A stretch of 64,000 bases of DNA from Haliotis rufescens (taxonomy: Eukaryota): positions 1,426,001-1,490,000 of the forward strand of contig NW_025963913.1 in the NCBI RefSeq assembly GCF_023055435.1, written 5' to 3'. Position numbers and translations under genes: made by a program. Under the pieces are notes generated by a model. The model worked only from the letters and a program-made list of their open reading frames with translations. It was not told the DNA's origin and made no database searches. The number at the start of each line of letters is the position of its first letter. Position 1 is the stretch's first letter. Below are positions 1 through 64,000 of this stretch, piece by piece.

Positions 1-18
1 ACAAACACAATGCCTCGA

Positions 19-123
19 TCATGTGAATCTCCTTCACTCAATTCACTTCCTGGTAGCCTACATATAGACTCCTGATCAGACATTTCATTGTACAGCTGTG
101 AGGTGTTGACATGAGAGGTGAGT
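19..123 (+). promoter_or_regulatory. Putative promoter plus non-coding first exon, copy A distal cassette
   Basis: TCATGTGA 19-26, TCACTTCCTGG 43-53, donor GTGAGT 118-123; homologous to 41148-41228. Confidence 0.55.
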
Positions 124-1419
124 ATCGGCATAGCTCTGTTCACTTCGCTGTAATGTCGTCTGTATATACGAGTGTCAGCTTCTCATGTGATTAACACTTA
201 ATACATGTGCCTCTCATGCTAATTTTTCCCTGCAGTTTTTAATTGTACTCTAAACAACGTCGTTTATTTCTTATGTGAGATATCAACATTATGTACAACC
301 TCTTAAAGGATGTAAGTAAAAAATACACCGTGATAATTACCCGTATTTAAATATGATTACTCCCTCAATAGATTCTGACCTCGGCAATGTCGGACAAGTC
401 CATTGTATGATCGGGGTGGGGTGGGTGGGATGGGTAAAATTGGTCTTTCCCGCATATTCTCACAATTTTCACGTCGATTATCTGCTCCTTTTCTCCCAGT
501 ACCGATTGTTATATCTCCCCACTTTTGGAAGCGATTGTTCGGCCATTGCGTTTATTTACGAAGGCCAGTAACATCTATGGGGAACAACTCACTAGGCACG
601 TCCCTCTAAAAAATAATGTCGTCCAATTTATGACGTCATCAAGTTGTTCGATTCTCCAGAAATGACGACATGATAAAACAATGTTTTATTGTGAAATAAA
701 CCACGCCTCGTCCTTCATTGTTCTTTGCGTAGCTATCTTTTATATCTATCTATTTATATATATATGAGCACACACCGTTGTTAATTGTGTTTTCCTATAC
801 TGTCCTGTCTAACCATGTTATTGCTCTGGATTCATGGACAGCTTTTGTAAACACATGATCAGATTTCAACTGCACTGCACCTCGATCAAGTATCTCTTCA
901 CGGGCTTAAACGGGTAAGTAACTCTGCAAACATAACTGCTCTATACTATGTACATCATCCTGACACATTTTACTTGATGGGGCGGTCGAGTAGCCTGGTG
1001 GTTAAAGATTTCACTCGTCACGCCGAAGAACTGATAATATCAGCTGCTGTAATATTGCTAAAAGTGGCGTAAAACCACTCACTACGTGAAAATACAGTTT
1101 TAACATGTTCGGATAGGATGATAAATAAGTGTGTTTTACGTTTTGTTAATATGTACCAAATCAGCTTTTAAAAATAGACCACATGTTATGATCCTCGTAA
1201 TCTGTCTCATGGTAATACACTGTGGATTGTGCTCGGGCTGGTTTGGCGAGTGAATGTATGTGGGCCAAAATAAAACAGAAAAAAAAGATGTTAGAATCTT
1301 ACAAATGTGCGTTTGAGAAAGTTAAGGAATCAATGAAAAAGTCATATGAGTCCCTGAAACTTACATAACAGTTTGAGAAACAACAAAAACAACAACACCA
1401 ATACTACTAATTATAAACA

Positions 1420-2400
1420 CAGTTTTCGTCAACGAGCCAAGGATGTGGGACATAATCTCAACGTTAGTGTTGATTTACTGCTGAAATGAGTGTCAACCAA
1501 GCAAAGTACCATATCAAATCGGCCCAGACACAAGAGAGGTTGAACGACCAGTCGAGTTTATGTACAGTGTGTTGAGAAGATCAGCAACCCAGCAGAGTCC
1601 TTCGCTTGGATGAGGTCGGCTGGCCTGAAAAGTGAAACAGAAGGCTTTCTGTTTGCTGCTCAGGACCAGTCACTTCCCATTCGAAACCGTCAATGTGTGA
1701 TTTTGCATCAAAATGTAAAAATGAAATGGAGATTATGTAATGAATTTGTCAGTGGATGCCCCGCTTTGGTACAAACACAGTATCTTAAGCGACATGATGG
1801 TGTAACTCGATTATTTTATTACGGTCTTCGCCATGCTTGTGGTTTAGACACAGAGGTCCATCCATGGTACGACCCGGAATATGTAGAGGGAGTCATGGAA
1901 AATGATCAATACAAACTTCTTTGGAAGGCCCGTAGACAGCCTCAGACCTACCCAGGCCAACAAACCTGATCTTGTCCTTTTTGATAAATCCAATGAAATC
2001 ATTTATGTCATCGAATTTTCTGTCGCTTCTGACACTAATGTGATTGACAAGATTCAGGAAAAACAGGGCAAATATGCAGACCTCGCTTTCGAAATGTCAC
2101 GCTTGTATCCCAAGTACCAAGTACCTGACATTGGGTGAGTACCCGGGTTTGCTGCCAGGAGTACAGCCCCTCTATCAATCTGGGTAATGCAGAAGGCTGC
2201 AGTGTTGGGGAGTCTTCACATTCTCCGAAAAGTTCTGAGTGGGCTTGACTAGGCAGCTTTTCCTGGGAGAAGTCGCTGTCTGGGCTGCATGTAGAGGGTG
2301 CAAGGGCCCTGAGCTGATGATTACCCTATCCAGCCTGACTGTGCCATGGTCTCTGCTGCATTTTTAATTTTAATCTGTAAATAATAATCATAATAATAAT
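1420..2400 (+). mobile_element. 3' fragment of an R4/Dong-like non-LTR retrotransposon with a restriction-like endonuclease
   Basis: LKSETEGFLFAAQDQ, SGCPAL..YLKRHD, KPDLV..VIEFSV..KYADL; frameshifted; ends in a (TAA)n tail at 2381-2400. Left boundary approximate. Confidence 0.8.
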
Positions 2401-2818
2401 GAAGAGTCGATTGCCCTATTCCGACCATATCATGAGCATGTGTATGAATCCAAATGGTGATGATACCAGGTGTTCGCGAAAAGGTGGGCGTATCATATAA
2501 TTGTGGAAAACCTTCTCTCGACATACATCCAGTTTAAGAACGGATAAATCTACAGTTCCATCACATTTCTCATGTTGTCTTAGAAACAAAATCATTATAC
2601 ATACGAAATAAGACATGGTGATCGTGATTGGACACATTCAATGCGGAGCAAAAAGCATCGTTTTTCCGTCCATCTTACGCTTTAAAAACTCGACGCTTTT
2701 CCGGACAATTTCTGGCCGCTCAATGATTAATCAGTTTTAATGAATGTTTTGTCGTCTAATGACCATATACGGAAAAAACAACGTTTTCGTGTTTGCAATG
2801 ATAGATGCGTTGTATTCC

Positions 2819-2906
2819 TCACATGATTCACTTCCTGGCTGCTAACACATATGCGCCAGTAGAGACATACAAGAGGCACTGTGAGGTGTTGATGTTGGAG
2901 GTGAGT
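2819..2906 (+). promoter_or_regulatory. Putative promoter plus non-coding first exon, copy A proximal cassette
   Basis: TCACATGA 2819-2826, TCACTTCCTGG 2828-2838, donor GTGAGT 2901-2906; homologous to 43093-43167. Confidence 0.55.
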
Positions 2907-4427
2907 TCTTTCTGTACATGTTGTTATTTAGTCACAAGTTTAATGTGTTAATTTGGTCATACGAGAAAAGGTTACAAAAAGCGATCAGGAGTGTTTGAAC
3001 AATTCCTTCATCTGCTTAAAATATGTATACATCCAGTAGCTACAATGATATGCATAATATTATTTTATTTCAAGATAATGTCAATCTAGAGCATACTAGA
3101 TGAATAAATAACCAAAAGATTATGTAAGTTAAGTGTGGAGTATGGCCACGGCTTTATTCATGAAATTACAGGGGGATGATATTTTGCATAACCCTGCAGG
3201 TTGGGCGAACCAAAATCACTGAATGCCGGCCCGAAGGCAATAGGACAAACAGAAAGCGCGACTCGAGAGGATAAACACATAACGAGTCATCAAAAGGCAA
3301 AATGACTTTGATCCCCCCAGGGTACACCAAAGGAGGTCAACCAGCGTGTCATTAAGCAAGCTAGGCCCTCGCGGGTAGCGCTCATCGAAGGCCTCTGGAA
3401 ATTACTATGCCCAATCCGCAAGTATTACGCCGCGATGTCACACATGGCGTTGGATGAACCTCACCTCGGTGACTGAATGGAGTCCTGCTGCCGTGACTGA
3501 AGCAGAACTGAAATTTGGCTTGGTACCCCTGTGATCATCCACAACAACCTGAAACAGCAAAATTTCTAGGCAGAAATTGTAACTTACTAACCTTCATAAG
3601 GTATATACTTTAATCATGTAGCTCATGACATGTCTGCAATATAAATATAAACTTTTAAGCTATAATAAGGGTGGGTATCGGGAGGGGGAAAAACAGTTTG
3701 CCTGTAATGGCCCCCGAAAGCGAAAGGCAGAGGGGAATTCCTTCACATTAAAGGTTTACTTCAGTTATCTCCCTTTGCCATGCTACTAATGTATAACCTG
3801 AATAATCTCATGGGAGCCGGCCTGTAATGCAAAATTATAGCTTGTAGACCCGAGTAACCTCCCTTAGCCTGCAACATAAATACTATAGTGCACAAATTAA
3901 ATGATGGGTCACCTATCCCAGGATTGCCGAACTATAATAAACCATTTTATCCTGTAAAGATAAAATTAATTATTTCAAGATAATGTCAATCTAGAGCATA
4001 CTAGATGAATAAATAACCAAAAGATTATGTAAGTTAAGTGTGGAGTATGGCCACGGCTTTATTCATGAAATTACAGGGGGATGATATTTTGCATAACCCT
4101 GCAGGTTGGGCGAACCAAAATCACTGAATGCCGGCCCGAAGGCAATAGGACAAACAGAAAGCGCGACTCGAGAGGATAAACACATAACGAGTCATCAAAA
4201 GGCAAAATGACTTTGATCCCCCCAGGGTACACCAAAGGAGGTCAACCAGCGTGTCATTAAGCAAGCTAGGCCCTCGCGGGTAGCGCTCATCGAAGGCCTC
4301 CGGAAATTACTATGCCCAACCCGCAAGTATTACGCCACAGGACTGTGTCTATACACAGACCCTCCAATACTTGGCACAGAAAACAAAAAAAAACAAAAAA
4401 AACAACAACAAAAAAACAAACTTAACA

Positions 4428-5013
4428 TTAATTGCCAGTAAACACCTTTGACCGGTCATCCAGAAGGAAGTACTCCAAAGCCTCCTGGTAGGTATTGACA
4501 AATATGGAAAAGCCCTACATCTGAAAGATGGACACCATCATGCCTGTACATCCCCAAATCCTGCGCCCGAATACCATGCTTTTTGGCTCACCTCCAACCC
4601 TTAGCACTGCACTCATGCCTGCTCTATTCAAGCGCTTCCTGGCTGCCTCCACCGATTTATAATTTGCTGCCCTATGCCCATACTGTCGTGGAAGTAACTC
4701 AGACCATACAAAGACTGTGAAGGGAAGTATCTTAGCAAAATATGTGACATCCTCTGTGACACTGCAAACTAAATTCCTAATAGGGTAGCTTACCAGATAA
4801 TTTGTACCTAAGTGGAGAATCATGACACGTGGAGGAGGTTTCCTTTCAAGCTGGGTAAACAATAGCTGTCTGAGCTCTCTCCAGTGCATTCCTCTCTTGC
4901 CAAACCAACTTAAGGTGAACCCCAATTTATGTAAGCCAAGATGCCTCCCTAATTTCAATCTGAAACTCTGCCGCTGAGCCCAATAGACAATGATGAGCCT
5001 ACAATCCAAACAT
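4428..5013 (-). pseudogene. Element-borne SGNH/GDSL hydrolase, frameshifted
   Basis: Block I VWIVGSS (frameshift just after), block II GKRG, block III LHLGTN, block V DGVH (different frame, after another frameshift); preceded by acceptor ttttttacag. Confidence 0.78.
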
Positions 5014-5186
5014 CTGTAAAAAAGACTTAATTAATGCATGAACAATTTTTCATACAACATACAATATCCAAACACATTGGTAAAGCAGGTAATGACATGA
5101 TTAGAATGAAATGAAGTAATTAGGAAAATAACATAAACATGAATGCATAAAATTGAAAAGTACATGATATATGATCATGATGATTG

Positions 5187-6296
5187 TTATGAAGCTGAAG
5201 CTGAAGCACTTGGGTTCTGATTGGGGTCCTGGCTAGTGTTTACAAATTTGCCAGATTGTGTTTTGGACAAACAGTAAGACGCAGGGTGGGAATTCCCTCC
5301 ACATTTGGAGCAGGTGTGTTTGAACTTGCACTTGTCTCGACTGCAATACCTGTAGTTGTAATCATGGCATGTTGAGTTTGTGTTTGTGTTCTGGACATGA
5401 AATGACTGGCTATCATTTCTGGGGAACGAGCTAAAATTCTGTGACGGAACTTGCATGTATAACATCCAAAGCTCTACATTGATTGACCCCCATGAATTCT
5501 GTGGATTTCGTGCTTGACGCAGTCTGAACTGCTCATCATATGTTCTCCAACCAATCCCAGTATGACGAGATGCCCCCAGACGAATTGTGTTCATGTATTT
5601 GAGCATTCCTTGTATCTGTTCCGGGTGACTTTTGATAAAAATGCTAATATACACTGTGAATGCAGTTGCCCAATCAGTTATGGTTTCAATCACTTTACCT
5701 GAAGCCTTTGGTTTCAGTTCCAAATGACCTTCCGAGTTAAGGAAAATGGCTGATGTACAAGCATAATCTTGTAATTCCCGGTCAGATTTCAGCAGCAATG
5801 CAAGATTGATATATTCACCATTACATATCTTTTGCTTGATACTCGAAGGAACGTTAGCTCCCAAATCATCATCACCACATTGTGTCGTGGGAGGGGTAAA
5901 CTCACTCCCGGCAAACAGTATGGGAGGGAAACATGGGGACTGCGCGTGTGAAGTGACTGACTGTGTTTGTGTACTTAACGGCTGAGTGGGTAAGGAAACC
6001 AATTCCGTAATATTGTTTGTAACTTCTGGATTAAAGGATATGTCAACAAACTCACCCCCAGTCGGTCTTGACCCACTCGCGTTTTCACCTGACGAAGTCT
6101 GGAAAGGCGCTGACCTGCCTGCTTGAACTTGACTGGGTCCACGTGCTGTCGCCAAGTTATCTGGCTGTCCCATCGCTGCTTCGGGCATGCCGGGCGGTGA
6201 CGACTGCGAAGGGGCCTGTTCCTTGCGTTTCTTCTTCGTGGCCGCTCTTGTCCCACGTGTCGGCCGCTTTCTCATTGGCTTCCCTCTCCCTGACAT
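5187..6296 (-). CDS. Ngaro-type Gag-like protein (likely start ATG at 6296)
   Basis: Open ORF with basic N-terminus, IKQKICNGEYINLALLL, WATAFTVY, GWRTYDEQFR and C-terminal zinc fingers CHDYNYRYCSRDKCKFKHTCSKCGGNSHPASYC. Confidence 0.82.
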   Translation of the reverse strand: MSGRGKPMRKRPTRGTRAATKKKRKEQAPSQSSPPGMPEAAMGQPDNLATARGPSQVQAGRSAPFQTSSGENASGSRPTGGEFVDISFNPEVTNNITELVSLPTQPLSTQTQSVTSHAQSPCFPPILFAGSEFTPPTTQCGDDDLGANVPSSIKQKICNGEYINLALLLKSDRELQDYACTSAIFLNSEGHLELKPKASGKVIETITDWATAFTVYISIFIKSHPEQIQGMLKYMNTIRLGASRHTGIGWRTYDEQFRLRQARNPQNSWGSINVELWMLYMQVPSQNFSSFPRNDSQSFHVQNTNTNSTCHDYNYRYCSRDKCKFKHTCSKCGGNSHPASYCLSKTQSGKFVNTSQDPNQNPSASASAS

Positions 6297-6914
6297 GCTG
6301 CGAAACACGAAAATATATGCACGAACACGGAAAAAACAGTTTGCCTGTAATGGCCCCCGAAAGCGAAAGGCAGAGGGGAATTCCTTCACATTAAAGGTTT
6401 ACTTCAGTTATCTCCCTTTGCCATGCTACTAATGTATAACCTGAATAATCTCATGGGAGCCGGCCTGTAATGCAAAATTATAGCTTGTAGACCCGAGTAA
6501 CCTCCCTTAGCCTGCAACATAAATACTATAGTGCACAAATTAAATGATGGGTCACCTATCCCAGGATTGCCGAACTGAAATAAACCATTTTATCCTGTAA
6601 AGATAAAATTAATTAAATCCTATTAAACGTATTTCGAGTTCTCTATCTGTTTTCCATCATCAAACGGATACGTCCTGATATAAAGCAGCGATAAGTATAC
6701 TCACATATTCACTCACTCACCAGCTAAGTGAGGGTTTTTTGTTTAACGCCGCTTTGAAAAATGTTATTGCAGAATATTTTACAGGCTTATATGACCGTAT
6801 GTCAGGTTTATGTGGGAGAAAAGCCCCAACTAATGCAGGTCTTAGACGTTAACCACTTTGGTGATACCAACCGACACATGTGTGGTGCTGACAAACAAAG
6901 AAACATTATCAGAG

Positions 6915-7200
6915 AGGTGAGGTCAGGTGAAATGGGGTTTTACGCCGCGTACAAGATTATTACACTTATAAAGCGACGTGCATGTACGTGTGTGTGTGGC
7001 TGCTTGTACTTGTCCGGACTGATGCCGATTTATAGTACTAGCCCACTGAGATACCATGACGCTGTTTAACATGAATACCCCACTGAGGCACAGTACACTG
7101 ACTCCGAGCCGACTAGTCCTTGTTTTTGCCCCTTAATCCCGAGCGCCAGACAGGGTGACAACAAGTACCATCTTTTTTACGTCTTTTGGTCTCACGCGAC
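6915..7200 (-). mobile_element. MetaSINE-like element (second copy ~31830-32045, + strand)
   Basis: Core AGATGGTACTTGTTG..GGCGCTC..AAGGGGC.AAAACAAGGAC in both copies; absent at the paralogous site ~43500. Confidence 0.6.
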
Positions 7201-7502
7201 CATAGGTTTCTGGCATGCCTAAAGGACGCAACGCTCCTTCCTTTTCATGATAAGATCATTATGATGTATTAGTTCGTTTGGAATAATGTTGCACAATAAA
7301 AACTATTTTGGCCTCGTACCTTTTGATAAAAGCATACAACGACACTCGTCGAGAAAATTGGAATTTTAAAGCTCCTCAATTCTGATACTTTAATCGACGT
7401 GTGCTGGAATATTTGTGATAAAACACATTCTGGTAAGATTCGCTATTTATGTGATCAGTATTAAGCAAGTTTTGTTGTTGTCTTTTCAGTTAGGTATCCG
7501 AC

Positions 7503-10500
7503 ATGGGTTTGGTCTGGATAGGACTGCTTATGGCCTGTGTCACTGTTACACTCACTGGTAGGAACGTTATTCTCAGAATGTGAAATAAGTATAAATATTT
7601 GACTTACCTACAGGTTGGATTCACAAACAGTTCCTTATCCAGAAACTTTGTCTATATGTTCACTGTTGTGTGAATCAGTAATGACCATTATCAATCAAGT
7701 GAAGGTACATTTTTTTCAAACAGATGCTGAATGTCACTGTAACACTACAAGCGCCTGTGCCGTGTTCCCATCTACTCCCTGTAGCCAGGTCGGCAGTCCA
7801 GACGAATGCCAGGAAGGATGGTATGGTTCGTACTGTCAGAAACGTGAGTGTGAGGTCGATGGGTAGATGTAATATCACAAATACAAGTCACCGATCATTG
7901 TGATACTGATCATGTGTTTATATTTTCAGAAAATATTGCGTTGGGAAGAACATGCAATCAGAGCAGTTCATTGAACTATAACGCAACTAACTACGGAGCG
8001 GGACTTGCTGTAGACGGCAGAGCCACCACAGATGCCAGGAGCACGCCACTGACATGTGCCCATACACAGGAAGAGACAGATCCCACCTGGACTGTGAACC
8101 TGAACACATCACGTCCAGAAAAGATACAACACATAAGACTCTATCTACGTGACGACTGTGAGTACATCCACATATGAAGAAGTAAGGGTGATAATATATA
8201 ATTCCAAAATATAATTGTTGAGGAGTAGTTACTGTGAGGATAACTAACGAACTACGAGGAATTACTTTTCACAGGGGAATTAATGTAATAGATCCAAAGT
8301 GAGCGACATTAATTCCCAAGGGAAAGATAAACCGAGTTGTTATATTTATATAATAATATTCCGAATTTCGAGTTGGTTATTCTCTTTCTTACCCATAATC
8401 AAATTTAGTGCCACCGTCTCTAGCTTTTATTCCTAAAACAATCGAAATGTCACACGTGTTAACGTACAGACACAGCGGCTCAGTAGCCAATTTATAGTTT
8501 TCGAATAGTAAACTAGCACTGGGTGGTGCATGGGTGAACGTGGACTATTTATCATCAACCCCAATTAAGTAAGCTGAATGTAGTAATTTGAAATCAGAAT
8601 CCAGACTTTTCGCCGTTCTTGTTCCATGACAGCGCGTTGATTACAAACTCAAAGGAAGAACGAATGGAAAGAAGTTCCGTCGACCAATGGAAAGCCGAGT
8701 TATTTTAGGAAAACTGTAATTCCCAAGAGCATTACAGAATATTTAATACCTTTTATCCAGATTCGTTTATATGTAAGAAAATCAAATAGGTTACTTATAG
8801 GAATTATATATTTTTCATCAAATATTATATTATAACAAGGTATAACTTCAGCAGAAGTTACACATTTGTTTGTTGTTGTTTTTCCCAATAATGATGTAAA
8901 ATACAACAACAAACACAACAGAATGGTAGGATCTATCAAGAGTACACTGCACACTGAGAATAATTACTAATTCCAAAGGCAATATATCTCGTAATACAGA
9001 CAATTAATATAGCTAATGCACATGTTTATAGTTAATATAATGCAGATGCAATGTAATTTAAAAATGAATAAAAATAGTTGCCAAGATAACCACAGTCTTC
9101 AGAAGTGAAATATAGTGAAGTAATTTATATACCATTTCTATTATCTTCCTTCCTTTTAAACATTGAACACGGCCTGGTGGTAATATTCCCAATAATTAGG
9201 TAACATTTTGGCATGGACGTCGTTTCATAGAATTAAATCTTCATATTGTCATCAATAGTCGTTTTAATACCAAGGTAATGTATTCCACTTAGCATCGTTA
9301 CTTCTACAAGTAACATAGATCTTCATTGTTGTAGTATGTTTATCTACATTATACTATGTTTTAAGTCCTATGTTTTCAGTGGGTTGTCCATCTGAATTCA
9401 GAAAACGCCGATAATAGTCATTGCGCTGGTCCCCAAACACGTTGTGTTTTTAATTCGTTTTACGTTACTCAGATTATTAACAGGCATTGAAAAGTGTCTT
9501 AGTCACCGTGAAGTGGGCACCCATAAAGAACATCAGGTGTGCCTTGCAAGGTTTAGTTCTAGGGTCGGGGACAGCAAACAAACAACTGTCAAAATAATTT
9601 CATATAATTTAAAACGCATTCACTGAACCCCATTTAAGAAGCGTGGGACATGACTGATTAAGGGAGCGTGTGTTTGTTGTTTAATTCCACTCAGCAGCAA
9701 TTTAGCTCTATGGTGGCTACTGCAAATAATCAAGTCGTCATTACTATCATCGCAAACAACAATCCACGCATTCGTGGTATGATGCCACGCAATCAACCAA
9801 GTCACAGAGCCTTCCGTTTGGTCGTCTCTTACGACCAGCATAGGTTGCGGGGGACCCATTCTAACCCGGATTCCCCACGAGCGGCCTTCTTGAAATTGTG
9901 AAGTGAAGTGGCTGCTACATTTATGCAAGTACTCACAATGACATTTCTGGCTTCTCCTGAATTGATCGTGTTGCCTCATTAAGTATCAATGGTTGAGTTT
10001 GCAGTTGTTATCCAGATCAGGAAATGGGGTAAAATGGGGCTTAACGATATTCAAGATTATTTCACTTACGTAGCGATGTCCTTGACTTGATCTCTTTTTA
10101 CATTCATTTTGTAAAGTGCAAGAAAGACACAACGGCATGGAGATACTTGTGGGCAGTCAGATGTGCTACAACTGGTCGTCCACTGAACATCCTCCTGCTA
10201 TAGCTATTTTCACCTGCCGTCAGCCACTGACAGGAACCACGGTCACTATACGGATACCTGGTGACAGGAAATTCCTTTCCTTATGTGAGATGCAGATATT
10301 TGGTATGTCTTTGCTATTTGAATTCACGTATTTTGACAATTTGTCATGTGGTATGAACTATAAGCTCTCACTATCCAAAGATGTTTGAGCTGAATTGTTT
10401 TTCATGAATTAGAGCTGAAACTGCTCTTATCGGTGGGTCACCAAACTTGTTGCACGTATCCTTGGAACATACAATCGATACTATAACAACCGTATTAAGT

Positions 10501-13500
10501 TATATGAGGTGTTTCAAAGTGATTATGATAATCAGTAGAGTTCCAAACATGTATGTTAAAGGTAGAAGTAACATATATCAAAAGAATAACAATGAACAGT
10601 AAATACACCATATAGCTAAACTATCATAATCTGCCTTGAACATTTCAACATATATTCACTAGAAATGCTTAATCAGATTATTACATTTGATTTATCGATC
10701 CTTCAACCTTAATGAAACATGTATAAATCAACGTGCACCTTGACAATAACATGAACACGTTCCGTCTTCCATAATACACAGTTCTACATGTACAGGATGA
10801 ATAGCTTTAAATATGTTAAACAATAATCAGTTTGCAGTGATGGATGGTTTTCTGACGATTGTGGCAAACAGTGTCGATGTCAGAACACTACCGAAATATG
10901 TACTAAGTCAAAGTGCAATTAGATAACACTTAGAGAAGACATAGTTCTACATATGTAAATGGTGATGATGTATTTAGAATAATACTCATATTGTTAAACA
11001 GTAATCACATGTTAAACAATTATCAGTTTGCAGTGATGGATGGTTTTCTGAAGATTGTGACAAACAGTGTCAGTGCCTAAACAGTACTGATGTATGTGAC
11101 AAGATCAATGGTCACTGTTCTAGTGGATGTTTCCCAGGATTTCTTGGTGCCGACTGCCAAACAGGTATGTGTTGAAAATGATATAAAAATAGAAATAAAA
11201 TTTCATTGGAGCCTTTTGGAGGTATCTCGTGTACGTTCAGGTTCATTCTAATTATATGCACACAACTAGCGTACGAGTATTGCCAATGTGCCTGTTACAT
11301 AATCTGTGCGGGGGCGATGAGTGGTCTATTTCAATGCATTTTGAAATATACAGTCTAAAACGTATTTTTCTGGAGTTTCCCAGCAACAAATGGTGTTCAA
11401 AAAAGGTGATTAAGTGTAAATCATGCACAACAAGTTCGAATAGCCTTCCTGATAGAAAGTCCGAACAATGACTACGACAACTATTTTAAATGCATTAATT
11501 AAAGACAGTAATCTAACAATCTATTACATTGATGAATGTCACCATAGCGTTGATGTCATACCACCTGATAACATTGCGACATTCACATAATGGAAGATAC
11601 TTTCAACGTTGTGTTACCTCCACCATGTTAACAGGTTTGTACAGTCGAACCTCGCTTTTCTGGACATTTGTGTTTCCCAAATATTGTCTGGATAAACATA
11701 TAGCTACATTGAATTTTGATGCAATCTAAAACCAGTATCATATCAGAAAGAATATATTCCAAAATCGCGTTATTTTAGTTGCGGCATTTACTACATATAT
11801 TTGAAAATACTAATTTCCTGCTGCCTTCTTGTGTTCCCATATTATAGTCTGGCTACAATAAAAAGGATTTAACGAGTCAAAGTGTAGCATTTATGATATA
11901 TTTCTGTCCATTCTCTGCCGACTAACGTTCCTTTCAAGGCGTCAATAGCAGTTGGTGTAAATAATGGTGAGTTGCTGCGATCACTCACAGTTTCGCTGAA
12001 ATTACTAAACCTTTGAAGACAGATATGTAACTATATATGGCCATTGCGTTTGGAAACACATGCCCCAAGGAATGAAGTTCTTCCTTAGGTTTATCGTGTG
12101 CAACAGTAGTGTACACAGTTGAAAAATGAAATTTTTGACGTAATTAAACTTGGTCTTGTCAGTGGGAACGACTACCGATGTTTTTTGGGTTTTTTTATGT
12201 TGGGCAGCCAGACCTGTCAGCTGACTGAGACAAAATGTGCTTATTCCATTTCTGTCTCCTCATTTTCTCAGTTCCTCAGTTCTACCAATGACAAAACTCT
12301 GCACTGACGTAAATCGCGGTGAAATACATTCGACATTGGGCCAATTTCTGGCATACGCTTCGAGAGTATCCATACTTACTTTAAAGTTGTAATCACAATA
12401 GGCAGCAGGTTGTTATACGCACTCATGAATATTTTCATTAAAGATTTCACACAAAATTACGAAGATTTTCACAAAACAGAAATGTAATGATGATTGACAG
12501 TGTTCCAGGAAACTGCCTTGATGCTGTCAGCTGTTACGATACAGCGCAAGCATTTCCTGGAGGATGTGCAGTAGGGTGAATGAATGACGACACATGCCTG
12601 CACCTAAAATCACATGATGTTAAGCGAAGGCTAGGCAGTGACGTATGATGGGGTATTTAATATATTTATGTTTGCAGAATATACGATCACAATGAATATC
12701 AATTTTGTGAATTCATGTTTACAGCATGTCCAGATGGATCCTTTGGTAGCAACTGTGCCTCCCAGTGTGGACACTGTCTAGATGGTGATATCTGTGACAG
12801 GACAAACGGAACATGTCCTAGAGGATGTGCATCAGGATGGCTGTATGGCACATGTCTACAAGGTGGGTTTGTGTAAGGTTGATATTGCCGAATACGATCA
12901 CACCATGTGTTCATAATATTATGTGTTTGCAACCTGTCCAAATGGTGCTTATGGTATCAACTGTGCCTCCCAATGTGGAAACTGTCTTGAAGCCGACATC
13001 TGTGATAAGACAAACGGAACATGTCCAAGAGGCTGTGCAGCAGGGTGGCAGGGTGATGCTTCATGTCAACAAGGTGAGTCTGTATGATTTTAAATGAAGG
13101 CTAATTTTGCAAAAACGATTACACCATATGTTTCTTACGTGTATACGTGTATATATATGTGTGCAGCATGTCCAGATGGTTCCTATGGTATCAACTGTGC
13201 CTCCCAGTGTGGAAACTGTCTTGCTGGTGACATCTGTGACAAAAAGACAGGAACCTGTCCTGGGGGATGTGCAGCAGGGTGGATTAATGACGGCACATGT
13301 CTACAACGTGAGTACCAATGATGGCTATTGCCGTTATGAAAACACATGGAATTACCCTCAAGGTTAACTAGAATCCATAACTTACATATCTGATATTTTC
13401 GTAGCCACGTCATTCATACCATGAACTGTTCATGGACAAACATGAAACATTACATGCTGCAGTGCCATGTGGTTGTACATTGTCACCATATGTCCTGACG

Positions 13501-15287
13501 GACTTCATCTTAATTAATTATCTCTGCTTAGGCACTGGTAAGTTACGGGGAAACGCCTGAATGTGACAAGACAAAGAGTTCTGCTCAGAACTTACATTTG
13601 CTATTGATATACATCAGTTAACTTAGAATTGTGTGTATTGAACCCTGACATTACTTATTTCACATACTGCACTTAGCGTAACAACTTGGGCAACAAGTGT
13701 CAGTCTGAGTGTGGCCATTGCAAGTCCAACTTGCGATTTAGCAAAGGCAATGGAACATATGAAGAGGGCTGTCTAAATGAGGACATGTGTGCAAATGCAG
13801 GCAGAATAATACTAATGCGAGGACATCATGGTAATATGCTTCCACAATACATAATGTGATGGACACCAAACATACAGGTGTCAAATATCAAGCATGACAC
13901 CTGTACTTGAAATGATTATATATCTATTCTGACAGAGTGTGCCGTTGGAAAGTATGGGATTAACTGTACATCACATTGCGGATTATGTAGAGACTCCACG
14001 GCCAGTGACAAATACAGTGGTGAGACGAAGCAACATTTGTAATGAGATGATTCGATTCACCAACCTTTCCCTTTCTTGCATTGCATAAGGAACGAATGAG
14101 ATATACGTAAGATTATTCTTCTGTGTGTCGCATTTATGCTGCAAACAAAACACGTGAAGGAAAATATGTCTTAGGATTTAATATGATCATAAAATGTCTG
14201 AATATTGTTTGGTGTTAAACACTGATTGCATGACATGCACAAGGCAGCTTAATTTCAATAACGGTTGTACATAAAGCTTTTTTGTGATGTTTTCTAAGTT
14301 AGGCTCACATGTGTCTGTATATCGCACCACAACAGGTGAGGAATGCAAATGGGGAATTCCTGTAGCAGCCACCCTTGCTGTGTTGCTGATCTTCACAGTG
14401 ATTGGGGCAACCATACATATCAGACGGTAGTATAATTTGCAACAATCATACAAAGAACCATACGTTTACCAGTGTTAAAGAAAATTTATGTTAGGGATTC
14501 TAAGGCTCAGTACACCTACTGATCTATTTTTCATTGTGTATCAAATGGTGTCGAAAAGGAATATTGTTATTTGTTAGGCTTAGACCGTGACCTGGTCATA
14601 GATCCCAAAAATATCCTTATACTATAGAAATATACCAATACTGTAAGAAAATGCATAGTCATCTTAAAAATTGTGTTGATGATTTTGTATAACCGGTAGC
14701 CTCTCCGAGATCAAGTTGGTATTTTGTTTACTTTTTATCCTCTCTATATGCAGATCAAAGTTATGCTATGTTGATGGTGTAATATTATGGTTTCACTTTA
14801 ATTGAAAAAAATGTCAACATTTCAAAGCATTCTAAATCATCGGGTGCACATTGTTAAAAATTGGTTTGCCTCACCATTATTGTTTTGACTGAGAAAAACC
14901 CTGTCAAAACGTTTTTCAAACTATATCTTGAAGGTACTTTGGAGGTATCAGTTACACAGTTGTCGCCCCTGCGTAATTCCCGATGTTATCAAAACTAATG
15001 TTGGTTCATGTAGTACAGGTGTTTAGCGATACAGCTTCTTCGCCATATTGAATGATCTTAGACATTAGATTATTTAACTGTTCCGAAAAAAATTACTAAA
15101 TAGCAAAAGTTATTTTCACGTCAGATTGATGAAACAACTGGAGAGCTTGAAAACCAAGATGTCAGAGGAACATTATTTGAAGCTTGAAGAGAAGACAAGG
15201 GTCCAAGCAACAGAAAGTACCTACGAATATATCGACAATGCTACTCCTTACTACAATACAGTTGATCATGTTCAGGATGAAATCTGA
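7503..15287 (+). CDS. Receptor copy A: F-type lectin plus EGF-repeat type I membrane receptor, 447 aa. Coding exons 7503-7557, 7724-7843, 7930-8157, 10117-10302, 11027-11164, 12725-12862, 13167-13307, 13936-14019, 14336-14426, 15125-15287
   Basis: All ten exons have GT-AG borders and compatible phases. Signal peptide MGLVWIGLLMACVTVTLT. F-type lectin motifs NIALGR..QSS, LAVDG, CAHT..DPTWTVNL, RDDLQER, LSLCEMQIF. EGF units CxxGxxGxNCxxxCGxC..CDxxxGxC. TM GIPVAATLAVLLIFTVIGATI. Tail with YLKL, YEYI, YNTV, then TGA at 15285-15287. Confidence 0.88.
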
Positions 15288-15884
15288 TGGGTTTAGCATC
15301 CATTATGGAGGAGAGGATGCTACACTACAGATATATATACTTATCACCAAGGGGTACCAGGTGTAAAGGAGTCATATTTAAACGCAAATGTTAAACTGTA
15401 GGTTTTTTCACTGAAACAAAATTATATACATAGAAAATAATCAACTTATCCTACATCACATACACTGTTCATAAAAAGATTAATGTTTTAGATCTCGATC
15501 GATGTAACTTATACTTTGTGTAGAATCGACTTTCGTCTGATGAACTGGAAAAAATCCCCGAACAAGGAGAATCAGGCCTTTAAAAGTTCATACATACAGT
15601 ATACAAAAAGAAACTTGACGAATGCTGACTTTCTGTACTTTGTGTGGTTTAAGGTAGACACGATGTATATTGATTCTGTAGCGCGTTTCGTTTCGCATAA
15701 AATCTTCTATATTTGTAAAATGAAGGTAAAGTTGAAGGTAGCTTACCAATACTGATGAGGTTGTGTGGGTGGGGTTTAACGTTTAGAAACTCTCAGTTCT
15801 GTGATTAAAACTATGCTTATCCGACGTCGTTGCTGTATCTACATCAATTAAATCTGGATGTCCGCCTCGTGGTAAAGACTAGAT

Positions 15885-18460
15885 TTATTTATTTATAGTC
15901 TTTTGTCATTAGGCATCATTGGCCACAGGCCCATTATACATTACAGAGTTTACAGTGAGAGAGAAACATTATAATACCAAAGTAAATTTTAGGTGATTTA
16001 CACAAGACGTAGTTTCATTGCTTTGTAGATGAATACGGACAGATTTTGAATGATTAATACTTTATTTGATGCCATTAAATGTATGGAGGGGTACAGGTAA
16101 AACGTTTTGGGTACATATTTTCGTCTTAAATGTACCTATCGATCACAAATTATTATAAAATGAAATTCATCTTCAATTTGATTGTGATTGCAAGCTAGAC
16201 ACAACATTTCAGATTTTAACTCTTTTTATACCCCCCAGTCTCAATTCGGAGCTGGTGGGAACAGCATCTAAGGGCAAGGGCACGTCTATATTTAAAAATT
16301 TATAATTCTTTTAAATATGTTTCTAAGCCGAAATTTGTTTTGAATAAATTGTAAAGAATTGATTTTGAGCTTGATGAAAGTGCTGCGTGCCAATTTTGTG
16401 CATAAGATAATTTTAGACGGAGTATAAATTCCGACAGAAAGCTTGAGATATTACTTGTAAATTGTTGTTCCCATATGTAACCAAAACCAGCAGAGAATAG
16501 GATGTGTTTTACTTTTGATGCCCCGTTAGTTTTTCCATTACTACAGCCTAACAATAATAAGTTACAACATTTCTTTACCAAACGTTATTCAGGCATATCA
16601 ATCTTTTTCCACCAATACTTAACAACTAGTTTAAATGCAAATATGTACATTGGGTATCTTCCGCATTCTCCTCCAAAAATGTGGTTTGAGGATGACTGCT
16701 TAACACATAAAAAAAAACTCTTACAGGCAAACATTTGTACAACTTCTATTTCGTCGTAAGTATGAACACCCAAAACGTCAGAGCCATACAATAGAATTGG
16801 GCTGATTTTGGAATCAAATATTTTTAAAAATAGATCATGAGGTAAAGGATTTAACATATAATATGATAATTCCACACAGAACCTTTTTTGCCTGAGTTGA
16901 TGCACTATTAACATGAGCAGACCACAGTGGTGATCTAGAGAATAATAATCCAAAGTATTTGTAACATGAAACACATTCAAGCTGGTGCTCGTTACGATAC
17001 CACTTTTCGACTCTTGATAAATTTCCACCATTTTAAAAAAAACAACGATTTTAGTTTTAGCTAAGTTAATAGACAAGTGGTATTTATTACAAAAACAACT
17101 TAAAACATTCATTCGTTTTTTGTATCCCATAGACAGTATCTGCAAAAAGGATGTTTGCAGCTGCACCCCTGGCGCACATGAAGATTCTATTTGTTCAGCA
17201 AGCTCATTTTTAAAAATAGAAAATAAGAAGGGGTTCAACATGCAGCCTTGCCTGAGGCCTGAAGGACAATCAAAACTATCAGATAATATGTTATTTGATT
17301 TAACACATCCCTTCACACAACTATATATAGATTCAAGTGCATTTAACATCGTGGGTGAAACTCCCCTGCATTTTAATATAAACCATAATTTAGATTTGTT
17401 AACAAAGTCGAAAGCTTTTTTGAAGTCCACAAAAAGCGCATAAAGCTTACCACGCTTTTTTGAAAGGTAGTGTTGAATAAAAGTTTGTAAGAATCAAATA
17501 TTATCTATATCCTTTGCGAAATCCAGCTTGCGACTCGCTAATTTTGTCGTTCGAATTCGCCCAAAATACTAATCTTGCATTAAGAACTAATGTATAAAGT
17601 TTACTTCAAGTGCTTAAAAGGTAAATACCTCTATAATTATTAGGATCAGATTTAACACCTGACTTATACAAAGGGATTATGATACCTGTTCTCCATGATT
17701 CAGGGAAATATGATGATTCAAAAATGACATTAAACAACAATGCCATGTATGGCAACAATATATCGGAGGAGGATTTGAAAAATTCTGAGATAAGGTTATC
17801 TTCCCCTGGAGTATTTTAGTTTATAAACTGCTTCTTGTATCTCTTCTTGAGTGATCGGAGAATCAAGTATACAGGCGGCCGTATCATCAGCATTATAGTC
17901 AGTATCAGAATTTTCAGTCTGTTCTGGCAAATAAGCGTCACATTCTTCAAATAAGTTCTTGAAATACGAAAACCATTCTGATATATTGACATTGTCCTTT
18001 TTTGACAACTTGGTTGTATATTTCTGTAGCACAGTCCAAAACTCTTTTGAGTTATTTATATTAGCTAGTAAAGTGTCTCTGACAGATGCATCATATTGTC
18101 TCTTTTTACTCCTTATTAGGCCATTATATTTATTGCATTAAGTAATATATAAATGTAGTGATTCACTGTTCTTTGATCTTCTCAAAGATTTCAGTAGCCT
18201 CAGCGTTTCTGATCGACTGAAATCACATTCTAAGTCAAACCATGGTTGATCTGATTTTACAGGATAAGTTTTGTTCTTATTTTTCATGAAGTCAGCAGCC
18301 TGGTGAATAGCATCAGTAAAAACTTTAACAGCTTGGTCGATATCAGTCAAGGCAAGAGTGCAGCAGTCATTAAGCATAGATGATACAGTATATCGGATGA
18401 TAGGATATTGTCTCTAAATCTTTCAGCAAAATTATTATCCCATAAAAAATTAAAACCTTC
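15885..18460 (-). mobile_element. Degraded non-LTR retrotransposon ORF2 (RTEX-like; clade assignment tentative)
   Basis: DFKKAFD, GLRQGC, GECGRYP, KYW, EDEFHF; many frameshifts; (TAAA)n tail at ~15885. Confidence 0.75.
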
Positions 18461-18714
18461 CCCGTATCAGCTGACGAACTGGTGTGGATTTCCTAGTCAC
18501 GTGATTGAAATGTACAACTGACTGGCATATGCTGTGACTCGGTCCGAGACCCGATATTAAAATCTGAGCACCTGAGCACCCCGGCGAATTTATACCGGTA
18601 CAGTTCCGCCCCTCTCGAAATAAACTCTCCCCCACCCTACGAAATAAAATCTCCCCCCAGAATATTTCCGCCCCCGGTCGTTTTATAAATACTTGCCATG
18701 CAGTTCAATAGTTC

Positions 18715-19565
18715 ATCTTATTTTGGGTTAGGTAATGTTGTAATCTATTTTTAGCCATTGATTGCAATACTTTGCATAAGTTTGAAGTTGAGTTATTGCT
18801 CGATATGAGTTAGCTTGATTAGCTGGTTTATTAGGTTTAGGGATTGGTATGACTAGGGCCTGTTTCCAGGGAGTAGGATATAGTTTTAGGGTTGTTTTTT
18901 TAATTATTTGTTAAGAAGTTAGGTCTAATCCTGGGGCTGTGCCCTTTTTCCTGTTTTGGATTACGTAGAGGAGCTCCTCCATTTTGTAGTGTTGGTTTAT
19001 TTCTAGATTGTTATTGTTTGGTTCTTTTGTGGGTTTGTTTTTTGTTTTAAGTTTATCTTGGAATTTTTGGCTGAAGTTGGTGTTACTGCTAACGGCCGAA
19101 AAGTGGTTGGCGAGATTATTTTGCTTTTTGGGCGGGGTTGGTTGAGTTGTTAATGTTAGTTGTTTTTTTATGTCGTTTTAAGCCTCTAATGACGTGGATT
19201 TTGCGCCAGACCGTTCTGGCATCTGTACGGTTATTTATACCTTCGCAGAATTTTTTCCAGTCTCTACTTTTGGCTAGTTGGACTGGTTTTGAACCTGGTG
19301 GTTTAGTTCGTGGGCTATGTTTAGATGTTTGTAGTCGCGTTTTGCTTTATTGAAGGCTGATTTACGTTTTCGTCTAGTCTGTTCTATTTCCTCATTCCAC
19401 CATGGTACCGTGGGTTTGCCTGGTGTTTTGAAGGCGATGGAGGTTTTGGCTGCCTTTATTATATATTAGTCTGTTAGGTTTTTACAATAGGTTTCTGGGT
19501 CATTATTTTCTATTTCGTTTAAGTTAGCTTCGTTGCAGATATCTTGGAATTGGTCCCAGTTAGCA
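18715..19565 (-). mobile_element. Older, internally deleted fragment of the same I-clade LINE
   Basis: Colinear with ~23340-24170, with small deletions and stops; extends ~70 bp further 5'. Confidence 0.85.
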
Positions 19566-20303
19566 TGAAGTGGGAGATGAGCAGTTATTTCTAAACATAT
19601 TTAAGCAAAGAGTGTTGTATTGTGCAACACAGGATTGGCATTCAGATGTGGAACAAAAGAAAGTGCTTGTTTTTTATTCCTCATTTAAATCTTTGTTAGA
19701 ATGTGAAAAATATGTGGTTTGTATAAATGTAACTAAATTTAGTAGAGCGTTGTTAAAATTCAAAAGTGGTTTTAATTCATTTGGAATCCAGATTTTGTTA
19801 GAAAAGGTAAATGTGTTAAAGAGGATAAAGAAGCAATTTGTTTTTTTTGTAATGTTCTTGAGAATGAAAATCATATTATATTTCAATGTCCTAGGTATGA
19901 AGATAGCCGAAAGGTTTTTCTAGAGGAGTTGAAAAAAAAGAATAAATCATTTGTTACTATAAATATGTTGTGTACATCAGATCAAATTGAGATATTATAT
20001 TATTTCTCCAGATTTCTGTATACCATTTTCAGTATCAGAGGGGATGTCTAGTATTTTTACAGTTATCACTATATGAAATGTTTCAGGGTTCACTGTACTA
20101 AGAAAAGAAAACAACTAACTGAAGCATCTGGAACATCTTAGTTTGTCAGATTTATATAACACTTTATATAATCCCATCACTGTCAGTATGCTATCTGTTT
20201 CTATATTTATACTGAGGTTTATTAGCTAATAGAGCGCATCCAAAATATATTGTAACTATGGGTCATGTGGCCTTCTTTACTGAATAAAATTCTGTCTGTC
20301 TGT
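19566..20303 (+). mobile_element. 3' fragment of another RTEX-like LINE
   Basis: FKQRV..QDWHSD..FKSLLECEKY..FSRALLKFK; ends AATAAA plus (TCTG)n. Confidence 0.6.
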
Positions 20304-20497
20304 CAAATCCCACTTTATAATGTCACTGTTCATCGTATTTAAAGCAGACACGTTGGTTAAAGTAGACCTCTTCTCCCCATACTCCCCATACTCTCAACTG
20401 TCTCACAAGTGTTCGGTCCGACTTGGCCCGGGCTGTCAAAATCAACTTTAAACACACAGATGTATCATCAAATGTGTTTACATCTATAGACAAGCAA

Positions 20498-20902
20498 NNN
20501 NNNNNNNNNNNNNNNNNNNNNNNNNNNNNNNNNNNNNNNNNNNNNNNNNNNNNNNNNNNNNNNNNNNNNNNNNNNNNNNNNNNNNNNNNNNNNNNNNNNN
20601 NNNNNNNNNNNNNNNNNNNNNNNNNNNNNNNNNNNNNNNNNNNNNNNNNNNNNNNNNNNNNNNNNNNNNNNNNNNNNNNNNNNNNNNNNNNNNNNNNNNN
20701 NNNNNNNNNNNNNNNNNNNNNNNNNNNNNNNNNNNNNNNNNNNNNNNNNNNNNNNNNNNNNNNNNNNNNNNNNNNNNNNNNNNNNNNNNNNNNNNNNNNN
20801 NNNNNNNNNNNNNNNNNNNNNNNNNNNNNNNNNNNNNNNNNNNNNNNNNNNNNNNNNNNNNNNNNNNNNNNNNNNNNNNNNNNNNNNNNNNNNNNNNNNN
20901 NN
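20498..20902. other. Assembly gap
   Basis: Run of N. Confidence 1.
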
Positions 20903-20937
20903 CGCTTTCCGACTGATGCGTATTTCGCACACGGTCA

Positions 20938-23900
20938 CTTACTTACTTACTTTGGAGATTTAACGTGCGCTTTCCGACTGATGCGTATTTCGCACACGGG
21001 CCCGGCCAGGCCATTTAATGTGTTTCCGAAAGGGGCGAAGGTGGTCTGTGCAACCCAAGAGGGGGGATTTAGGGGTTGCTTATATAGAATTTGGGAATTT
21101 TGAGATTTGGAATAGATGCCGATGGGATTGGGGAGGAGAACTAAGGGAGCTGGGTATGGTGGATGTTTGTTTGTTTATGTGATTTTGATTTGGTGAGTTA
21201 TTGTGTTTTTAGATGCGTTTTATTAGTTCCGTTTTGATTAAGAATACGCCTAATGCCTTGAAGTTTTCTAGTTTATTTTGTGGGTTTAGTATTGCTTCTA
21301 GAGTTAGAGCCTTGTTTAGATTGAGGGTGGTTTGTAATGCGGTTCGATGTGTTAGGTAGTGTGTGCAGTGGATGAGTGCGTGTTCTGGGGTTTCTGGTTG
21401 TTTGCAGTGTGGGCAGTTACCTGTAGTGTGTTTTTTAAATTTTTTTAGGTGGTTATTTAGGTTGGTGTGTCCTGTTTGGAGTTTAGTGATTACTCTGTCG
21501 ATTTTTTTGGATGGATGGAGAATTTTTGGTTTGGTTAGTGGTTTGCTGAGCACTTTTTTGATTTGGCTATTTGAGTTTAGATATAGGTTATGCCATTTTT
21601 TGGTGATTTTTTGCTTGTTTACACTTTTAATTTCTGATTTTGAGATGGGTAAGTTTAAGCTTATTTCTGGGATTTTGAGGGATAGTTTAGCTGCTTTATC
21701 GGCGTTTTCATTACCGTATATTCCTACGTGGGCGGGTATCCACAAGAAGGTTATTTGTTTGCCTGCCTTAGTTAGGTCGTTGGAGCTTTTAAGTATTTGA
21801 TTTATTAATTGAGGTCGGTTTTTGGTATTTTTGTTTTGGAGGGCTTGCAGTCCACTTAGGGAGTCGGTAAGTATTAGGATTTTTTTGTGGTTTTTGGATT
21901 CTTGATTATGGAGGGCTGAGGCCATGCCCATTAGTTCTGCCGTGAATATTGATTGGTTGTTTGGGAGTCGGAAGGATTGTGTGGTTTTAGTTGGTTGTGT
22001 GGTATGGACTCCGAAACCTGTGTGTTTGGAGGTCGGATCTGAGGATCCGTCCGTGTAAATGTGACACCAATTTGGCCAATTTTCGTGTATGTATGCTAGT
22101 GTGGTAGTTTTAGCTATGTTTGGGTCGGTTTGTTTATTTATTTGGCTAGCTAGTGTTGTGTCTATTTTGGGTATTTTAAGTTTAGGGGTGAAGATATTTG
22201 ATTGTTTGCAGTTTTGTTTAAGATTTTTAATTTGGTGTTCATTTAGGTAGTTTGTTATTCTTTGGGATATTGGGGTAAGCAAGGGGTGTTTACGAGCTAG
22301 AGCTTGGTTTTTGGGGCTGATGTTTTGGTTTATTAAGTTTTGGATGAGAGGGTTTGATTGGGACGCGGCCCAGAAATTTAAGCTTAGCTGTTCCCTGCGT
22401 AGACTTAGTGGCATTTCTCCTGTTAAGGCCTGAAGTGAGGTGTAGGAGGTGCCATGTTGGGTGCGTGTAATTAGTTTGAGAGCCTGATATTGTATTGAGT
22501 CAAGTTTTTTAGATAGAGAGTTGTTTAGGGTGTTGTATATGGCGCAGCCGTAGTCTAGTTTTGATCTAATTAGTGATATGTAGAGAGAGAGGAGGGTATC
22601 TTTGGATGCTCCCCAGTTAGAGCCAGTTAGGCATCTTAGGGTGTTTAGGTCTTTACTGCATTTAGTTGTTAGGTTTTGGATGTGAGCATCCCAGGTGAGA
22701 TGTTCATCGAAAATAAGTCCTAAGAATTTGGTTTGTTTTTGAAATTTGATTGTTTGATTGTTTAGCTGGAGGATTGGGGAGGCGGGTTTCATGTTTTTAT
22801 GTTTGAATACTATTCCTGTTGTTTTTTCTGAGTTAAGGGAGAAGCCCCATTTGTCAGCCCATTGTTGTATTTTATTAAGAGATTTTTGGAGTAAATTTTG
22901 GACCATGTTCATGCTTTTAGTGCGGATACAGATGGCTCCATCATCCGCGAATTTTGATGTGTTTACTTTAGGGGATAGGCCCTCGAATAGATCGTTTATC
23001 ATTATATTGAAGAGGGTGGGGCTGAGGATACTGCCCTGTGGAGTACCATTTTCTAGGGGACATTGGTCCGATAGAGTTTGGTCTATACCCACGGTTATTT
23101 TACGATTGTTTAGGAAGTCCTGGATGTAGTTTATTATCTGACCTTTGAGTCCTATTTTTTTAAGTTTTTGTATTAGCCCATCGTGCCATACCATGTCGAA
23201 AGCTTTAGAGAAGTCTAAGAAGATGCCTGTGGTATATTGTTTATTTAGCTGTCCTGTCTTAATATCTTGTTCTAGTCGGGTGAGGTTATCTAGGGTTGAG
23301 CGGCCAGGAGTGAAACCGCTTTGATCTGGGTTTATGATGTTATTTTGGGTTAAGTAATGTTGTAATCTATTTTTAACCATTGATTCCATTACTTTACATA
23401 AGTTTGAAGTTAGGGATATTGGTCTATATGAGTTAGCTTGATTAGCTGGTTTATTAGGTTTAGGGATTGGTATGACTAGGGCCTGTTTCCAGGGAGTAGG
23501 AACCTGTCCGTTTAGGTAGATGAGATTGTATAGTTTGAGTAGTGCCTGGAGTAGTTTTAGGGGGAGTTTTTTAATTATTTGGTAAGAAGTTAGGTCTAAT
23601 CCTGGGGCTGTGCCCTTTTTCCTGTTTTGGATTACGTAGAGGAGCTCCTCCATTGTGTAGGGTTGATTTATTTCTAGATTGTTATTGTTTGGTTCTTTTG
23701 TGGGTTTGTTTTCTGTTTTAAGTTTATCTTGGAATTTTTTACTGAAGTTGGTGTTACTGCTAACGGCCGAAAAGTGGTTGGCGAGATTATTTGCTTTTTG
23801 GGCGGGGTTGGTTGAGTTGTCAATGTTAGGGTTTTTTTTATGTCGTTTTAAGCCTCTGATGGCGTGGATTTTGCGCCAGACCGTTCTGGCATCTGTACGG

Positions 23901-24170
23901 TTATTTATACCTTCGCAGAATTTTTTCCAGTCTCTACTTTTGGCTATTTGGACTAGTTTTTGAACCTGGTGGTTTAGTTCGTGGGCTATGTTTAAATATT
24001 TGTAGTCGCGTTTTGCTTTATTGAAGGCTGATTTACGTTTTCGTCTAGTCTGTTCTATTTCCTCATTCCACCATGGTACCGTCGGTTTGCCTGTCTTAGA
24101 TGTTTTGAAGGGGATGGAGGTTTTGGCTGCGTTTATTATATAGTCTGTTAGGTTTTTACAATAGGTTTCT
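20938..24170 (-). mobile_element. Young 5'-truncated I-clade (I/Nimb-like) LINE
   Basis: ORF2 open from ~24169 to 21209, 3' UTR with (AAGT)n tail, flanked by 11-bp duplication GCACACGGTCA (20927-20937 and 24171-24181). Confidence 0.9.
21209..23653 (-). CDS. LINE ORF2: reverse transcriptase, RNase H and C-terminal CCHC; endonuclease lost by 5' truncation
   Basis: YRPISLT, FLDFSKAFD, GTPQGSILSP, FADD; RNase H YTDGS..AEL..TDS..WIPAHVGIYGNENADKAAK; CPHCKQPETPEHALIHC. Confidence 0.92.
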   Translation of the reverse strand: MEELLYVIQNRKKGTAPGLDLTSYQIIKKLPLKLLQALLKLYNLIYLNGQVPTPWKQALVIPIPKPNKPANQANSYRPISLTSNLCKVMESMVKNRLQHYLTQNNIINPDQSGFTPGRSTLDNLTRLEQDIKTGQLNKQYTTGIFLDFSKAFDMVWHDGLIQKLKKIGLKGQIINYIQDFLNNRKITVGIDQTLSDQCPLENGTPQGSILSPTLFNIMINDLFEGLSPKVNTSKFADDGAICIRTKSMNMVQNLLQKSLNKIQQWADKWGFSLNSEKTTGIVFKHKNMKPASPILQLNNQTIKFQKQTKFLGLIFDEHLTWDAHIQNLTTKCSKDLNTLRCLTGSNWGASKDTLLSLYISLIRSKLDYGCAIYNTLNNSLSKKLDSIQYQALKLITRTQHGTSYTSLQALTGEMPLSLRREQLSLNFWAASQSNPLIQNLINQNISPKNQALARKHPLLTPISQRITNYLNEHQIKNLKQNCKQSNIFTPKLKIPKIDTTLASQINKQTDPNIAKTTTLAYIHENWPNWCHIYTDGSSDPTSKHTGFGVHTTQPTKTTQSFRLPNNQSIFTAELMGMASALHNQESKNHKKILILTDSLSGLQALQNKNTKNRPQLINQILKSSNDLTKAGKQITFLWIPAHVGIYGNENADKAAKLSLKIPEISLNLPISKSEIKSVNKQKITKKWHNLYLNSNSQIKKVLSKPLTKPKILHPSKKIDRVITKLQTGHTNLNNHLKKFKKHTTGNCPHCKQPETPEHALIHCTHYLTHRTALQTTLNLNKALTLEAILNPQNKLENFKALGVFLIKTELIKRI

Positions 24171-25189
24171 GCACACGGTCAAATCAGAGACGATGTTTAT
24201 ATGCTAGTCGTTAGGTAAAAAGATTGTTTAGTAACTTAAGAAGTTATTAACACGTGTCGTGTCAGCCCTATGCCATTCGCGATTGTCCACTTCGAGAAAA
24301 CATCCTGTGTTGGTTTAACATGAATTAGTAAAGGTTCATTAGGGATGCCCAACACGTTAGTTAATGAAAGAGGAGTAGTCAAAACACTGTCATTTCCTGC
24401 CCAGGATATCACACCCCTACACACTAAGGTCGGTGAGAAACATTCTCATCAAAGAAAACACAGTCAAGACTATAGATTCCCGTCGTCTAGCTACACATCC
24501 TGTGATGAATTAAAGGTTGAAGAATTTTAAACTGAACTGTCCTAAGTTTATATCTCAAATTTTGGAATTGGATACAGTGATAAAGTCTTATATCAATATG
24601 TAGACTCATAAATATTGGTTTTATGTTTTATGTTTTATGTTCTTATGAAATATCGCGTATTAGTGTAATATGCATGCTTAACCATTCATTGTACCGTTCT
24701 AAACCATGTAATATCAGTCAATCGGGTGGGAAAACAGCCCAATCCTCGCTCTATAAAGGACTTATCAATCATTTTGCAAGTTGAAATGACCCCTGATACT
24801 TTATGCATACTTTATGACAGTTTATGGAGTCAAAATCAATGCTGATTTTTCATAAACTTAATGCTTCGTACTATAGCATGGTGTCTCTTCAGTGCTGAAT
24901 AAAGATTGAAAATACATCAGTCAGTCAAAGATGAAGGAGTTCTTGAGAATTAGTTCATATTCTTAGACTTACATTCGATTGTGTTCACATGTAGACTCAA
25001 ACTGGTATATTAAAAAAATGTATACAGACAACACAAACTGTATTAGAAACAACAAACTCTGTATTTATGGATAGCACTTTCATAAGCATGATAGCATATT
25101 TTGGAAAACAAATTCAAGGTCAATTGCTTCAATACATCATGTTCATTGGACATAATTTCTAGTTTAAATATGTTTATCTAATTTCCGAT

Positions 25190-25420
25190 TATCATTCTTA
25201 GTTTTACTTTTTCTCTTCGGCTGCGGTGATATCCATCCGAATCCAGGACCTTTGCATAGTCCAGATTTAAAGATTATATATCTAAACGTACGCAGTCTTA
25301 AAGACAAAGTAGATTTTATCAGTGCTGAATTAGATAGTTATGATGTTGTATGTTTAACAGAAACCTGCTTGCACCATGATATTCTAGCCACTGATATTAC
25401 ACTGATACCATTTTCAAATC
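25190..25420 (+). mobile_element. CR1/L2-type LINE endonuclease N-terminal fragment with 2A-like motif
   Basis: LLFLFGCGDIHPNPGP followed by IIYLNVRSL..DVVCLTET, the start of an APE domain. Confidence 0.7.
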
Positions 25421-27377
25421 GTAGCCTGTATTAAGGAATATATTTTAGATCTGAAATCAGAGTATAACGGACAGCCTGAGCTGGAGGCGCGCGTGGGTAT
25501 GTTGACAGTTTTTACGTAGTTAGTGGTAAAACCGAATGTTTGCGAGGATTAATAAGATTTCTGAATTCTGTTACAACAGTAACCGTACATGTATTTGTTA
25601 CATTATGTCATTTCATTCAAATTTGTTTGGTGTGATTATGTCTTATAATTATTTTAGGATGGAAGGTACAGTTACCAAATAAAATATGCTGAAATATCAA
25701 AATGAATTCATTATGACCATATTTCATAATCTATTTTTTAAAGTAACCCTCCTTACATTAAAGATAACTATTTAAAGAATATAGTACTGAAAGACATTGC
25801 AACAAACCGAATAATCAGGGGGGAGACTTTATACTGAGGGGGGCGCGAAACATATCCGCCCGGGGGAGATTTTATTTCAGAACAGATTCTCCGGGGGAGA
25901 ATCTGTACCGGTATAAACTCTCCGGGGGGAGAATTTGTACGGGGGAGAGTTTATACCGGGACACCGGCAGTTGGAGTCAATGGTCATGATATCCAAAAGA
26001 ATTATTCATAATCAGGAATAACATTTTGTGTTGACGTCAATAGAGCGTTGATATTTTAAAATGATCACAGTGTTCCAACATTATCAAAATTTAGGAATGT
26101 GATCACTGTGGAAAGAGTACTATAAAAGTTTTGAGATTACTCCAACCTTGGGCCTGGTAACTGCCAAACTGTGTTTCGACGTAGCTGCAGTTACTAAAAT
26201 GCACACAATTGTCAAGGTTGTTTGATAAATGATCCATCTCCTTCTTGTGGAATTAAGTCAAAGGTTCTAATGTGACTGATATACTGTTGTGTTATGATAG
26301 ACGAATGTTCTTCTATTGTACACTCCATTCATGACTAACAAATTAAATCAAACTGATTTCACCATTGATATGTATGTCTCGTCAATTGTTTCTTTAACTT
26401 TTTACCGTTATAAAGTAGTGTTATTATAGGTTTAGTTTATGTCTTGACGTCAGATTGTCAGCTGCATCAAGCACCTACGTATACGTCTGGAATTTAGGGA
26501 TGCAACTGTCGCGAGTCCTGTCAGCAAATTCTGTCAGCTTCTTGTTAACCTGGGAAAGACCTCAGATGCTTTCCTCACGTGATTCGTCACAGAAACCTAT
26601 GATTGTGGGTTCGAATCCTGGTTTGCCCCGATTATGTTTCTAGGTTTGTCAGCACCACACCCGTGCTCGTGGGTTTCACCGAAGTTTCCTCCCACATTAA
26701 GCTGACACGCCGTGATATAACTGGACTAGCGTTAAAAGCGGCGTTAAACCCAACTCACTCACTCACTCACTGATTCATCACATGCTTTTTGTAAACGTAC
26801 TGATATATCTCAGGCATTAAACATGAAATCGAACCTCTCTGATCATTTAAAACACACGTATGCGGGCAGCTAGGTGAAGTGTTGGTGTGTATGTCGACGA
26901 CTTAAACACTGTATGAATACTTTAGTACGGCCATCTATTATTCATGACAATTGCATGTACATCCACTTTTTATGTTAATTCAAATCACACCCGTTATGCT
27001 ACCCGTGAATATCTGCAACAACCAATGCTTACCGTAAATGGCGACTATTCGTGTCGTAAGAGGCGGCTAGCGGAATCGGGTGGCCAGGCTCGCTAATTTG
27101 GTTAATGCATGTCGTCATATCCCAATGACGTAGATTGATGCTTATGATGTCAATCATTGGATTATCTGGACCATGCTTAATTACAGACCGCCGTCATGTA
27201 GCTGGAACATCGCTAAGTGCGGCGTTTAACAACAAACAACCAAACAAAACACCTAAAGACATTGAATGTAGCGTATGACGTAAAACTTCTGCAATATGAC
27301 AACGAAGGATTTAGTAATACTGATTTACGTAAGTGGCGATGATTGGTTCAGGTAGTAGAGGGAGGTTATTTTCTTGA

Positions 27378-27658
27378 TGGGGGCACGGGTGGCCCATTCG
27401 TCTAAGGCGCCGCGATTCGCTGTGCAGAGTTGCGTTCCCTGGGCACGCCAGAAACCTATGATTGTGGGTTCGAACCCCGGTTCGCCCCGATTATGTTTCT
27501 AGGTTTGTCAGCACCATACCCGTGCTCGTGGGTTTCACCGAAGTGGAAAACGTCTGAGACCTGCATCACTTCGGGCGTTCCTCCCACATTCACCTGACAC
27601 GCCGCGATATAACTTGAATACTGTTAAAAGCGGCGTTATATTAAACCCAGCTTACTCA
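27378..27658 (+). mobile_element. tRNA-derived SINE family 2 (partial copies ~26585-26772 +, 32760-33010 -, 33960-34195 -)
   Basis: TGGCCCATTCGTCTAAGG..GGTTCGAACCCC head and the same I-clade-type 3' tail. Confidence 0.7.
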
Positions 27659-28905
27659 TAAATTTCCTGATAGGTTATTATACTCGTAATACCGATATAC
27701 AAAGGGTATTTATCATCCAAGAAATCGCAAACTGGCAAATGAAGAAAGAAAGGCCGGCTGTTAACCATCGTAACATGTCTGATACGTTTCATACCAGTAT
27801 TTCAAACTTATCGACCTATTAAAATGTCACTTTTCCAGTTGGCGATGGAGGTCATTCATCATAATTTATTTATGTATCAATTCCTCGAGAATAAGTTACT
27901 CTAGTGATTTGTATCATAAAATATTCACAGACATCTGCGAAACAGGAATACAGAACTGAATCGTATTTAATTGGGGGTGCATAGTGCATGTTAGATGAAA
28001 TATTTCCGCTCCACACTTGTGTATATGGTGAAGGTGAAGTGGGAACAGTACTGATGTAAACGATTGAAGATGATCTTCTGCTGCCTGCGCTTCCTTGGGC
28101 TGTCGTGTATCGATCATTGTTTGTGTATTTAAAGGTAAGTCCTGTATGTACAACGATAGCATTATTCGGCGGAACTTCCATTGCATTTACAACGCTGTAT
28201 GATCTAAGAATCCAATTTCGGTACTGTAGAAAGAAAACAGAGGCAGTATTTGAGGAATAGATTACTGCAATTAAAATATAGTATCTTATCGTGGTTTAAC
28301 TATTTTTTTAAAACTACAGTAGAAATCAGGATTACAGGGTAGACGGGTAGTGGAAATGTTTGTCTCTGTGAAAAAAGTACTATATTACGAACTTCATAAT
28401 CTCATAAGTATATACCATTTATATAACAAAGATAAGTAGCTGGCAGATTAGCATGGTGTAGACTGTACAAACCGTAATAATATCAGAAATTCAATTGTCA
28501 ATACTTCCAAATGAGCCCATCGAGATAAACATGTCATGCTCAGGAATGACATGATTCAACATCGTTGCTGAATAATCAATGTAGCATTGGGTAAAGACGG
28601 TAATATGTAGTGGATATTGGACGTGAAGACCTGTTATCTCTTCCATCCTTATTTTAACTGTTCTCGTGAAGCATGTGAAGTAAGACACCGCGCATGTTTC
28701 GTAAGTACCTAAACATGTTCTCGTTTTATACTGTATCATGTTATGTATGGCATACACACTTTCTAAATAGAATTTCATTCAGAGAATAGGTGGCAAAAGG
28801 ATCGCCAATGTTTTGTTATACTGTGAAGCTAGAGCACAAAATGCTGAATAACTATGCTGTAACACCTCTATGGTAGACAGGCCAATTACTTTCAAACGTA
28901 CATAC

Positions 28906-31506
28906 ATGCATTTACTTTATAGATTCCTGTACAGGTTTCTGTCCATACTGTTTTTTTATGTATGTTTATGTCCTGCTGGGACGACCCGAGCTACAGGGAA
29001 GTATGCATTGTTTACATTCTCATTTCGCACACCTCTGAGTTATTTCGCATCTCCTAAAACGCTTCCTCAGTAAAGTTTCGAATTGTTAAAGGTGGACAGG
29101 TACGTGGGAATGCAAAACTCACAAACATCTTCAGCCGTAAACACAAGATTTAAAATAGATCATTCACGAAAGTTTCATCATCGTGTTACAGTGTATCGTT
29201 AACGGAGAAATACGATTTGCCTCAAAGAACATGCAACAGCTCACTGACCTGTAAATATAATCGAAGAACTATTAACATAACAAGAGAAGATTCCATTGTA
29301 CGATTGCGCCTATATCATGAGCATGCGATGATGAGACACTATCAAATATTAAGTTTTCGCGAGATGGTGAGCGTATTCTGCTCACATGAAAGAAGGTGAT
29401 CACATGCCATCAACATACGAGAATCATAACATAGTGTCTTTACAGATAGTCATTGAACACGTAGCCTAAGTATGTCACAATGCAATCCCCTTTCTTCACA
29501 CCAGAGCTGCACAACAATAAATTAGTAATTGAAGAGTATAGCATTCTGTGTTTTGCGACCCAAATCTGACACCAAACCACTTTAAAGTAACTAGCTTGTC
29601 AAAGATGACTTACAAGCACAGAGTGGAAATCAGAAAGGTTTTAATGTTCTGTTGTTATTTTATTCTGTTCAGAGGTCAGATCCCGATGGGGTGGATGCTA
29701 CAATGGCCGTTTCGGTAGTGGATGTGATCAAGATTGTGTTAAAGACATCCATTGCTACCTTTGCTGTCCAAACTGTAACTCGGCCAGGTGCATCGGTGGT
29801 GGTTGTTATCGAACCTGTAACACTGGCTGGTGGGGTGAGATGTGCAGACACAGATGCAGTAGTAACTGTCTCAAGGACCAGTGTGGCCAGGCGGGGAACT
29901 GTCAATGCAAGAATGGATACAAGGGCAATGCTTGCACTGAAAAATGTGAAAAGGGAACATTCGGGTCTTACTGTCGTCAACGTTGTGAGGAGGGATGTTT
30001 GAACGACGTCTGCAACGCCGACGGTGCATGTCAGTGTAGAAATGGATACTTCGGGCCCTCTTGTAGGAATAAATGTCCCGAGAACTGTGTGGAGGAAACA
30101 TGTGATTTTTCTGGTGCATGTCATGCATGCGTCGATGGGTTTTATGGAGAAACATGTCACGGCACTTACAATATAAACTGTTACCGCCATACATGTTTAA
30201 AACACTCTGGTGTCTGTGTACATGGCTGTGAGACAGGTTATCGTGGCGGACACTGTAACAGTTCCTGTTCAACGGGGTGTGAGAACAAAGAATGTAACCA
30301 GACATCCGCACTGTGTGTACAAGGATGTAGGCTTGGGACATATGGACAATTCTGTGAGAAGGTTTGTAGTGATAGATGTCTACATAAACTATGTAAGACT
30401 GTACACGGGCAAATGAGTAACGTGACATGCGTTATCAGCTGTACGGATGGACATTGGGGACATGCTTGCGAGGACAGGTGTTCGCCCGGTTGTGAGAAGT
30501 GGCACCGATCAACTGGTGTTTGCATAAAATGTAACACTTGATTGTTTGGCTTAACGTGTGCGCTGAACTGCAGCATAGGATGTGAAGATGCACAATGCAA
30601 CAACAGTGGGTTCTGCTCAAGGGGGTGCAAGGAGGTATTCTACCAGCAGAACTGTTCGCTCACGTGTCCAACACATTGTAGAACTTGTGACAGAAACAAT
30701 GGAACATGCCTCTCGTGTGTTCGGGGAAGAAAAGGAGAATACTGTTCAGGTACGTGTTACATTTACAAAAATTACCCTCACGCTTAATATTATATGATCA
30801 AGTTCATGACAACTTTTGTTGTGATCCCATTGCAAGTCAATCTGTACGTTTGACATTTCGTTTCACACATATTAACATCGTGTCGAAGCAATGCCTCTTT
30901 CTTGTTAGATAATGTTTTAGTGTTATCGTGGAATGACTGCCTTAGGGTTTTTTACACAGAACTAGAAACGTTCTGACACATCTTCAAAAATCTTTGACGA
31001 TTCTTGCTTTAACTCTTAAAATCGCACTTATGCCATTTTCAGAAGAAGAAGGTTCGCCGTGGCCAGTTGTTGTCCCAATAATGTTTTCAGTCCTCGTCGT
31101 GGTGAACGGCATCATCTGCATCATCAAGCGGTAGGTGCCTCTACACATTAAAGAAACTACCTGAGGATTATTTAGTCTCAAATCACTGGCCAGATTAATT
31201 AATTCGTAATATTTAGATTTCTTGACAAGTTCCCTACTTTATATATGAAAGAGGTTGTTAACCTCTGGGTTATTGTCAATTGTAATCACGTCATGAATAG
31301 CCTGTAAAATAGACAGTTTTGTTTTATCAGATAATCCAGGATTCTGTTTCGGTTTCAGGCAAACTTTATGTACCTGTGTTTCGAGAACGGCTCTTTATCT
31401 CCGCCCCCGCCTTGTGGAATCAGTGTATTACATGTCAGACCAGGGACAGGACGTCACAGAAGAAAACAATTACGCTGATCTGGATGATGGATATGCGGTG
31501 ATATAG
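28906..31506 (+). pseudogene. MEGF10/SREC-like multi-EGF membrane receptor, apparently disabled. Putative signal exon 28906-28996, EGF exon 29673-30749, TM exon 31043-31130, tail exon 31359-31506
   Basis: The 1077-nt phase 1-1 exon is Cys-rich EGF repeats in one frame with a single TGA at 30539-30541 (a Gly position in sister repeats). TM WPVVVPIMFSVLVVVNGIICII. Tail ends EENNYADLDDGYAVI-TAG. The signal-exon donor reads GGAAGT instead of GTAAGT, so that exon is less certain. Confidence 0.75.
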
Positions 31507-34500
31507 AATCACATGATCTGGTTTATTTCACGCGCCTTAAATAGAATCTTAAATGTACGAAATCCATGATTGTGTATTGTTACTTATAGGGGTGGGGGGT
31601 GGGGGTGAATAAGAGAGTGATTTAGGTTCTATCCCGCTTTGATTATTTTAGTAATATCGAGGCCTGTCGAAACTGACGTTGGTCATAAAACTGTTCGTAT
31701 GTTGGTGACAAACCACTTATGATTATCACAGCGAGTCTGGTACTCAAACATACGGCGACAGTCATCGGATCCTGAGACGGCTAAGGGACCACCTCCGCTG
31801 TCAAGTGGTATGGCGCCTGCCCGGAAGGTACGAAATTACGTTGAAAGATGGTACTTGTTGTTACAATGCCAGGCGCTCAGCATCAAGGGGCTAAAACAAG
31901 GACAAGTCACCTTTTTTATTTAATCGGCATTAGTCCGGACTAGAACAAGCAGCCACACACACACGCGCGCACACGCGCGCACACACGCACACGCACACGC
32001 ACACGCACACGTTAAACACCTTTTCACCACATTTCACCTCGCCTGAGGGACGCAACACTGTACAGCAAAAGAGAAGAGGCATTTTAGGTAAATAACAGGA
32101 TTTATTTCGAGATCTGTATGTAGTAACATCATGTATTATGTACGTTTTGTCTGCGATGTTGATTTCAAAAGCAGACTCATTTATGTTACGTTATCATTAT
32201 TACGTATCTGCTTCTACCATGCTATAATTATACATTTATATATTTATCTACATTCATAGCATTCCCTCGTTATACCATCGCGTTCCCCCGCAATAATATT
32301 CATCGCATAAGTACAGCGAGGGAACGCTATGACTTTTAGTACCTTTGCATCAAGAGCATCAGTATGATCTAACTGCACGGGAAGCGGAATTAATAAAGTT
32401 TACGAGTACCGGACACAAAGTTTCCTGTCGTCCTCATAAAGCAGAACATCCTCAAGAAATCTCAAAGCAAATTTTATAAAACAATCACTGCAATGAACGT
32501 CATTGGCGTCTGTAAATTAAATTAATTCGAACACAGTAGTTATTTTTGGGGTGCATTTTATCGGTCTCATGACATTATGACTTCTCAATGCCAGAAAATG
32601 ATTTTATCCTCATGTCTGAGTCTGAGATGTGCCGTTAACACAACATTAGACAGCCCCAGAGGTAAAGATGTTGTTACCTGTATAGGTTATTCGACGACTG
32701 CCTGATCTTCGGCATGTGCTGTCGCCAAACATGTCGCTCGTGATATAACTCAAAGATTAAGAGTGACTGAGTGATTTGGGTTTAACGCCGGCTTTTAGTT
32801 ACATTTACATCACGGACTTTCATCCTAGTGTGGGTGGAAAAACCGAAGTGATGCAGGTCTGTTAAAACCAACGAGCACTGGTATGATGTTGACAAACAAT
32901 CTAGGATTAAAACCAACAATCTGATGTTTCTTGCACGGCTAAGGGATGCAACCCTGCACACGGAATCGCATGCGGCGCCTCAAACGAATTGATCACCCGT
33001 GTTCCCTCACTGAATAGGACCTTAGAACTGTCATTGAGTAATTTATATTTTTTATAAAACATCTCATAAAAAAGGCCGACGTTTTGTAGAGAAATGTCAA
33101 TTATTTTTTTCATTGTATTTTGATTCCCAGCACAATATCAAAATTCCTCGTATTAATGATAATGCAAAAATGAATAAGTTCCGAAATAATGATGGTGTAT
33201 CCATCTAATGTTCCCAGTTCTCCAACTGACCCGTGAAGATTCCGGGGTAGAATAGGTTTTCAGCAACCCATGCTTGCCGTAAAAGGTGACTATGCTTGTC
33301 GTAAAAGGCGACTAACGGGATCGGGTGGTAAGGCTCGCTGACTTGGTTGATGCATGTCATCGATCCCAAATGCGTGGATTGATGCTCATGATATCAATCA
33401 CTGGATTGTCTGGTCCAGACTCGATTATTTACAGACCGCCGTCATATAGCTGGAATATTGCTGAGTGCGGCGTTAAACAACCAACTCCCCGATCTCCATT
33501 TCTCCAACTTATCCTAATTAGATTTATTTTCTGAAATTCACTTGCCATTTCCTTATAGTTTCCGTCCTTAGTTGGTAAGTTGACACATAATGTGTCTGAA
33601 AAGGGGCAAGTGGTGCTTCATAACAAGTTCTCTCTGGATCCACAGAATCGATCCAAGCATAACGAACGGAAATCTCATTAAAAAAAGGTCTTTTATTTAC
33701 ACCACTCTACGTGAAGATCTTACCTCCACAAGTGTTTTTCAAGAACAAACAGTATAAAAAATTAAAACACTCTAACATTCAAGTCATTATTCAATGTACC
33801 AGGCCCTGCAAGAACACACTTTTATTTAGATTTCTATCCAAAGCCTCAAAACTCCTTTGGAAATACAGTATAGTTAGTTTTCGATCTGGATCCCCTGATC
33901 AAATGTTTTAGTGATAAAATCCGTAAAGAATAAGTGTGACACAAATTCACACCAGTCTGTGTGTGAGCGAGTTGGGTTAAACGCCGTTTTGAACACTATT
34001 CTAGTTATATCATAGCGTGTACGTCAGCTTAATGTAAAAGGAAAGCCCGACGTGATGCAGGTCTCAGACGCTTTCCACTTCAGTGAAACCCACCAGCACG
34101 GTTAGAAACATAATAGGGGAGAAACAATCATAGTTTTCTGGGGTGCCGAAGGGACGTAACTCTGCACATTGAATTGCGGCCACCCGTGCCCCCGCACACC
34201 AGTGGAGACTGCGAGCGTAGCGCATACAAAGTAGGTTGTATGGCGGAGGAAGTAAAACGGTCATAATACTTTGAGAATCATAGTGCTCTTCAATACTTGC
34301 CAAGCGAATTTACAAATTCGATGATGTCATTACCTTACAAAAAGTATTACCTTACAAAGTGTATTAATAATTCTTAAATCCGGACACTTGCTAAAATTTA
34401 GTCCAGATTATTCGGAATGAAGGGGATGCACTGTATCTCGTGTATACCCTCATAGTTGAAAGAAACCCTTTCTAAGATCCAGGTCAATGACTGCCCCGTT

Positions 34501-34828
34501 CAAAGTGTTTCGTATTATAAGCTTACTCTTGGGGAAGATACACACACAACTATGATGTTTTCTTTATCACCCGAGCTTAATAAATACATATTGGCGTTAT
34601 GATTAATAGTGTCAGGGTCTTGTCGAGAAGCTCCATTGCCTTTATCTATTATTATGTCAATATATTTCATGTCATCACAAAAATGTTTGCAGAAGGGGTG
34701 TGTGGGGCTTCCAGTTCAACGCTTTCATATCTTATTTATCTTTACCTTCACAATTGTGTAATGTTAACTTCAGCAATCTTAAATGCAAACAACATAAATC
34801 CTGTAGATTTGACACATTGTACTGATCA

Positions 34829-34898
34829 TCAGTTCCTGGTTGCACTTGCACACGCAGGGACGTCACATCAGAATGATTGTGATTTGTTGATGGTGAGT
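34829..34898 (+). promoter_or_regulatory. Putative promoter/first-exon cassette 1 upstream of copy B
   Basis: TCAGTTCCTGG 34829-34839, donor GTGAGTACTGAC at 34893; downstream intron sequence is homologous to the other cassettes. Confidence 0.5.
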
Positions 34899-34966
34899 AC
34901 TGACATCGAACTTGTTATTTTAAATGATTTGCTGTATGTATATGAGAATTAACTTAGGTATGATTA

Positions 34967-35137
34967 GGAGATAAACATACTGTGTTTTCAATGTAGAGCT
35001 AGGTTACCGGTGGATTTAACCCCGCTAAATTGAATTTGGAACCGAACGCGCAGCGTGAGGTTTCAAATGTTAAATTTAGCGCGGTTAAATCTACTGGTAA
35101 CCTAGCTCTACATTGAAAACATAGTATGTTTATCTCC
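34967..35137. repeat. Long hairpin at the left end of a ~0.85-kb insertion
   Basis: GGAGATAAACATACTGTGTTTTCAATGTAGAGCTAGGTTACC.. pairs with ..GGTAACCTAGCTCTACATTGAAAACATAGTATGTTTATCTCC. Confidence 0.85.
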
Positions 35138-38100
35138 ATTCTACCATTACTAAATAAAACGCGAACTCTTTGGTGTTAGCAAATATACTGAGTGAAGCGG
35201 CATGGGTTGAGTTCAGTGTTTTGAGTGGGTTATCGATCTCAATTACGGAATCACCGAACAAAATATGGTGCTGTATATACTCAAGCAGTTTGTTTACACC
35301 GTAATTCTTCACTCGAACATATGACAGGCATTGAAAGCATATAAGCACGGCAACTTGGTAAGCTTACATGAGGTGGGCATCCCTAAAGAAAACAAAGCAA
35401 GCTTTGCATGGCTTTCGCTCTACATCGCACGTCACCATTATGACGTCATATCGCTCATTGTGACGCAAAAAATATGACGTCACAGTCGTATATAGAAAAG
35501 CGCCAAATTCCAAGCTCTGTGTTGTCTCCAAAACGTAAATACATTCCCTTTGTTGATTTCTGTCGTGTTTTTCTTCACGAAATGTATTGCCACACATCAT
35601 TTGAATACTGTAGTAACCGCATCTGTGCATTTTGTAACCTGTTATTGTAGATATAATTACTTCAATATACCTACCGACAATGGCTGAAAATAGTACTATT
35701 TTATGAATATTACTTTCCGCGGTCATGCGGCCGTCGAGCAGCTGTTTCAATCAGTTTATTGTGATTTAATAGCCTCTGATTCACCAATCAGAATCGAGTA
35801 AATTCCAAATTCATGGTAGAATATGGATTGTCCTTCTGTCAGCCTATTATTTATGTAGTACATGTTCAAGATGAAAAGCAGATTTTTATAAGCGTTTACT
35901 ACTTTATGCAACTCGTTACTTGGAATTGTCCTCTCTAACCATGCAATATGTTTCGATAAATACAGCTGTTGTAAACAATACATGATCATATATTGCAGCA
36001 TCTCCTTTTGTATCTGAATCCTATACTTGAAATTGCTTAGAGGAAAAAAAGTTTGTAATACATTCAGCACATAGACATGCAATGGTTTTCTTAAATTAAC
36101 GCGCATATATGAGTTTACCAAAGTATATTTTTGAGATGAAAATGGTATTGGGTTATATCATAAACAAAATGTATTTGTTTGGGCAAACGTTATGAGTGAT
36201 ATGACATAGCAAATGAAACCATATGATAACTATTTGAGTAAAGCACACTGCTGCTGCTGCTAAAATAAACATTACTTACTTTAACACTACAAGACTAACA
36301 GTTCCTATACATATTGACATCCGGCTGTTGTTTGCGTTTGTAAACTCTCATTATACTCACGAAGTACACATTGCCAAACTGCTTCCTCTATATTTTGGGT
36401 ATGAGATTCTAATGACATCTTCACCTCATATATGCCTTTACTTCTTTCATAATATTTTCATCTTTGACTTTTGATGTGAACTAATATTGAGCATATACAT
36501 GTGCATATGGTATAAACGGCTATACCCTTCAGTTAAGGTTAGAATAATAACTTTAGGACACGTTACCATAACGATAACACGTGTCTTGGTCCCCTCTGGT
36601 CCCTGAAGTCGGATGTCAACAAAAAGACGTTAAAGCATTGAAAGCAAAATGTAACCTGATCTCTTTATTAGAGGGGGGCGTTCGGGTGGCCCTGTGGTTA
36701 AAGCGTTCGCTCGTCACGCCAAAGATCCGGGTTCGATTCCCGACATGGGTTAAAAGTGTGAGTCTCATTTCTGGTGCCCCCTACCGTGATATTGCTGAAA
36801 TATTGCTAAAGCGGCGAAAAAAAATACTCACTCGCCTCATTAGAAGCAATGATGGTTTCATGACAACGACCCCATGAACGTTCATATGAATATAAAGCCC
36901 TGTGTGTAGGTGTAGCTTTGGAGAGGCCATGGCACACTGCAAATATTGTCCTTGGTCGTGGCATGATCAGCCTAGCGTGGTTTTCAATCCTAGATTTTGT
37001 CGATTATCATCATTGTCACTATTCCTGTCATGTTTTACCATTTAATCTAACGTCTATGAGTACGCTGAGCATCAGCTTTGGTTTGCTTTCGTCATCCACT
37101 TGAAGTTGTCACGCCATGATATAACAAACGTACTGCTCAAGGGGACGTTAAACAACTAACTCTTGCCTGTGTTGATGCACTCTCCTGAAGTACCAATTGC
37201 AACATAAATGTTCCTGGTGTCAGTTTTAATGCAGACTACGGAAAAGCGCAAGTAATGACGAACCATAATATCTATTTCCTTGCAACCGGCCACATCATTT
37301 TAATCAACACCGACAATTCAAAGAGATAAAATGGCGAGAGTTACCAATCCAATGACTTATGCATTACATTTTAGTTTTAAAAACAACAACTTTTATTTAA
37401 TTAGTTGTCAACGATATAACTGTCAAAATAGGGAGTTAGTTCTTAGTGGTTACGAGGATGTGATTGACTGTAAGGCAAATACGTGACATAGCTAAGACGT
37501 CATAACTCAGACGTTAGTCACTTTTTTCGGCCGAGACCTAATAAATAAAAATGACAAAACCCTTTCCATAGTCACTAGAAATAAAGGAACGTCGTCACAT
37601 AATACAGATTACACGCAACCACTCTACCATATGATATAAATATGACTATTTCACTCAACTTTGCGTGTTTGTATTATAAACATATGCAATGTAACATTTG
37701 GGAAATGAATTATCATATATACCGTTCTGTTACATCAAAAAAGTTCGGCTGTAAATGTTTCACTCGAATAAAAGAAGCGCATTTTGAGTTTCATGAGGTG
37801 ATGTGCCAATGTTAAGTTCAAGACGGTCATCACATTAGTCCTTTTTGTTATACATAGAGAATCACACCAGAGTGTCTTTTGATATCAAATATATCAACAC
37901 GAGTTGATAAAACTGGGAAAACTCCGAGGCTTGCCGAGGATTTTTGCCACTTTTATCAACGAGTGTTAATATTTGATTTCAAAAGACACGAGGGTGAGAT
38001 TTTATTTATCATCCAACATCATTCTTCTAACTTTTTCAGTTTGTAGACAGTAATAAACAGTGTATTAAGTGTAAAAATGTTATGCTAACAGCTTCAGTAG

Positions 38101-38162
38101 CAGAGCCATTAGTGATGTCATTTGATTGTGACGTCATGGTAACCAATGTACTATTGTAGTGA

Positions 38163-38275
38163 TCATGTGACCTGTTACTGCTCGACGCCATTCACTTCCT
38201 GGTTGCCGACACATGTGCACCTGTGCAAGCGGGGACGTCATTTGAGAACAATTGGGTTGGTGATGTGAGGTGAGT
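38163..38275 (+). promoter_or_regulatory. Putative promoter/first-exon cassette 2 upstream of copy B
   Basis: TCATGTGA 38163-38170, TCACTTCCTGG 38192-38202, donor GTGAGTACTGAC at 38270. Confidence 0.55.
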
Positions 38276-39582
38276 ACTGACATGGGATTGGTAATTTTTG
38301 CTGTGTGCATATACATGATAGCTCCTCGTGTGAAGTCTATATACAATTTGAAAATTATGAATTGCAAAATGTCCTTCAGAGTTTTTATTTGTGCAGTACA
38401 TATAATTCAGTACATAGCGATGCAATTACATAACGGATATAACGATTGTGTTTACTGAATGACAAATACTCAATCATTTCATGTTTGTCTGATTCATAAT
38501 TATCCCTTTTTGCTCAAGATACACTTTTTTGAGATAAACGTATCGTGTTCGTGATTATATGACATAATTATTACTGCTATTATACATCAGATTTGTATTT
38601 GAAATAAAACCTGTATGTATGAGTTTACAAAAGCATACTCTAGATATAAAAAACAATATTGGGTAACCAATGAATCAAATTGCAATCATCAAATGTGAAA
38701 TTGCTTGTTTTGCCAAACGTAATATTTTCATTCATGTGACATTACGTATATCCATGTTTTCACTCATTATGTTTCCAATTAAAATAAAATAACCATTTGA
38801 TTAATGCACTCTTCTTCTAAAAGAAACTACCGTGTTCATTAATATGTGCATTACTTACTTTAAAACGTACAAGGTAAACAACACTGTATGTAAAAGGAAG
38901 AGAACCTTACAACGATAAGGTCTTGAGTTGAGTCAACTATGATGATAGCCAGTACAGTTTCCCCCTCCACTTGCAGTGGGGACGGCCGGGCAGCCTAGCG
39001 GTTAAAGCGTTCGCTCGTCACGCCGAAGACCAGGGTTCGATTACCGAGATGGGTGCAATGTGTGAAACCCATTTCTGGTGTCCCCCGCCGTGATAATGCT
39101 GGAATATTGCTAAAAGCGGCGTAAAACCATACTCACTCACTCACTCACCCCCTCCACTTGCAGTGACCAGGCGTTAAAGCCAGGTAAAGAGTTGTAAGGG
39201 CTACACAATATACATGACGACGAACATAACGTTAGTATACAGACTGATATCTTGGTGTTGGTATTGTATAAACTCTTACAACACACATGAAGTACCCATT
39301 GCCAAAATTATTCCACTATATTTTGGGGAATCCATTCCAATGGCATCTATGACACAAATATGTGTATTTGACTTCATTGATAATGTTTTCATCTTTGACT
39401 GATCTTGTGCACTAGTATAAGCATATACAAGTACATGTGCATATGGTATATCAATGTCCATAGCCTTCCTCTAAAGCTTGTCCATCCCAACGGACGCGTA
39501 CGGTTTATTTAAATTAGATAATATCAAATATTTGCATCAAAATAATTGGTAAATTTAGTGGCTCATCAAAAGCTATTAACCC

Positions 39583-39733
39583 NNNNNNNNNNNNNNNNNN
39601 NNNNNNNNNNNNNNNNNNNNNNNNNNNNNNNNNNNNNNNNNNNNNNNNNNNNNNNNNNNNNNNNNNNNNNNNNNNNNNNNNNNNNNNNNNNNNNNNNNNN
39701 NNNNNNNNNNNNNNNNNNNNNNNNNNNNNNNNN
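39583..39733. other. Assembly gap
   Basis: Run of N. Confidence 1.
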
Positions 39734-41095
39734 CACTGAAAATCAGTGTTGACGTCGCGTATCGGGTGTTCTGCAAAAGGGTGCCGGCAGCACCCGCCAG
39801 TGTATTTGCATAAAAAGAAAGTGTTTGTCAGCAGACGCTGCACATCAGTACTCCTACCATGCGAGGGGCGGTCTGGTAGCCTAATGGTTAAAGCGTTCGC
39901 TCATCACGCCGAAGACCAGGGTTCGATTCCCGACATGGGTTGTGTGTGAACCCTATTGCTGTTGTTCCCCGCCGTGGTATTGCTGGAATATTTCTTAAAG
40001 CGGCGTAAAACCATACTCACTCACTCACTCCTACCATGCACGGCGACCTGTAAACAAACCAGACAATCAAGCGATGGACCAGAAAATGCAGTGACACGAG
40101 TATTTACAGAATTTGTAGAAACTGAAAATGATATATTCATTTTGAATTACGTCTGCTGTGTACGGGTGTAGATATATTGCTGCTTTTAAGTGCTTTTAAA
40201 TGCATGAGAGAGTTTATGATGAAACTTCAGTTTACCATCAGAAACATCGGCACAGTTCAAGGAACAATAGAACTTCAACGCACAGTGCGTTTTAATGGGA
40301 ATAATGGGAATACACACGGGTTTAAATCATAAAATATTATTAGATCAAATATATCAACTGTAAAGCTGAGATAAGTCAAAGTATCGATTCAGGGAATGTA
40401 GTCTCGAACGTCAATATCCGAAAACATCTTCATCATGGAAAGTTCACACATTTATGTTTGAGGGAACATCCACATACATGGCCACTCACATACCTTGCAT
40501 AACTTTAACCCTCCCATGGTAGAACAAAACAAAACATTAGTTTTCACGGACAAACTACATACTACTCACAAGAAGTTAAAGAACACCCGATTCTTTCATA
40601 TGTCATGACAGATTAAAGTTCTGGTAATGTGAAAGAATCGTGTGTTATTTAATTTCTTTTGAGTAGTAGTTACTGCTCAGTAAGGATTGTTGTGGTCCCT
40701 TCATATGATAGCATAGGTATTCTATAGATGTTTCCTTTGATGACGTTTACCACCATATCTTGATATTTGACATGTCGACGTGAAAACTATGCAGACAGGG
40801 TATTGCAGAGACCAGAATAGACAAACATTTAGTCAATGAAATCATATATTACACAATACCCTTCTCGACTCTAAAAATAAAAATAAAAAATTGTCCCCAT
40901 GTTGATTTCATATGTGAAAAGGAACTAGCTAGAGCTGGCTAGACTTGCTTTTATATACGTTTCTAGATTGTTTATATACACAGGTATAGCAAAGTGTTAT
41001 GTGGATAATACACGATATCAGGTGAGCCTTAGATATATGAGTATCGTTGTGTTACTATCAACCCCAAAGCAAACAATGTTAGCAGATATCATGCA

Positions 41096-41228
41096 CGGAA
41101 GTGACGGACACAATGCCTCGATTATGTGAACCTAACCTCCGCTCAATTCACTTCCTGGTAGCCTACACACGGACTCCTGTAGAGACACTGTATTGCACAA
41201 TTATATGACGTTGACGTGTGAGGTGAGT
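41096..41228 (+). promoter_or_regulatory. Putative promoter/first-exon cassette 3 upstream of copy B
   Basis: CGGAAGTG at ~41096, TCACTTCCTGG 41148-41158, donor GTGAGTACTGAC at 41223. Confidence 0.55.
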
Positions 41229-42000
41229 ACTGACATAGTACAGTTCATTTAATTGTGTGCGTGTGTGTGTATCGACGGTAGTTGCTGTACGCGAAAATAT
41301 TTATTAATATTATATTAATAGCATAGTCCGTTTGTACTTGATGATGAGCACACACCGTTGTCAACTGTGCTTTCCTACACTGTCCCATTTAACCATGTAC
41401 TTGCTCTAGATTCATGGACGGCTTTTGTAAACACATGATCACATTTCAACTGCACTGCACCTCGTTCAAATATCTCTACACAAGCTTTCAACGGGCAAGT
41501 AATTTCACACCTCACTTGGAATTACGGGTGTCGGGTAGCCTAGTGGTTAAAGCGTTCGCTCGTCACGCGAGCCGTGTCAAGACCCGGGTTCAATTACAGA
41601 CATGGGTACAAATTTTGAAGCCCATTTCTGGTGTCCCTCGCCCTGATATTGCTGGAATATTGCTAAAAGCAGCGTAAAACCATACTCACTACTTGAAAAA
41701 GCAGATTGAACCTGCGCGGATAGGATGGAAAATTTGTGTGTTTCAAGTTTTCCTAATATGTACTCTACCAATTTTTTTTTTTTAAAAAGACCACATCTTA
41801 TGATCCTCGTAATCTGTCTCATGGAACTACAATGTGGATTGTGCCCGGGCTGGTTTGGCGAGTGAATGTATGTGGCCCATATAAAAGAGAACATGAAGAT
41901 GCTAAAATCTTAGGTGCATCTCAGAATGCTCGTTTGAGCAAGTAATAGGCTCAATGAAAGAGTCCTGAAACTTACATGACAGCTTGAGAAACAACACTTA

Positions 42001-42541
42001 AATAATAATAATAAGCCTCAGATATATCCAGGCCAACAAACCTGATCTTATCCTTTTTTATCCCTATGAAATTATTTATATTATTGATTTTTCTGTCCCA
42101 TTTGACGCTAATGTGATTGACAAGATTGAGGAAAAACATGGCAAATATGCAGACCTCACTTTCGAAATGTCACGCTTGCATCCAAAGTAACAAGTTGCCC
42201 GACTCCCCATTGTTCTAGATGCCTTAGGTTTGGTACCTCCCAATCTGTTGACTGACATTGGGAGTTTGGGGTTTGCTACCAGGAATACAGCCCTTCCGAC
42301 AATCTGGGTAATACAGAAGGCTGCAGTGTTGGGGAGTCTTCACATTCTCCGAAAGGTTCTGGGTTGGTTCGACAAGGCAGCGCTTCCTGGGAGAAGTCCC
42401 ATTCGCTGCCTGGGCTGCGTGTAGAGGGGGCAAGGGCCCTGAGCTGATGATGAGCCTAATCAGCCTGACTGTGTCAGGATCACCCACACCCTCTTTGCTG
42501 CATTTTTTTATTTTAATCTGTAAATAATAATAATTATAATA
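42001..42541 (+). mobile_element. Shorter R4/Dong-like 3' fragment at the paralogous site
   Basis: Homologous to ~1940-2400; (TAA)n on both sides. Confidence 0.75.
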
Positions 42542-43092
42542 AAAAGCGACAAACTTTCCATTTTCAAAAGAAATGTCTGTCAAAAGAAGTGTCCATTGTA
42601 CGATTTCGACCATGTTATGAGCATGTGTATGAATCTAAATAGTGATGACACCGGGCGTTGGCGATAAGGTGGGTGTATCCTACATAACTGTCAGTACATT
42701 GTGGAATGCATCACAATTATGCAAAGGAACATTAAAACCTTTTCTCGTTATACATCCAGTTTAAGATAAGTCTACAGTTCCACCAAATTTCTCACATGGT
42801 CTCAGAAACATAATCATTATGCAAACAAAAATAAGACATGGTGATAATGAATTATAACACGATGTTGGGGACCCTCGCCATCTGATTGGCCGTTAACTGT
42901 TGTACAAGGCGGACCAAAAAGCATCGTTTTTCAGTCCATTTTACGCTTGAAAAACTCGACGCTTTTTCCGGACAATTTCAAATTAATCGATTTTAATGAC
43001 TGGTTAATCATTTTTCCGTCCAATGTCCGTATACGGAAAAAAACGACGTTTTCGTTTTTACAATGATAGATGCTTTGTATTGTTCACTTGAT

Positions 43093-43167
43093 TCACTTGA
43101 TAGTTGCTAACACATATGCGCCAGCCATACTAGAGGCACTGTGAGGTGCTGATTTTTAGAGGTGAGT
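43093..43167 (+). promoter_or_regulatory. Putative promoter/first-exon cassette 4 upstream of copy B, ETS core degenerate
   Basis: TCACTTGATAG at 43093, donor GTGAGT 43162-43167; clear homology to 2828-2906. Confidence 0.45.
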
Positions 43168-43364
43168 TCTTTCTGTTAATGTTGTAATGTAGTCATCTGT
43201 ATAATGTGTTAATTGAGTCATACGAGAATATGTATACATCCATTAGATACAATGCAGATTATTATTTAAAATCATATTATAAGTCTTTTCCCATAATTTA
43301 ATTTTTGTTCTCCATCATCAAACTAATTATAATACGCCCTGATATAAAACAGCGATAAACATAT

Positions 43365-43427
43365 ACTCACTCACTCACTCACTCACTCACTCACTCACTC
43401 ACTCACTCACTCACTCACTCACTCACT
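43365..43427. repeat. (CACT)n microsatellite
   Basis: Perfect tetranucleotide run; only a short version at the paralogous ~6700-6722. Confidence 0.9.
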
Positions 43428-43799
43428 AAGTGAAAGGGTTTTGTTTCACGACGCTTTGAAAATGACAGAATATTTTAATGAGTTATATCACAATATGCCA
43501 GGCGACAATAGGTTTCTGGCATGCCTAAAGGACGCAACTCTGACTCCTTTTCATGATAGGATCATTATGATGTATTAGTTCGTTTAGAATAATATTGCAC
43601 AATAAAAACAGTTTGGCTTGTGCATTGTGATAAAAGGATTCGATACTCGAGAAAATTTAATGTGAAAGCTACTCAATTCTGATACAATAATCGACGTGTG
43701 CTGGTATATTTGTGATAAAAACACACTCTGGTAAGATCCGCTTTTTATGACATCAGTATTATGCAAGTTTATTGTTGTCTTTTCAGTAAGGTATCCGAC

Positions 43800-46700
43800 A
43801 TGGGTTTGGTCTGGATGGGACTGCTTGTGGCCTGTGTCACTGGTACCCTCGCTGGTAGGAACGTTATCCATAGAATGTGAAATAAGTATAAAAAATAAAT
43901 ATTTGACTAACCTGTAGGTTTGATTCACAAACAGTTACCTATCCAAAAACCCTGTCTACACTCTCCAAAAACTGAAACGCACAGGTAGATTTTTAGTAAA
44001 TCTATTGTACCTAATAAATTCGATATATTTAATTTAATATCATAGATTCAAATATGAAATTATGGAGCTCGATAGGCACATGTTGTACAAAGGCATTGAT
44101 AAATGTTCATTGTCATGTCAAATAAGGCCACAAGGTGGCGCTGGACTCAGTATCTCGTGTGACCGCCCCGGGTAGCAATCACGGCTCTGCATCTCCTCGG
44201 CGCTGACTGGATAAGTGTACGAATTCTGTCTTGCGGAATTCTGCGCCATTCTGCTTGTGACGCGTTGGCCAGGTGTGGGAATTTCCTGCGGCGTGTTACG
44301 ATGTGACGTGCACGTCGATCGAGTTCATCCAAGAGGTGTTCGATTGGGTTGAGATCTGGAGATCTCGACGGCCAGGGCAAGCCGTTGATGTTGGCATTAT
44401 GGAGGTAGTTTACCGTGACACGAACTGTGTGCGGTGGAGCGATGTCCTGTTGAAACAGCTCCCTCTGACGGTCAATGATTGGAAGAAGGTGAGATTGAAG
44501 AATTTGAATCGTGTAGTGATTTGCTGTCATATTTCGCTGATCCACAACAAAGTCAGATCTCGTGGTGTAAGATATGGCCCCCCACGGTATGACACTACCG
44601 CCACCGAAATTGTCGAATTCACGTACATAATGTGGGGCAAAACGCTCATTTCGACGACGATAAACACTTCGTCTTCCATCTCGCCGGTGAAGAAGAAATC
44701 ATGATTCATCGCTAAACCACACTCTCCTCCAGTTTCTCAAATTATAAGGTTGAAGGGTATGTCACCAACGCAAGCGTCACTGTCGATGGATCTGTTGCAA
44801 AACAGGGACGACAACTGGTCTTCTGGGTCGGATTCCAGCCTCGCGAAGATGGTTCCTGACAGTCTGGTCCGATATCCTCCTCAAACCAGGGATGCGTCCT
44901 GCAGTCTCCGTAGCTGTGGCATTGCGATGATGTAAGTGGAACAGTCGAATGTAGCGATATTGTGCAGGGTTGGTAACTCTTGATCGGCCGGTTCTCGGAC
45001 GGTCTGCAGTGGAATTGAACTGTGTGTATCGGTCCCAAAGGCGGCAAATTGTGCTGTGGTGGACGTGACAGTGGCGTGCAACAGAAGACTGCGATTCCCC
45101 TCTTTGGATAACTCGTATGGCGATGTTACGATCGGCAGCGCTGAGTCTCGTCATTTTCGAACTTGAAAAAATGTTGACAATTGAATGACAAATTATTGGC
45201 TTATGCTTGCCTTTTTTTAGCCTCTACCTAGGGTTACGAATACAATAACTTGCACGTGTATTTTGCTTTACTGTTTTCCTCCATTACATTTTTGAAGTGT
45301 GAAAACAATGCCTTTAAGTCATTTCAAATCGACAATGGCTGCGTTTTGACACACCGTTTGTCGAATATCAGGCCACCAACATTTTCCAGTAACAAATATC
45401 TATTATATATCCAGGATTTGTTGTGTAGTCAGGTCCAATGAAATACATAATACATGTCCGTTTCTTATTTTTGAAGAGTGTATATGTTCACTGTTATGTA
45501 GGTTCATGTTTGAATCAGTAATGCTCACTATCAATCATGTCGAGGTACCTTTATACAAACAGATGCTGAATATCACTGTAACACCACTCGTGCCTGCACC
45601 CTTTTCCCCTCCACTCACTGTAGCCAGGTCGACAGTCCAAACAGATGCCAGGAAGGATGGTTTGGTTAAAATTGCCAGAAACGTGAGTGTGAGGTCGATG
45701 GGTAGATGTAATATCGCGAATACCAATCACCGATCATTGTGATACTGATTATGTGTTTATATTTTTAGAAAATATCGCGTTTGGAAGAACATGCATCCAG
45801 AGCAGTACATTGTACGGTCAAGCAAATAACTACGGAGCAGGACTTGCTGTAGATGGCAGAGCCACCACAGATGCCAGGAGCACGCCACAAACATGTGCCC
45901 ATACACGAAATGAGACAGATCCTACCTGGACTGTGAACCTGAAAACATCACGTCCAGAAAAGATACAACACATCAGACTCTATCTACGTGACGACCGTGA
46001 GTACACACACATATAAAGGTGTAAGGGTGATAATATATATATAACTGCAAAATGCAATTGTTGAGGAGTAGTTACTGTGAGGAAAACTAACGAACGAGGA
46101 ATTCCTTTTTCACAGCAGCAGTCGATCACTTCACGACACATCGGATTGTTTAAAATACGTTTGTATCAGTTGCATTTCTCGTAGAAAACACATAAAAAAA
46201 CGTTTATTCCTATCAGATTCAGATAATAAGGAGATATGCTAAATTGAATTTGGAACCGAACCCCTGGCGTGAGTTTCCAAATATAAAATTAAGCATCTTT
46301 ACTTCTACAAGTAACATAGATCTTCATAGTTGTGGTATGTTCATCTATATTATACTATGTTTTAAGTTCAATGTTTTCAGTGGGTTGTCTGTCTGAATTA
46401 AGGAAACGACGATAAAAGTCATTCCACAAAGTTTGGTTTTCGAAAATTTTACTTTACTTACATTATAAACAGGCATTAAAAAGTGTTGAAGCCAACCTGA
46501 AGTGGCCACCCATAAAGAATATCAAGCATGTCTCGCAAGGTTTAGTACCGCGTCGCACGTCCTTAAAATGACATGAGACCGCTCATTATGACACAGGAAT
46601 TATTCTAATTTGTTGTTTGTTTCTTGTTTAACGCCGCGCTCAGCAATATTCCACGCAATTGGGATACGATGACATTCATCAACCAAGTCAGCGAGCCTGA

Positions 46701-49700
46701 ACACCCGATCCCGTTAGTCGCCTTTTACGACAAGCATAGTCGCTTTTTACGGCAAGCATGGGTTGCTGAAGACATATTCTTTCCCGGATCTTCACGGATC
46801 GGAAATATTCTAAAATGCCTACGTACAATAACTGAGAAAGATAATTATTAGTTTAATGAATATTAGCTTCATAGGTGATGCGGTCATCTAAAAGGCTGTT
46901 TCAATCAGATGCGGTTATTGTGATTTGATAACTTTGTTTCATCAATCAGAATCGATGAATTTCCTAATCAACCAAGTCACTGTGCCTTACCACCCGATCC
47001 GTTTGGTCGTCTTACCCGAAATCCCCATAAGCAGCCTTCTTGAAATTTTGACGTCAAGTGGCTGCTATGTTTTGCAAGTACTCACAATGACCTTTCTGGT
47101 TCGTCCTGAATTGATCGTGCTGCCTCATTACGTATCAAAAGTTGAGTTTGAAGTTGTTATCCAGATCTGGAGGTGAGTTGAAATGGGGTTTAACACTTAC
47201 ACTTACTGTTATTGCATTTACATAGCGATGTTCTTGACTTCATTTCTACATTCATTCTGTACAGTTCAAGAAAGAAACAACGGCATGCAGGTTCTTGTTG
47301 GCAGCCAGATGTGCTACAACTGGTCGTCAACTGAACATCCTCCTCCTATAGCTTACGTCACCTGCCGCCAGCCACTGACAGGAACCACGGTCACTATACG
47401 GATACCTGGTTCCCTGAAATTCCTTACTTTATGTGAAGTGCAGATATTTGGTATGTCGTGGCTATTTGAATTCACATATTTCGACATTGTGTCATATAAA
47501 ATGAACTATATAGCTCTCCCTATCCATTCAGGTACGAACTGGTTTGTTTTTCATGAATAAGAGCGGAGAGTGCTTTTATCTCCAAACAGTAGTTCACCAA
47601 ACTTGTTGCTCCTATTGGGACGTACAGTCTATACTATCACTCCGTATGAAGTTATATGAGTTGTTCCAAAGTGATTATAATCACCAGGAGGTGTTACTTT
47701 GTTACTTTCTTTACATGTATGTTGGACATAGAATATCATATATCAAAATGATAACAATAAACAGTAAATACACTTTATAGCAAAACTACCAAAATCCTCC
47801 TCGAGCATTTCAACTTATATTCTATAAAAGAGCAATTAGACAACAACATGAATGTCTTTGAATATGGTAAACAATAATCAGTTTGCAGTGATGGATGGTT
47901 TTCTGAAGATTGTGACAAACAGTGCCGGTGCCTTAGCAGTACTGAAATATGTGACAAGATCTCTGGTCACTGTTCTAGTGGATGTTTCCCTGGATATCAT
48001 GGTACCGACTGCCAAACAGGTATGTGCTGAAAATGGTATAAAAATAGAAATAGCATTTCATGGGAGCCATTGGGAGATATCTCATGTACGCTCAGGTACA
48101 CTGTAATTATGTACACACAAAAAGCTTGCGAGTACAGTCATTGTTTCTTAATCTTTGTTGGGGCACTGAGTGGTTTATTTTAATGCATTTTTTAAAATGA
48201 ACAGTTTCGTACCATTGAATTCACCCCAAAACGTAATTTGCTGTTATATTAATTGGTAGATGGACTAATTATCCTTCATGTTCGAAACCGGTGATTCAGT
48301 GAAAATCATGCATAACAAGTTCGAATAACCTTCCTGTTGTCAGTCAGTCAGTCAAAATGTACAGCTATTTGAATTGTGTGAATGAAGAACAGGAATCTAA
48401 CAATGTATAACATTGATTGTCGCCATAGCGTTGATGTCATACTATCTGATAACATTGCGACATTTACCAAATTGAAGAAATTTTCAACGTCGAGTTACCA
48501 TGTTAACAGGTTTGTACAGTCGAACCTCACTTATCCGGACAGTTGTGTTTTCGAAATATTAGCCGGATAAACGTATTCCGGATACTTAAATCCCTTGTTA
48601 GTTAGATCCCCTACCCAAATTCTACGGAGGTAAACAAATATCTATTGTATGATGTATAATATTATTCGCGAATAAAACTACATCGTATCAGTTCAGCGAA
48701 TTCAGGTCAACGAACAGGTGATGAAATTCGCGTCTGTGAAATAGCAATCACCTGTACTCACGTTTCCTCCCAATCTGCCGGTAATCCAGTTAGGAAATGC
48801 TAGAAAATATAACTTGTGATGCAATTTTCGGAATAAATTTTATCCCAAACTATTATTATATCAAAAATAGTTTATTCCAAGATCGCTTTTTTTATTTGCG
48901 GCGTTTAATATATCAATTTCAAAATAATGATTTCCCGCTGTCTTTTTATGTTGGCATATAATAGTCTGGCTACAATAAAAGTGGCTTTTAACTAGTCAAA
49001 GTATGGCATTTATGATATATTTTTCCCGATTCTCTACCGCCTAACGTTCTTTTCAAGGCGTCAGTAGTGTGCTGCGATCACTCACGGTTTCGATTAAATT
49101 ACTTTAAAGACAGAAATGTAACTATATATGGCCATTGAGGTTAGTAACACATGCCCCAATGAATGAAGTTCTTCCTTAAGTTTATCGTGTGGGACAGTAG
49201 TGTACACAGTTGAAAATTAAATGTTTTACGTAACTGAACGTCTTTTCTGAGATTGAGAAACTTCCAGCAAATCCTTAGAGATTTTGAGAATGCACATGCT
49301 ATTACTTCCGCTTGTGTTTACAGCATGTGCAGATGGATCCTTTGGTAGCAACTGTAGCTCCCAGTGTGGACACTGTCTAGATGGTGATATCTGTGACAAG
49401 ACACACGGAACATGTCGTGGAGGATGTGCAGCAGGATGGATGTATGGCACATGTCTACAAGGTGGGTTTGTGTCATTTTAAGTGAAGGCTAATATTGCTT
49501 GCAGAATACGATTACACCATGTGTTCATAATATGTGTGTATGTGTTTGCAGCCTGTCCAGATGGTGCCTATGGTATCAATTGTGCCTCCCAGTGTGGAAA
49601 CTGTCTTGATGGTGTAAGCTGTGACAAAACAACAGGAACCTGTTCTAGGGGCTGTGCATCAGGATGGATCAATGATGACACATGTCTACAACGTGAGTAC

Positions 49701-51375
49701 AAATGATGGCTATTGCCGTTATATAAACACATGGAATTACCCTCAAGGTTAACTAGAATCCATAACTTACATATCTGATATTTTCCTAGCCACGTCATTC
49801 ATGCCATGAACTGTTCATGGACAAACATGAAACATTACATGCTGCAGTGCCATGTGGTTGTACATTGTCACCATATGTCCTGACGGACTTCATCTTAATT
49901 AATTATCTCTGCTACGGCACTGGTAAGTTACGGGGAAACGCCTGAATGTGACAAGACAAAGAGTTCTGCTCAGAACTTACATGTGCAATTGATACGCATC
50001 AGTTTACTTAGAATCGTGTGTATTGAGTGTGTACAGAGTGTGCCGTTGGAAAGTATGGGATTAACTGTACACCACATTGCGGATTATGTAAAGACTCCAC
50101 GGCCTGTGACAAATAACGTGGTGAGACGATGCAACATATGTAATGAGATGATTCGATTTACCAACCTTCCCCTTTCTTGCATTGCATAAGGAACGAATGA
50201 GATATACGTAAGATTCTTCGCAAACAACACACGTGAAGGACAATATGTCCTAGGATTAAATATGATCATAAAATGTCTGAATATTGTTTGGTGTTTAACA
50301 TTGATTGCAAGACATGCACAATGCAGCTTAATTTCAATAACGGTTGTACATAAAGCTTCTTTATGATGTTTTCTAAGCTAGGTTAACATTTGTGTGTTTC
50401 TCGCACCGGTACAGGTGAGGGATGCAACTGGGGAATTCCAGTAGCAGCCACCCTTGCTGTGTTGCTGATCTTCACAGTGATTGGGGGAACCATATATATC
50501 AGACGGTAGTATAATTTGCAACAATCATACAAAGAACTATACATTTAACAGTGTAAAAGAACATTTCTATTTTTACTCATCTGTTAGGGATTCTAAGGCT
50601 CAGTACACCTACTGATCTATTTCTCATTGTGTATGAAAATGGTGTCTAATAAGGGATATTATAACTTGTTAGGCTTAGACCTGGACCCTGTCAAAGATCG
50701 CAAAAATATCCTTACATTATAGAAATATACCCTTCCCATAAGAGAATGCATACTCACCTCACAAATAGTGTTGAGGATTTTGTAAAACCGGTATCCTCTC
50801 CAAGATCAAGTAGACAGTTTGTTTACTTTTTATCCTCTCTATATGCAGATCCAAGTTATGATATGTTGATGGTGTAATATTATGGTGTCACTTTAAGGGA
50901 ACAAAATTTCAACATTTCAAAACATTACAAATTAACGGGTGCACATTGTTAAAAATCCATTTTCCACACAATTATTGTTTTGACTGAGAATAACTTGTCA
51001 AAATGTTTTTCAAACTATATTTTTAAGGCACTTTCGAGGTATCAGTTTTACGGTTGTCGTCCCTGCGTAATTCCCTATGTTATCAAAACTAATGTTGGTT
51101 CATGTAGTACAGGTGTTTAGCGATACAGCTTCTTCGTCACATTGAATGATCTTAGACATTAGATTATTTAACTGTTCCCGTACTAAATAGCAAAAGTTAT
51201 TTTGAACGTCAGATTGATGAACCAACTGGAGAGCTTGAAAACCAAGATGTCAGAGGGACACTATGTGAATCTTGATGAGAGGACAAAGGTTCCAGCAACA
51301 GAAAGTACCTACGAACATATCGACAATGCTGCTCCTTACTACAATACAGTTGATCATGTTCAAGATGAAATCTGA
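43800..51375 (+). pseudogene. Receptor copy B, paralogue with premature stops. Exons 43800-43854, 45563-45682, 45769-45996, 47265-47450, 47882-48019, 49324-49461, 49552-49692, 50037-50120, 50415-50505, 51213-51375
   Basis: Exon-for-exon homology and identical exon lengths to copy A. In-frame TAA at 45667-45669 and 50114-50116; the other exons are open and splice sites canonical. Confidence 0.82.
43959..45480 (-). mobile_element. Tc1-family DD34E DNA transposon, full length, transposase disrupted (ORF remnants 45154-44147)
   Basis: Imperfect ~26-bp TIRs (CACTCTCCAAAAA.. / ..TTTTTGAAGAGTG), TA duplication, HTH N-terminus, WFSDES followed by a stop, QQD-x34-E with WPSRSPDLNPIE. Empty site tgtcTAtatgttcactg at ~7649-7665. 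Confidence 0.93.
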
Positions 51376-51779
51376 TGGGTTTACCATTCATTATGGAGGA
51401 GAGGATTTTACACTACAGATATATATACTTATTACCACGGGGTACCAGGTGAAGAGGTGTCATATTTAAACTCATGTCTTATACTGTAGTTGTTTTCATT
51501 GAAACATAATTATATACATAGAAAATAATCAACTTATCCTACATTACATACACTTTTCATAAAAAGATTAATGTTTTAGATCTCGATCGATGTAACTTCG
51601 TGTAGAATCGACTTTCGCCTGATGAATTTGAAAAAAAATCTCCGAACAAGGAGAATCAATCTGGCCTTTAAAAGTTCATACATACAGTATACAAAAAGAA
51701 ACTTGACGAATGCAGACTTTCTGTACTTTGTGTGGTTTAAGGTAGACACGATGTATATTGATATTGTTTCGTTTCCCTT

Positions 51780-54700
51780 AAAATCTCAATTCGGAGCTGG
51801 TGGGAACAGCATCTAAATTGCGCAAGGGCACGTCTATATTTGAAAATTGATAATTATTTTAAATATGTTCCTAAGCCGAAATTTGTTTTGAATAAACTGT
51901 AAAGAGTTGATTTCGAGCTTGATGAAAGAGCTGGGTGCCAATTTTGAGCATAAGATAATTTTACGGACGGAGTATAAATTCCGACAGAAAGCTGGAGATA
52001 TAGAGGATTGACCACTGTGTTCGGTTGTTACCGAAACATCTACAGACTCGTGATTAATCTGCCACAATTAGAACTCGGCTGCCGAGTTCTAATTGTGGCA
52101 GATTAATCACGAGTCTGTAGATTTTTCGGTTACAATGTGAAAAAAATAAACCACTGTAAACCTTGAAATGGGAGAATAATAAATGAAAATGCATTTCTTA
52201 TTTTGTCATATGCCCAGTTTATTATCCCAAGAAATGCTAAATAATTATCATTAAAATTAAGCTAGCTATGCATATTGGGGCTCTTTATTTGCTATGATAA
52301 TATAACAGTTGCATTATTAAAGAAGGGTTGTTTTTTCAGTAAACATGGTAAAAAATAAATCTTTGGTTTAAAGAATTTACTTGAGACAAACATAATTCTA
52401 CATGTCCTAATACTCTGTATTCTCAGTTAATTCTGAAAATAATTAACTGTGATATTGAGTTTCTACCTAAAACTAATAATATGAAATTAATTTTGAGATT
52501 ATTTCATCTTATCTAAAATAAAAAATATATTTTAAGATGCATAAATGGACATCATTGTTGAAAAAAAAAATATTGTTTTTAAAAAAAATCCCTAATAAGG
52601 TTGATTGGTGCCCACCATCTGTATCTTCATCATTTTGTCTGCTCCCTATAAGAAATCAAAATAGTTAAGAAAAAATATAAATACATTATTATATTACTTT
52701 CTTGAGTTCACATAGATTTAGGTATGACTTAATACATTCAAGTTTAAACGTGGTAATGTTGTTTTTTCTTAATTGTCCTGAGATATTATGTTTAAATAAT
52801 TGAAGTCTTCATGTTTAAAAAACAACAAATAATTATAGGCCAAAATACATTAAGTATATTGATCTGGAATAACTCCACCTGTTGAAAGGGAAACAAATGC
52901 TGTGGTTGCGAAACATCTTGGTCGTGAGATGTACGGTCCGTCCGGCAAAGACTGATCGTTTCCTGCATTAAAATTTAGTATTGCTTTATTTTGAGTGTTT
53001 ATTTTCTTAAAATATGAAATTTAAGTCTCGGTTATTTTAATATAACTATGAAATATGTTTTTGATCGATCGGCTCTAGATCAACACTTTCTTATGTGGTT
53101 GATAGTTATTTTTTTAAACAATACCAAAAACAATATGGTTTGTTTCACTATTTCATCGGTATTTTTACATGAATTAATTAACTGTTTCATTAGCTTTGTT
53201 ATTAGCCTTGAAAACGCCCAGTAAAGAATGTACCGGAGTGGCTGACCTGGTCCCGTAATATCGATGCGGTATCTCGCTTCGGTTACCGTCTACCCATTCT
53301 GCAACTGAATCTCGTACATTGGGAAGCCGAAATTCTCTGATATATCTCCACATATCATACCCCTTCTTCCCCTACAAATATTCTCTCGGTCACCACGTTT
53401 CGGAGATCGAAACATCGTCACTACGGTAATGTTTAGCCAGCTGGGGAATTCCTGTACTGGACGACCTGGGGTATCCCCGATCCGAAAATAGTGCCGTCAA
53501 TTATTTTTAGCCAGCTAATCCAAACGCGATGACACAACTCTTCACTCTCAGCCAGCCAATCAGATTGGTGAAAAAAAATAAACCACTGCAAATAAACCAC
53601 TGCTGGCGATTGAAGATCAAGCCCTGTTATGGGAGAAATTATTTATAAATTGTTGTTCCCATATGTAACCAAAACCAGCAGAGAATAGGATGTGTTTTAC
53701 TTTTGATGCCCAGTTAGTTTTACCATTACTACAGTCTAACAATAATTAGTTACAACATTTCTTTACCAAACGTGATTGAGGCATATTAATTATTTTCCAC
53801 CAATACTTAACAACATATTTAAATGCAAATATGTACATTGGGTGTCTTCCGCATTCTCCTCAACGTGGTTTGCGGATGACTGCTTTAACACATAAAAATC
53901 TCCTACAATCAAACATTTGTACAACTTCTATTTCTATGTAATTATGAACACCCCAAATTACAGAGCCATACAATAGAATTGGGCTGATTTTGGAATCAAA
54001 TATTTAAAAAAATAGATAATGAGGTAATGGATTTAATAAAATGATTTAATAATTCTACACAGAACCTTTTTTGCCTGAGTTGATGCACTATTTACATGAG
54101 CAGACCACAGTAGTAATCTAAATAATAATAATCCCAAGTATTTGTAACATGAAACACATTCAAGCTGATGCTCGTTAAAATACCACTTTTTGTCTCTTGA
54201 TAAATTTCCACAATTTTTAAATACAATGATTTTAGTTTCAGCTAAGTTAACAGACAAGTGGTATTTATCACAAAAACGACTTCAAACATTAATTCCTTTT
54301 TGTAGCCCATAGACAGTGTCTGCAAAAAGGACGATATTATCTGCTAGTAACAGCAAACATACCTGTATGATATCAGGATGCAGCTGCACCCCTGGCGCAC
54401 ATGAAGATTCTATTTGTTCAGCAAGCTCATTTTTAAAAATAGGAAATAAGAAAGGGTTCAACATGCAGCCTTGCCTGAGGCCTGAAGGACAATCAAAACT
54501 ATAAGATTATATGTTTTTTGATTTAACACATCCCTTCACGCAACTATAGATAGATTCAAGTGCAGTTAACATCTTGGGTGAAACTCCCCTGTATTTTAAT
54601 ATAAACTACAATTTAGATCTGTTAACAAAGTCGAAAGCTTTTTTGAAGTCCACAAAAAGCGTATAAAACTTACCACGATTTTTTGAAAGGTAGTGTTGAA

Positions 54701-55670
54701 TAATAGTTTGTAAAATGAAAATATTATCTATTGTGCTATATCCTTTTCGAAATCCCGCTTGCGACTAGCTAATTTGGTCGTACAAATTTGCCCAAAATAC
54801 TTATCTTGCATTAAGAACTAATGTATAAAGTTTACTTAAAGTGCTTAAAAGGGAAATACCTCTATAATTATAAGGATCAGATTTATCATCTGACTAGTAC
54901 AAAGGTATTATGATACCTGTACTCCATGATTCAGGGAAATAAGATGATTCAAAAATGACATTAAACAACAATTCCATGTATGGCAACAATATATTGGAGG
55001 AGGATTTGAAAAATTCTGAGATTAGGTTATCTTCCCCTTGAGATTTACAGTTTTTTTTAGTAAATAGGTTGCTTCTTGTATCTCTTCTTGAGTGACCGTA
55101 TCATCAGCATTATAGTCAGTATCAGAATTTCCAGTCTGTTCTGGCAAATTAGCGTCACATTCTTCAAATAAGTTCTTGAAATACGAAAACCATTCTGATA
55201 TATCTACATTGTCCTTTTTTGACGACTTGGTTGTATATTTCTTTAGCACAGTCCAAAACAATTTAGTTATTTATATTAGCTAGTAAAATGTCTCTGACAG
55301 ATGCATATTATATAGTCTCTTTTTACTCTGTATTAGGTCATTATATTTATTGCGTTAAGTAATGTATAAATGTAGTGATTCACTGTTCTTTGATCTTCTA
55401 AAAGATTTCAGTAGCCTCAGCGTTTCTGATCGATTGAAATCACATTCTGAGTCAAACCATGGTGGATCTGATTTTACAGGATAAGTTTTCTTCTTTATCT
55501 TCATGAAGTCCGCAGCCTGGTGAATAGCATTAGTAAAAACTTTAACAGCTTGGTCGATATCGGTCAAGGTAAGAGAGCAGCAGTCATTAAGCATAGATGA
55601 TATATCGGATGATAGGATATTGTCTCTTAATCTTTCAGCACAATTATTATCCCATAACAATTTGAAACCT
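51780..55670 (-). mobile_element. Paralogous copy of the degraded RTEX-like LINE, interrupted by an insertion at ~52001-53638
   Basis: Colinear with ~16240-18460; retains the LFAD RT region that is deleted in the other copy. Confidence 0.78.
52025..52135. repeat. Near-perfect 111-bp palindrome
   Basis: 55-bp arms with 2 mismatches around a single T at 52080. Confidence 0.92.
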
Positions 55671-57194
55671 TTAACATGGAAGTTGTACTTGATACCTTCA
55701 AACTGTAAAGTGTGTACCATACATCCGTCGTAGTTAGGCTCAGAGGTTCTCGTCGACCCCTTGTACATGTAGTTCGCAAAGATTATGGTATGCATGCGGG
55801 AAGTGATGCGGCTCTATGTTTACATGCAGCATACTTTGTACTTTTACGCTTCTTGTTTCATTACATGGACACAGGGACATTTTTCGTGTTGATAGCTCAT
55901 TCAAAATAATCGTTGATGATAAATAAGATATAAGACTCGTTCCCATTTCGTATGAAGTTTTTGTCACTCTTGAAAAACGCTTTCATTGTAAAAGAAAACT
56001 TTATCTGAAAAAGGAAGATCGTTTTATATCCTATAATTACTTTGAATCGTTAGTTTAATCAAAACGATTTCTGTTTTCGTTATTGCATTAAAAAGTGGTT
56101 ACAAAATTCTAGCAGAAACGTATTTTAGAAATTGTGCACGTGTGAGCAGCACATTTAAATCATCACATACATGTATGATATAGAGGATATTTCATGTGTC
56201 GAGTGAAATATCTCCTTTTCCCTGTAGCGAGATGAGAGAAAAAAGAAATTTCACCGGACATATGGAATAGCCTATTTATTATATACGTTTTGTGTAGTTG
56301 TCTACCGGAAATTTATTTTTTTTCATCACAAATGTAAAATCTTGAAACGTAAATTCTCCTTTCCTCACACGCAGGGACGTTACCACTCCTTTTAATTAAA
56401 CGTTTCGAGTTTGCAACGTCTTAAGAAATATAAACGAAAGTAATAAAAGATAATAGACTAACGTAAAAAGGAAGTCAACAGTTCGTGTACGGGAAAGACA
56501 CTTACGATAAAGTGAGACAATTTTCGGGGACTTAGTTCTTGTATGACATTAGGTCCGTGAAAGTGTTATGCTCACTGCAGTGAAATATCAAGTGTTACGT
56601 TCACTGCAATGAAAATATCACTTTTCTAAACTTCAGAAATCTCAGTCTGTCACACTGAAGGATATATCAAAAATAATTACGCCTGTACATAGTTTGTGAA
56701 TACCACCCTTTAGGTCTGCTATTATTGTGAATTATGGTGAATTAAAAATAATATTGCTATCTTGCGTACGGCATTCTATGGACACCAAATTTTGAAATAA
56801 CATGGTTATTTTCTGTCAGATCAGAAAACTAATGTTGAATCTGGTAGTAACTGACCATGTCATTTGAAACAGCCGCCTCTCCCTTTCCGATTTGCGTTGA
56901 TTCGTATAGCTGCACTTCTTCGTCTAGTATCTTACATTGAGTGACAGGTCCTATGTACTTTGTATGATGTCACTCGCCGTTAATTGGCTACATGTCAAGA
57001 TACGTAGATGAATACCGATCACCCGATTCATGACACGCCTCAGTATGCATTTCTATGTCTGTAATGTTTAACAATCGTGTCATCTTTGTCTGCGTTGATG
57101 TATAAAATTGTTTTTGGTTAAACTATTGTTGATAACACGTTTTTGATGTCAAAATTAATTATAAGGATTGAGCTCGGTTCATTGAAGTAAAAAA

Positions 57195-58540
57195 ATAAAA
57201 ACACTCCCATACACGGCAGTTTGACTTCGTTGTAAGAACTTTCCAATACACGACAGTTTGACTTCGTTGTAAGAACACTCTCTTACACGGCAGTTTGACT
57301 CAGTTGTAAGAACGTTAACACTCCCATACACGGCAATTTGACTCAGTTGTAAGAACACTCTCTTACACGGCAGTTTGGCCTCGTTGTAAGAACACTCCAA
57401 TACACGACAGTTTGGCCTCGTTGTAAGAACACTCCAATACACGACAGTTTGACCTCGTTGTAAGAACACTCCAATACACGACAGTTTGGCCTCGTTGTAA
57501 GAACACTCCAATACACGACAGTTTGACCTCGTTGTAAGAACAGTCCAACACACGACAGTTTGACCTCGTTGTAAGAACACTCCAATACACGACAGTTTGG
57601 CCTCGTTGTAAGAACACTCCAATACACGACAGTTTGGCCTCGTTATAAGAACACTCCAACACACGACAGTTTGACCTCGTTGTAAGAACACTCCAATACA
57701 CGACAGTTTGACCTCGTTGTAAGAACACTCCAATACACGACAGTTTGACCTCGTTTAAGAACGCTCCAACACACGACAGTTTGACCTCGTTGTAAGAACA
57801 CTCCAATACACGACAGTTTGGCCTCGTTGTAAGAACACTCCAATACACGACAGTATGGCCTCGCTGTAAGAACACTCCAATACATGACAGTTTGACCTCG
57901 TTGTAAGAACACTCCAATACACGACAGTTTGGCCTCGTTGTAAGAACACTCCAATACACGACAGTTTGGCCTCGTTGTAAGAACACTCCAATACACGACA
58001 GTTTGGCCTCGTTGTAAGAACACTCCAATACACGACAGTTTGACCTCGTTGTAAGAACACTCCAACACACGACAGTTTGACCTCGTTGTAAGAACACTCC
58101 AATACACGACAGTTTGACTTCGTTGTAAGAACACTCCCATACACGGTAGTTTAACACAGTTTTAAGAACACTCTCATACACGGCAGTTTGACTCAGTTGT
58201 AAGAACACTCCCATACACGGCAGTTTGACTTCGTTGTAAGAACATTCCAACACACGACAGTTCGACTCAGTTGTAAGAACACTCACACACACGGCAGTTT
58301 GACTCAGTTGTAAAAAACGTTAACACTCCCATACACGGCAGTTTGACTCAGTTGTAAGAACCTCCCATACACGGTAGTTTGAAGCAGTTGTAAGAACACT
58401 CTCATACACGGCAGTTTGGCCTCGTTGTAAGAACACTCCAATACACGACAGTTTGGCCTCGTTGTAAGAACACTCCAACACACGACAGTTTGACCTCGTT
58501 GTAAGAACACTCCAATACACGACAGTTTGACCTCGTTTAA
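57195..58540. repeat. 37-bp minisatellite, roughly 36 copies
   Basis: Unit AAGAACACTCCAATACACGACAGTTTGACCTCGTTGT head-to-tail, with degenerate edges. Confidence 0.95.
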
Positions 58541-60670
58541 GACCAACATGTAAGCTGATGCCTCAATCATTTTCAAAAGTCAAGTATGACATTGAGACCA
58601 TTCATATTCTTTGAATGAAATATATGCAAATCAAATAGATTTCGATTATCAGGAACTGCAAAATATTCGGGAACTGCAGTATACGTATGGTGTGTAAAAA
58701 TAGAACTGTAGGATTGGAGACACGCATTGTGAGCTTACAATGTAGAAAATAACTGACTCATTCGCCAAAAGGAATTGATCTCATCGTTATCTAATAAGTA
58801 ATCGGTGCTCACATAAAAGATTTATTCATGATTCATCATATCATTCATCATCTTCATTTGTTCCTCCGGTGTGTCTCTTAGAATGTTTTGTTTGGTATGT
58901 ATATAGTGGCTACCAATATAACTTTTCTGCTTTTCGTTTTATTGTAGTTTTTATGACCAACCACAAAATAACAACTAAGGTGTATTGAGTCTTAGGACGA
59001 GATATCAGGTCGATAGTCGGTGAACAGTTAAAAGATGAGCATGGATAGGGACGTCTAGAACCGGACCGCACCACATTATTGAGCACTTTAATCGTATAAT
59101 ATTTTTCTAAACATATGATGAAACAATGAGAGGGTGGTGCAGCATTAGCGGTATTTATAATTGGGTATTTTGTATCCTGACCATATCAAGCTCTAATTTC
59201 AATAAAGGTACTGCTTGTTAAAACAAATTTGTTTCGGTAATCAATAACCCGCACAGAGAAGGTGGAATTAATGTGTATCCGATGGACGTTAGAGGTTGGG
59301 GGGTTATAGTAATAATTGATGCAGGTTTGGCATCTTCAGGATCTTAAAATTATTCTGTTAGATCAAGACATGTTAGTTTAATGTGGAAGGGAAGCACCAA
59401 GTGACGCAGGTCGGGTATCACATTGGCAGGTATTGTGCTGACAAAATAAGACTCAAAATCAGAATCGAACCAATGTTCACAAGTTCCTTGGACACCTTAA
59501 GGACCCACTCTGAACTCTTACATTACATGGGTAGTGCTTGGAACGGCGTTACACATTATCTGACATATGACCAATGATAATAAAAGAAAATATCGACGAC
59601 ATTGATGCGGACAACTGCAGACAACTATCTGCAAAGCATCAGGGTATAATCAAACTGAATAACTCATTTGCAAATTTTGCCACGAACAACAAGAAAAAGA
59701 TTCTTAAAACACTTATAAAACAAGATTGGATATAACCAAAGACCCTGGAGTACCATTCAACGTGTCGACAGCTTCTGTAATGTACATGATATATACGTTC
59801 TTCCTGCCATTGTTCAGCTACCGCCTCTGTGGTCGTATGGATAGAGCGTCTGTGGAAGGTCGATGATACGATCCCCGGCGGCGTACATACACTTTGTTTT
59901 GTGTGTGCAATAATTTTGAACGCGACGTTGAAACCCCTTTTCACCTAACCTCAGAACCTTCTCATTGGGGTCAGTGTACAGTACAGTGTTTGACTGCACA
60001 CAGTTAAATGTTGGGAGTGTATAAGTGTGGTCAAGTACCTGGCATCTGTGAAGACCGGGGTTTTGAATTGTATGCCTGTCGTAAGAGGCGACTCACAGGA
60101 TCGATTCGTCAGACTCCCTGACTTCGTTGATGCATGTCATCGTATCCCAACTGTGTAGACCGATGTTCATGAAGCCAATCACTGGAATGTCTAGACTCGA
60201 TTATTTACATACCGCCGTCATATAGCTGGAATGGAGCTGGGCGTGACGTCAAACAACAAACATACAAACAAATAAATCTTCAACGTGTCAATAAGCATTC
60301 AAATGATGTAAAACATTTGTTTATTTCATCGATTTGTCTACTGGCAGTGTAATTGCGGCGTTCAACGGCAAACAAACAAATGTCATGTACATGGATGTCT
60401 GGACGGGGTCAGCAAGAGCAGAGCAATGCATCATGGGAAACACACATCTTCAGCTCAGTAATAAGGCTTCCTCTTAAGGAAGACAAACTGCACGCCATGG
60501 GGAGCTGAAATCAATGTCGTTGACGAGTTGCCTCAGGGTGTAATGGATTAATAGCATTTCAACAAGCATTGACTATTGGCTTCCAGAAATCTGAGACAAT
60601 ATGTACCCTTGATGTTGAATGATAAAACTCATATCATTTAAAAATCAGTAAGAATCCGTTTGTTCATCAG

Positions 60671-62959
60671 ATCGCATCGGGGGATTCACTCTGCAAGTTT
60701 AACATGGCTAGTGTTCAGATGATGTTTGATCTTGTCCTGATTAATACCCTCCCTACCAATTACATGGCGGTTGTGAAGGTGGACAGTGTACTTGACTGTG
60801 CCCATGAATGTATACGTGAGTCTACGTGTGAGGCCATGGCGTTCAGCACCCTTTATACGGCGTGTTATTTGTACCAGGGAAGCATTCAGGCGGATCCCTC
60901 GGCAACTTCTAATATGGACTTCTTGATATACAACTTTAAAAGAGGCCCGGAGTGCAATGGAGTTTTTGCAGGAATTCCAAAACCCCGTAAGTTAAAATAA
61001 TTATTATTGATGCTCTCAGATTTTTGGGTCGGTCTGTAATCCCAGTGAAGAGATTTCCTCTTTATTTTGTCTCAAAGTACGGTAGAGGGTTTTTCTAATT
61101 AGATTCAATTATATCTGAACATATTATAATTTCTTGTATATACATAAACTAGTTGTTTCACGCTATTTGTTTTATTAACATAAAACGTCAACGCCAGTGA
61201 ATAAACGGATTCCATTGGTCGTAAAAGGTACAATAGCGGTGACAATTATATGAATGTTTCACTGAATATCATTCATGACAACAGAAGAGTGGGGGGGTAG
61301 GTGAACCTTTAATTTCCTGACGACTCCAGTCTTAATTCAAAATTGTACGAAACTCAAACGTCAATTCCCTCCATCCTTTCCTGATTTAAAAAATCTCGAA
61401 AAACCTCGTTTGTCGTCAGGGTGGATTTCATAAAAAAGAGTTTCGGAATGGAACATTTTTCTGAGATCCCGAACCGAAACCGAATGTAGGATCGCGACGA
61501 TTTTTGTGGTCGGTTGGTGAAAATAATACCTTAGGCTATCTAACCGGACAAGGCGTAAGTGTTGACGTTATCGACCATCAAAGTGTTATTTCTATCGTAC
61601 AACAAAACGTGAATACTTCAAGCCAAAGCCCACAAAGTGTGGAAACTGTTATCCAAAAGTCATATAATAAACAGTCGTAAACAACCTAAAATATTCACGT
61701 AACTTTTAACGTCTTCTAAATTCTGTAATCCGTGGATAACCAACCGTCCCGTGATTAACTAATTATTTGGGAACTTTAGTATTTCCTTGTTCAGTCAAAG
61801 TGACAGAAACTTTAGTCGATTAAGACTAATTGAATTAATCGACTAGTTTTGTAGTCTAAGTGACTCGGGGCGGTCGGGTAGCCTAGTGGTTAAAGTGTTC
61901 GCTCGTCACGCCGAAGACCCGGGTTCGATTCCCGACATGGGTACAATGTGTGAAGCCCATTTCTGGTGTCCGCCGCCGTGATATTGCTGGAATATTGCTA
62001 AAAGCGGCGTACAACCAAACTCACTCTAAGTGACTCATTCTAGGGATAAGCTCTCGGTGTTTATTTCCCCTGTGTTTACTGAGCCGAGGTTATTCACTCA
62101 TTACAGTTTTGAGTTAATTTGCTCAGGTGTTAATTGTTCGCAGTCGACTTAATCGGCAGTCGACGCACCGAGACTATATCTTGTCAAAGTGTTCTTTTAG
62201 TTACCTTCCTTTTTATAACTGTAATACAGTTGTTTGACTAAAACTTGGTTGTTGACTTGCGCTGATTGAATTAATTTGTAATCTGAGTGAGCGCAGATTG
62301 GATATATTTTTAATTGTCAACCAGTCGTGCAATTAGTAGTTATTTAATAAACCTGTGACCACGTTTTCTTTATCACTTTGGACCCGTGAAGATCCGGGGT
62401 AGAATAGGACTTCAGCAACCCCTGCTTGCCGTAAAAGGCGACTATAGTTGTCGTAAGAGGCGACTAACGGGATTGGGCGGTCAGGCTCGCTGACATGGTT
62501 GATGCATGTCATCGATCCCAATTGCGTGGATCGATGCTAATGACATTAATCACTGGATTGTCTGGTCCAGATTATTTACAGACCGCCGTCATATAGATGG
62601 AATATTGCTGAGTGCGGCGTTAAACAACAAACCAACCAACTTACAACCATGTTCCCTTGGTATTGTTATGTGTCATCATTGTTCTGCGAATAATCTTCAA
62701 GTCAGATACCATTGTAAAGAATGTAAAGGTTATCCTGCATAATCTGTTTTTTCTCTTCCAGTGTACCCGGTCTGTCCTATTGGTAATGGCTACAACTATA
62801 AACCTAAAATGAACGTTTGTTACAAATACCACACCAATAAAGTAACGCACCAAGTGGCCAAGAGCACATGTATCAGCGAAGGAGGTTCCGACCTTCTCAA
62901 GGTTGACACAAACAAGAAACAGAATTTCTTCAAAGACATCGTGCCATCAGGCTCATACG
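60671..62959 (+). CDS. Partial gene with a PAN/apple-like exon (60671-60986) and the N-terminal exon of a C-type lectin domain (62762-62959); first exon not identified, remainder probably beyond the window
   Basis: VDSVLDCAHECIRESTCEAMAF..CYLY matches the PAN Cys pattern. CPIGNGY..VCYKYH..AKSTC..GSDLLKVDT matches a CTLD N-half. AG/GT borders join in phase 1. Confidence 0.7.
61867..62027 (+). mobile_element. tRNA-derived SINE family 1 (other copies ~980-1083, 36674-36835, 38978-39147, 39865-40030, 41526-41692)
   Basis: A box TAGCCTAGTGG, B box GGTTCGATTCC, shared body, tail GCGGCGTAAAACC-(CACT)n. Confidence 0.85.
62381..62640 (+). mobile_element. ~260-bp non-autonomous retroelement starting GACCCGTGAAGATCC (copies ~9665-9880 -, 27000-27250, 33228-33486, 46615-46800 -, 60045-60275, 63090-63352, 63632-63835 -)
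   Basis: Eight recognisable dispersed copies, no tRNA head, tail GCGGCGTTAAAC-(AAAC/AACC)n. Confidence 0.8.
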
Positions 62960-64000
62960 GTGAATATGTCTTTGGCTTACCTGCCATTTCAAGCACGTTT
63001 CCACTGCCACATGAAGAGGTAAACACAAATACAAACATAATTGTGAAGAACACTGAAGGGTCCTGAATACTCTTAAATAGACCCGCCCCCTGAAGATCCA
63101 GGTCAGAATAGGTCTTCAGCAAGTCATGCTTGCCGTAACACTAACAGGCGACTATGCTTGTCGTAAGAGGCAACTAACGGGATCGGGTGATCAGGCTCCT
63201 GACTTGGTTGATGTATGTCATCGTATTCCAATTGAGAAGATTGAAGCTCATGATGTCAATCACTGGCTTGTCTGGTCCAGACTCGATTATTTACAGACTG
63301 CAGTTATACAGCTGGAATATTGCTGAGGGCGGCGTTAAACAACAAACAAACGACTCTTGAGTGTTAGACGCACATAACACAAAACGTCTCTCCTTTTCAT
63401 TTCATTGCATATATATCTAATGTGTTTCTTTAACTAGGCTGAATGTGGACCCATAGGAATCCTGAAAATTTATATTTTCTTTCATTGCAAATTCGAATTT
63501 TGCCTTGCAATTCAAAATCTTTTGGGTAAATAAAAGATCTTGTTTCGAAAACTAAATATATATAGTTGAAGATGCTTGTTACATGTACGTTGATAATGGT
63601 TTCATGTATATGTTTGTTTGTTTGGATATTTATTGTTTAACGCCGCACTCAGCAATATTTCAGCTATATGACGGCGGTCTGTAAATAATCGAGTCTGGAC
63701 CAGACAATGCAGTGATCGAAATCGATCCACGCAATTGGGACACGATAACATGCATGACCCCAAGTCAGCGAGCCTGACCACCAGATCCCGTTAGTCGTCT
63801 CTTACGTCAAGCATAGTCACCTTTTTACGGCAAGCGGCATATAAACAAGTTTGCATTGGGCAGGTATATATTGACATAGTGGTGGTGGCTGTTGTGTTGG
63901 AGTCTCGGAGCATCCAGCCGAACCCTTGCTAGGCCAAGGGTGAGCTCTCCTGCCTTTATCGGCAGGTATATTGTAGCATATATAGCTAATTTCGGGTGGT

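Follow-up and report, generated by a model that had tools for sequence, protein, structure and literature searches.

A cluster of abalone lectin receptors with closely related heads carries either an ITAM-like tyrosine tail or tandem tyrosine phosphatases

Results

Copy A joins ten exons into a 447-residue receptor

The window, the whole 64,000-nucleotide stretch of Haliotis rufescens DNA analysed here, carries a receptor gene (copy A) whose ten exons join into 1,344 nt with a single open frame of 447 amino acids; every intron is GT-AG, and all features of the window described below lie on the forward strand. Exon 1 (7503–7557) encodes the signal peptide and has the same start as the named database record P0004. 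Exon 2 (7724–7843) encodes an N-terminal EGF/DSL-like module with weak DSL/EGF matches (E 0.01–0.08), and the F-type lectin domain is divided between exon 3 (7930–8157) and exon 4 (10117–10302). The first half contains the calcium motif AVDG, the basic-triad His, the first Arg and the hypervariable loop, and the second half contains the second Arg and the LCE motif. The acceptor of exon 4 is AAG in copy A versus CAG in copy B, its tandem paralogue. EGF-like repeats are encoded by exon 5 (11027–11164), exon 6 (12725–12862) and exon 7 of the model (13167–13307), and exon 8 of the model (13936–14019) is an 84-nt half EGF that stops at an internal donor. Exon 9 (14336–14426) encodes a transmembrane helix without a charged residue, followed by Arg-Arg; the helix is predicted in the copy B model. 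Exon 10 (15125–15287) encodes the cytoplasmic tail to the stop. Thus, the EGF stalk, single transmembrane segment and short non-catalytic tail claimed for copy A in a preliminary description of this DNA are all supported.

Four further EGF exons lie among those of the model. Two were recognised from their translations, namely a decayed partial duplicate of exon 5 with a stop at its end (10831–10922; 86.5% to 11009–11097) and a decayed exon with an in-frame stop (12501–12600). The third (12933–13073) is open and stands outside the 447-residue model, its acceptor reading AA rather than AG; run X8 contains a close relative of it spliced to the exon that follows (joint 13073>13167). The fourth (13677–13800) is decayed, has a frame mismatched with its own acceptor and is missing from copy B. 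The ten-exon form is one choice among variable EGF exons, which singly fall below the Pfam cut-offs.

The exon joints were compared with RNA contigs from four runs at each of two likeness levels, six of the 14 listed runs in all; three miRNA and five smaller runs were left out, and the RNA status of the runs is itself a guess. At 82% likeness, joints 13307>13936, 14019>14336 and 14426>15125 were bridged in all four runs, the joint 7843>7930 was exact in two of the four, and the passage from exon 3 to exon 4 was bridged in all four, the sequence at the joint being that of a paralogue. At 96%, run X8 bridged 7843>7930 and 14426>15125, run X6 bridged 11164>13167, and no contig of runs X4 and X5 covered the copy A exons; exon 5 is among the exons reached by contigs at 96% or above. 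Since the contigs are mostly 82–95% alike and hence derive from alleles or paralogues, they are evidence for splicing in the family rather than for the exact copy A allele. With this reading, the RNA check bore out most junctions and the last exon, and the intact 447-residue receptor that had been assembled by hand stands on its open frame, its introns and these contigs.

Sequence-based and word-based database searches returned no full-length copy A record. The named record with a 100% match to exon 3 is P0004, which has 140 residues and comprises exons 1–3 reading into intron 3. Copy A may therefore be decaying or rarely used in this haplotype while the family is real, a question apart from what the family does. 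This read-through form is its sole named record, its four damaged EGF exons and AAG acceptor point the same way, and its exons are covered by contigs at 96% or above in only two of the four runs. However, the 447-residue frame is open, the head has a dN/dS of 0.29–0.46 versus six close paralogues, and read-through forms also occur in other members (P0008, P0011), so we consider decay rather unlikely.

Copy B keeps the transmembrane segment and tail

Copy B (43800–51375) arose through segmental duplication, and its 379-residue database model, P0036, keeps the transmembrane segment and tail. In-frame stops occur in exon 2 (45563–45682) and in the 84-nt exon (50037–50120); P0036 omits both exons and is intact. 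Reading copy B as a pseudogene on account of the two stops is unnecessary, as their omission is also seen in two H. cracherodii relatives. Its tail motifs YVNL, YEHI and YNTV lie at 51262–51351. The preliminary description had taken their retention as a sign of selection. This argument did not hold: the two tails have a dS of 0.10, a dN of 0.08 and a dN/dS of 0.87, they are 92% identical versus 89–96% in five nearby non-coding stretches, and in neutral simulation none of the four tyrosines or the three hydrophobic positions was lost in 22–34% of cases.

The head is predicted to adopt an F-type lectin fold

Copy B, which is 83–85% identical to copy A across the two lectin exons, was folded as a stand-in for copy A. 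The model reached a pLDDT of 87 with a 42-row alignment; a single sequence gave 45.6. The top ten Foldseek matches were all F-type fucose-binding domains, the best being eel agglutinin (1k12; E 3.8e-12, rmsd 2.4 Å), and an F-type lectin fold is accordingly the predicted fold of both heads. In line with the F-type lectin head first proposed for copy A, exon 3 matches PF22633 (E 3e-4), the His and both Arg of the basic triad align with FBP32, and the Arg-to-Arg spacing R-D-D-L-Q-E-R equals that of the second FBP32 domain. The triad departs from the strict sugar motif HX24RXDX4[RK], as given in the available text of PMC5712786, in that His and Arg are 28 residues apart and the last Arg stands one residue earlier. 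The second-ranking sequence match was Tie2.

Among the 18 genes of the cluster described below, the triad His is present in 17 and the calcium motif, AVDG or GVDG, in all 18; the residue that follows it is Arg in 16, Gln in one and Ile in one, against a small hydrophilic residue in the consensus h2DGx. The automatic junctions between exons 3 and 4 are implausible in about six of the 18 genes, and the junction motif is quoted for copy A and database proteins only. Exon 3 has the highest dN/dS of the four head exons (0.61–0.76). A fucose-type glycan is the putative ligand of the head.

Compared with the soluble eel agglutinin AAA (1k12) and striped bass FBP32 (3cqo), the abalone domain shares the predicted fold, the His/Arg/Arg alignment and a first loop that is the most variable. 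In contrast, it forms the head of a receptor, has the longer His-to-Arg distance, lacks the vicinal Cys pair and has a calcium motif ending in Arg.

The tail carries a conserved tyrosine pair

In copy A the tail motifs are HYLKL (15171–15185), YEYI (15222–15233) and YNTV (15252–15263), with spacings of 12 and 6. The family-conserved signal is ExxYxxL-x12-YxxI followed by PYxN, the first Tyr codon of copy A lying at 15174–15176 and that of PYxN at 15249–15251. Twelve of the 14 genomic tails carry YxxL-x12-YxxI, as do 9/9 tails of three other Haliotis species, a count that leaves out P0028, which reads another frame. An acidic residue stands at −3 of the first Tyr in 13/14 genomic and 8/9 other-species tails, and PYxN is found in 11/14 genomic tails.

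Y1, L+3, Y2, P and Y3 are invariant in all 13 non-relic genomic tails, in which both Tyr codons are used, and tyrosines make up three of the seven invariant columns among the 40 ungapped columns of the tail alignment. Therefore, the conservation across paralogues that had been predicted for the tail tyrosines was found, and it supports selection on them across the family. YNTV, by contrast, proved not to be a conserved motif: the alternative pair YxxI-x6-YxxV that ends in it occurs in 4/14 genomic tails, and the invariant third Tyr is the preceding one, within PYxN.

The ITAM-like spacing first noted for copy A was also upheld, as its tail fits the wide consensus D/ExxYxxL/I-x(6–12)-YxxL/I quoted in the available part of PMC6994640. 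Its spacer of 12 is the upper limit of that consensus and lies outside the strict 6–9 residues given in the portion of PMC9546547 at hand. An ITAM-like pair also appears in 3% of shuffles of the copy A tail, and hence this single tail is weak evidence for an ITAM; the family evidence is strong. A different origin, as a truncated phosphatase juxtamembrane segment, was rejected since tail and juxtamembrane queries match separate places.

YxxL and YxxI also match the Yxx-hydrophobic consensus of endocytic sorting signals, as would be expected of a scavenger or uptake receptor that internalises bound glycans and triggers little kinase signalling. The Biomphalaria counterparts are indeed annotated as scavenger class F-like in the available text of PMC13712769. 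However, the frequent x12 spacer, the acidic −3 residue and the invariant Tyr of PYxN exceed what a sorting signal needs, and the phosphatase twins suggest control through phosphotyrosine, which makes this explanation quite unlikely.

The same tail was described as matching the ITIM consensus. STYEYI of copy A does fit [ILVS]xYxx[ILV] at the second Tyr, as do 9/9 other-species tails, but with 6/14 genomic tails the motif is not family-wide. A related proposal is that the tail is inhibitory or mixed, its second, ITIM-like Tyr recruiting the tandem-SH2 phosphatase SHP2, so that both receptor classes damp signalling. The S-x-YxxI of these tails and an SHP2-like gene in the genome favour it, and an ITIM isoform of Draper is read by Corkscrew (PMC8092387, in the text available). 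Yet in the second tail class the −2 position is mostly Asn while the tyrosine pair and its spacing persist, and an inhibitory-only cluster would not need two kinds of output; we judge this proposal about as improbable as uptake, if not slightly more so. The fit of YxxL/I to sorting signals and that of S-x-YxxI to an ITIM in 6/14 tails each weaken a reading in terms of activation and inhibition.

Related heads carry two kinds of tail

A tblastn map over 630 kb of C135, anchored by the database models of four genes (P0031, P0038, P0009 and P0036), revealed a cluster of 18 neighbouring receptor genes that includes copy A: 12 with tyrosine tails, five with tandem tyrosine phosphatases and one truncated. 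For most genes, heads and tails were linked by gene order rather than by transcripts. The map agrees with the earlier suggestion of a gene family, and copies A and B both fall within the cluster. What the preliminary description had overlooked is that closely related heads also sit on tandem phosphatase tails in this same cluster. WPD and HCSAGVGR are intact in all five phosphatase genes. Moreover, when its own record is set aside, copy A exon 3 is most similar to an H. cracherodii phosphatase receptor (88%), with copy B behind it (85%).

When all 18 genes were placed in a tree by their four head exons, five tail-type changes were required, against a mean of 5.2 when tail types were shuffled. 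A single phosphatase clade was rejected (p-AU 3.7e-52), and two starred clades each mix both tail types. Trees of the tail or juxtamembrane exons alone were short and mostly unresolved, with one starred branch each. In addition, a tail gene (1333 kb) and a phosphatase gene (1354 kb) have about 11 kb in common, introns included, at 87–94%, of which 6,074 bp are at 94.0%; beyond this stretch they diverge. No two cluster genes have identical heads. Tree and common stretch together show that heads have been shuffled between tail types within the cluster. Because heads are not sorted by tail type and a tail gene and a phosphatase gene share this stretch, the comparison suggests activating/inhibitory paired receptors in which the putative brake is a built-in phosphatase. 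As in paired receptors, the genes form a cluster in which recombination keeps the ectodomains closely similar and the cytoplasmic modules differ.

The tail receptors could also be decoys or tuning subunits that compete for ligand or form dimers with the phosphatase receptors, being mainly their substrates. The heads closely shared between the two classes would suit such a role, as would the truncated or TM-less database models P0004, P0006 and P0014, but the tail is a conserved exon of its own rather than a cut-down juxtamembrane exon, and its tyrosines are under selection. We consider this role very unlikely.

Relatives in other molluscs

Of 24 distant relatives in which a lectin head is combined with a short tail, seven carry an ITAM-like pair, against 0.17 in shuffles (none of 2000 shuffles reached seven). 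The named relatives with the pair belong to Haliotis, Pomacea and Sinanodonta, whereas Haliotis, Pomacea, Plakobranchus and Solemya have lectin-phosphatase forms; no Biomphalaria relative was identified among the 20 matches, out of 150, for which names were retrieved. Similarity searches with the tail itself gave only Haliotis records, and a word-based search with the transmembrane segment and tail retrieved only six Haliotis proteins. The pairs in other molluscs therefore count as motif-level likeness rather than as established homology.

Discussion

Comparison with known receptors

The closest architectural parallels come from snails. According to the available text of two reports, receptors with a lectin/EGF/TM architecture lie under schistosome-resistance association peaks in two Biomphalaria species (PMC12297450, PMC13712769). 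The Biomphalaria scavenger class F-like receptors 1B and 1C (PMC13712769) are clustered single-pass proteins with a signal peptide, a galactose-binding/fucolectin signature and a Tie2-like EGF stalk; 1B has a small cytosolic part and 1C two phosphatase domains. The abalone cluster fits this plan from signal peptide to transmembrane segment and also contains both kinds of tail. In the portion of that report available, the 1B tail is 'without identifiable domain signatures', ITAM and ITIM are unmentioned and head/tail shuffling is not described, whereas the abalone tail is ITAM-like and shuffling is seen; the two families are alike in architecture. The B. sudanica SudRes1 MEGF/GBD receptors (PMC12297450) similarly share a galactose-binding domain, multiple EGF repeats, a transmembrane segment, tandem phosphatases, clustering with MEGF genes and paralogue turnover, although the available text discusses only the phosphatase form, with ITAM and ITIM unmentioned, and the abalone cluster has both tails.

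Draper, MEGF10 and CED-1 share the EGF stalk, a single transmembrane segment and a long-spaced ITAM, as the parts available of PMC8092387 and 10.1101/198986 describe; the Draper ITAM tyrosines are 15 apart versus 16 in the abalone tail. Upon ligation, Draper excludes a receptor phosphatase (10.1101/198986). The abalone receptor differs in its 53-residue tail, its lectin head and its place in a multigene cluster that also holds phosphatase twins. No EMI match was obtained when 11 pieces and five whole proteins were scanned with Pfam, and 24 aligned tails contained no NPxY, so the Draper/MEGF10 membership originally assigned to the stalk was not retained; the 'draper-like' names in databases reflect the EGF stalk.

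The vertebrate paired receptors KIR, LILR, Ly49 and Siglec come from gene clusters whose paralogues have related ectodomains and differ in their tyrosine-based outputs. As far as the available texts go, the same holds for Hydractinia Alr (PMC9546547) and Botryllus FcoR (PMC12065747). In these receptors an Ig head is combined with an ITIM brake that recruits a soluble phosphatase; the abalone receptors have a lectin head, and the brake would be the twin receptor's own phosphatase. Oyster CgIgR provides a molluscan surface receptor with its own ITAM, which is reported to recruit Syk and promote haemocyte phagocytosis (PMC6994640); it differs in its Ig ectodomain and shorter spacer, and the available text mentions no phosphatase twin.

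A putative on/off system

The explanation we lean towards, with modest confidence, is that copy A is a spliced single-pass receptor, a likely activating member of a paired cluster whose phosphatase-tailed twins likely damp the signal. The ligand of the head would be a fucose-type glycan displayed by microbes, parasites or cells, and on receptor clustering a Src-family kinase would phosphorylate the two tail tyrosines. A tandem-SH2 kinase of the Syk/Shark type on the tyrosine pair and Grb2 on PYxN might then drive engulfment or a haemocyte response. Twin receptors with a phosphatase tail, reading the same or a related glycan, would be recruited to this contact as well and dephosphorylate the tyrosines, and unequal crossover or gene conversion could place new heads on either output, rewiring a glycan from 'stop' to 'go'. 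Src-family-like SH2 exons are present in the genome: the five SH2 exons examined, out of 47 matches, best fit Csk, SHP2, Src-family kinases (two) and PLC-gamma, and Syk or Shark was not found among them.

Receptor phosphatases can activate Src kinases, and a phosphatase is thus not assured to be a brake. Moreover, same-phase exon shuffling could arise as a neutral by-product of tandem duplication. That the same machinery serves gamete, larval-settlement or cell-adhesion recognition instead is the least probable of the alternatives, since F-type lectins also work in fertilisation (PMC5712786, available text) but the birth-and-death cluster, the variable lectin loops and the likeness to snail parasite-resistance loci (PMC12297450, PMC13712769, as available) suit immunity better.

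Significance

The lectin/EGF/phosphatase architecture is already known from the snail schistosome-resistance loci. For the ITAM-like tail and the head/tail shuffling in this family no report was found in the open-access literature; supplements of two Biomphalaria papers may list tail motifs. More tentatively still, and with some doubt, molluscs may possess a lectin-based paired system in which heads are recombined between an ITAM output and a built-in phosphatase, independent of vertebrate ITAM/ITIM systems, with the same logic at the snail resistance loci. Such a system bears on an open question, namely how the recognition of glycans leads to an on/off immune decision in molluscs. An ITAM-like tail with phosphatase twins would offer a concrete mechanism for the Biomphalaria resistance loci, whose short tails are reported as featureless in the available text of PMC13712769, and the cluster provides candidate genes for disease resistance in abalone. 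If the proposal is true, the inhibitory arm of these paired receptors would be an enzyme.

The lectin receptor gene and its transcripts

Copy A (window 7503–15287, + strand) consists of ten exons separated by GT..AG introns, which join into 1,344 nt with a single open frame of 447 amino acids. The protein order is a signal peptide, an EGF-like module, a lectin domain encoded by two exons, 3.5 EGF repeats, one transmembrane (TM) helix and a 53-residue tail, in which the motifs and spacings listed in the preliminary description are all present. Exon 3 is a 100% match to the Haliotis rufescens record LOC124116604, and the only named record of copy A is a 140-aa form running on into intron 3. Both the gene and the family to which it belongs are genuine, and the family is partly auto-annotated. 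A segmental duplication of ~18 kb (window 5–18459 vs. 41108–55671, blocks of 70–92% identity) gave copy A and its tandem paralogue, copy B (window 43800–51375).

RNA contigs from 6 of the 14 runs were compared with the exons at likeness thresholds of 82% and 96%. At 82%, the 3' joints 13307>13936, 14019>14336 and 14426>15125 were bridged in 4/4 runs, and one 371-nt contig had segment lengths matching the four 3' exons placed end to end. At 96%, joints 7843>7930, 13073>13167 and 14426>15125 were bridged in run X8 and joint 11164>13167 in run X6; no contig covered the exons in runs X4 and X5. Database models of neighbouring genes (P0009, P0036 and P0038) use the same last exon in the same frame; the H. 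rubra record P0028 reads it in a different one. The bridged joints and these models thus support the proposed exon structure for the family, and no full-length transcript of the copy A allele was found among these contigs.

One EGF exon of the copy A stalk has lost its acceptor and three others are decayed, indicating that the stalk is, at the level of its exons, unstable. That copy A is a little-used family member is conceivable though doubtful, and a separate question from how the receptors work; the head dN/dS of copy A to six close paralogues (0.29–0.46) counts against its decay.

The lectin head

The F-type lectin assignment is supported by the copy B protein, which matches Pfam PF22633 above cut-off and FBP32 in sequence (E = 3.5e-20). 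Its structure model, built from a 42-row alignment (pLDDT 87), has eel agglutinin as best structural match (E = 3.8e-12, rmsd 2.4 Å). Eel agglutinin binds fucose through a His and two Arg (PMC5712786). All three residues are aligned here, with the Arg-to-Arg spacing of the second FBP32 domain, but the strict published pattern is absent. We infer that the head binds fucose. Among the head exons, the one that encodes the His and the first loop changes fastest (dN/dS 0.61 and 0.76 in two subfamilies, compared with 0.17–0.27 for EGF exons), and length changes are present in the first lectin loop.

The conserved unit of the tyrosine tail

Selection on the tail had been argued from copies A and B, a comparison that carries no weight (dS 0.10, dN 0.08): tail identity is 92% vs. 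89–96% in nearby non-coding DNA, and simulated neutral drift keeps every motif position in 22–34% of runs. In the 1.33-Gb genome the tail exon matches 14 places, 13 of them on contig C135, which contains the window. Of all 14 tails, 13 are not relics; they fall into two classes, and most synonymous sites are saturated between the classes. Even so, no variation is seen in 7 of the 40 columns free of gaps (Glu, Tyr, Leu, Thr, Tyr, Pro, Tyr); the family comparison does carry weight, and the three tyrosines among these columns bear out conservation across paralogues.

YxxL-x12-YxxI occurs in 12/14 genomic tails and 9/9 tails of three other Haliotis species, PYxN in 11/14 and 8/9, an ITIM-type residue in 6/14 and 9/9, and a YNTV-type motif in 4/14 and 7/9, respectively. 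The conserved unit, by these counts, is an ITAM-like pair with a long spacer, together with a Grb2-type site; the ITIM and YNTV elements of the motif set first proposed are confined to a minority of the genomic tails. The pair fits the wide ITAM consensus given in PMC6994640 for a Syk-recruiting receptor of oyster and falls outside the strict one of PMC9546547.

Exchange of heads between tail and phosphatase genes

Phosphatase domains were present in 13 of 32 matches from the homologue search, with heads much the same as that of copy A; in exon 3, one receptor phosphatase resembles copy A more (88%) than copy B does (85%). Mapping covered 630 kb of C135 (1.17–1.49 and 1.77–2.08 Mb), and genome-wide exon searches gave no matches between 1.49 and 1.77 Mb. 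The mapped region holds 18 genes, namely 12 tyrosine-tail, 5 tandem-phosphatase and 1 shortened phosphatase-type, with the tail and phosphatase types interspersed. All five tandem-phosphatase genes keep WPD and HCSAGVGR in the first domain.

Tail-type labels were fixed from the map before the head-exon tree was built. The tree contains 5 type changes, compared with 5.2 for shuffled labels, so heads are unsorted by tail type, and a single phosphatase clade was rejected (p-AU 3.7e-52). Since the tails are mutually homologous, as are the phosphatases, the heads must have moved between tail types. A tail gene at 1333 kb and a phosphatase gene at 1354 kb have ~11 kb in common, introns included (6,074 bp at 94.0%), and diverge from a point before the TM exon; older pairs have only exons and some introns in common. 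At the level of gene sequence, these comparisons show that heads have been exchanged between genes with an ITAM-like output and genes with a predicted phosphatase output.

Further irregular loci were observed. At L018 (C135:1375220–1377180), decayed copies of the last phosphatase exons directly precede an orphan tail exon that has AA as its acceptor, Phe in place of the second Tyr and no TM exon; the arrangement resembles a trace left when the two gene classes recombined. At L002–L003 (C135:1212414–1222132), a phosphatase-type gene ends after its juxtamembrane exon, and the stretch up to the following gene yielded no phosphatase exons. P0041 (H. asinina) and the gene at C135:1977 kb combine the head of one subfamily with the tail class typical of another, indicating shuffling also between the two tyrosine-tail classes. 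Three phosphatase receptors (P0005, P0016 and P0031) have C-termini with a YxN motif (YANL, YTNM), the kind of site that Grb2 prefers, so that a possible Grb2 site is present in both receptor classes.

Distribution beyond the cluster

Further lectin-exon matches lie near phosphatase exons on contigs C68, C575 and C46; C112 also has family matches, and C1 carries a tail exon. The record pairs P0110/P0060 and P0130/P0174, each a short-tail and a phosphatase form on contigs of equal length, suggest more mixed clusters. Among the best 150 cluster-representative matches, a lectin head is present in 73, of which 26 have a TM and a short tail, 16 a phosphatase, 30 no detected TM and 1 a long tail. 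The ITAM-like pair occurs in 7/24 lectin-head short tails (two close family members excluded) vs. 0.17 expected, and in 3/28 matches without a detected lectin head vs. 0.25 expected. Twenty named matches among these 150 come from Haliotis, Pomacea, Sinanodonta, Dreissena, Crassostrea, Plakobranchus and Solemya; Pomacea has both short-tail and phosphatase forms. Outside Haliotis, likeness of the tails is at motif level only.

Other features of the window

A cysteine-rich EGF-repeat exon of ~380 codons (29645–30790, +; in-frame TGA at 30539–30541) gave weak PEAR1-like EGF matches, its style being unrelated to the lectin receptors. Intron 1 of copy B contains transposase fragments (44147–45223, −), from their motifs presumably Tc1/mariner-like, around which terminal repeats were looked for and none found. 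Nearly identical split direct repeats (3054–3431/3960–4336, 98.7%; 3686–3972/6329–6615, 99%) flank a 403-aa ORF (5187–6398, −), and we take this assembly (3054–6615) to resemble a DIRS/Ngaro-type retrotransposon. A 989-aa frame (21209–24178, −) is, from its motifs, presumably a LINE-type reverse transcriptase/RNase H, and a second fragment (16585–17493, −) presumably also a reverse transcriptase. A short open frame (60626–61000, +) has a cysteine pattern that we assume to be PAN/apple-like, and a tandem array holds 36 copies of a 37-bp unit (57196–58542).

Discussion

The domain layout is already known from snails. The Biomphalaria LG5R resistance locus (subgroup 1B with a small tail, 1C with two phosphatase domains; PMC13712769) and the SudRes1 MEGF/GBD phosphatases (PMC12297450) have the same architecture as the abalone family; the terms ITAM and ITIM are absent from both main texts. 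The proposed kinship with Draper holds for the EGF stalk and ITAM-type motif and fails for EMI and NPxY (PMC8092387): Pfam scans of 11 pieces and 5 whole proteins gave no EMI match, and none of 24 aligned tails has NPxY. The ITAM tyrosines are 15 apart in Draper (10.1101/198986) and 16 apart in abalone. The Hydractinia (PMC9546547) and Botryllus (PMC12065747) clusters combine ITAM and ITIM tails with Ig heads, and their available texts describe no phosphatase twins, whereas the abalone cluster has lectin heads and such twins. No paper on the abalone family or on ITAM/phosphatase pairing was found in the open-access literature searched, and the conserved ITAM-like tail and the exchange of heads between the two outputs appear to be undescribed.

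In the scheme that we propose, a glycan-bearing surface would cluster the lectin heads, and phosphorylation of the tail by a Src-family kinase would be followed by docking of a tandem-SH2 kinase and Grb2, which would trigger uptake or activation. The phosphatase twins, akin to these receptors in head and stalk, would place an active phosphatase at that contact and thereby set the threshold. For Draper, signalling upon ligation is reported to work through exclusion of a receptor phosphatase (10.1101/198986); here, unlike in that case, the matching head of a twin would pull its phosphatase into the contact. We infer every step of this scheme and consider it, as a whole, more probable than not. 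A scavenger receptor whose tyrosine motifs serve as sorting signals is unlikely. Among the SH2 exons checked (5/47 genome SH2 matches), the best counterparts were SHP2, Src-family kinases, Csk and PLC-gamma, and Syk/Shark was not identified. Recruitment of SHP2 by the tail is about as unlikely as the sorting role. That the tail-type receptors are decoys is quite improbable, and a non-immune role slightly more so. Under the favoured threshold scheme, recombination together with gain and loss of EGF exons would keep altering the pairing of ligand and output, as well as receptor height, in this family.

What the first reader, a model, noticed from the sequence alone, without database searches (positions are those of the whole stretch)
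34829..43854. Tandem array of alternative promoter/first-exon cassettes feeding one immune-receptor gene
Seen: four homologous cassettes (34829, 38192, 41148, 43093), 2-3.4 kb apart. Each has TCA(C/G)TTCCTGG (degenerate in the fourth), ~60-80 nt of non-coding sequence and a consensus GTGAGT donor. I found no coding exon between them and the acceptor at 43786 just before the signal-peptide ATG. Downstream intron DNA is also homologous (36100-36510 vs 38610-39450; 35925-36000 vs 800-880 and 41380-41460), so whole promoter units were duplicated. Motifs and donors persist while the flanks have diverged. Copy A has at least two cassettes (43, 2828). Inference: a promoter-choice array that varies regulation rather than protein sequence, architecturally like the variable first exons of clustered protocadherin or UGT1 loci but non-coding.
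Basis: partly seen in the sequence, partly recalled or inferred. Interest (0 to 1): 0.8.

Follow-up and report, generated by a model that had tools for sequence, protein, structure and literature searches.

The report
Duplicated untranslated leader exons, abalone lectin-receptor genes
Upstream of a red-abalone lectin/EGF membrane-receptor gene sit four diverged copies of the gene family's short untranslated first exon with its promoter; they are real and inherited from an old three-copy layout shared by sister genes, but their use as alternative promoters is unproven and this gene copy carries a premature stop codon.

Summary
All six cassettes (43, 2828, 34829, 38192, 41148, 43093) are homologous units: an ETS-like motif, about 70 untranslated bases, then an invariant GGTGAGT donor.

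They are not a private array of one gene. The model search found 19 matches in the 1.33-Gb Haliotis rufescens genome; I inspected about 20 copies, 18 of them on this contig.

They fall into three old types:
- alpha: 34829, 38192
- beta: 41148, 43
- gamma: 43093, 2828

In the paralogues that keep more than one type, the order is the same ahead of the signal-peptide exon, so the layout predates the gene duplications. A local duplication of about 3.4 kb added the second alpha copy.

Copies decay one by one. 43093 has lost the motif, 34829 is strongly diverged, one paralogue's gamma copy is dead, and two paralogues' beta exons are split by a SINE.

No coding relic lies between the cassettes. The N gap sits in intron DNA that stays colinear with a paralogue.

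Use is untested. In four RNA-like runs exon 2 is covered in two, but cassettes 38192 and 41148 and the donor end of 43093 have no depth. 34829 lay outside the stretch.

Gene B has an in-frame TAA in exon 3.

Verdict: a real, inherited multi-leader architecture. Promoter choice is plausible, not shown. The scan earlier noted a similar cassette array in a TRIM cluster of this genome.

The parts
34782..34959 (+). Cassette B1: alpha type, strongly diverged. Motif TCAGTTCCTGG at 34829-34839, a 12-nt deletion, an ACGTCA element at 34860, last exon base 34892, then GTGAGT.
   Evidence: alpha profile E 4.6e-36; 59-61% identical to the other alpha copies
38145..38326 (+). Cassette B2: alpha type with all conserved features intact. 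Motif at 38192-38202, ACGTCA at 38235, last exon base 38269.
   Evidence: 87-88% identical to the single cassettes of two paralogues at C135:1308171 and 1226244
40960..41288 (+). Cassette B3: beta type, intact, with about 190 nt of conserved upstream promoter-like sequence. That sequence includes an inverted GGAAGT at 41097 facing ACTTCC at 41150. Last exon base 41222.
   Evidence: the upstream block 41054-41129 is 84% identical to L060:2885-2960
43044..43220 (+). Cassette B4: gamma type. The ETS-like motif is lost (TCACTTGATAG) and there is a small deletion. The donor is intact, last exon base 43161.
   Evidence: partner of A2 at 82-85% identity
1..182 (+). Cassette A1: beta type, belonging to gene copy A. 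Motif at 43, last exon base 117.
2780..2959 (+). Cassette A2: gamma type, intact, belonging to gene copy A. Motif at 2828, last exon base 2900.
34665..36491 (+). First alpha unit: cassette plus the start of its intron. It is colinear with L061:151-1218.
38147..39400 (+). Second alpha unit: cassette plus the start of its intron. It is colinear with L061:244-1197 and L060:171-2167. Together with the first unit it forms a local tandem duplication of about 3.4 kb.
39583..39733 (.). Assembly gap (N) in non-coding DNA between the alpha and beta cassettes. Not filled.
41344..41502 (+). Conserved block in the intron downstream of the beta cassette: 87% identical to copy A 764-921 and 89% to L006:1911-2057. 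It shows weak similarity to 35927-35991 in the alpha unit.
43787..43854 (+). Common exon 2 of gene B: a pyrimidine tract, AG at 43785-43786 and the conserved AG at 43789-43790, ATG at 43800, a 19-residue signal peptide, donor after 43854.
   Evidence: covered by RNA-like contigs in runs X1 and X2
7490..7557 (+). Common exon 2 of gene A, with ATG at 7503.
   Evidence: matches the N-terminus of RefSeq protein P0001
45563..45684 (+). Exon 3 of gene B, with an in-frame TAA at 45664-45666. Paralogues A, C and D read Ser/Pro-Tyr at that position.

Best explanation
What each cassette is: the promoter-proximal, untranslated first exon of one subfamily of tandem F-type-lectin-like/EGF/transmembrane/tyrosine-tail receptor genes of the red abalone.

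Shown:
- An ancestral gene already carried three diverged copies, alpha, beta and gamma, in that order ahead of the signal-peptide exon.
- Gene duplication passed the set on to the paralogues.
- In gene B a local duplication of about 3.4 kb added a second alpha unit, giving four cassettes.
- Copies are lost or degraded independently in different paralogues.

Inferred mechanism:
- Transcription starts near the ETS-like motif (read on the other strand, CCAGGAAGTGA), helped by an E-box-like site about 25 nt upstream.
- The leader of about 65-80 nt is spliced from its GTGAGT donor to the single acceptor 10-13 nt before the ATG. It skips any downstream cassettes because they have no acceptor.
- Every start therefore gives the same protein.
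- Cassettes that keep both motif and donor are most likely alternative first exons with partly redundant promoters. In gene B these are 38192 and 41148; in gene A, 43 and 2828.
- 43093 (motif lost) and 34829 (diverged) are likely weak or decaying.

Not shown: that any cassette is transcribed, or that more than one is used per gene.

In this assembly gene B itself looks like a null allele or a young pseudogene.
For: Homology and layout:
- Homology of all copies.
- Three types in a conserved order across paralogues. Gene B has alpha, alpha, beta, gamma. A, D and F have beta then gamma. C has beta then a dead gamma. L060 and L061 have alpha then a beta remnant.
- The segmental duplication 5-18459 / 41108-55671 carries beta and gamma together.
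- The genome census gives only 19 model matches, 17 of them on this contig between 1.2 and 1.88 Mb, often in pairs 4-6 kb apart. This is not a transposon.

Signs of constraint:
- The donor GTGAGT is kept in all but one of about 20 copies, although the types are only 50-65% identical.
- The motif is the second most conserved block.
- The acceptor with its pyrimidine tract ahead of the ATG is conserved in four paralogues, so exon 2 is an internal exon that needs a leader.

Against the deleted-gene origin:
- No coding relic lies between the cassettes.
- The two alpha units are colinear with a single paralogous unit.

Gene A's N-terminus is a RefSeq protein model.
Against: - No RNA support. In four RNA-like runs the bins holding 38192 and 41148, and the 3' end of 43093, have zero depth. 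Exon 2 of gene B is covered in two of those runs. No cassette-to-exon-2 joint is among the rows shown.
- That evidence is weak. The data are short Logan contigs, the output was swamped by SINE repeats, 34829 lay outside the 6-kb stretch, and tissues are unknown.
- Between copies A and B the cassettes are no better conserved than neutral flanks. The promoter is 80-88% identical and the exon body 65-72%, against 82-87% for intron.
- Several copies are visibly decaying, as expected if only one per gene is needed.
- Gene B has a premature stop.
Confidence: 0.55

Rival explanations
1. One working leader per gene, the rest relics. Each gene uses a single cassette, probably beta, or alpha where beta is broken. 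The other copies are leftovers of old promoter/first-exon duplications, drifting towards loss and without a regulatory role.
For: - Copy-by-copy decay: the gamma motif is lost in B and F, gamma is dead in C and undetected in E, L060 and L061, and the beta exon is split by a SINE in L060 and L061.
- 34829 is only 59-61% identical to the other alpha copies.
- There is no extra conservation of cassettes over flanks between copies A and B.
- Depth is zero on three gene B cassettes in RNA-like runs.
- A follow-up on a TRIM cluster of the same genome reached this reading for a similar array (s1-806692; not checked here).
Against: - The donor is intact in nearly every copy, including copies that lost the motif (B4, F2) and distant copies on another contig. 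Neutral relics at 25-45% divergence should often have lost a 6-7 nt site.
- Beta and gamma are both fully intact in A and D, and alpha and beta in B.
- The three types kept motif and donor over the long time in which they diverged to about 55% identity.
Confidence: 0.33
2. Origin by gene loss. The upstream cassettes are first exons of former whole-gene copies whose coding exons were deleted, for example by unequal crossing-over in the tandem array. The orphan leader was then captured by the next gene downstream. This concerns origin, and is compatible with either present-day reading.
For: - The genes lie in a dense head-to-tail array where such deletions are expected.
- The three types are old enough to have served separate genes.
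Against: - No relic of a signal-peptide or other family exon lies after any upstream cassette in B, A, D or the L060/L061 intervals.
- The same alpha-beta-gamma order recurs in paralogues, so any such event predates the family's expansion.
- The 34829/38192 pair is a duplication of the alpha unit alone.
- The gap 39583-39733 cannot be inspected.
Confidence: 0.15
3. Not first exons of this gene at all. The units would be spliced-leader-type RNA genes, a mobile element, or purely DNA-level regulatory modules whose GTGAGT is conserved for another reason.
For: A short leader plus a donor in tandem copies superficially resembles spliced-leader genes.
Against: - Only 19 model matches, 50-90% alike. 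Wherever flanking DNA was read they lie on the coding strand just upstream of genes of one family.
- No conserved Sm-site-like element follows the donor.
- No Rfam family matches.
- The flanks are unique DNA, not terminal repeats.
Confidence: 0.03

Closest known systems
Genes with several alternative untranslated first exons, each with its own promoter: aromatase Cyp19a1 (PMC2684739), and from my own knowledge NR3C1 and BDNF
   Same: Several non-coding 5' exons, each with only a donor, lie upstream of one common acceptor just before the start codon. The protein is unchanged and the regulation could differ.
   Different: In those genes the first exons are unrelated in sequence and their use is shown by transcripts. 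Here the exons are diverged duplicates of one another, the set is inherited across a paralogue family, and use is not shown.
Variable first-exon arrays of clustered protocadherins and UGT1A (my own knowledge)
   Same: Tandem homologous first exons, each preceded by a conserved promoter motif, all able to splice to shared downstream exons.
   Different: Those first exons encode the variable part of the protein. Here they are non-coding, and there are only 1-4 per gene. Promoter choice is untested.
Multiple promoters and non-coding upstream exons of Ly49 and KIR NK-receptor genes (PMC4222648, PMC3069108)
   Same: A tandem family of lectin-type signalling receptors whose genes carry more than one upstream promoter and untranslated exon.
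   Different: The Ly49/KIR switches are bidirectional promoters with shown sense and antisense transcripts. Here only an inverted pair of ETS-like sites in the beta promoter hints at anything similar, and nothing was tested.
Cassette array in a TRIM-NHL cluster of the same genome (scan note s1-806692)
   Same: As described there, the same grammar: E-box, ETS-like site and a splice donor, in surplus copies upstream of tandem genes.
   Different: A different gene family. No sequence homology was found by my searches. I did not see that window.

Membership tests
Gene with multiple alternative untranslated first exons | Two or more 5' exons with a donor and no acceptor, upstream of one common acceptor | tested here: met
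   Six cassettes in the window end in G|GTGAGT, and no conserved AG with a pyrimidine tract precedes them. A single conserved acceptor lies at 43785-43790 in gene B and 7490-7493 in gene A.
Gene with multiple alternative untranslated first exons | The start codon lies in the common exon and the first exons add no protein sequence | tested here: met
   The ATG is at 43800 in exon 2, and the signal peptide starts there in all paralogues and in RefSeq protein P0001. The leaders have no conserved reading frame.
Gene with multiple alternative untranslated first exons | Each first exon is transcribed from its own start site and joined to the common exon in mRNA | tested here: inconclusive
   zero depth on 38192, 41148 and the donor end of 43093 in four RNA-like runs, with exon 2 covered in two.
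Protocadherin/UGT1A-type variable first-exon array | Tandem homologous first exons, each with a conserved promoter element | tested here: met
Protocadherin/UGT1A-type variable first-exon array | The first exons encode the variable part of the protein | tested here: not met
   The cassettes are non-coding. No family exon or conserved ORF lies in them or between them.
Protocadherin/UGT1A-type variable first-exon array | Regulated or stochastic choice of one promoter per cell or tissue | not testable with these tools
   Needs single-cell or tissue-resolved 5'-end data.
Spliced-leader RNA genes | Near-identical high-copy tandem genes with a conserved Sm site after the donor | tested here: not met
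   Only 19 model matches, 50-90% alike, upstream of one gene family. There is no conserved Sm-like element and no Rfam hit.
Orphan first exons left by deleted gene copies | Relics of the lost gene's coding exons or its intron 1/exon 2 boundary downstream of the orphan exon | tested here: not met
   No + strand hit of the exon 2 profile or the exon peptides lies between 34829 and 43689. The 151-nt gap cannot be read.

The most novel reading that the evidence does not exclude
The ordered alpha/beta/gamma leaders would form a family-wide promoter-choice system. Competing promoters, including the inverted ETS-like pair of the beta type, would set which lectin-receptor paralogues a given haemocyte expresses, or under which stimulus. 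That would be an invertebrate counterpart of the variegated expression switches of Ly49/KIR receptors. The same E-box/ETS/donor grammar would be reused by the TRIM cluster of this genome.
Probability: 0.08. Interest if true: 0.7.

Novelty: new variant of a known kind. Interest (0 to 1): 0.35.

Why it matters
If several leaders per gene are used, a fast-evolving family of lectin-headed signalling receptors in a mollusc would be regulated through duplicated promoters that leave the protein unchanged. This would be a simple way to place near-identical receptors under different controls, and a tractable case of how alternative first exons are born, by promoter duplication, and die.

As it stands, the value of the finding is mainly for annotation. 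The leaders define the true 5' ends of about ten genes whose first exons are invisible to ORF-based views. They also flag gene B as a probable null allele.

Tried and rejected
RNA evidence:
- The look-up of sequencing runs and read laying each allow one call; both are used.
- The 6-kb limit left 34829 out. tRNA-derived SINE copies filled the joint and loose-end tables, so rare junctions could not be seen.
- The runs found may have been picked through the Tc1/mariner copy in intron 2, which makes up about 10% of the query.

I could not fetch cDNA-type contigs for 5' UTRs.
I stopped that form of the step and used only stored files and references afterwards.
I stopped that step, so there is no genome-wide count of the bare "motif + spacer + donor" pattern.
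Only parts of the other paralogues were read.

Searches that gave little:
- A protein search with the lectin exon ORF returned only gene A's short RefSeq model and a genomic ORF of a paralogue.
- The first literature search, for tandemly duplicated non-coding first exons in immune genes, gave nothing useful.
- The earlier-findings look-up by sequence was blank, which means nothing.

Readings rejected:
- Transposon: copy number and location.
- Spliced-leader genes: no Sm site, low copy number.
- Recursive splice sites: the sequence before the AG|GT is purine-rich, not a pyrimidine tract.
- Gamma as an internal exon: a possible acceptor exists only in A2 and B4 and is not conserved in D2.
Full report
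**Setting**

- The window is G000:C135:1426001-1490000 of a 1.33-Gb assembly.
- A protein search names the organism as Haliotis rufescens, the red abalone. The 140-residue RefSeq protein LOC124116604 (P0001) lies on the same 13.8-Mb contig and equals the N-terminus of gene copy A.
- The window holds a segmental duplication: 5-18459 matches 41108-55671 at 80-90% identity.
- Each copy carries a gene read exon by exon:
  - a signal-peptide exon (ATG 7503 / 43800);
  - a Cys-rich exon;
  - two exons of an F5/8-type-C / F-type-lectin-like head; one exon alone scores 23 bits on PF22633, under the cut-off;
  - three or more EGF-like exons;
  - a tail with tyrosine motifs.
- Upstream of the window the same contig carries further head-to-tail paralogues, with exon 2 at window-relative -39605 (gene C) and -14137 (gene D).

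**Check of the observation**

- Each has the motif TCA(C/G)TTCCTGG; at 43093 it is TCACTTGATAG. Motif to donor spans 64-78 nt, ending in G|GTGAGT.
- Profile searches recover every copy at E 1e-27 to 1e-48 and find no further copy inside the window.
- In a 13-copy alignment the donor heptamer is invariant and ranks first of 177 runs of seven columns.
- The motif block has 0.85 mean pairwise identity, against 0.52 upstream, 0.66 in the exon body and 0.54 downstream.
- Between 34829 and 43689 there is no + strand match to any family exon peptide or to a DNA profile of exon 2 with its flanks.

**The gap**

- 39583-39733 is crossed by no frame.
- Left of it, 39355-39400 matches L060:2122-2167. Right of it, 41054-41129 matches L060:2885-2960. 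Order and strand are kept.
- Alpha-to-beta spacing is 2.96 kb here and 2.76 kb in that paralogue. The paralogous interval has no family exon.
- Nothing suggests a hidden exon, but the letters are unknown and I did not look them up.

**What the cassettes are**

A genome-wide search with a sequence-only model of the cassette gives 19 matches. This is a lower bound. Seventeen are on this contig between 1.21 and 1.88 Mb and two are on contig C68. Wherever I read the flanks, a cassette lies on the coding strand 0.7-6 kb upstream of an exon 2 of this gene family. The cassette is therefore the family's leader exon with its promoter, not a mobile element.

The copies fall into three types:

| Type | Copies |
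|---|---|
| alpha (carries an ACGTCA element) | 38192; the diverged 34829; the single cassettes of two paralogues at C135:1308171 and 1226244 (87-88% identical to 38192) |
| beta | 41148; 43; genes C, D, E and F |
| gamma | 43093; 2828; gene D; degraded copies in genes C and F |

Between types, identity is only 50-65%. Within types it is 57-92%.

The order alpha, beta, gamma, exon 2 is the same wherever more than one type is present:

| Gene | Cassettes in order |
|---|---|
| B | alpha, alpha, beta, gamma |
| A, D, F | beta, gamma |
| C | beta, then a dead gamma |
| Two distant paralogues (L060, L061) | alpha, then the promoter half of beta, followed at once by a tRNA-derived SINE |

- The multi-leader 5' region is therefore older than the gene duplications.
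- Copy A's two cassettes are the duplication partners of 41148 and 43093.
- The extra alpha copy of gene B comes from a local duplication. 34665-36491 and 38147-39400 are each colinear with one cassette-plus-intron unit of a paralogue.

**Constraint and decay**

- The GTGAGT donor survives in every copy inspected except gene C's gamma, which reads GGTCTGG and has also lost the motif. It survives in copies that lost the motif (43093, F2) and in the two distant C68 copies.
- Given 35-50% divergence between types, this argues that each type served as a real 5' splice site for a long time.
- The acceptor before the ATG, with its pyrimidine tract, is conserved in four paralogues, so exon 2 is an internal exon that needs a leader. 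The AG shared by all four is at 43789-43790.
- The beta promoter is alignable for about 110 nt upstream of the motif, even to paralogues whose lectin exons are only about 51% identical in protein. It holds GGAAGT (41097) facing ACTTCC (41150).
- Against strong present-day constraint, between copies A and B the promoter is 80-88% and the exon body 65-72% identical, no better than surrounding intron at 82-87%.
- Individual copies are plainly decaying.

**Transcript evidence**

- No run is on record as RNA, but the four runs laid behave like RNA. Unique intron bins have zero depth, while the SINE copies have depths around 10^5.
- Exon 2 of gene B is covered in X1 by a piece of about 61 nt with one variant at 43820, typical of a SNP bubble in a k=31 graph.
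- It is covered in X2 at depth 24 with no difference from gene B. Gene A would differ at five places.
- A third run (X4) has slight depth in the same 200-nt bin but none at position 43820.
- The bins holding 38192 and 41148 are empty in all four runs, as is the bin holding the last 12 exon bases and the donor of 43093.
- No cassette-to-exon-2 joint is among the rows shown.
- This is a weak negative. The data are contigs, not reads. The expression is low. The tables were truncated by repeat joints. 34829 lay outside the permitted 6 kb.

**State of gene B**

- Exon 3 (45563-45684) has an in-frame TAA at 45664-45666. Genes A, C and D read Ser/Pro-Tyr there, ahead of a conserved Cys.
- A degraded Tc1/mariner copy lies in intron 2.
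- In this assembly the gene that the four cassettes would feed is a null allele or a young pseudogene, although it is transcribed at a low level.

**How it most likely works**

Shown:
- the homology, the types and the order of the cassettes;
- the inheritance of the set through gene duplication;
- the decay of individual copies;
- the common acceptor.

Inferred from general knowledge of ETS-class sites (core GGAA, CAGGAAGTG-like) and TATA-less promoters:
- Transcription starts near the motif.
- The leader splices to the acceptor before the ATG, skipping any downstream cassettes because they lack acceptors.
- The coding sequence is the same from every start.

Odds: I put 0.55 on cassettes that keep motif and donor acting as alternative, partly redundant first exons in at least some paralogues. 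I put 0.33 on one working leader per gene with the rest relics. The gene-loss origin story (0.15) concerns history and is compatible with either. Spliced-leader, transposon or non-exon readings are disfavoured (0.03).

**Comparison with known systems**

- The nearest kind is a gene with several untranslated first exons and promoters, such as Cyp19a1 (PMC2684739). NR3C1 and BDNF are further examples from my own knowledge.
- The structural features of that kind are met. The transcript feature is undecided.
- The protocadherin/UGT1A comparison fails on its defining feature, coding variable exons.
- Ly49/KIR receptor genes offer a functional analogy, with multiple promoters in a lectin-type receptor family (PMC4222648, PMC3069108). 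Nothing here tests it.
I found no sequence homology to it and did not see that window.

**Verdict**

The architecture is real, tidy and inherited. It is a variant of a well-known kind, without evidence of use, attached here to an apparently broken gene copy. Interest 0.35.

Noticed in passing
window 45664-45666: In-frame TAA in exon 3 of gene copy B. Paralogues A, C and D have Ser/Pro-Tyr there, before a conserved Cys. Gene B is a probable null allele or young pseudogene, or the assembly is in error.
   Followed up: partly
window 36675-36833, 38978-39148, 39865-40030, 41530-41693, 61867-62026; also L060 from about 2985: Copies of a tRNA-derived SINE; RNA loose ends read GGGTTCGATTCCC, a B-box-like string. 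One copy lies downstream of each of the first three gene B cassettes, and one splits the beta leader of two paralogues. Summed contig depth in RNA-like runs is around 10^5. ARAGORN calls no tRNA.
   Followed up: partly
window 44147-45154 (- strand): Degraded Tc1/mariner-type transposase ORFs, an HTH part and a DDE part in different frames, inside intron 2 of gene B. They are absent from copy A. They may be what drew the RNA runs in the run search.
   Followed up: partly
window 34990-35115 and 46240-46300: A long, near-perfect palindrome that looks like a MITE lies directly downstream of the 34829 donor. A related piece lies in a gene B intron.
   Followed up: no
window 29840-30541 (+): A 233-residue open frame of Cys-rich EGF repeats, with weak PEAR1-like and teneurin EGF hits. 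It lies between gene A and the cassettes of gene B: another EGF-repeat receptor exon or fragment.
   Followed up: partly
window 21209-23653 (-), with 18715-19497 matching 23337-24171 and the gap 20498-20902: An 814-residue reverse transcriptase plus RNase H ORF of a retrotransposon, flanked by 94%-identical direct repeats and a strong GC/AT skew. A second RT fragment lies at 16585-17430.
   Followed up: partly
window 57196-58542: A tandem satellite of about 37-nt units, roughly 36 copies.
   Followed up: no
window 764-921 and 41344-41502; L006:1911-2057; weakly 35927-35991 and L061:488-583: A block in the first intron, a few hundred bases after the leader, that stays 87-89% identical among beta units and is faintly shared with alpha units. 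It is a candidate intronic regulatory element, or part of the original duplicated unit.
   Followed up: partly
gene A, window 7503-8170; protein P0001: The RefSeq model for gene A is only 140 residues. It ends by reading into the intron after the first lectin exon, so it is either an intron-retaining isoform or a truncated model.
   Followed up: no
window 2746-2807 and 43011-43070: The 60 nt just upstream of the gamma cassettes belong to a high-copy repeat, with more than 1000 candidate matches genome-wide. RNA-like contig depth in the bins spanning 42750-43149 probably comes from repeats such as this one.
   Followed up: partly
window 40563-40665 (-): A weak Rfam hit to the plant miRNA family MIR5649: 35.6 bits against a gathering score of 100. 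It is almost certainly a chance match to a hairpin-forming repeat.
   Followed up: no
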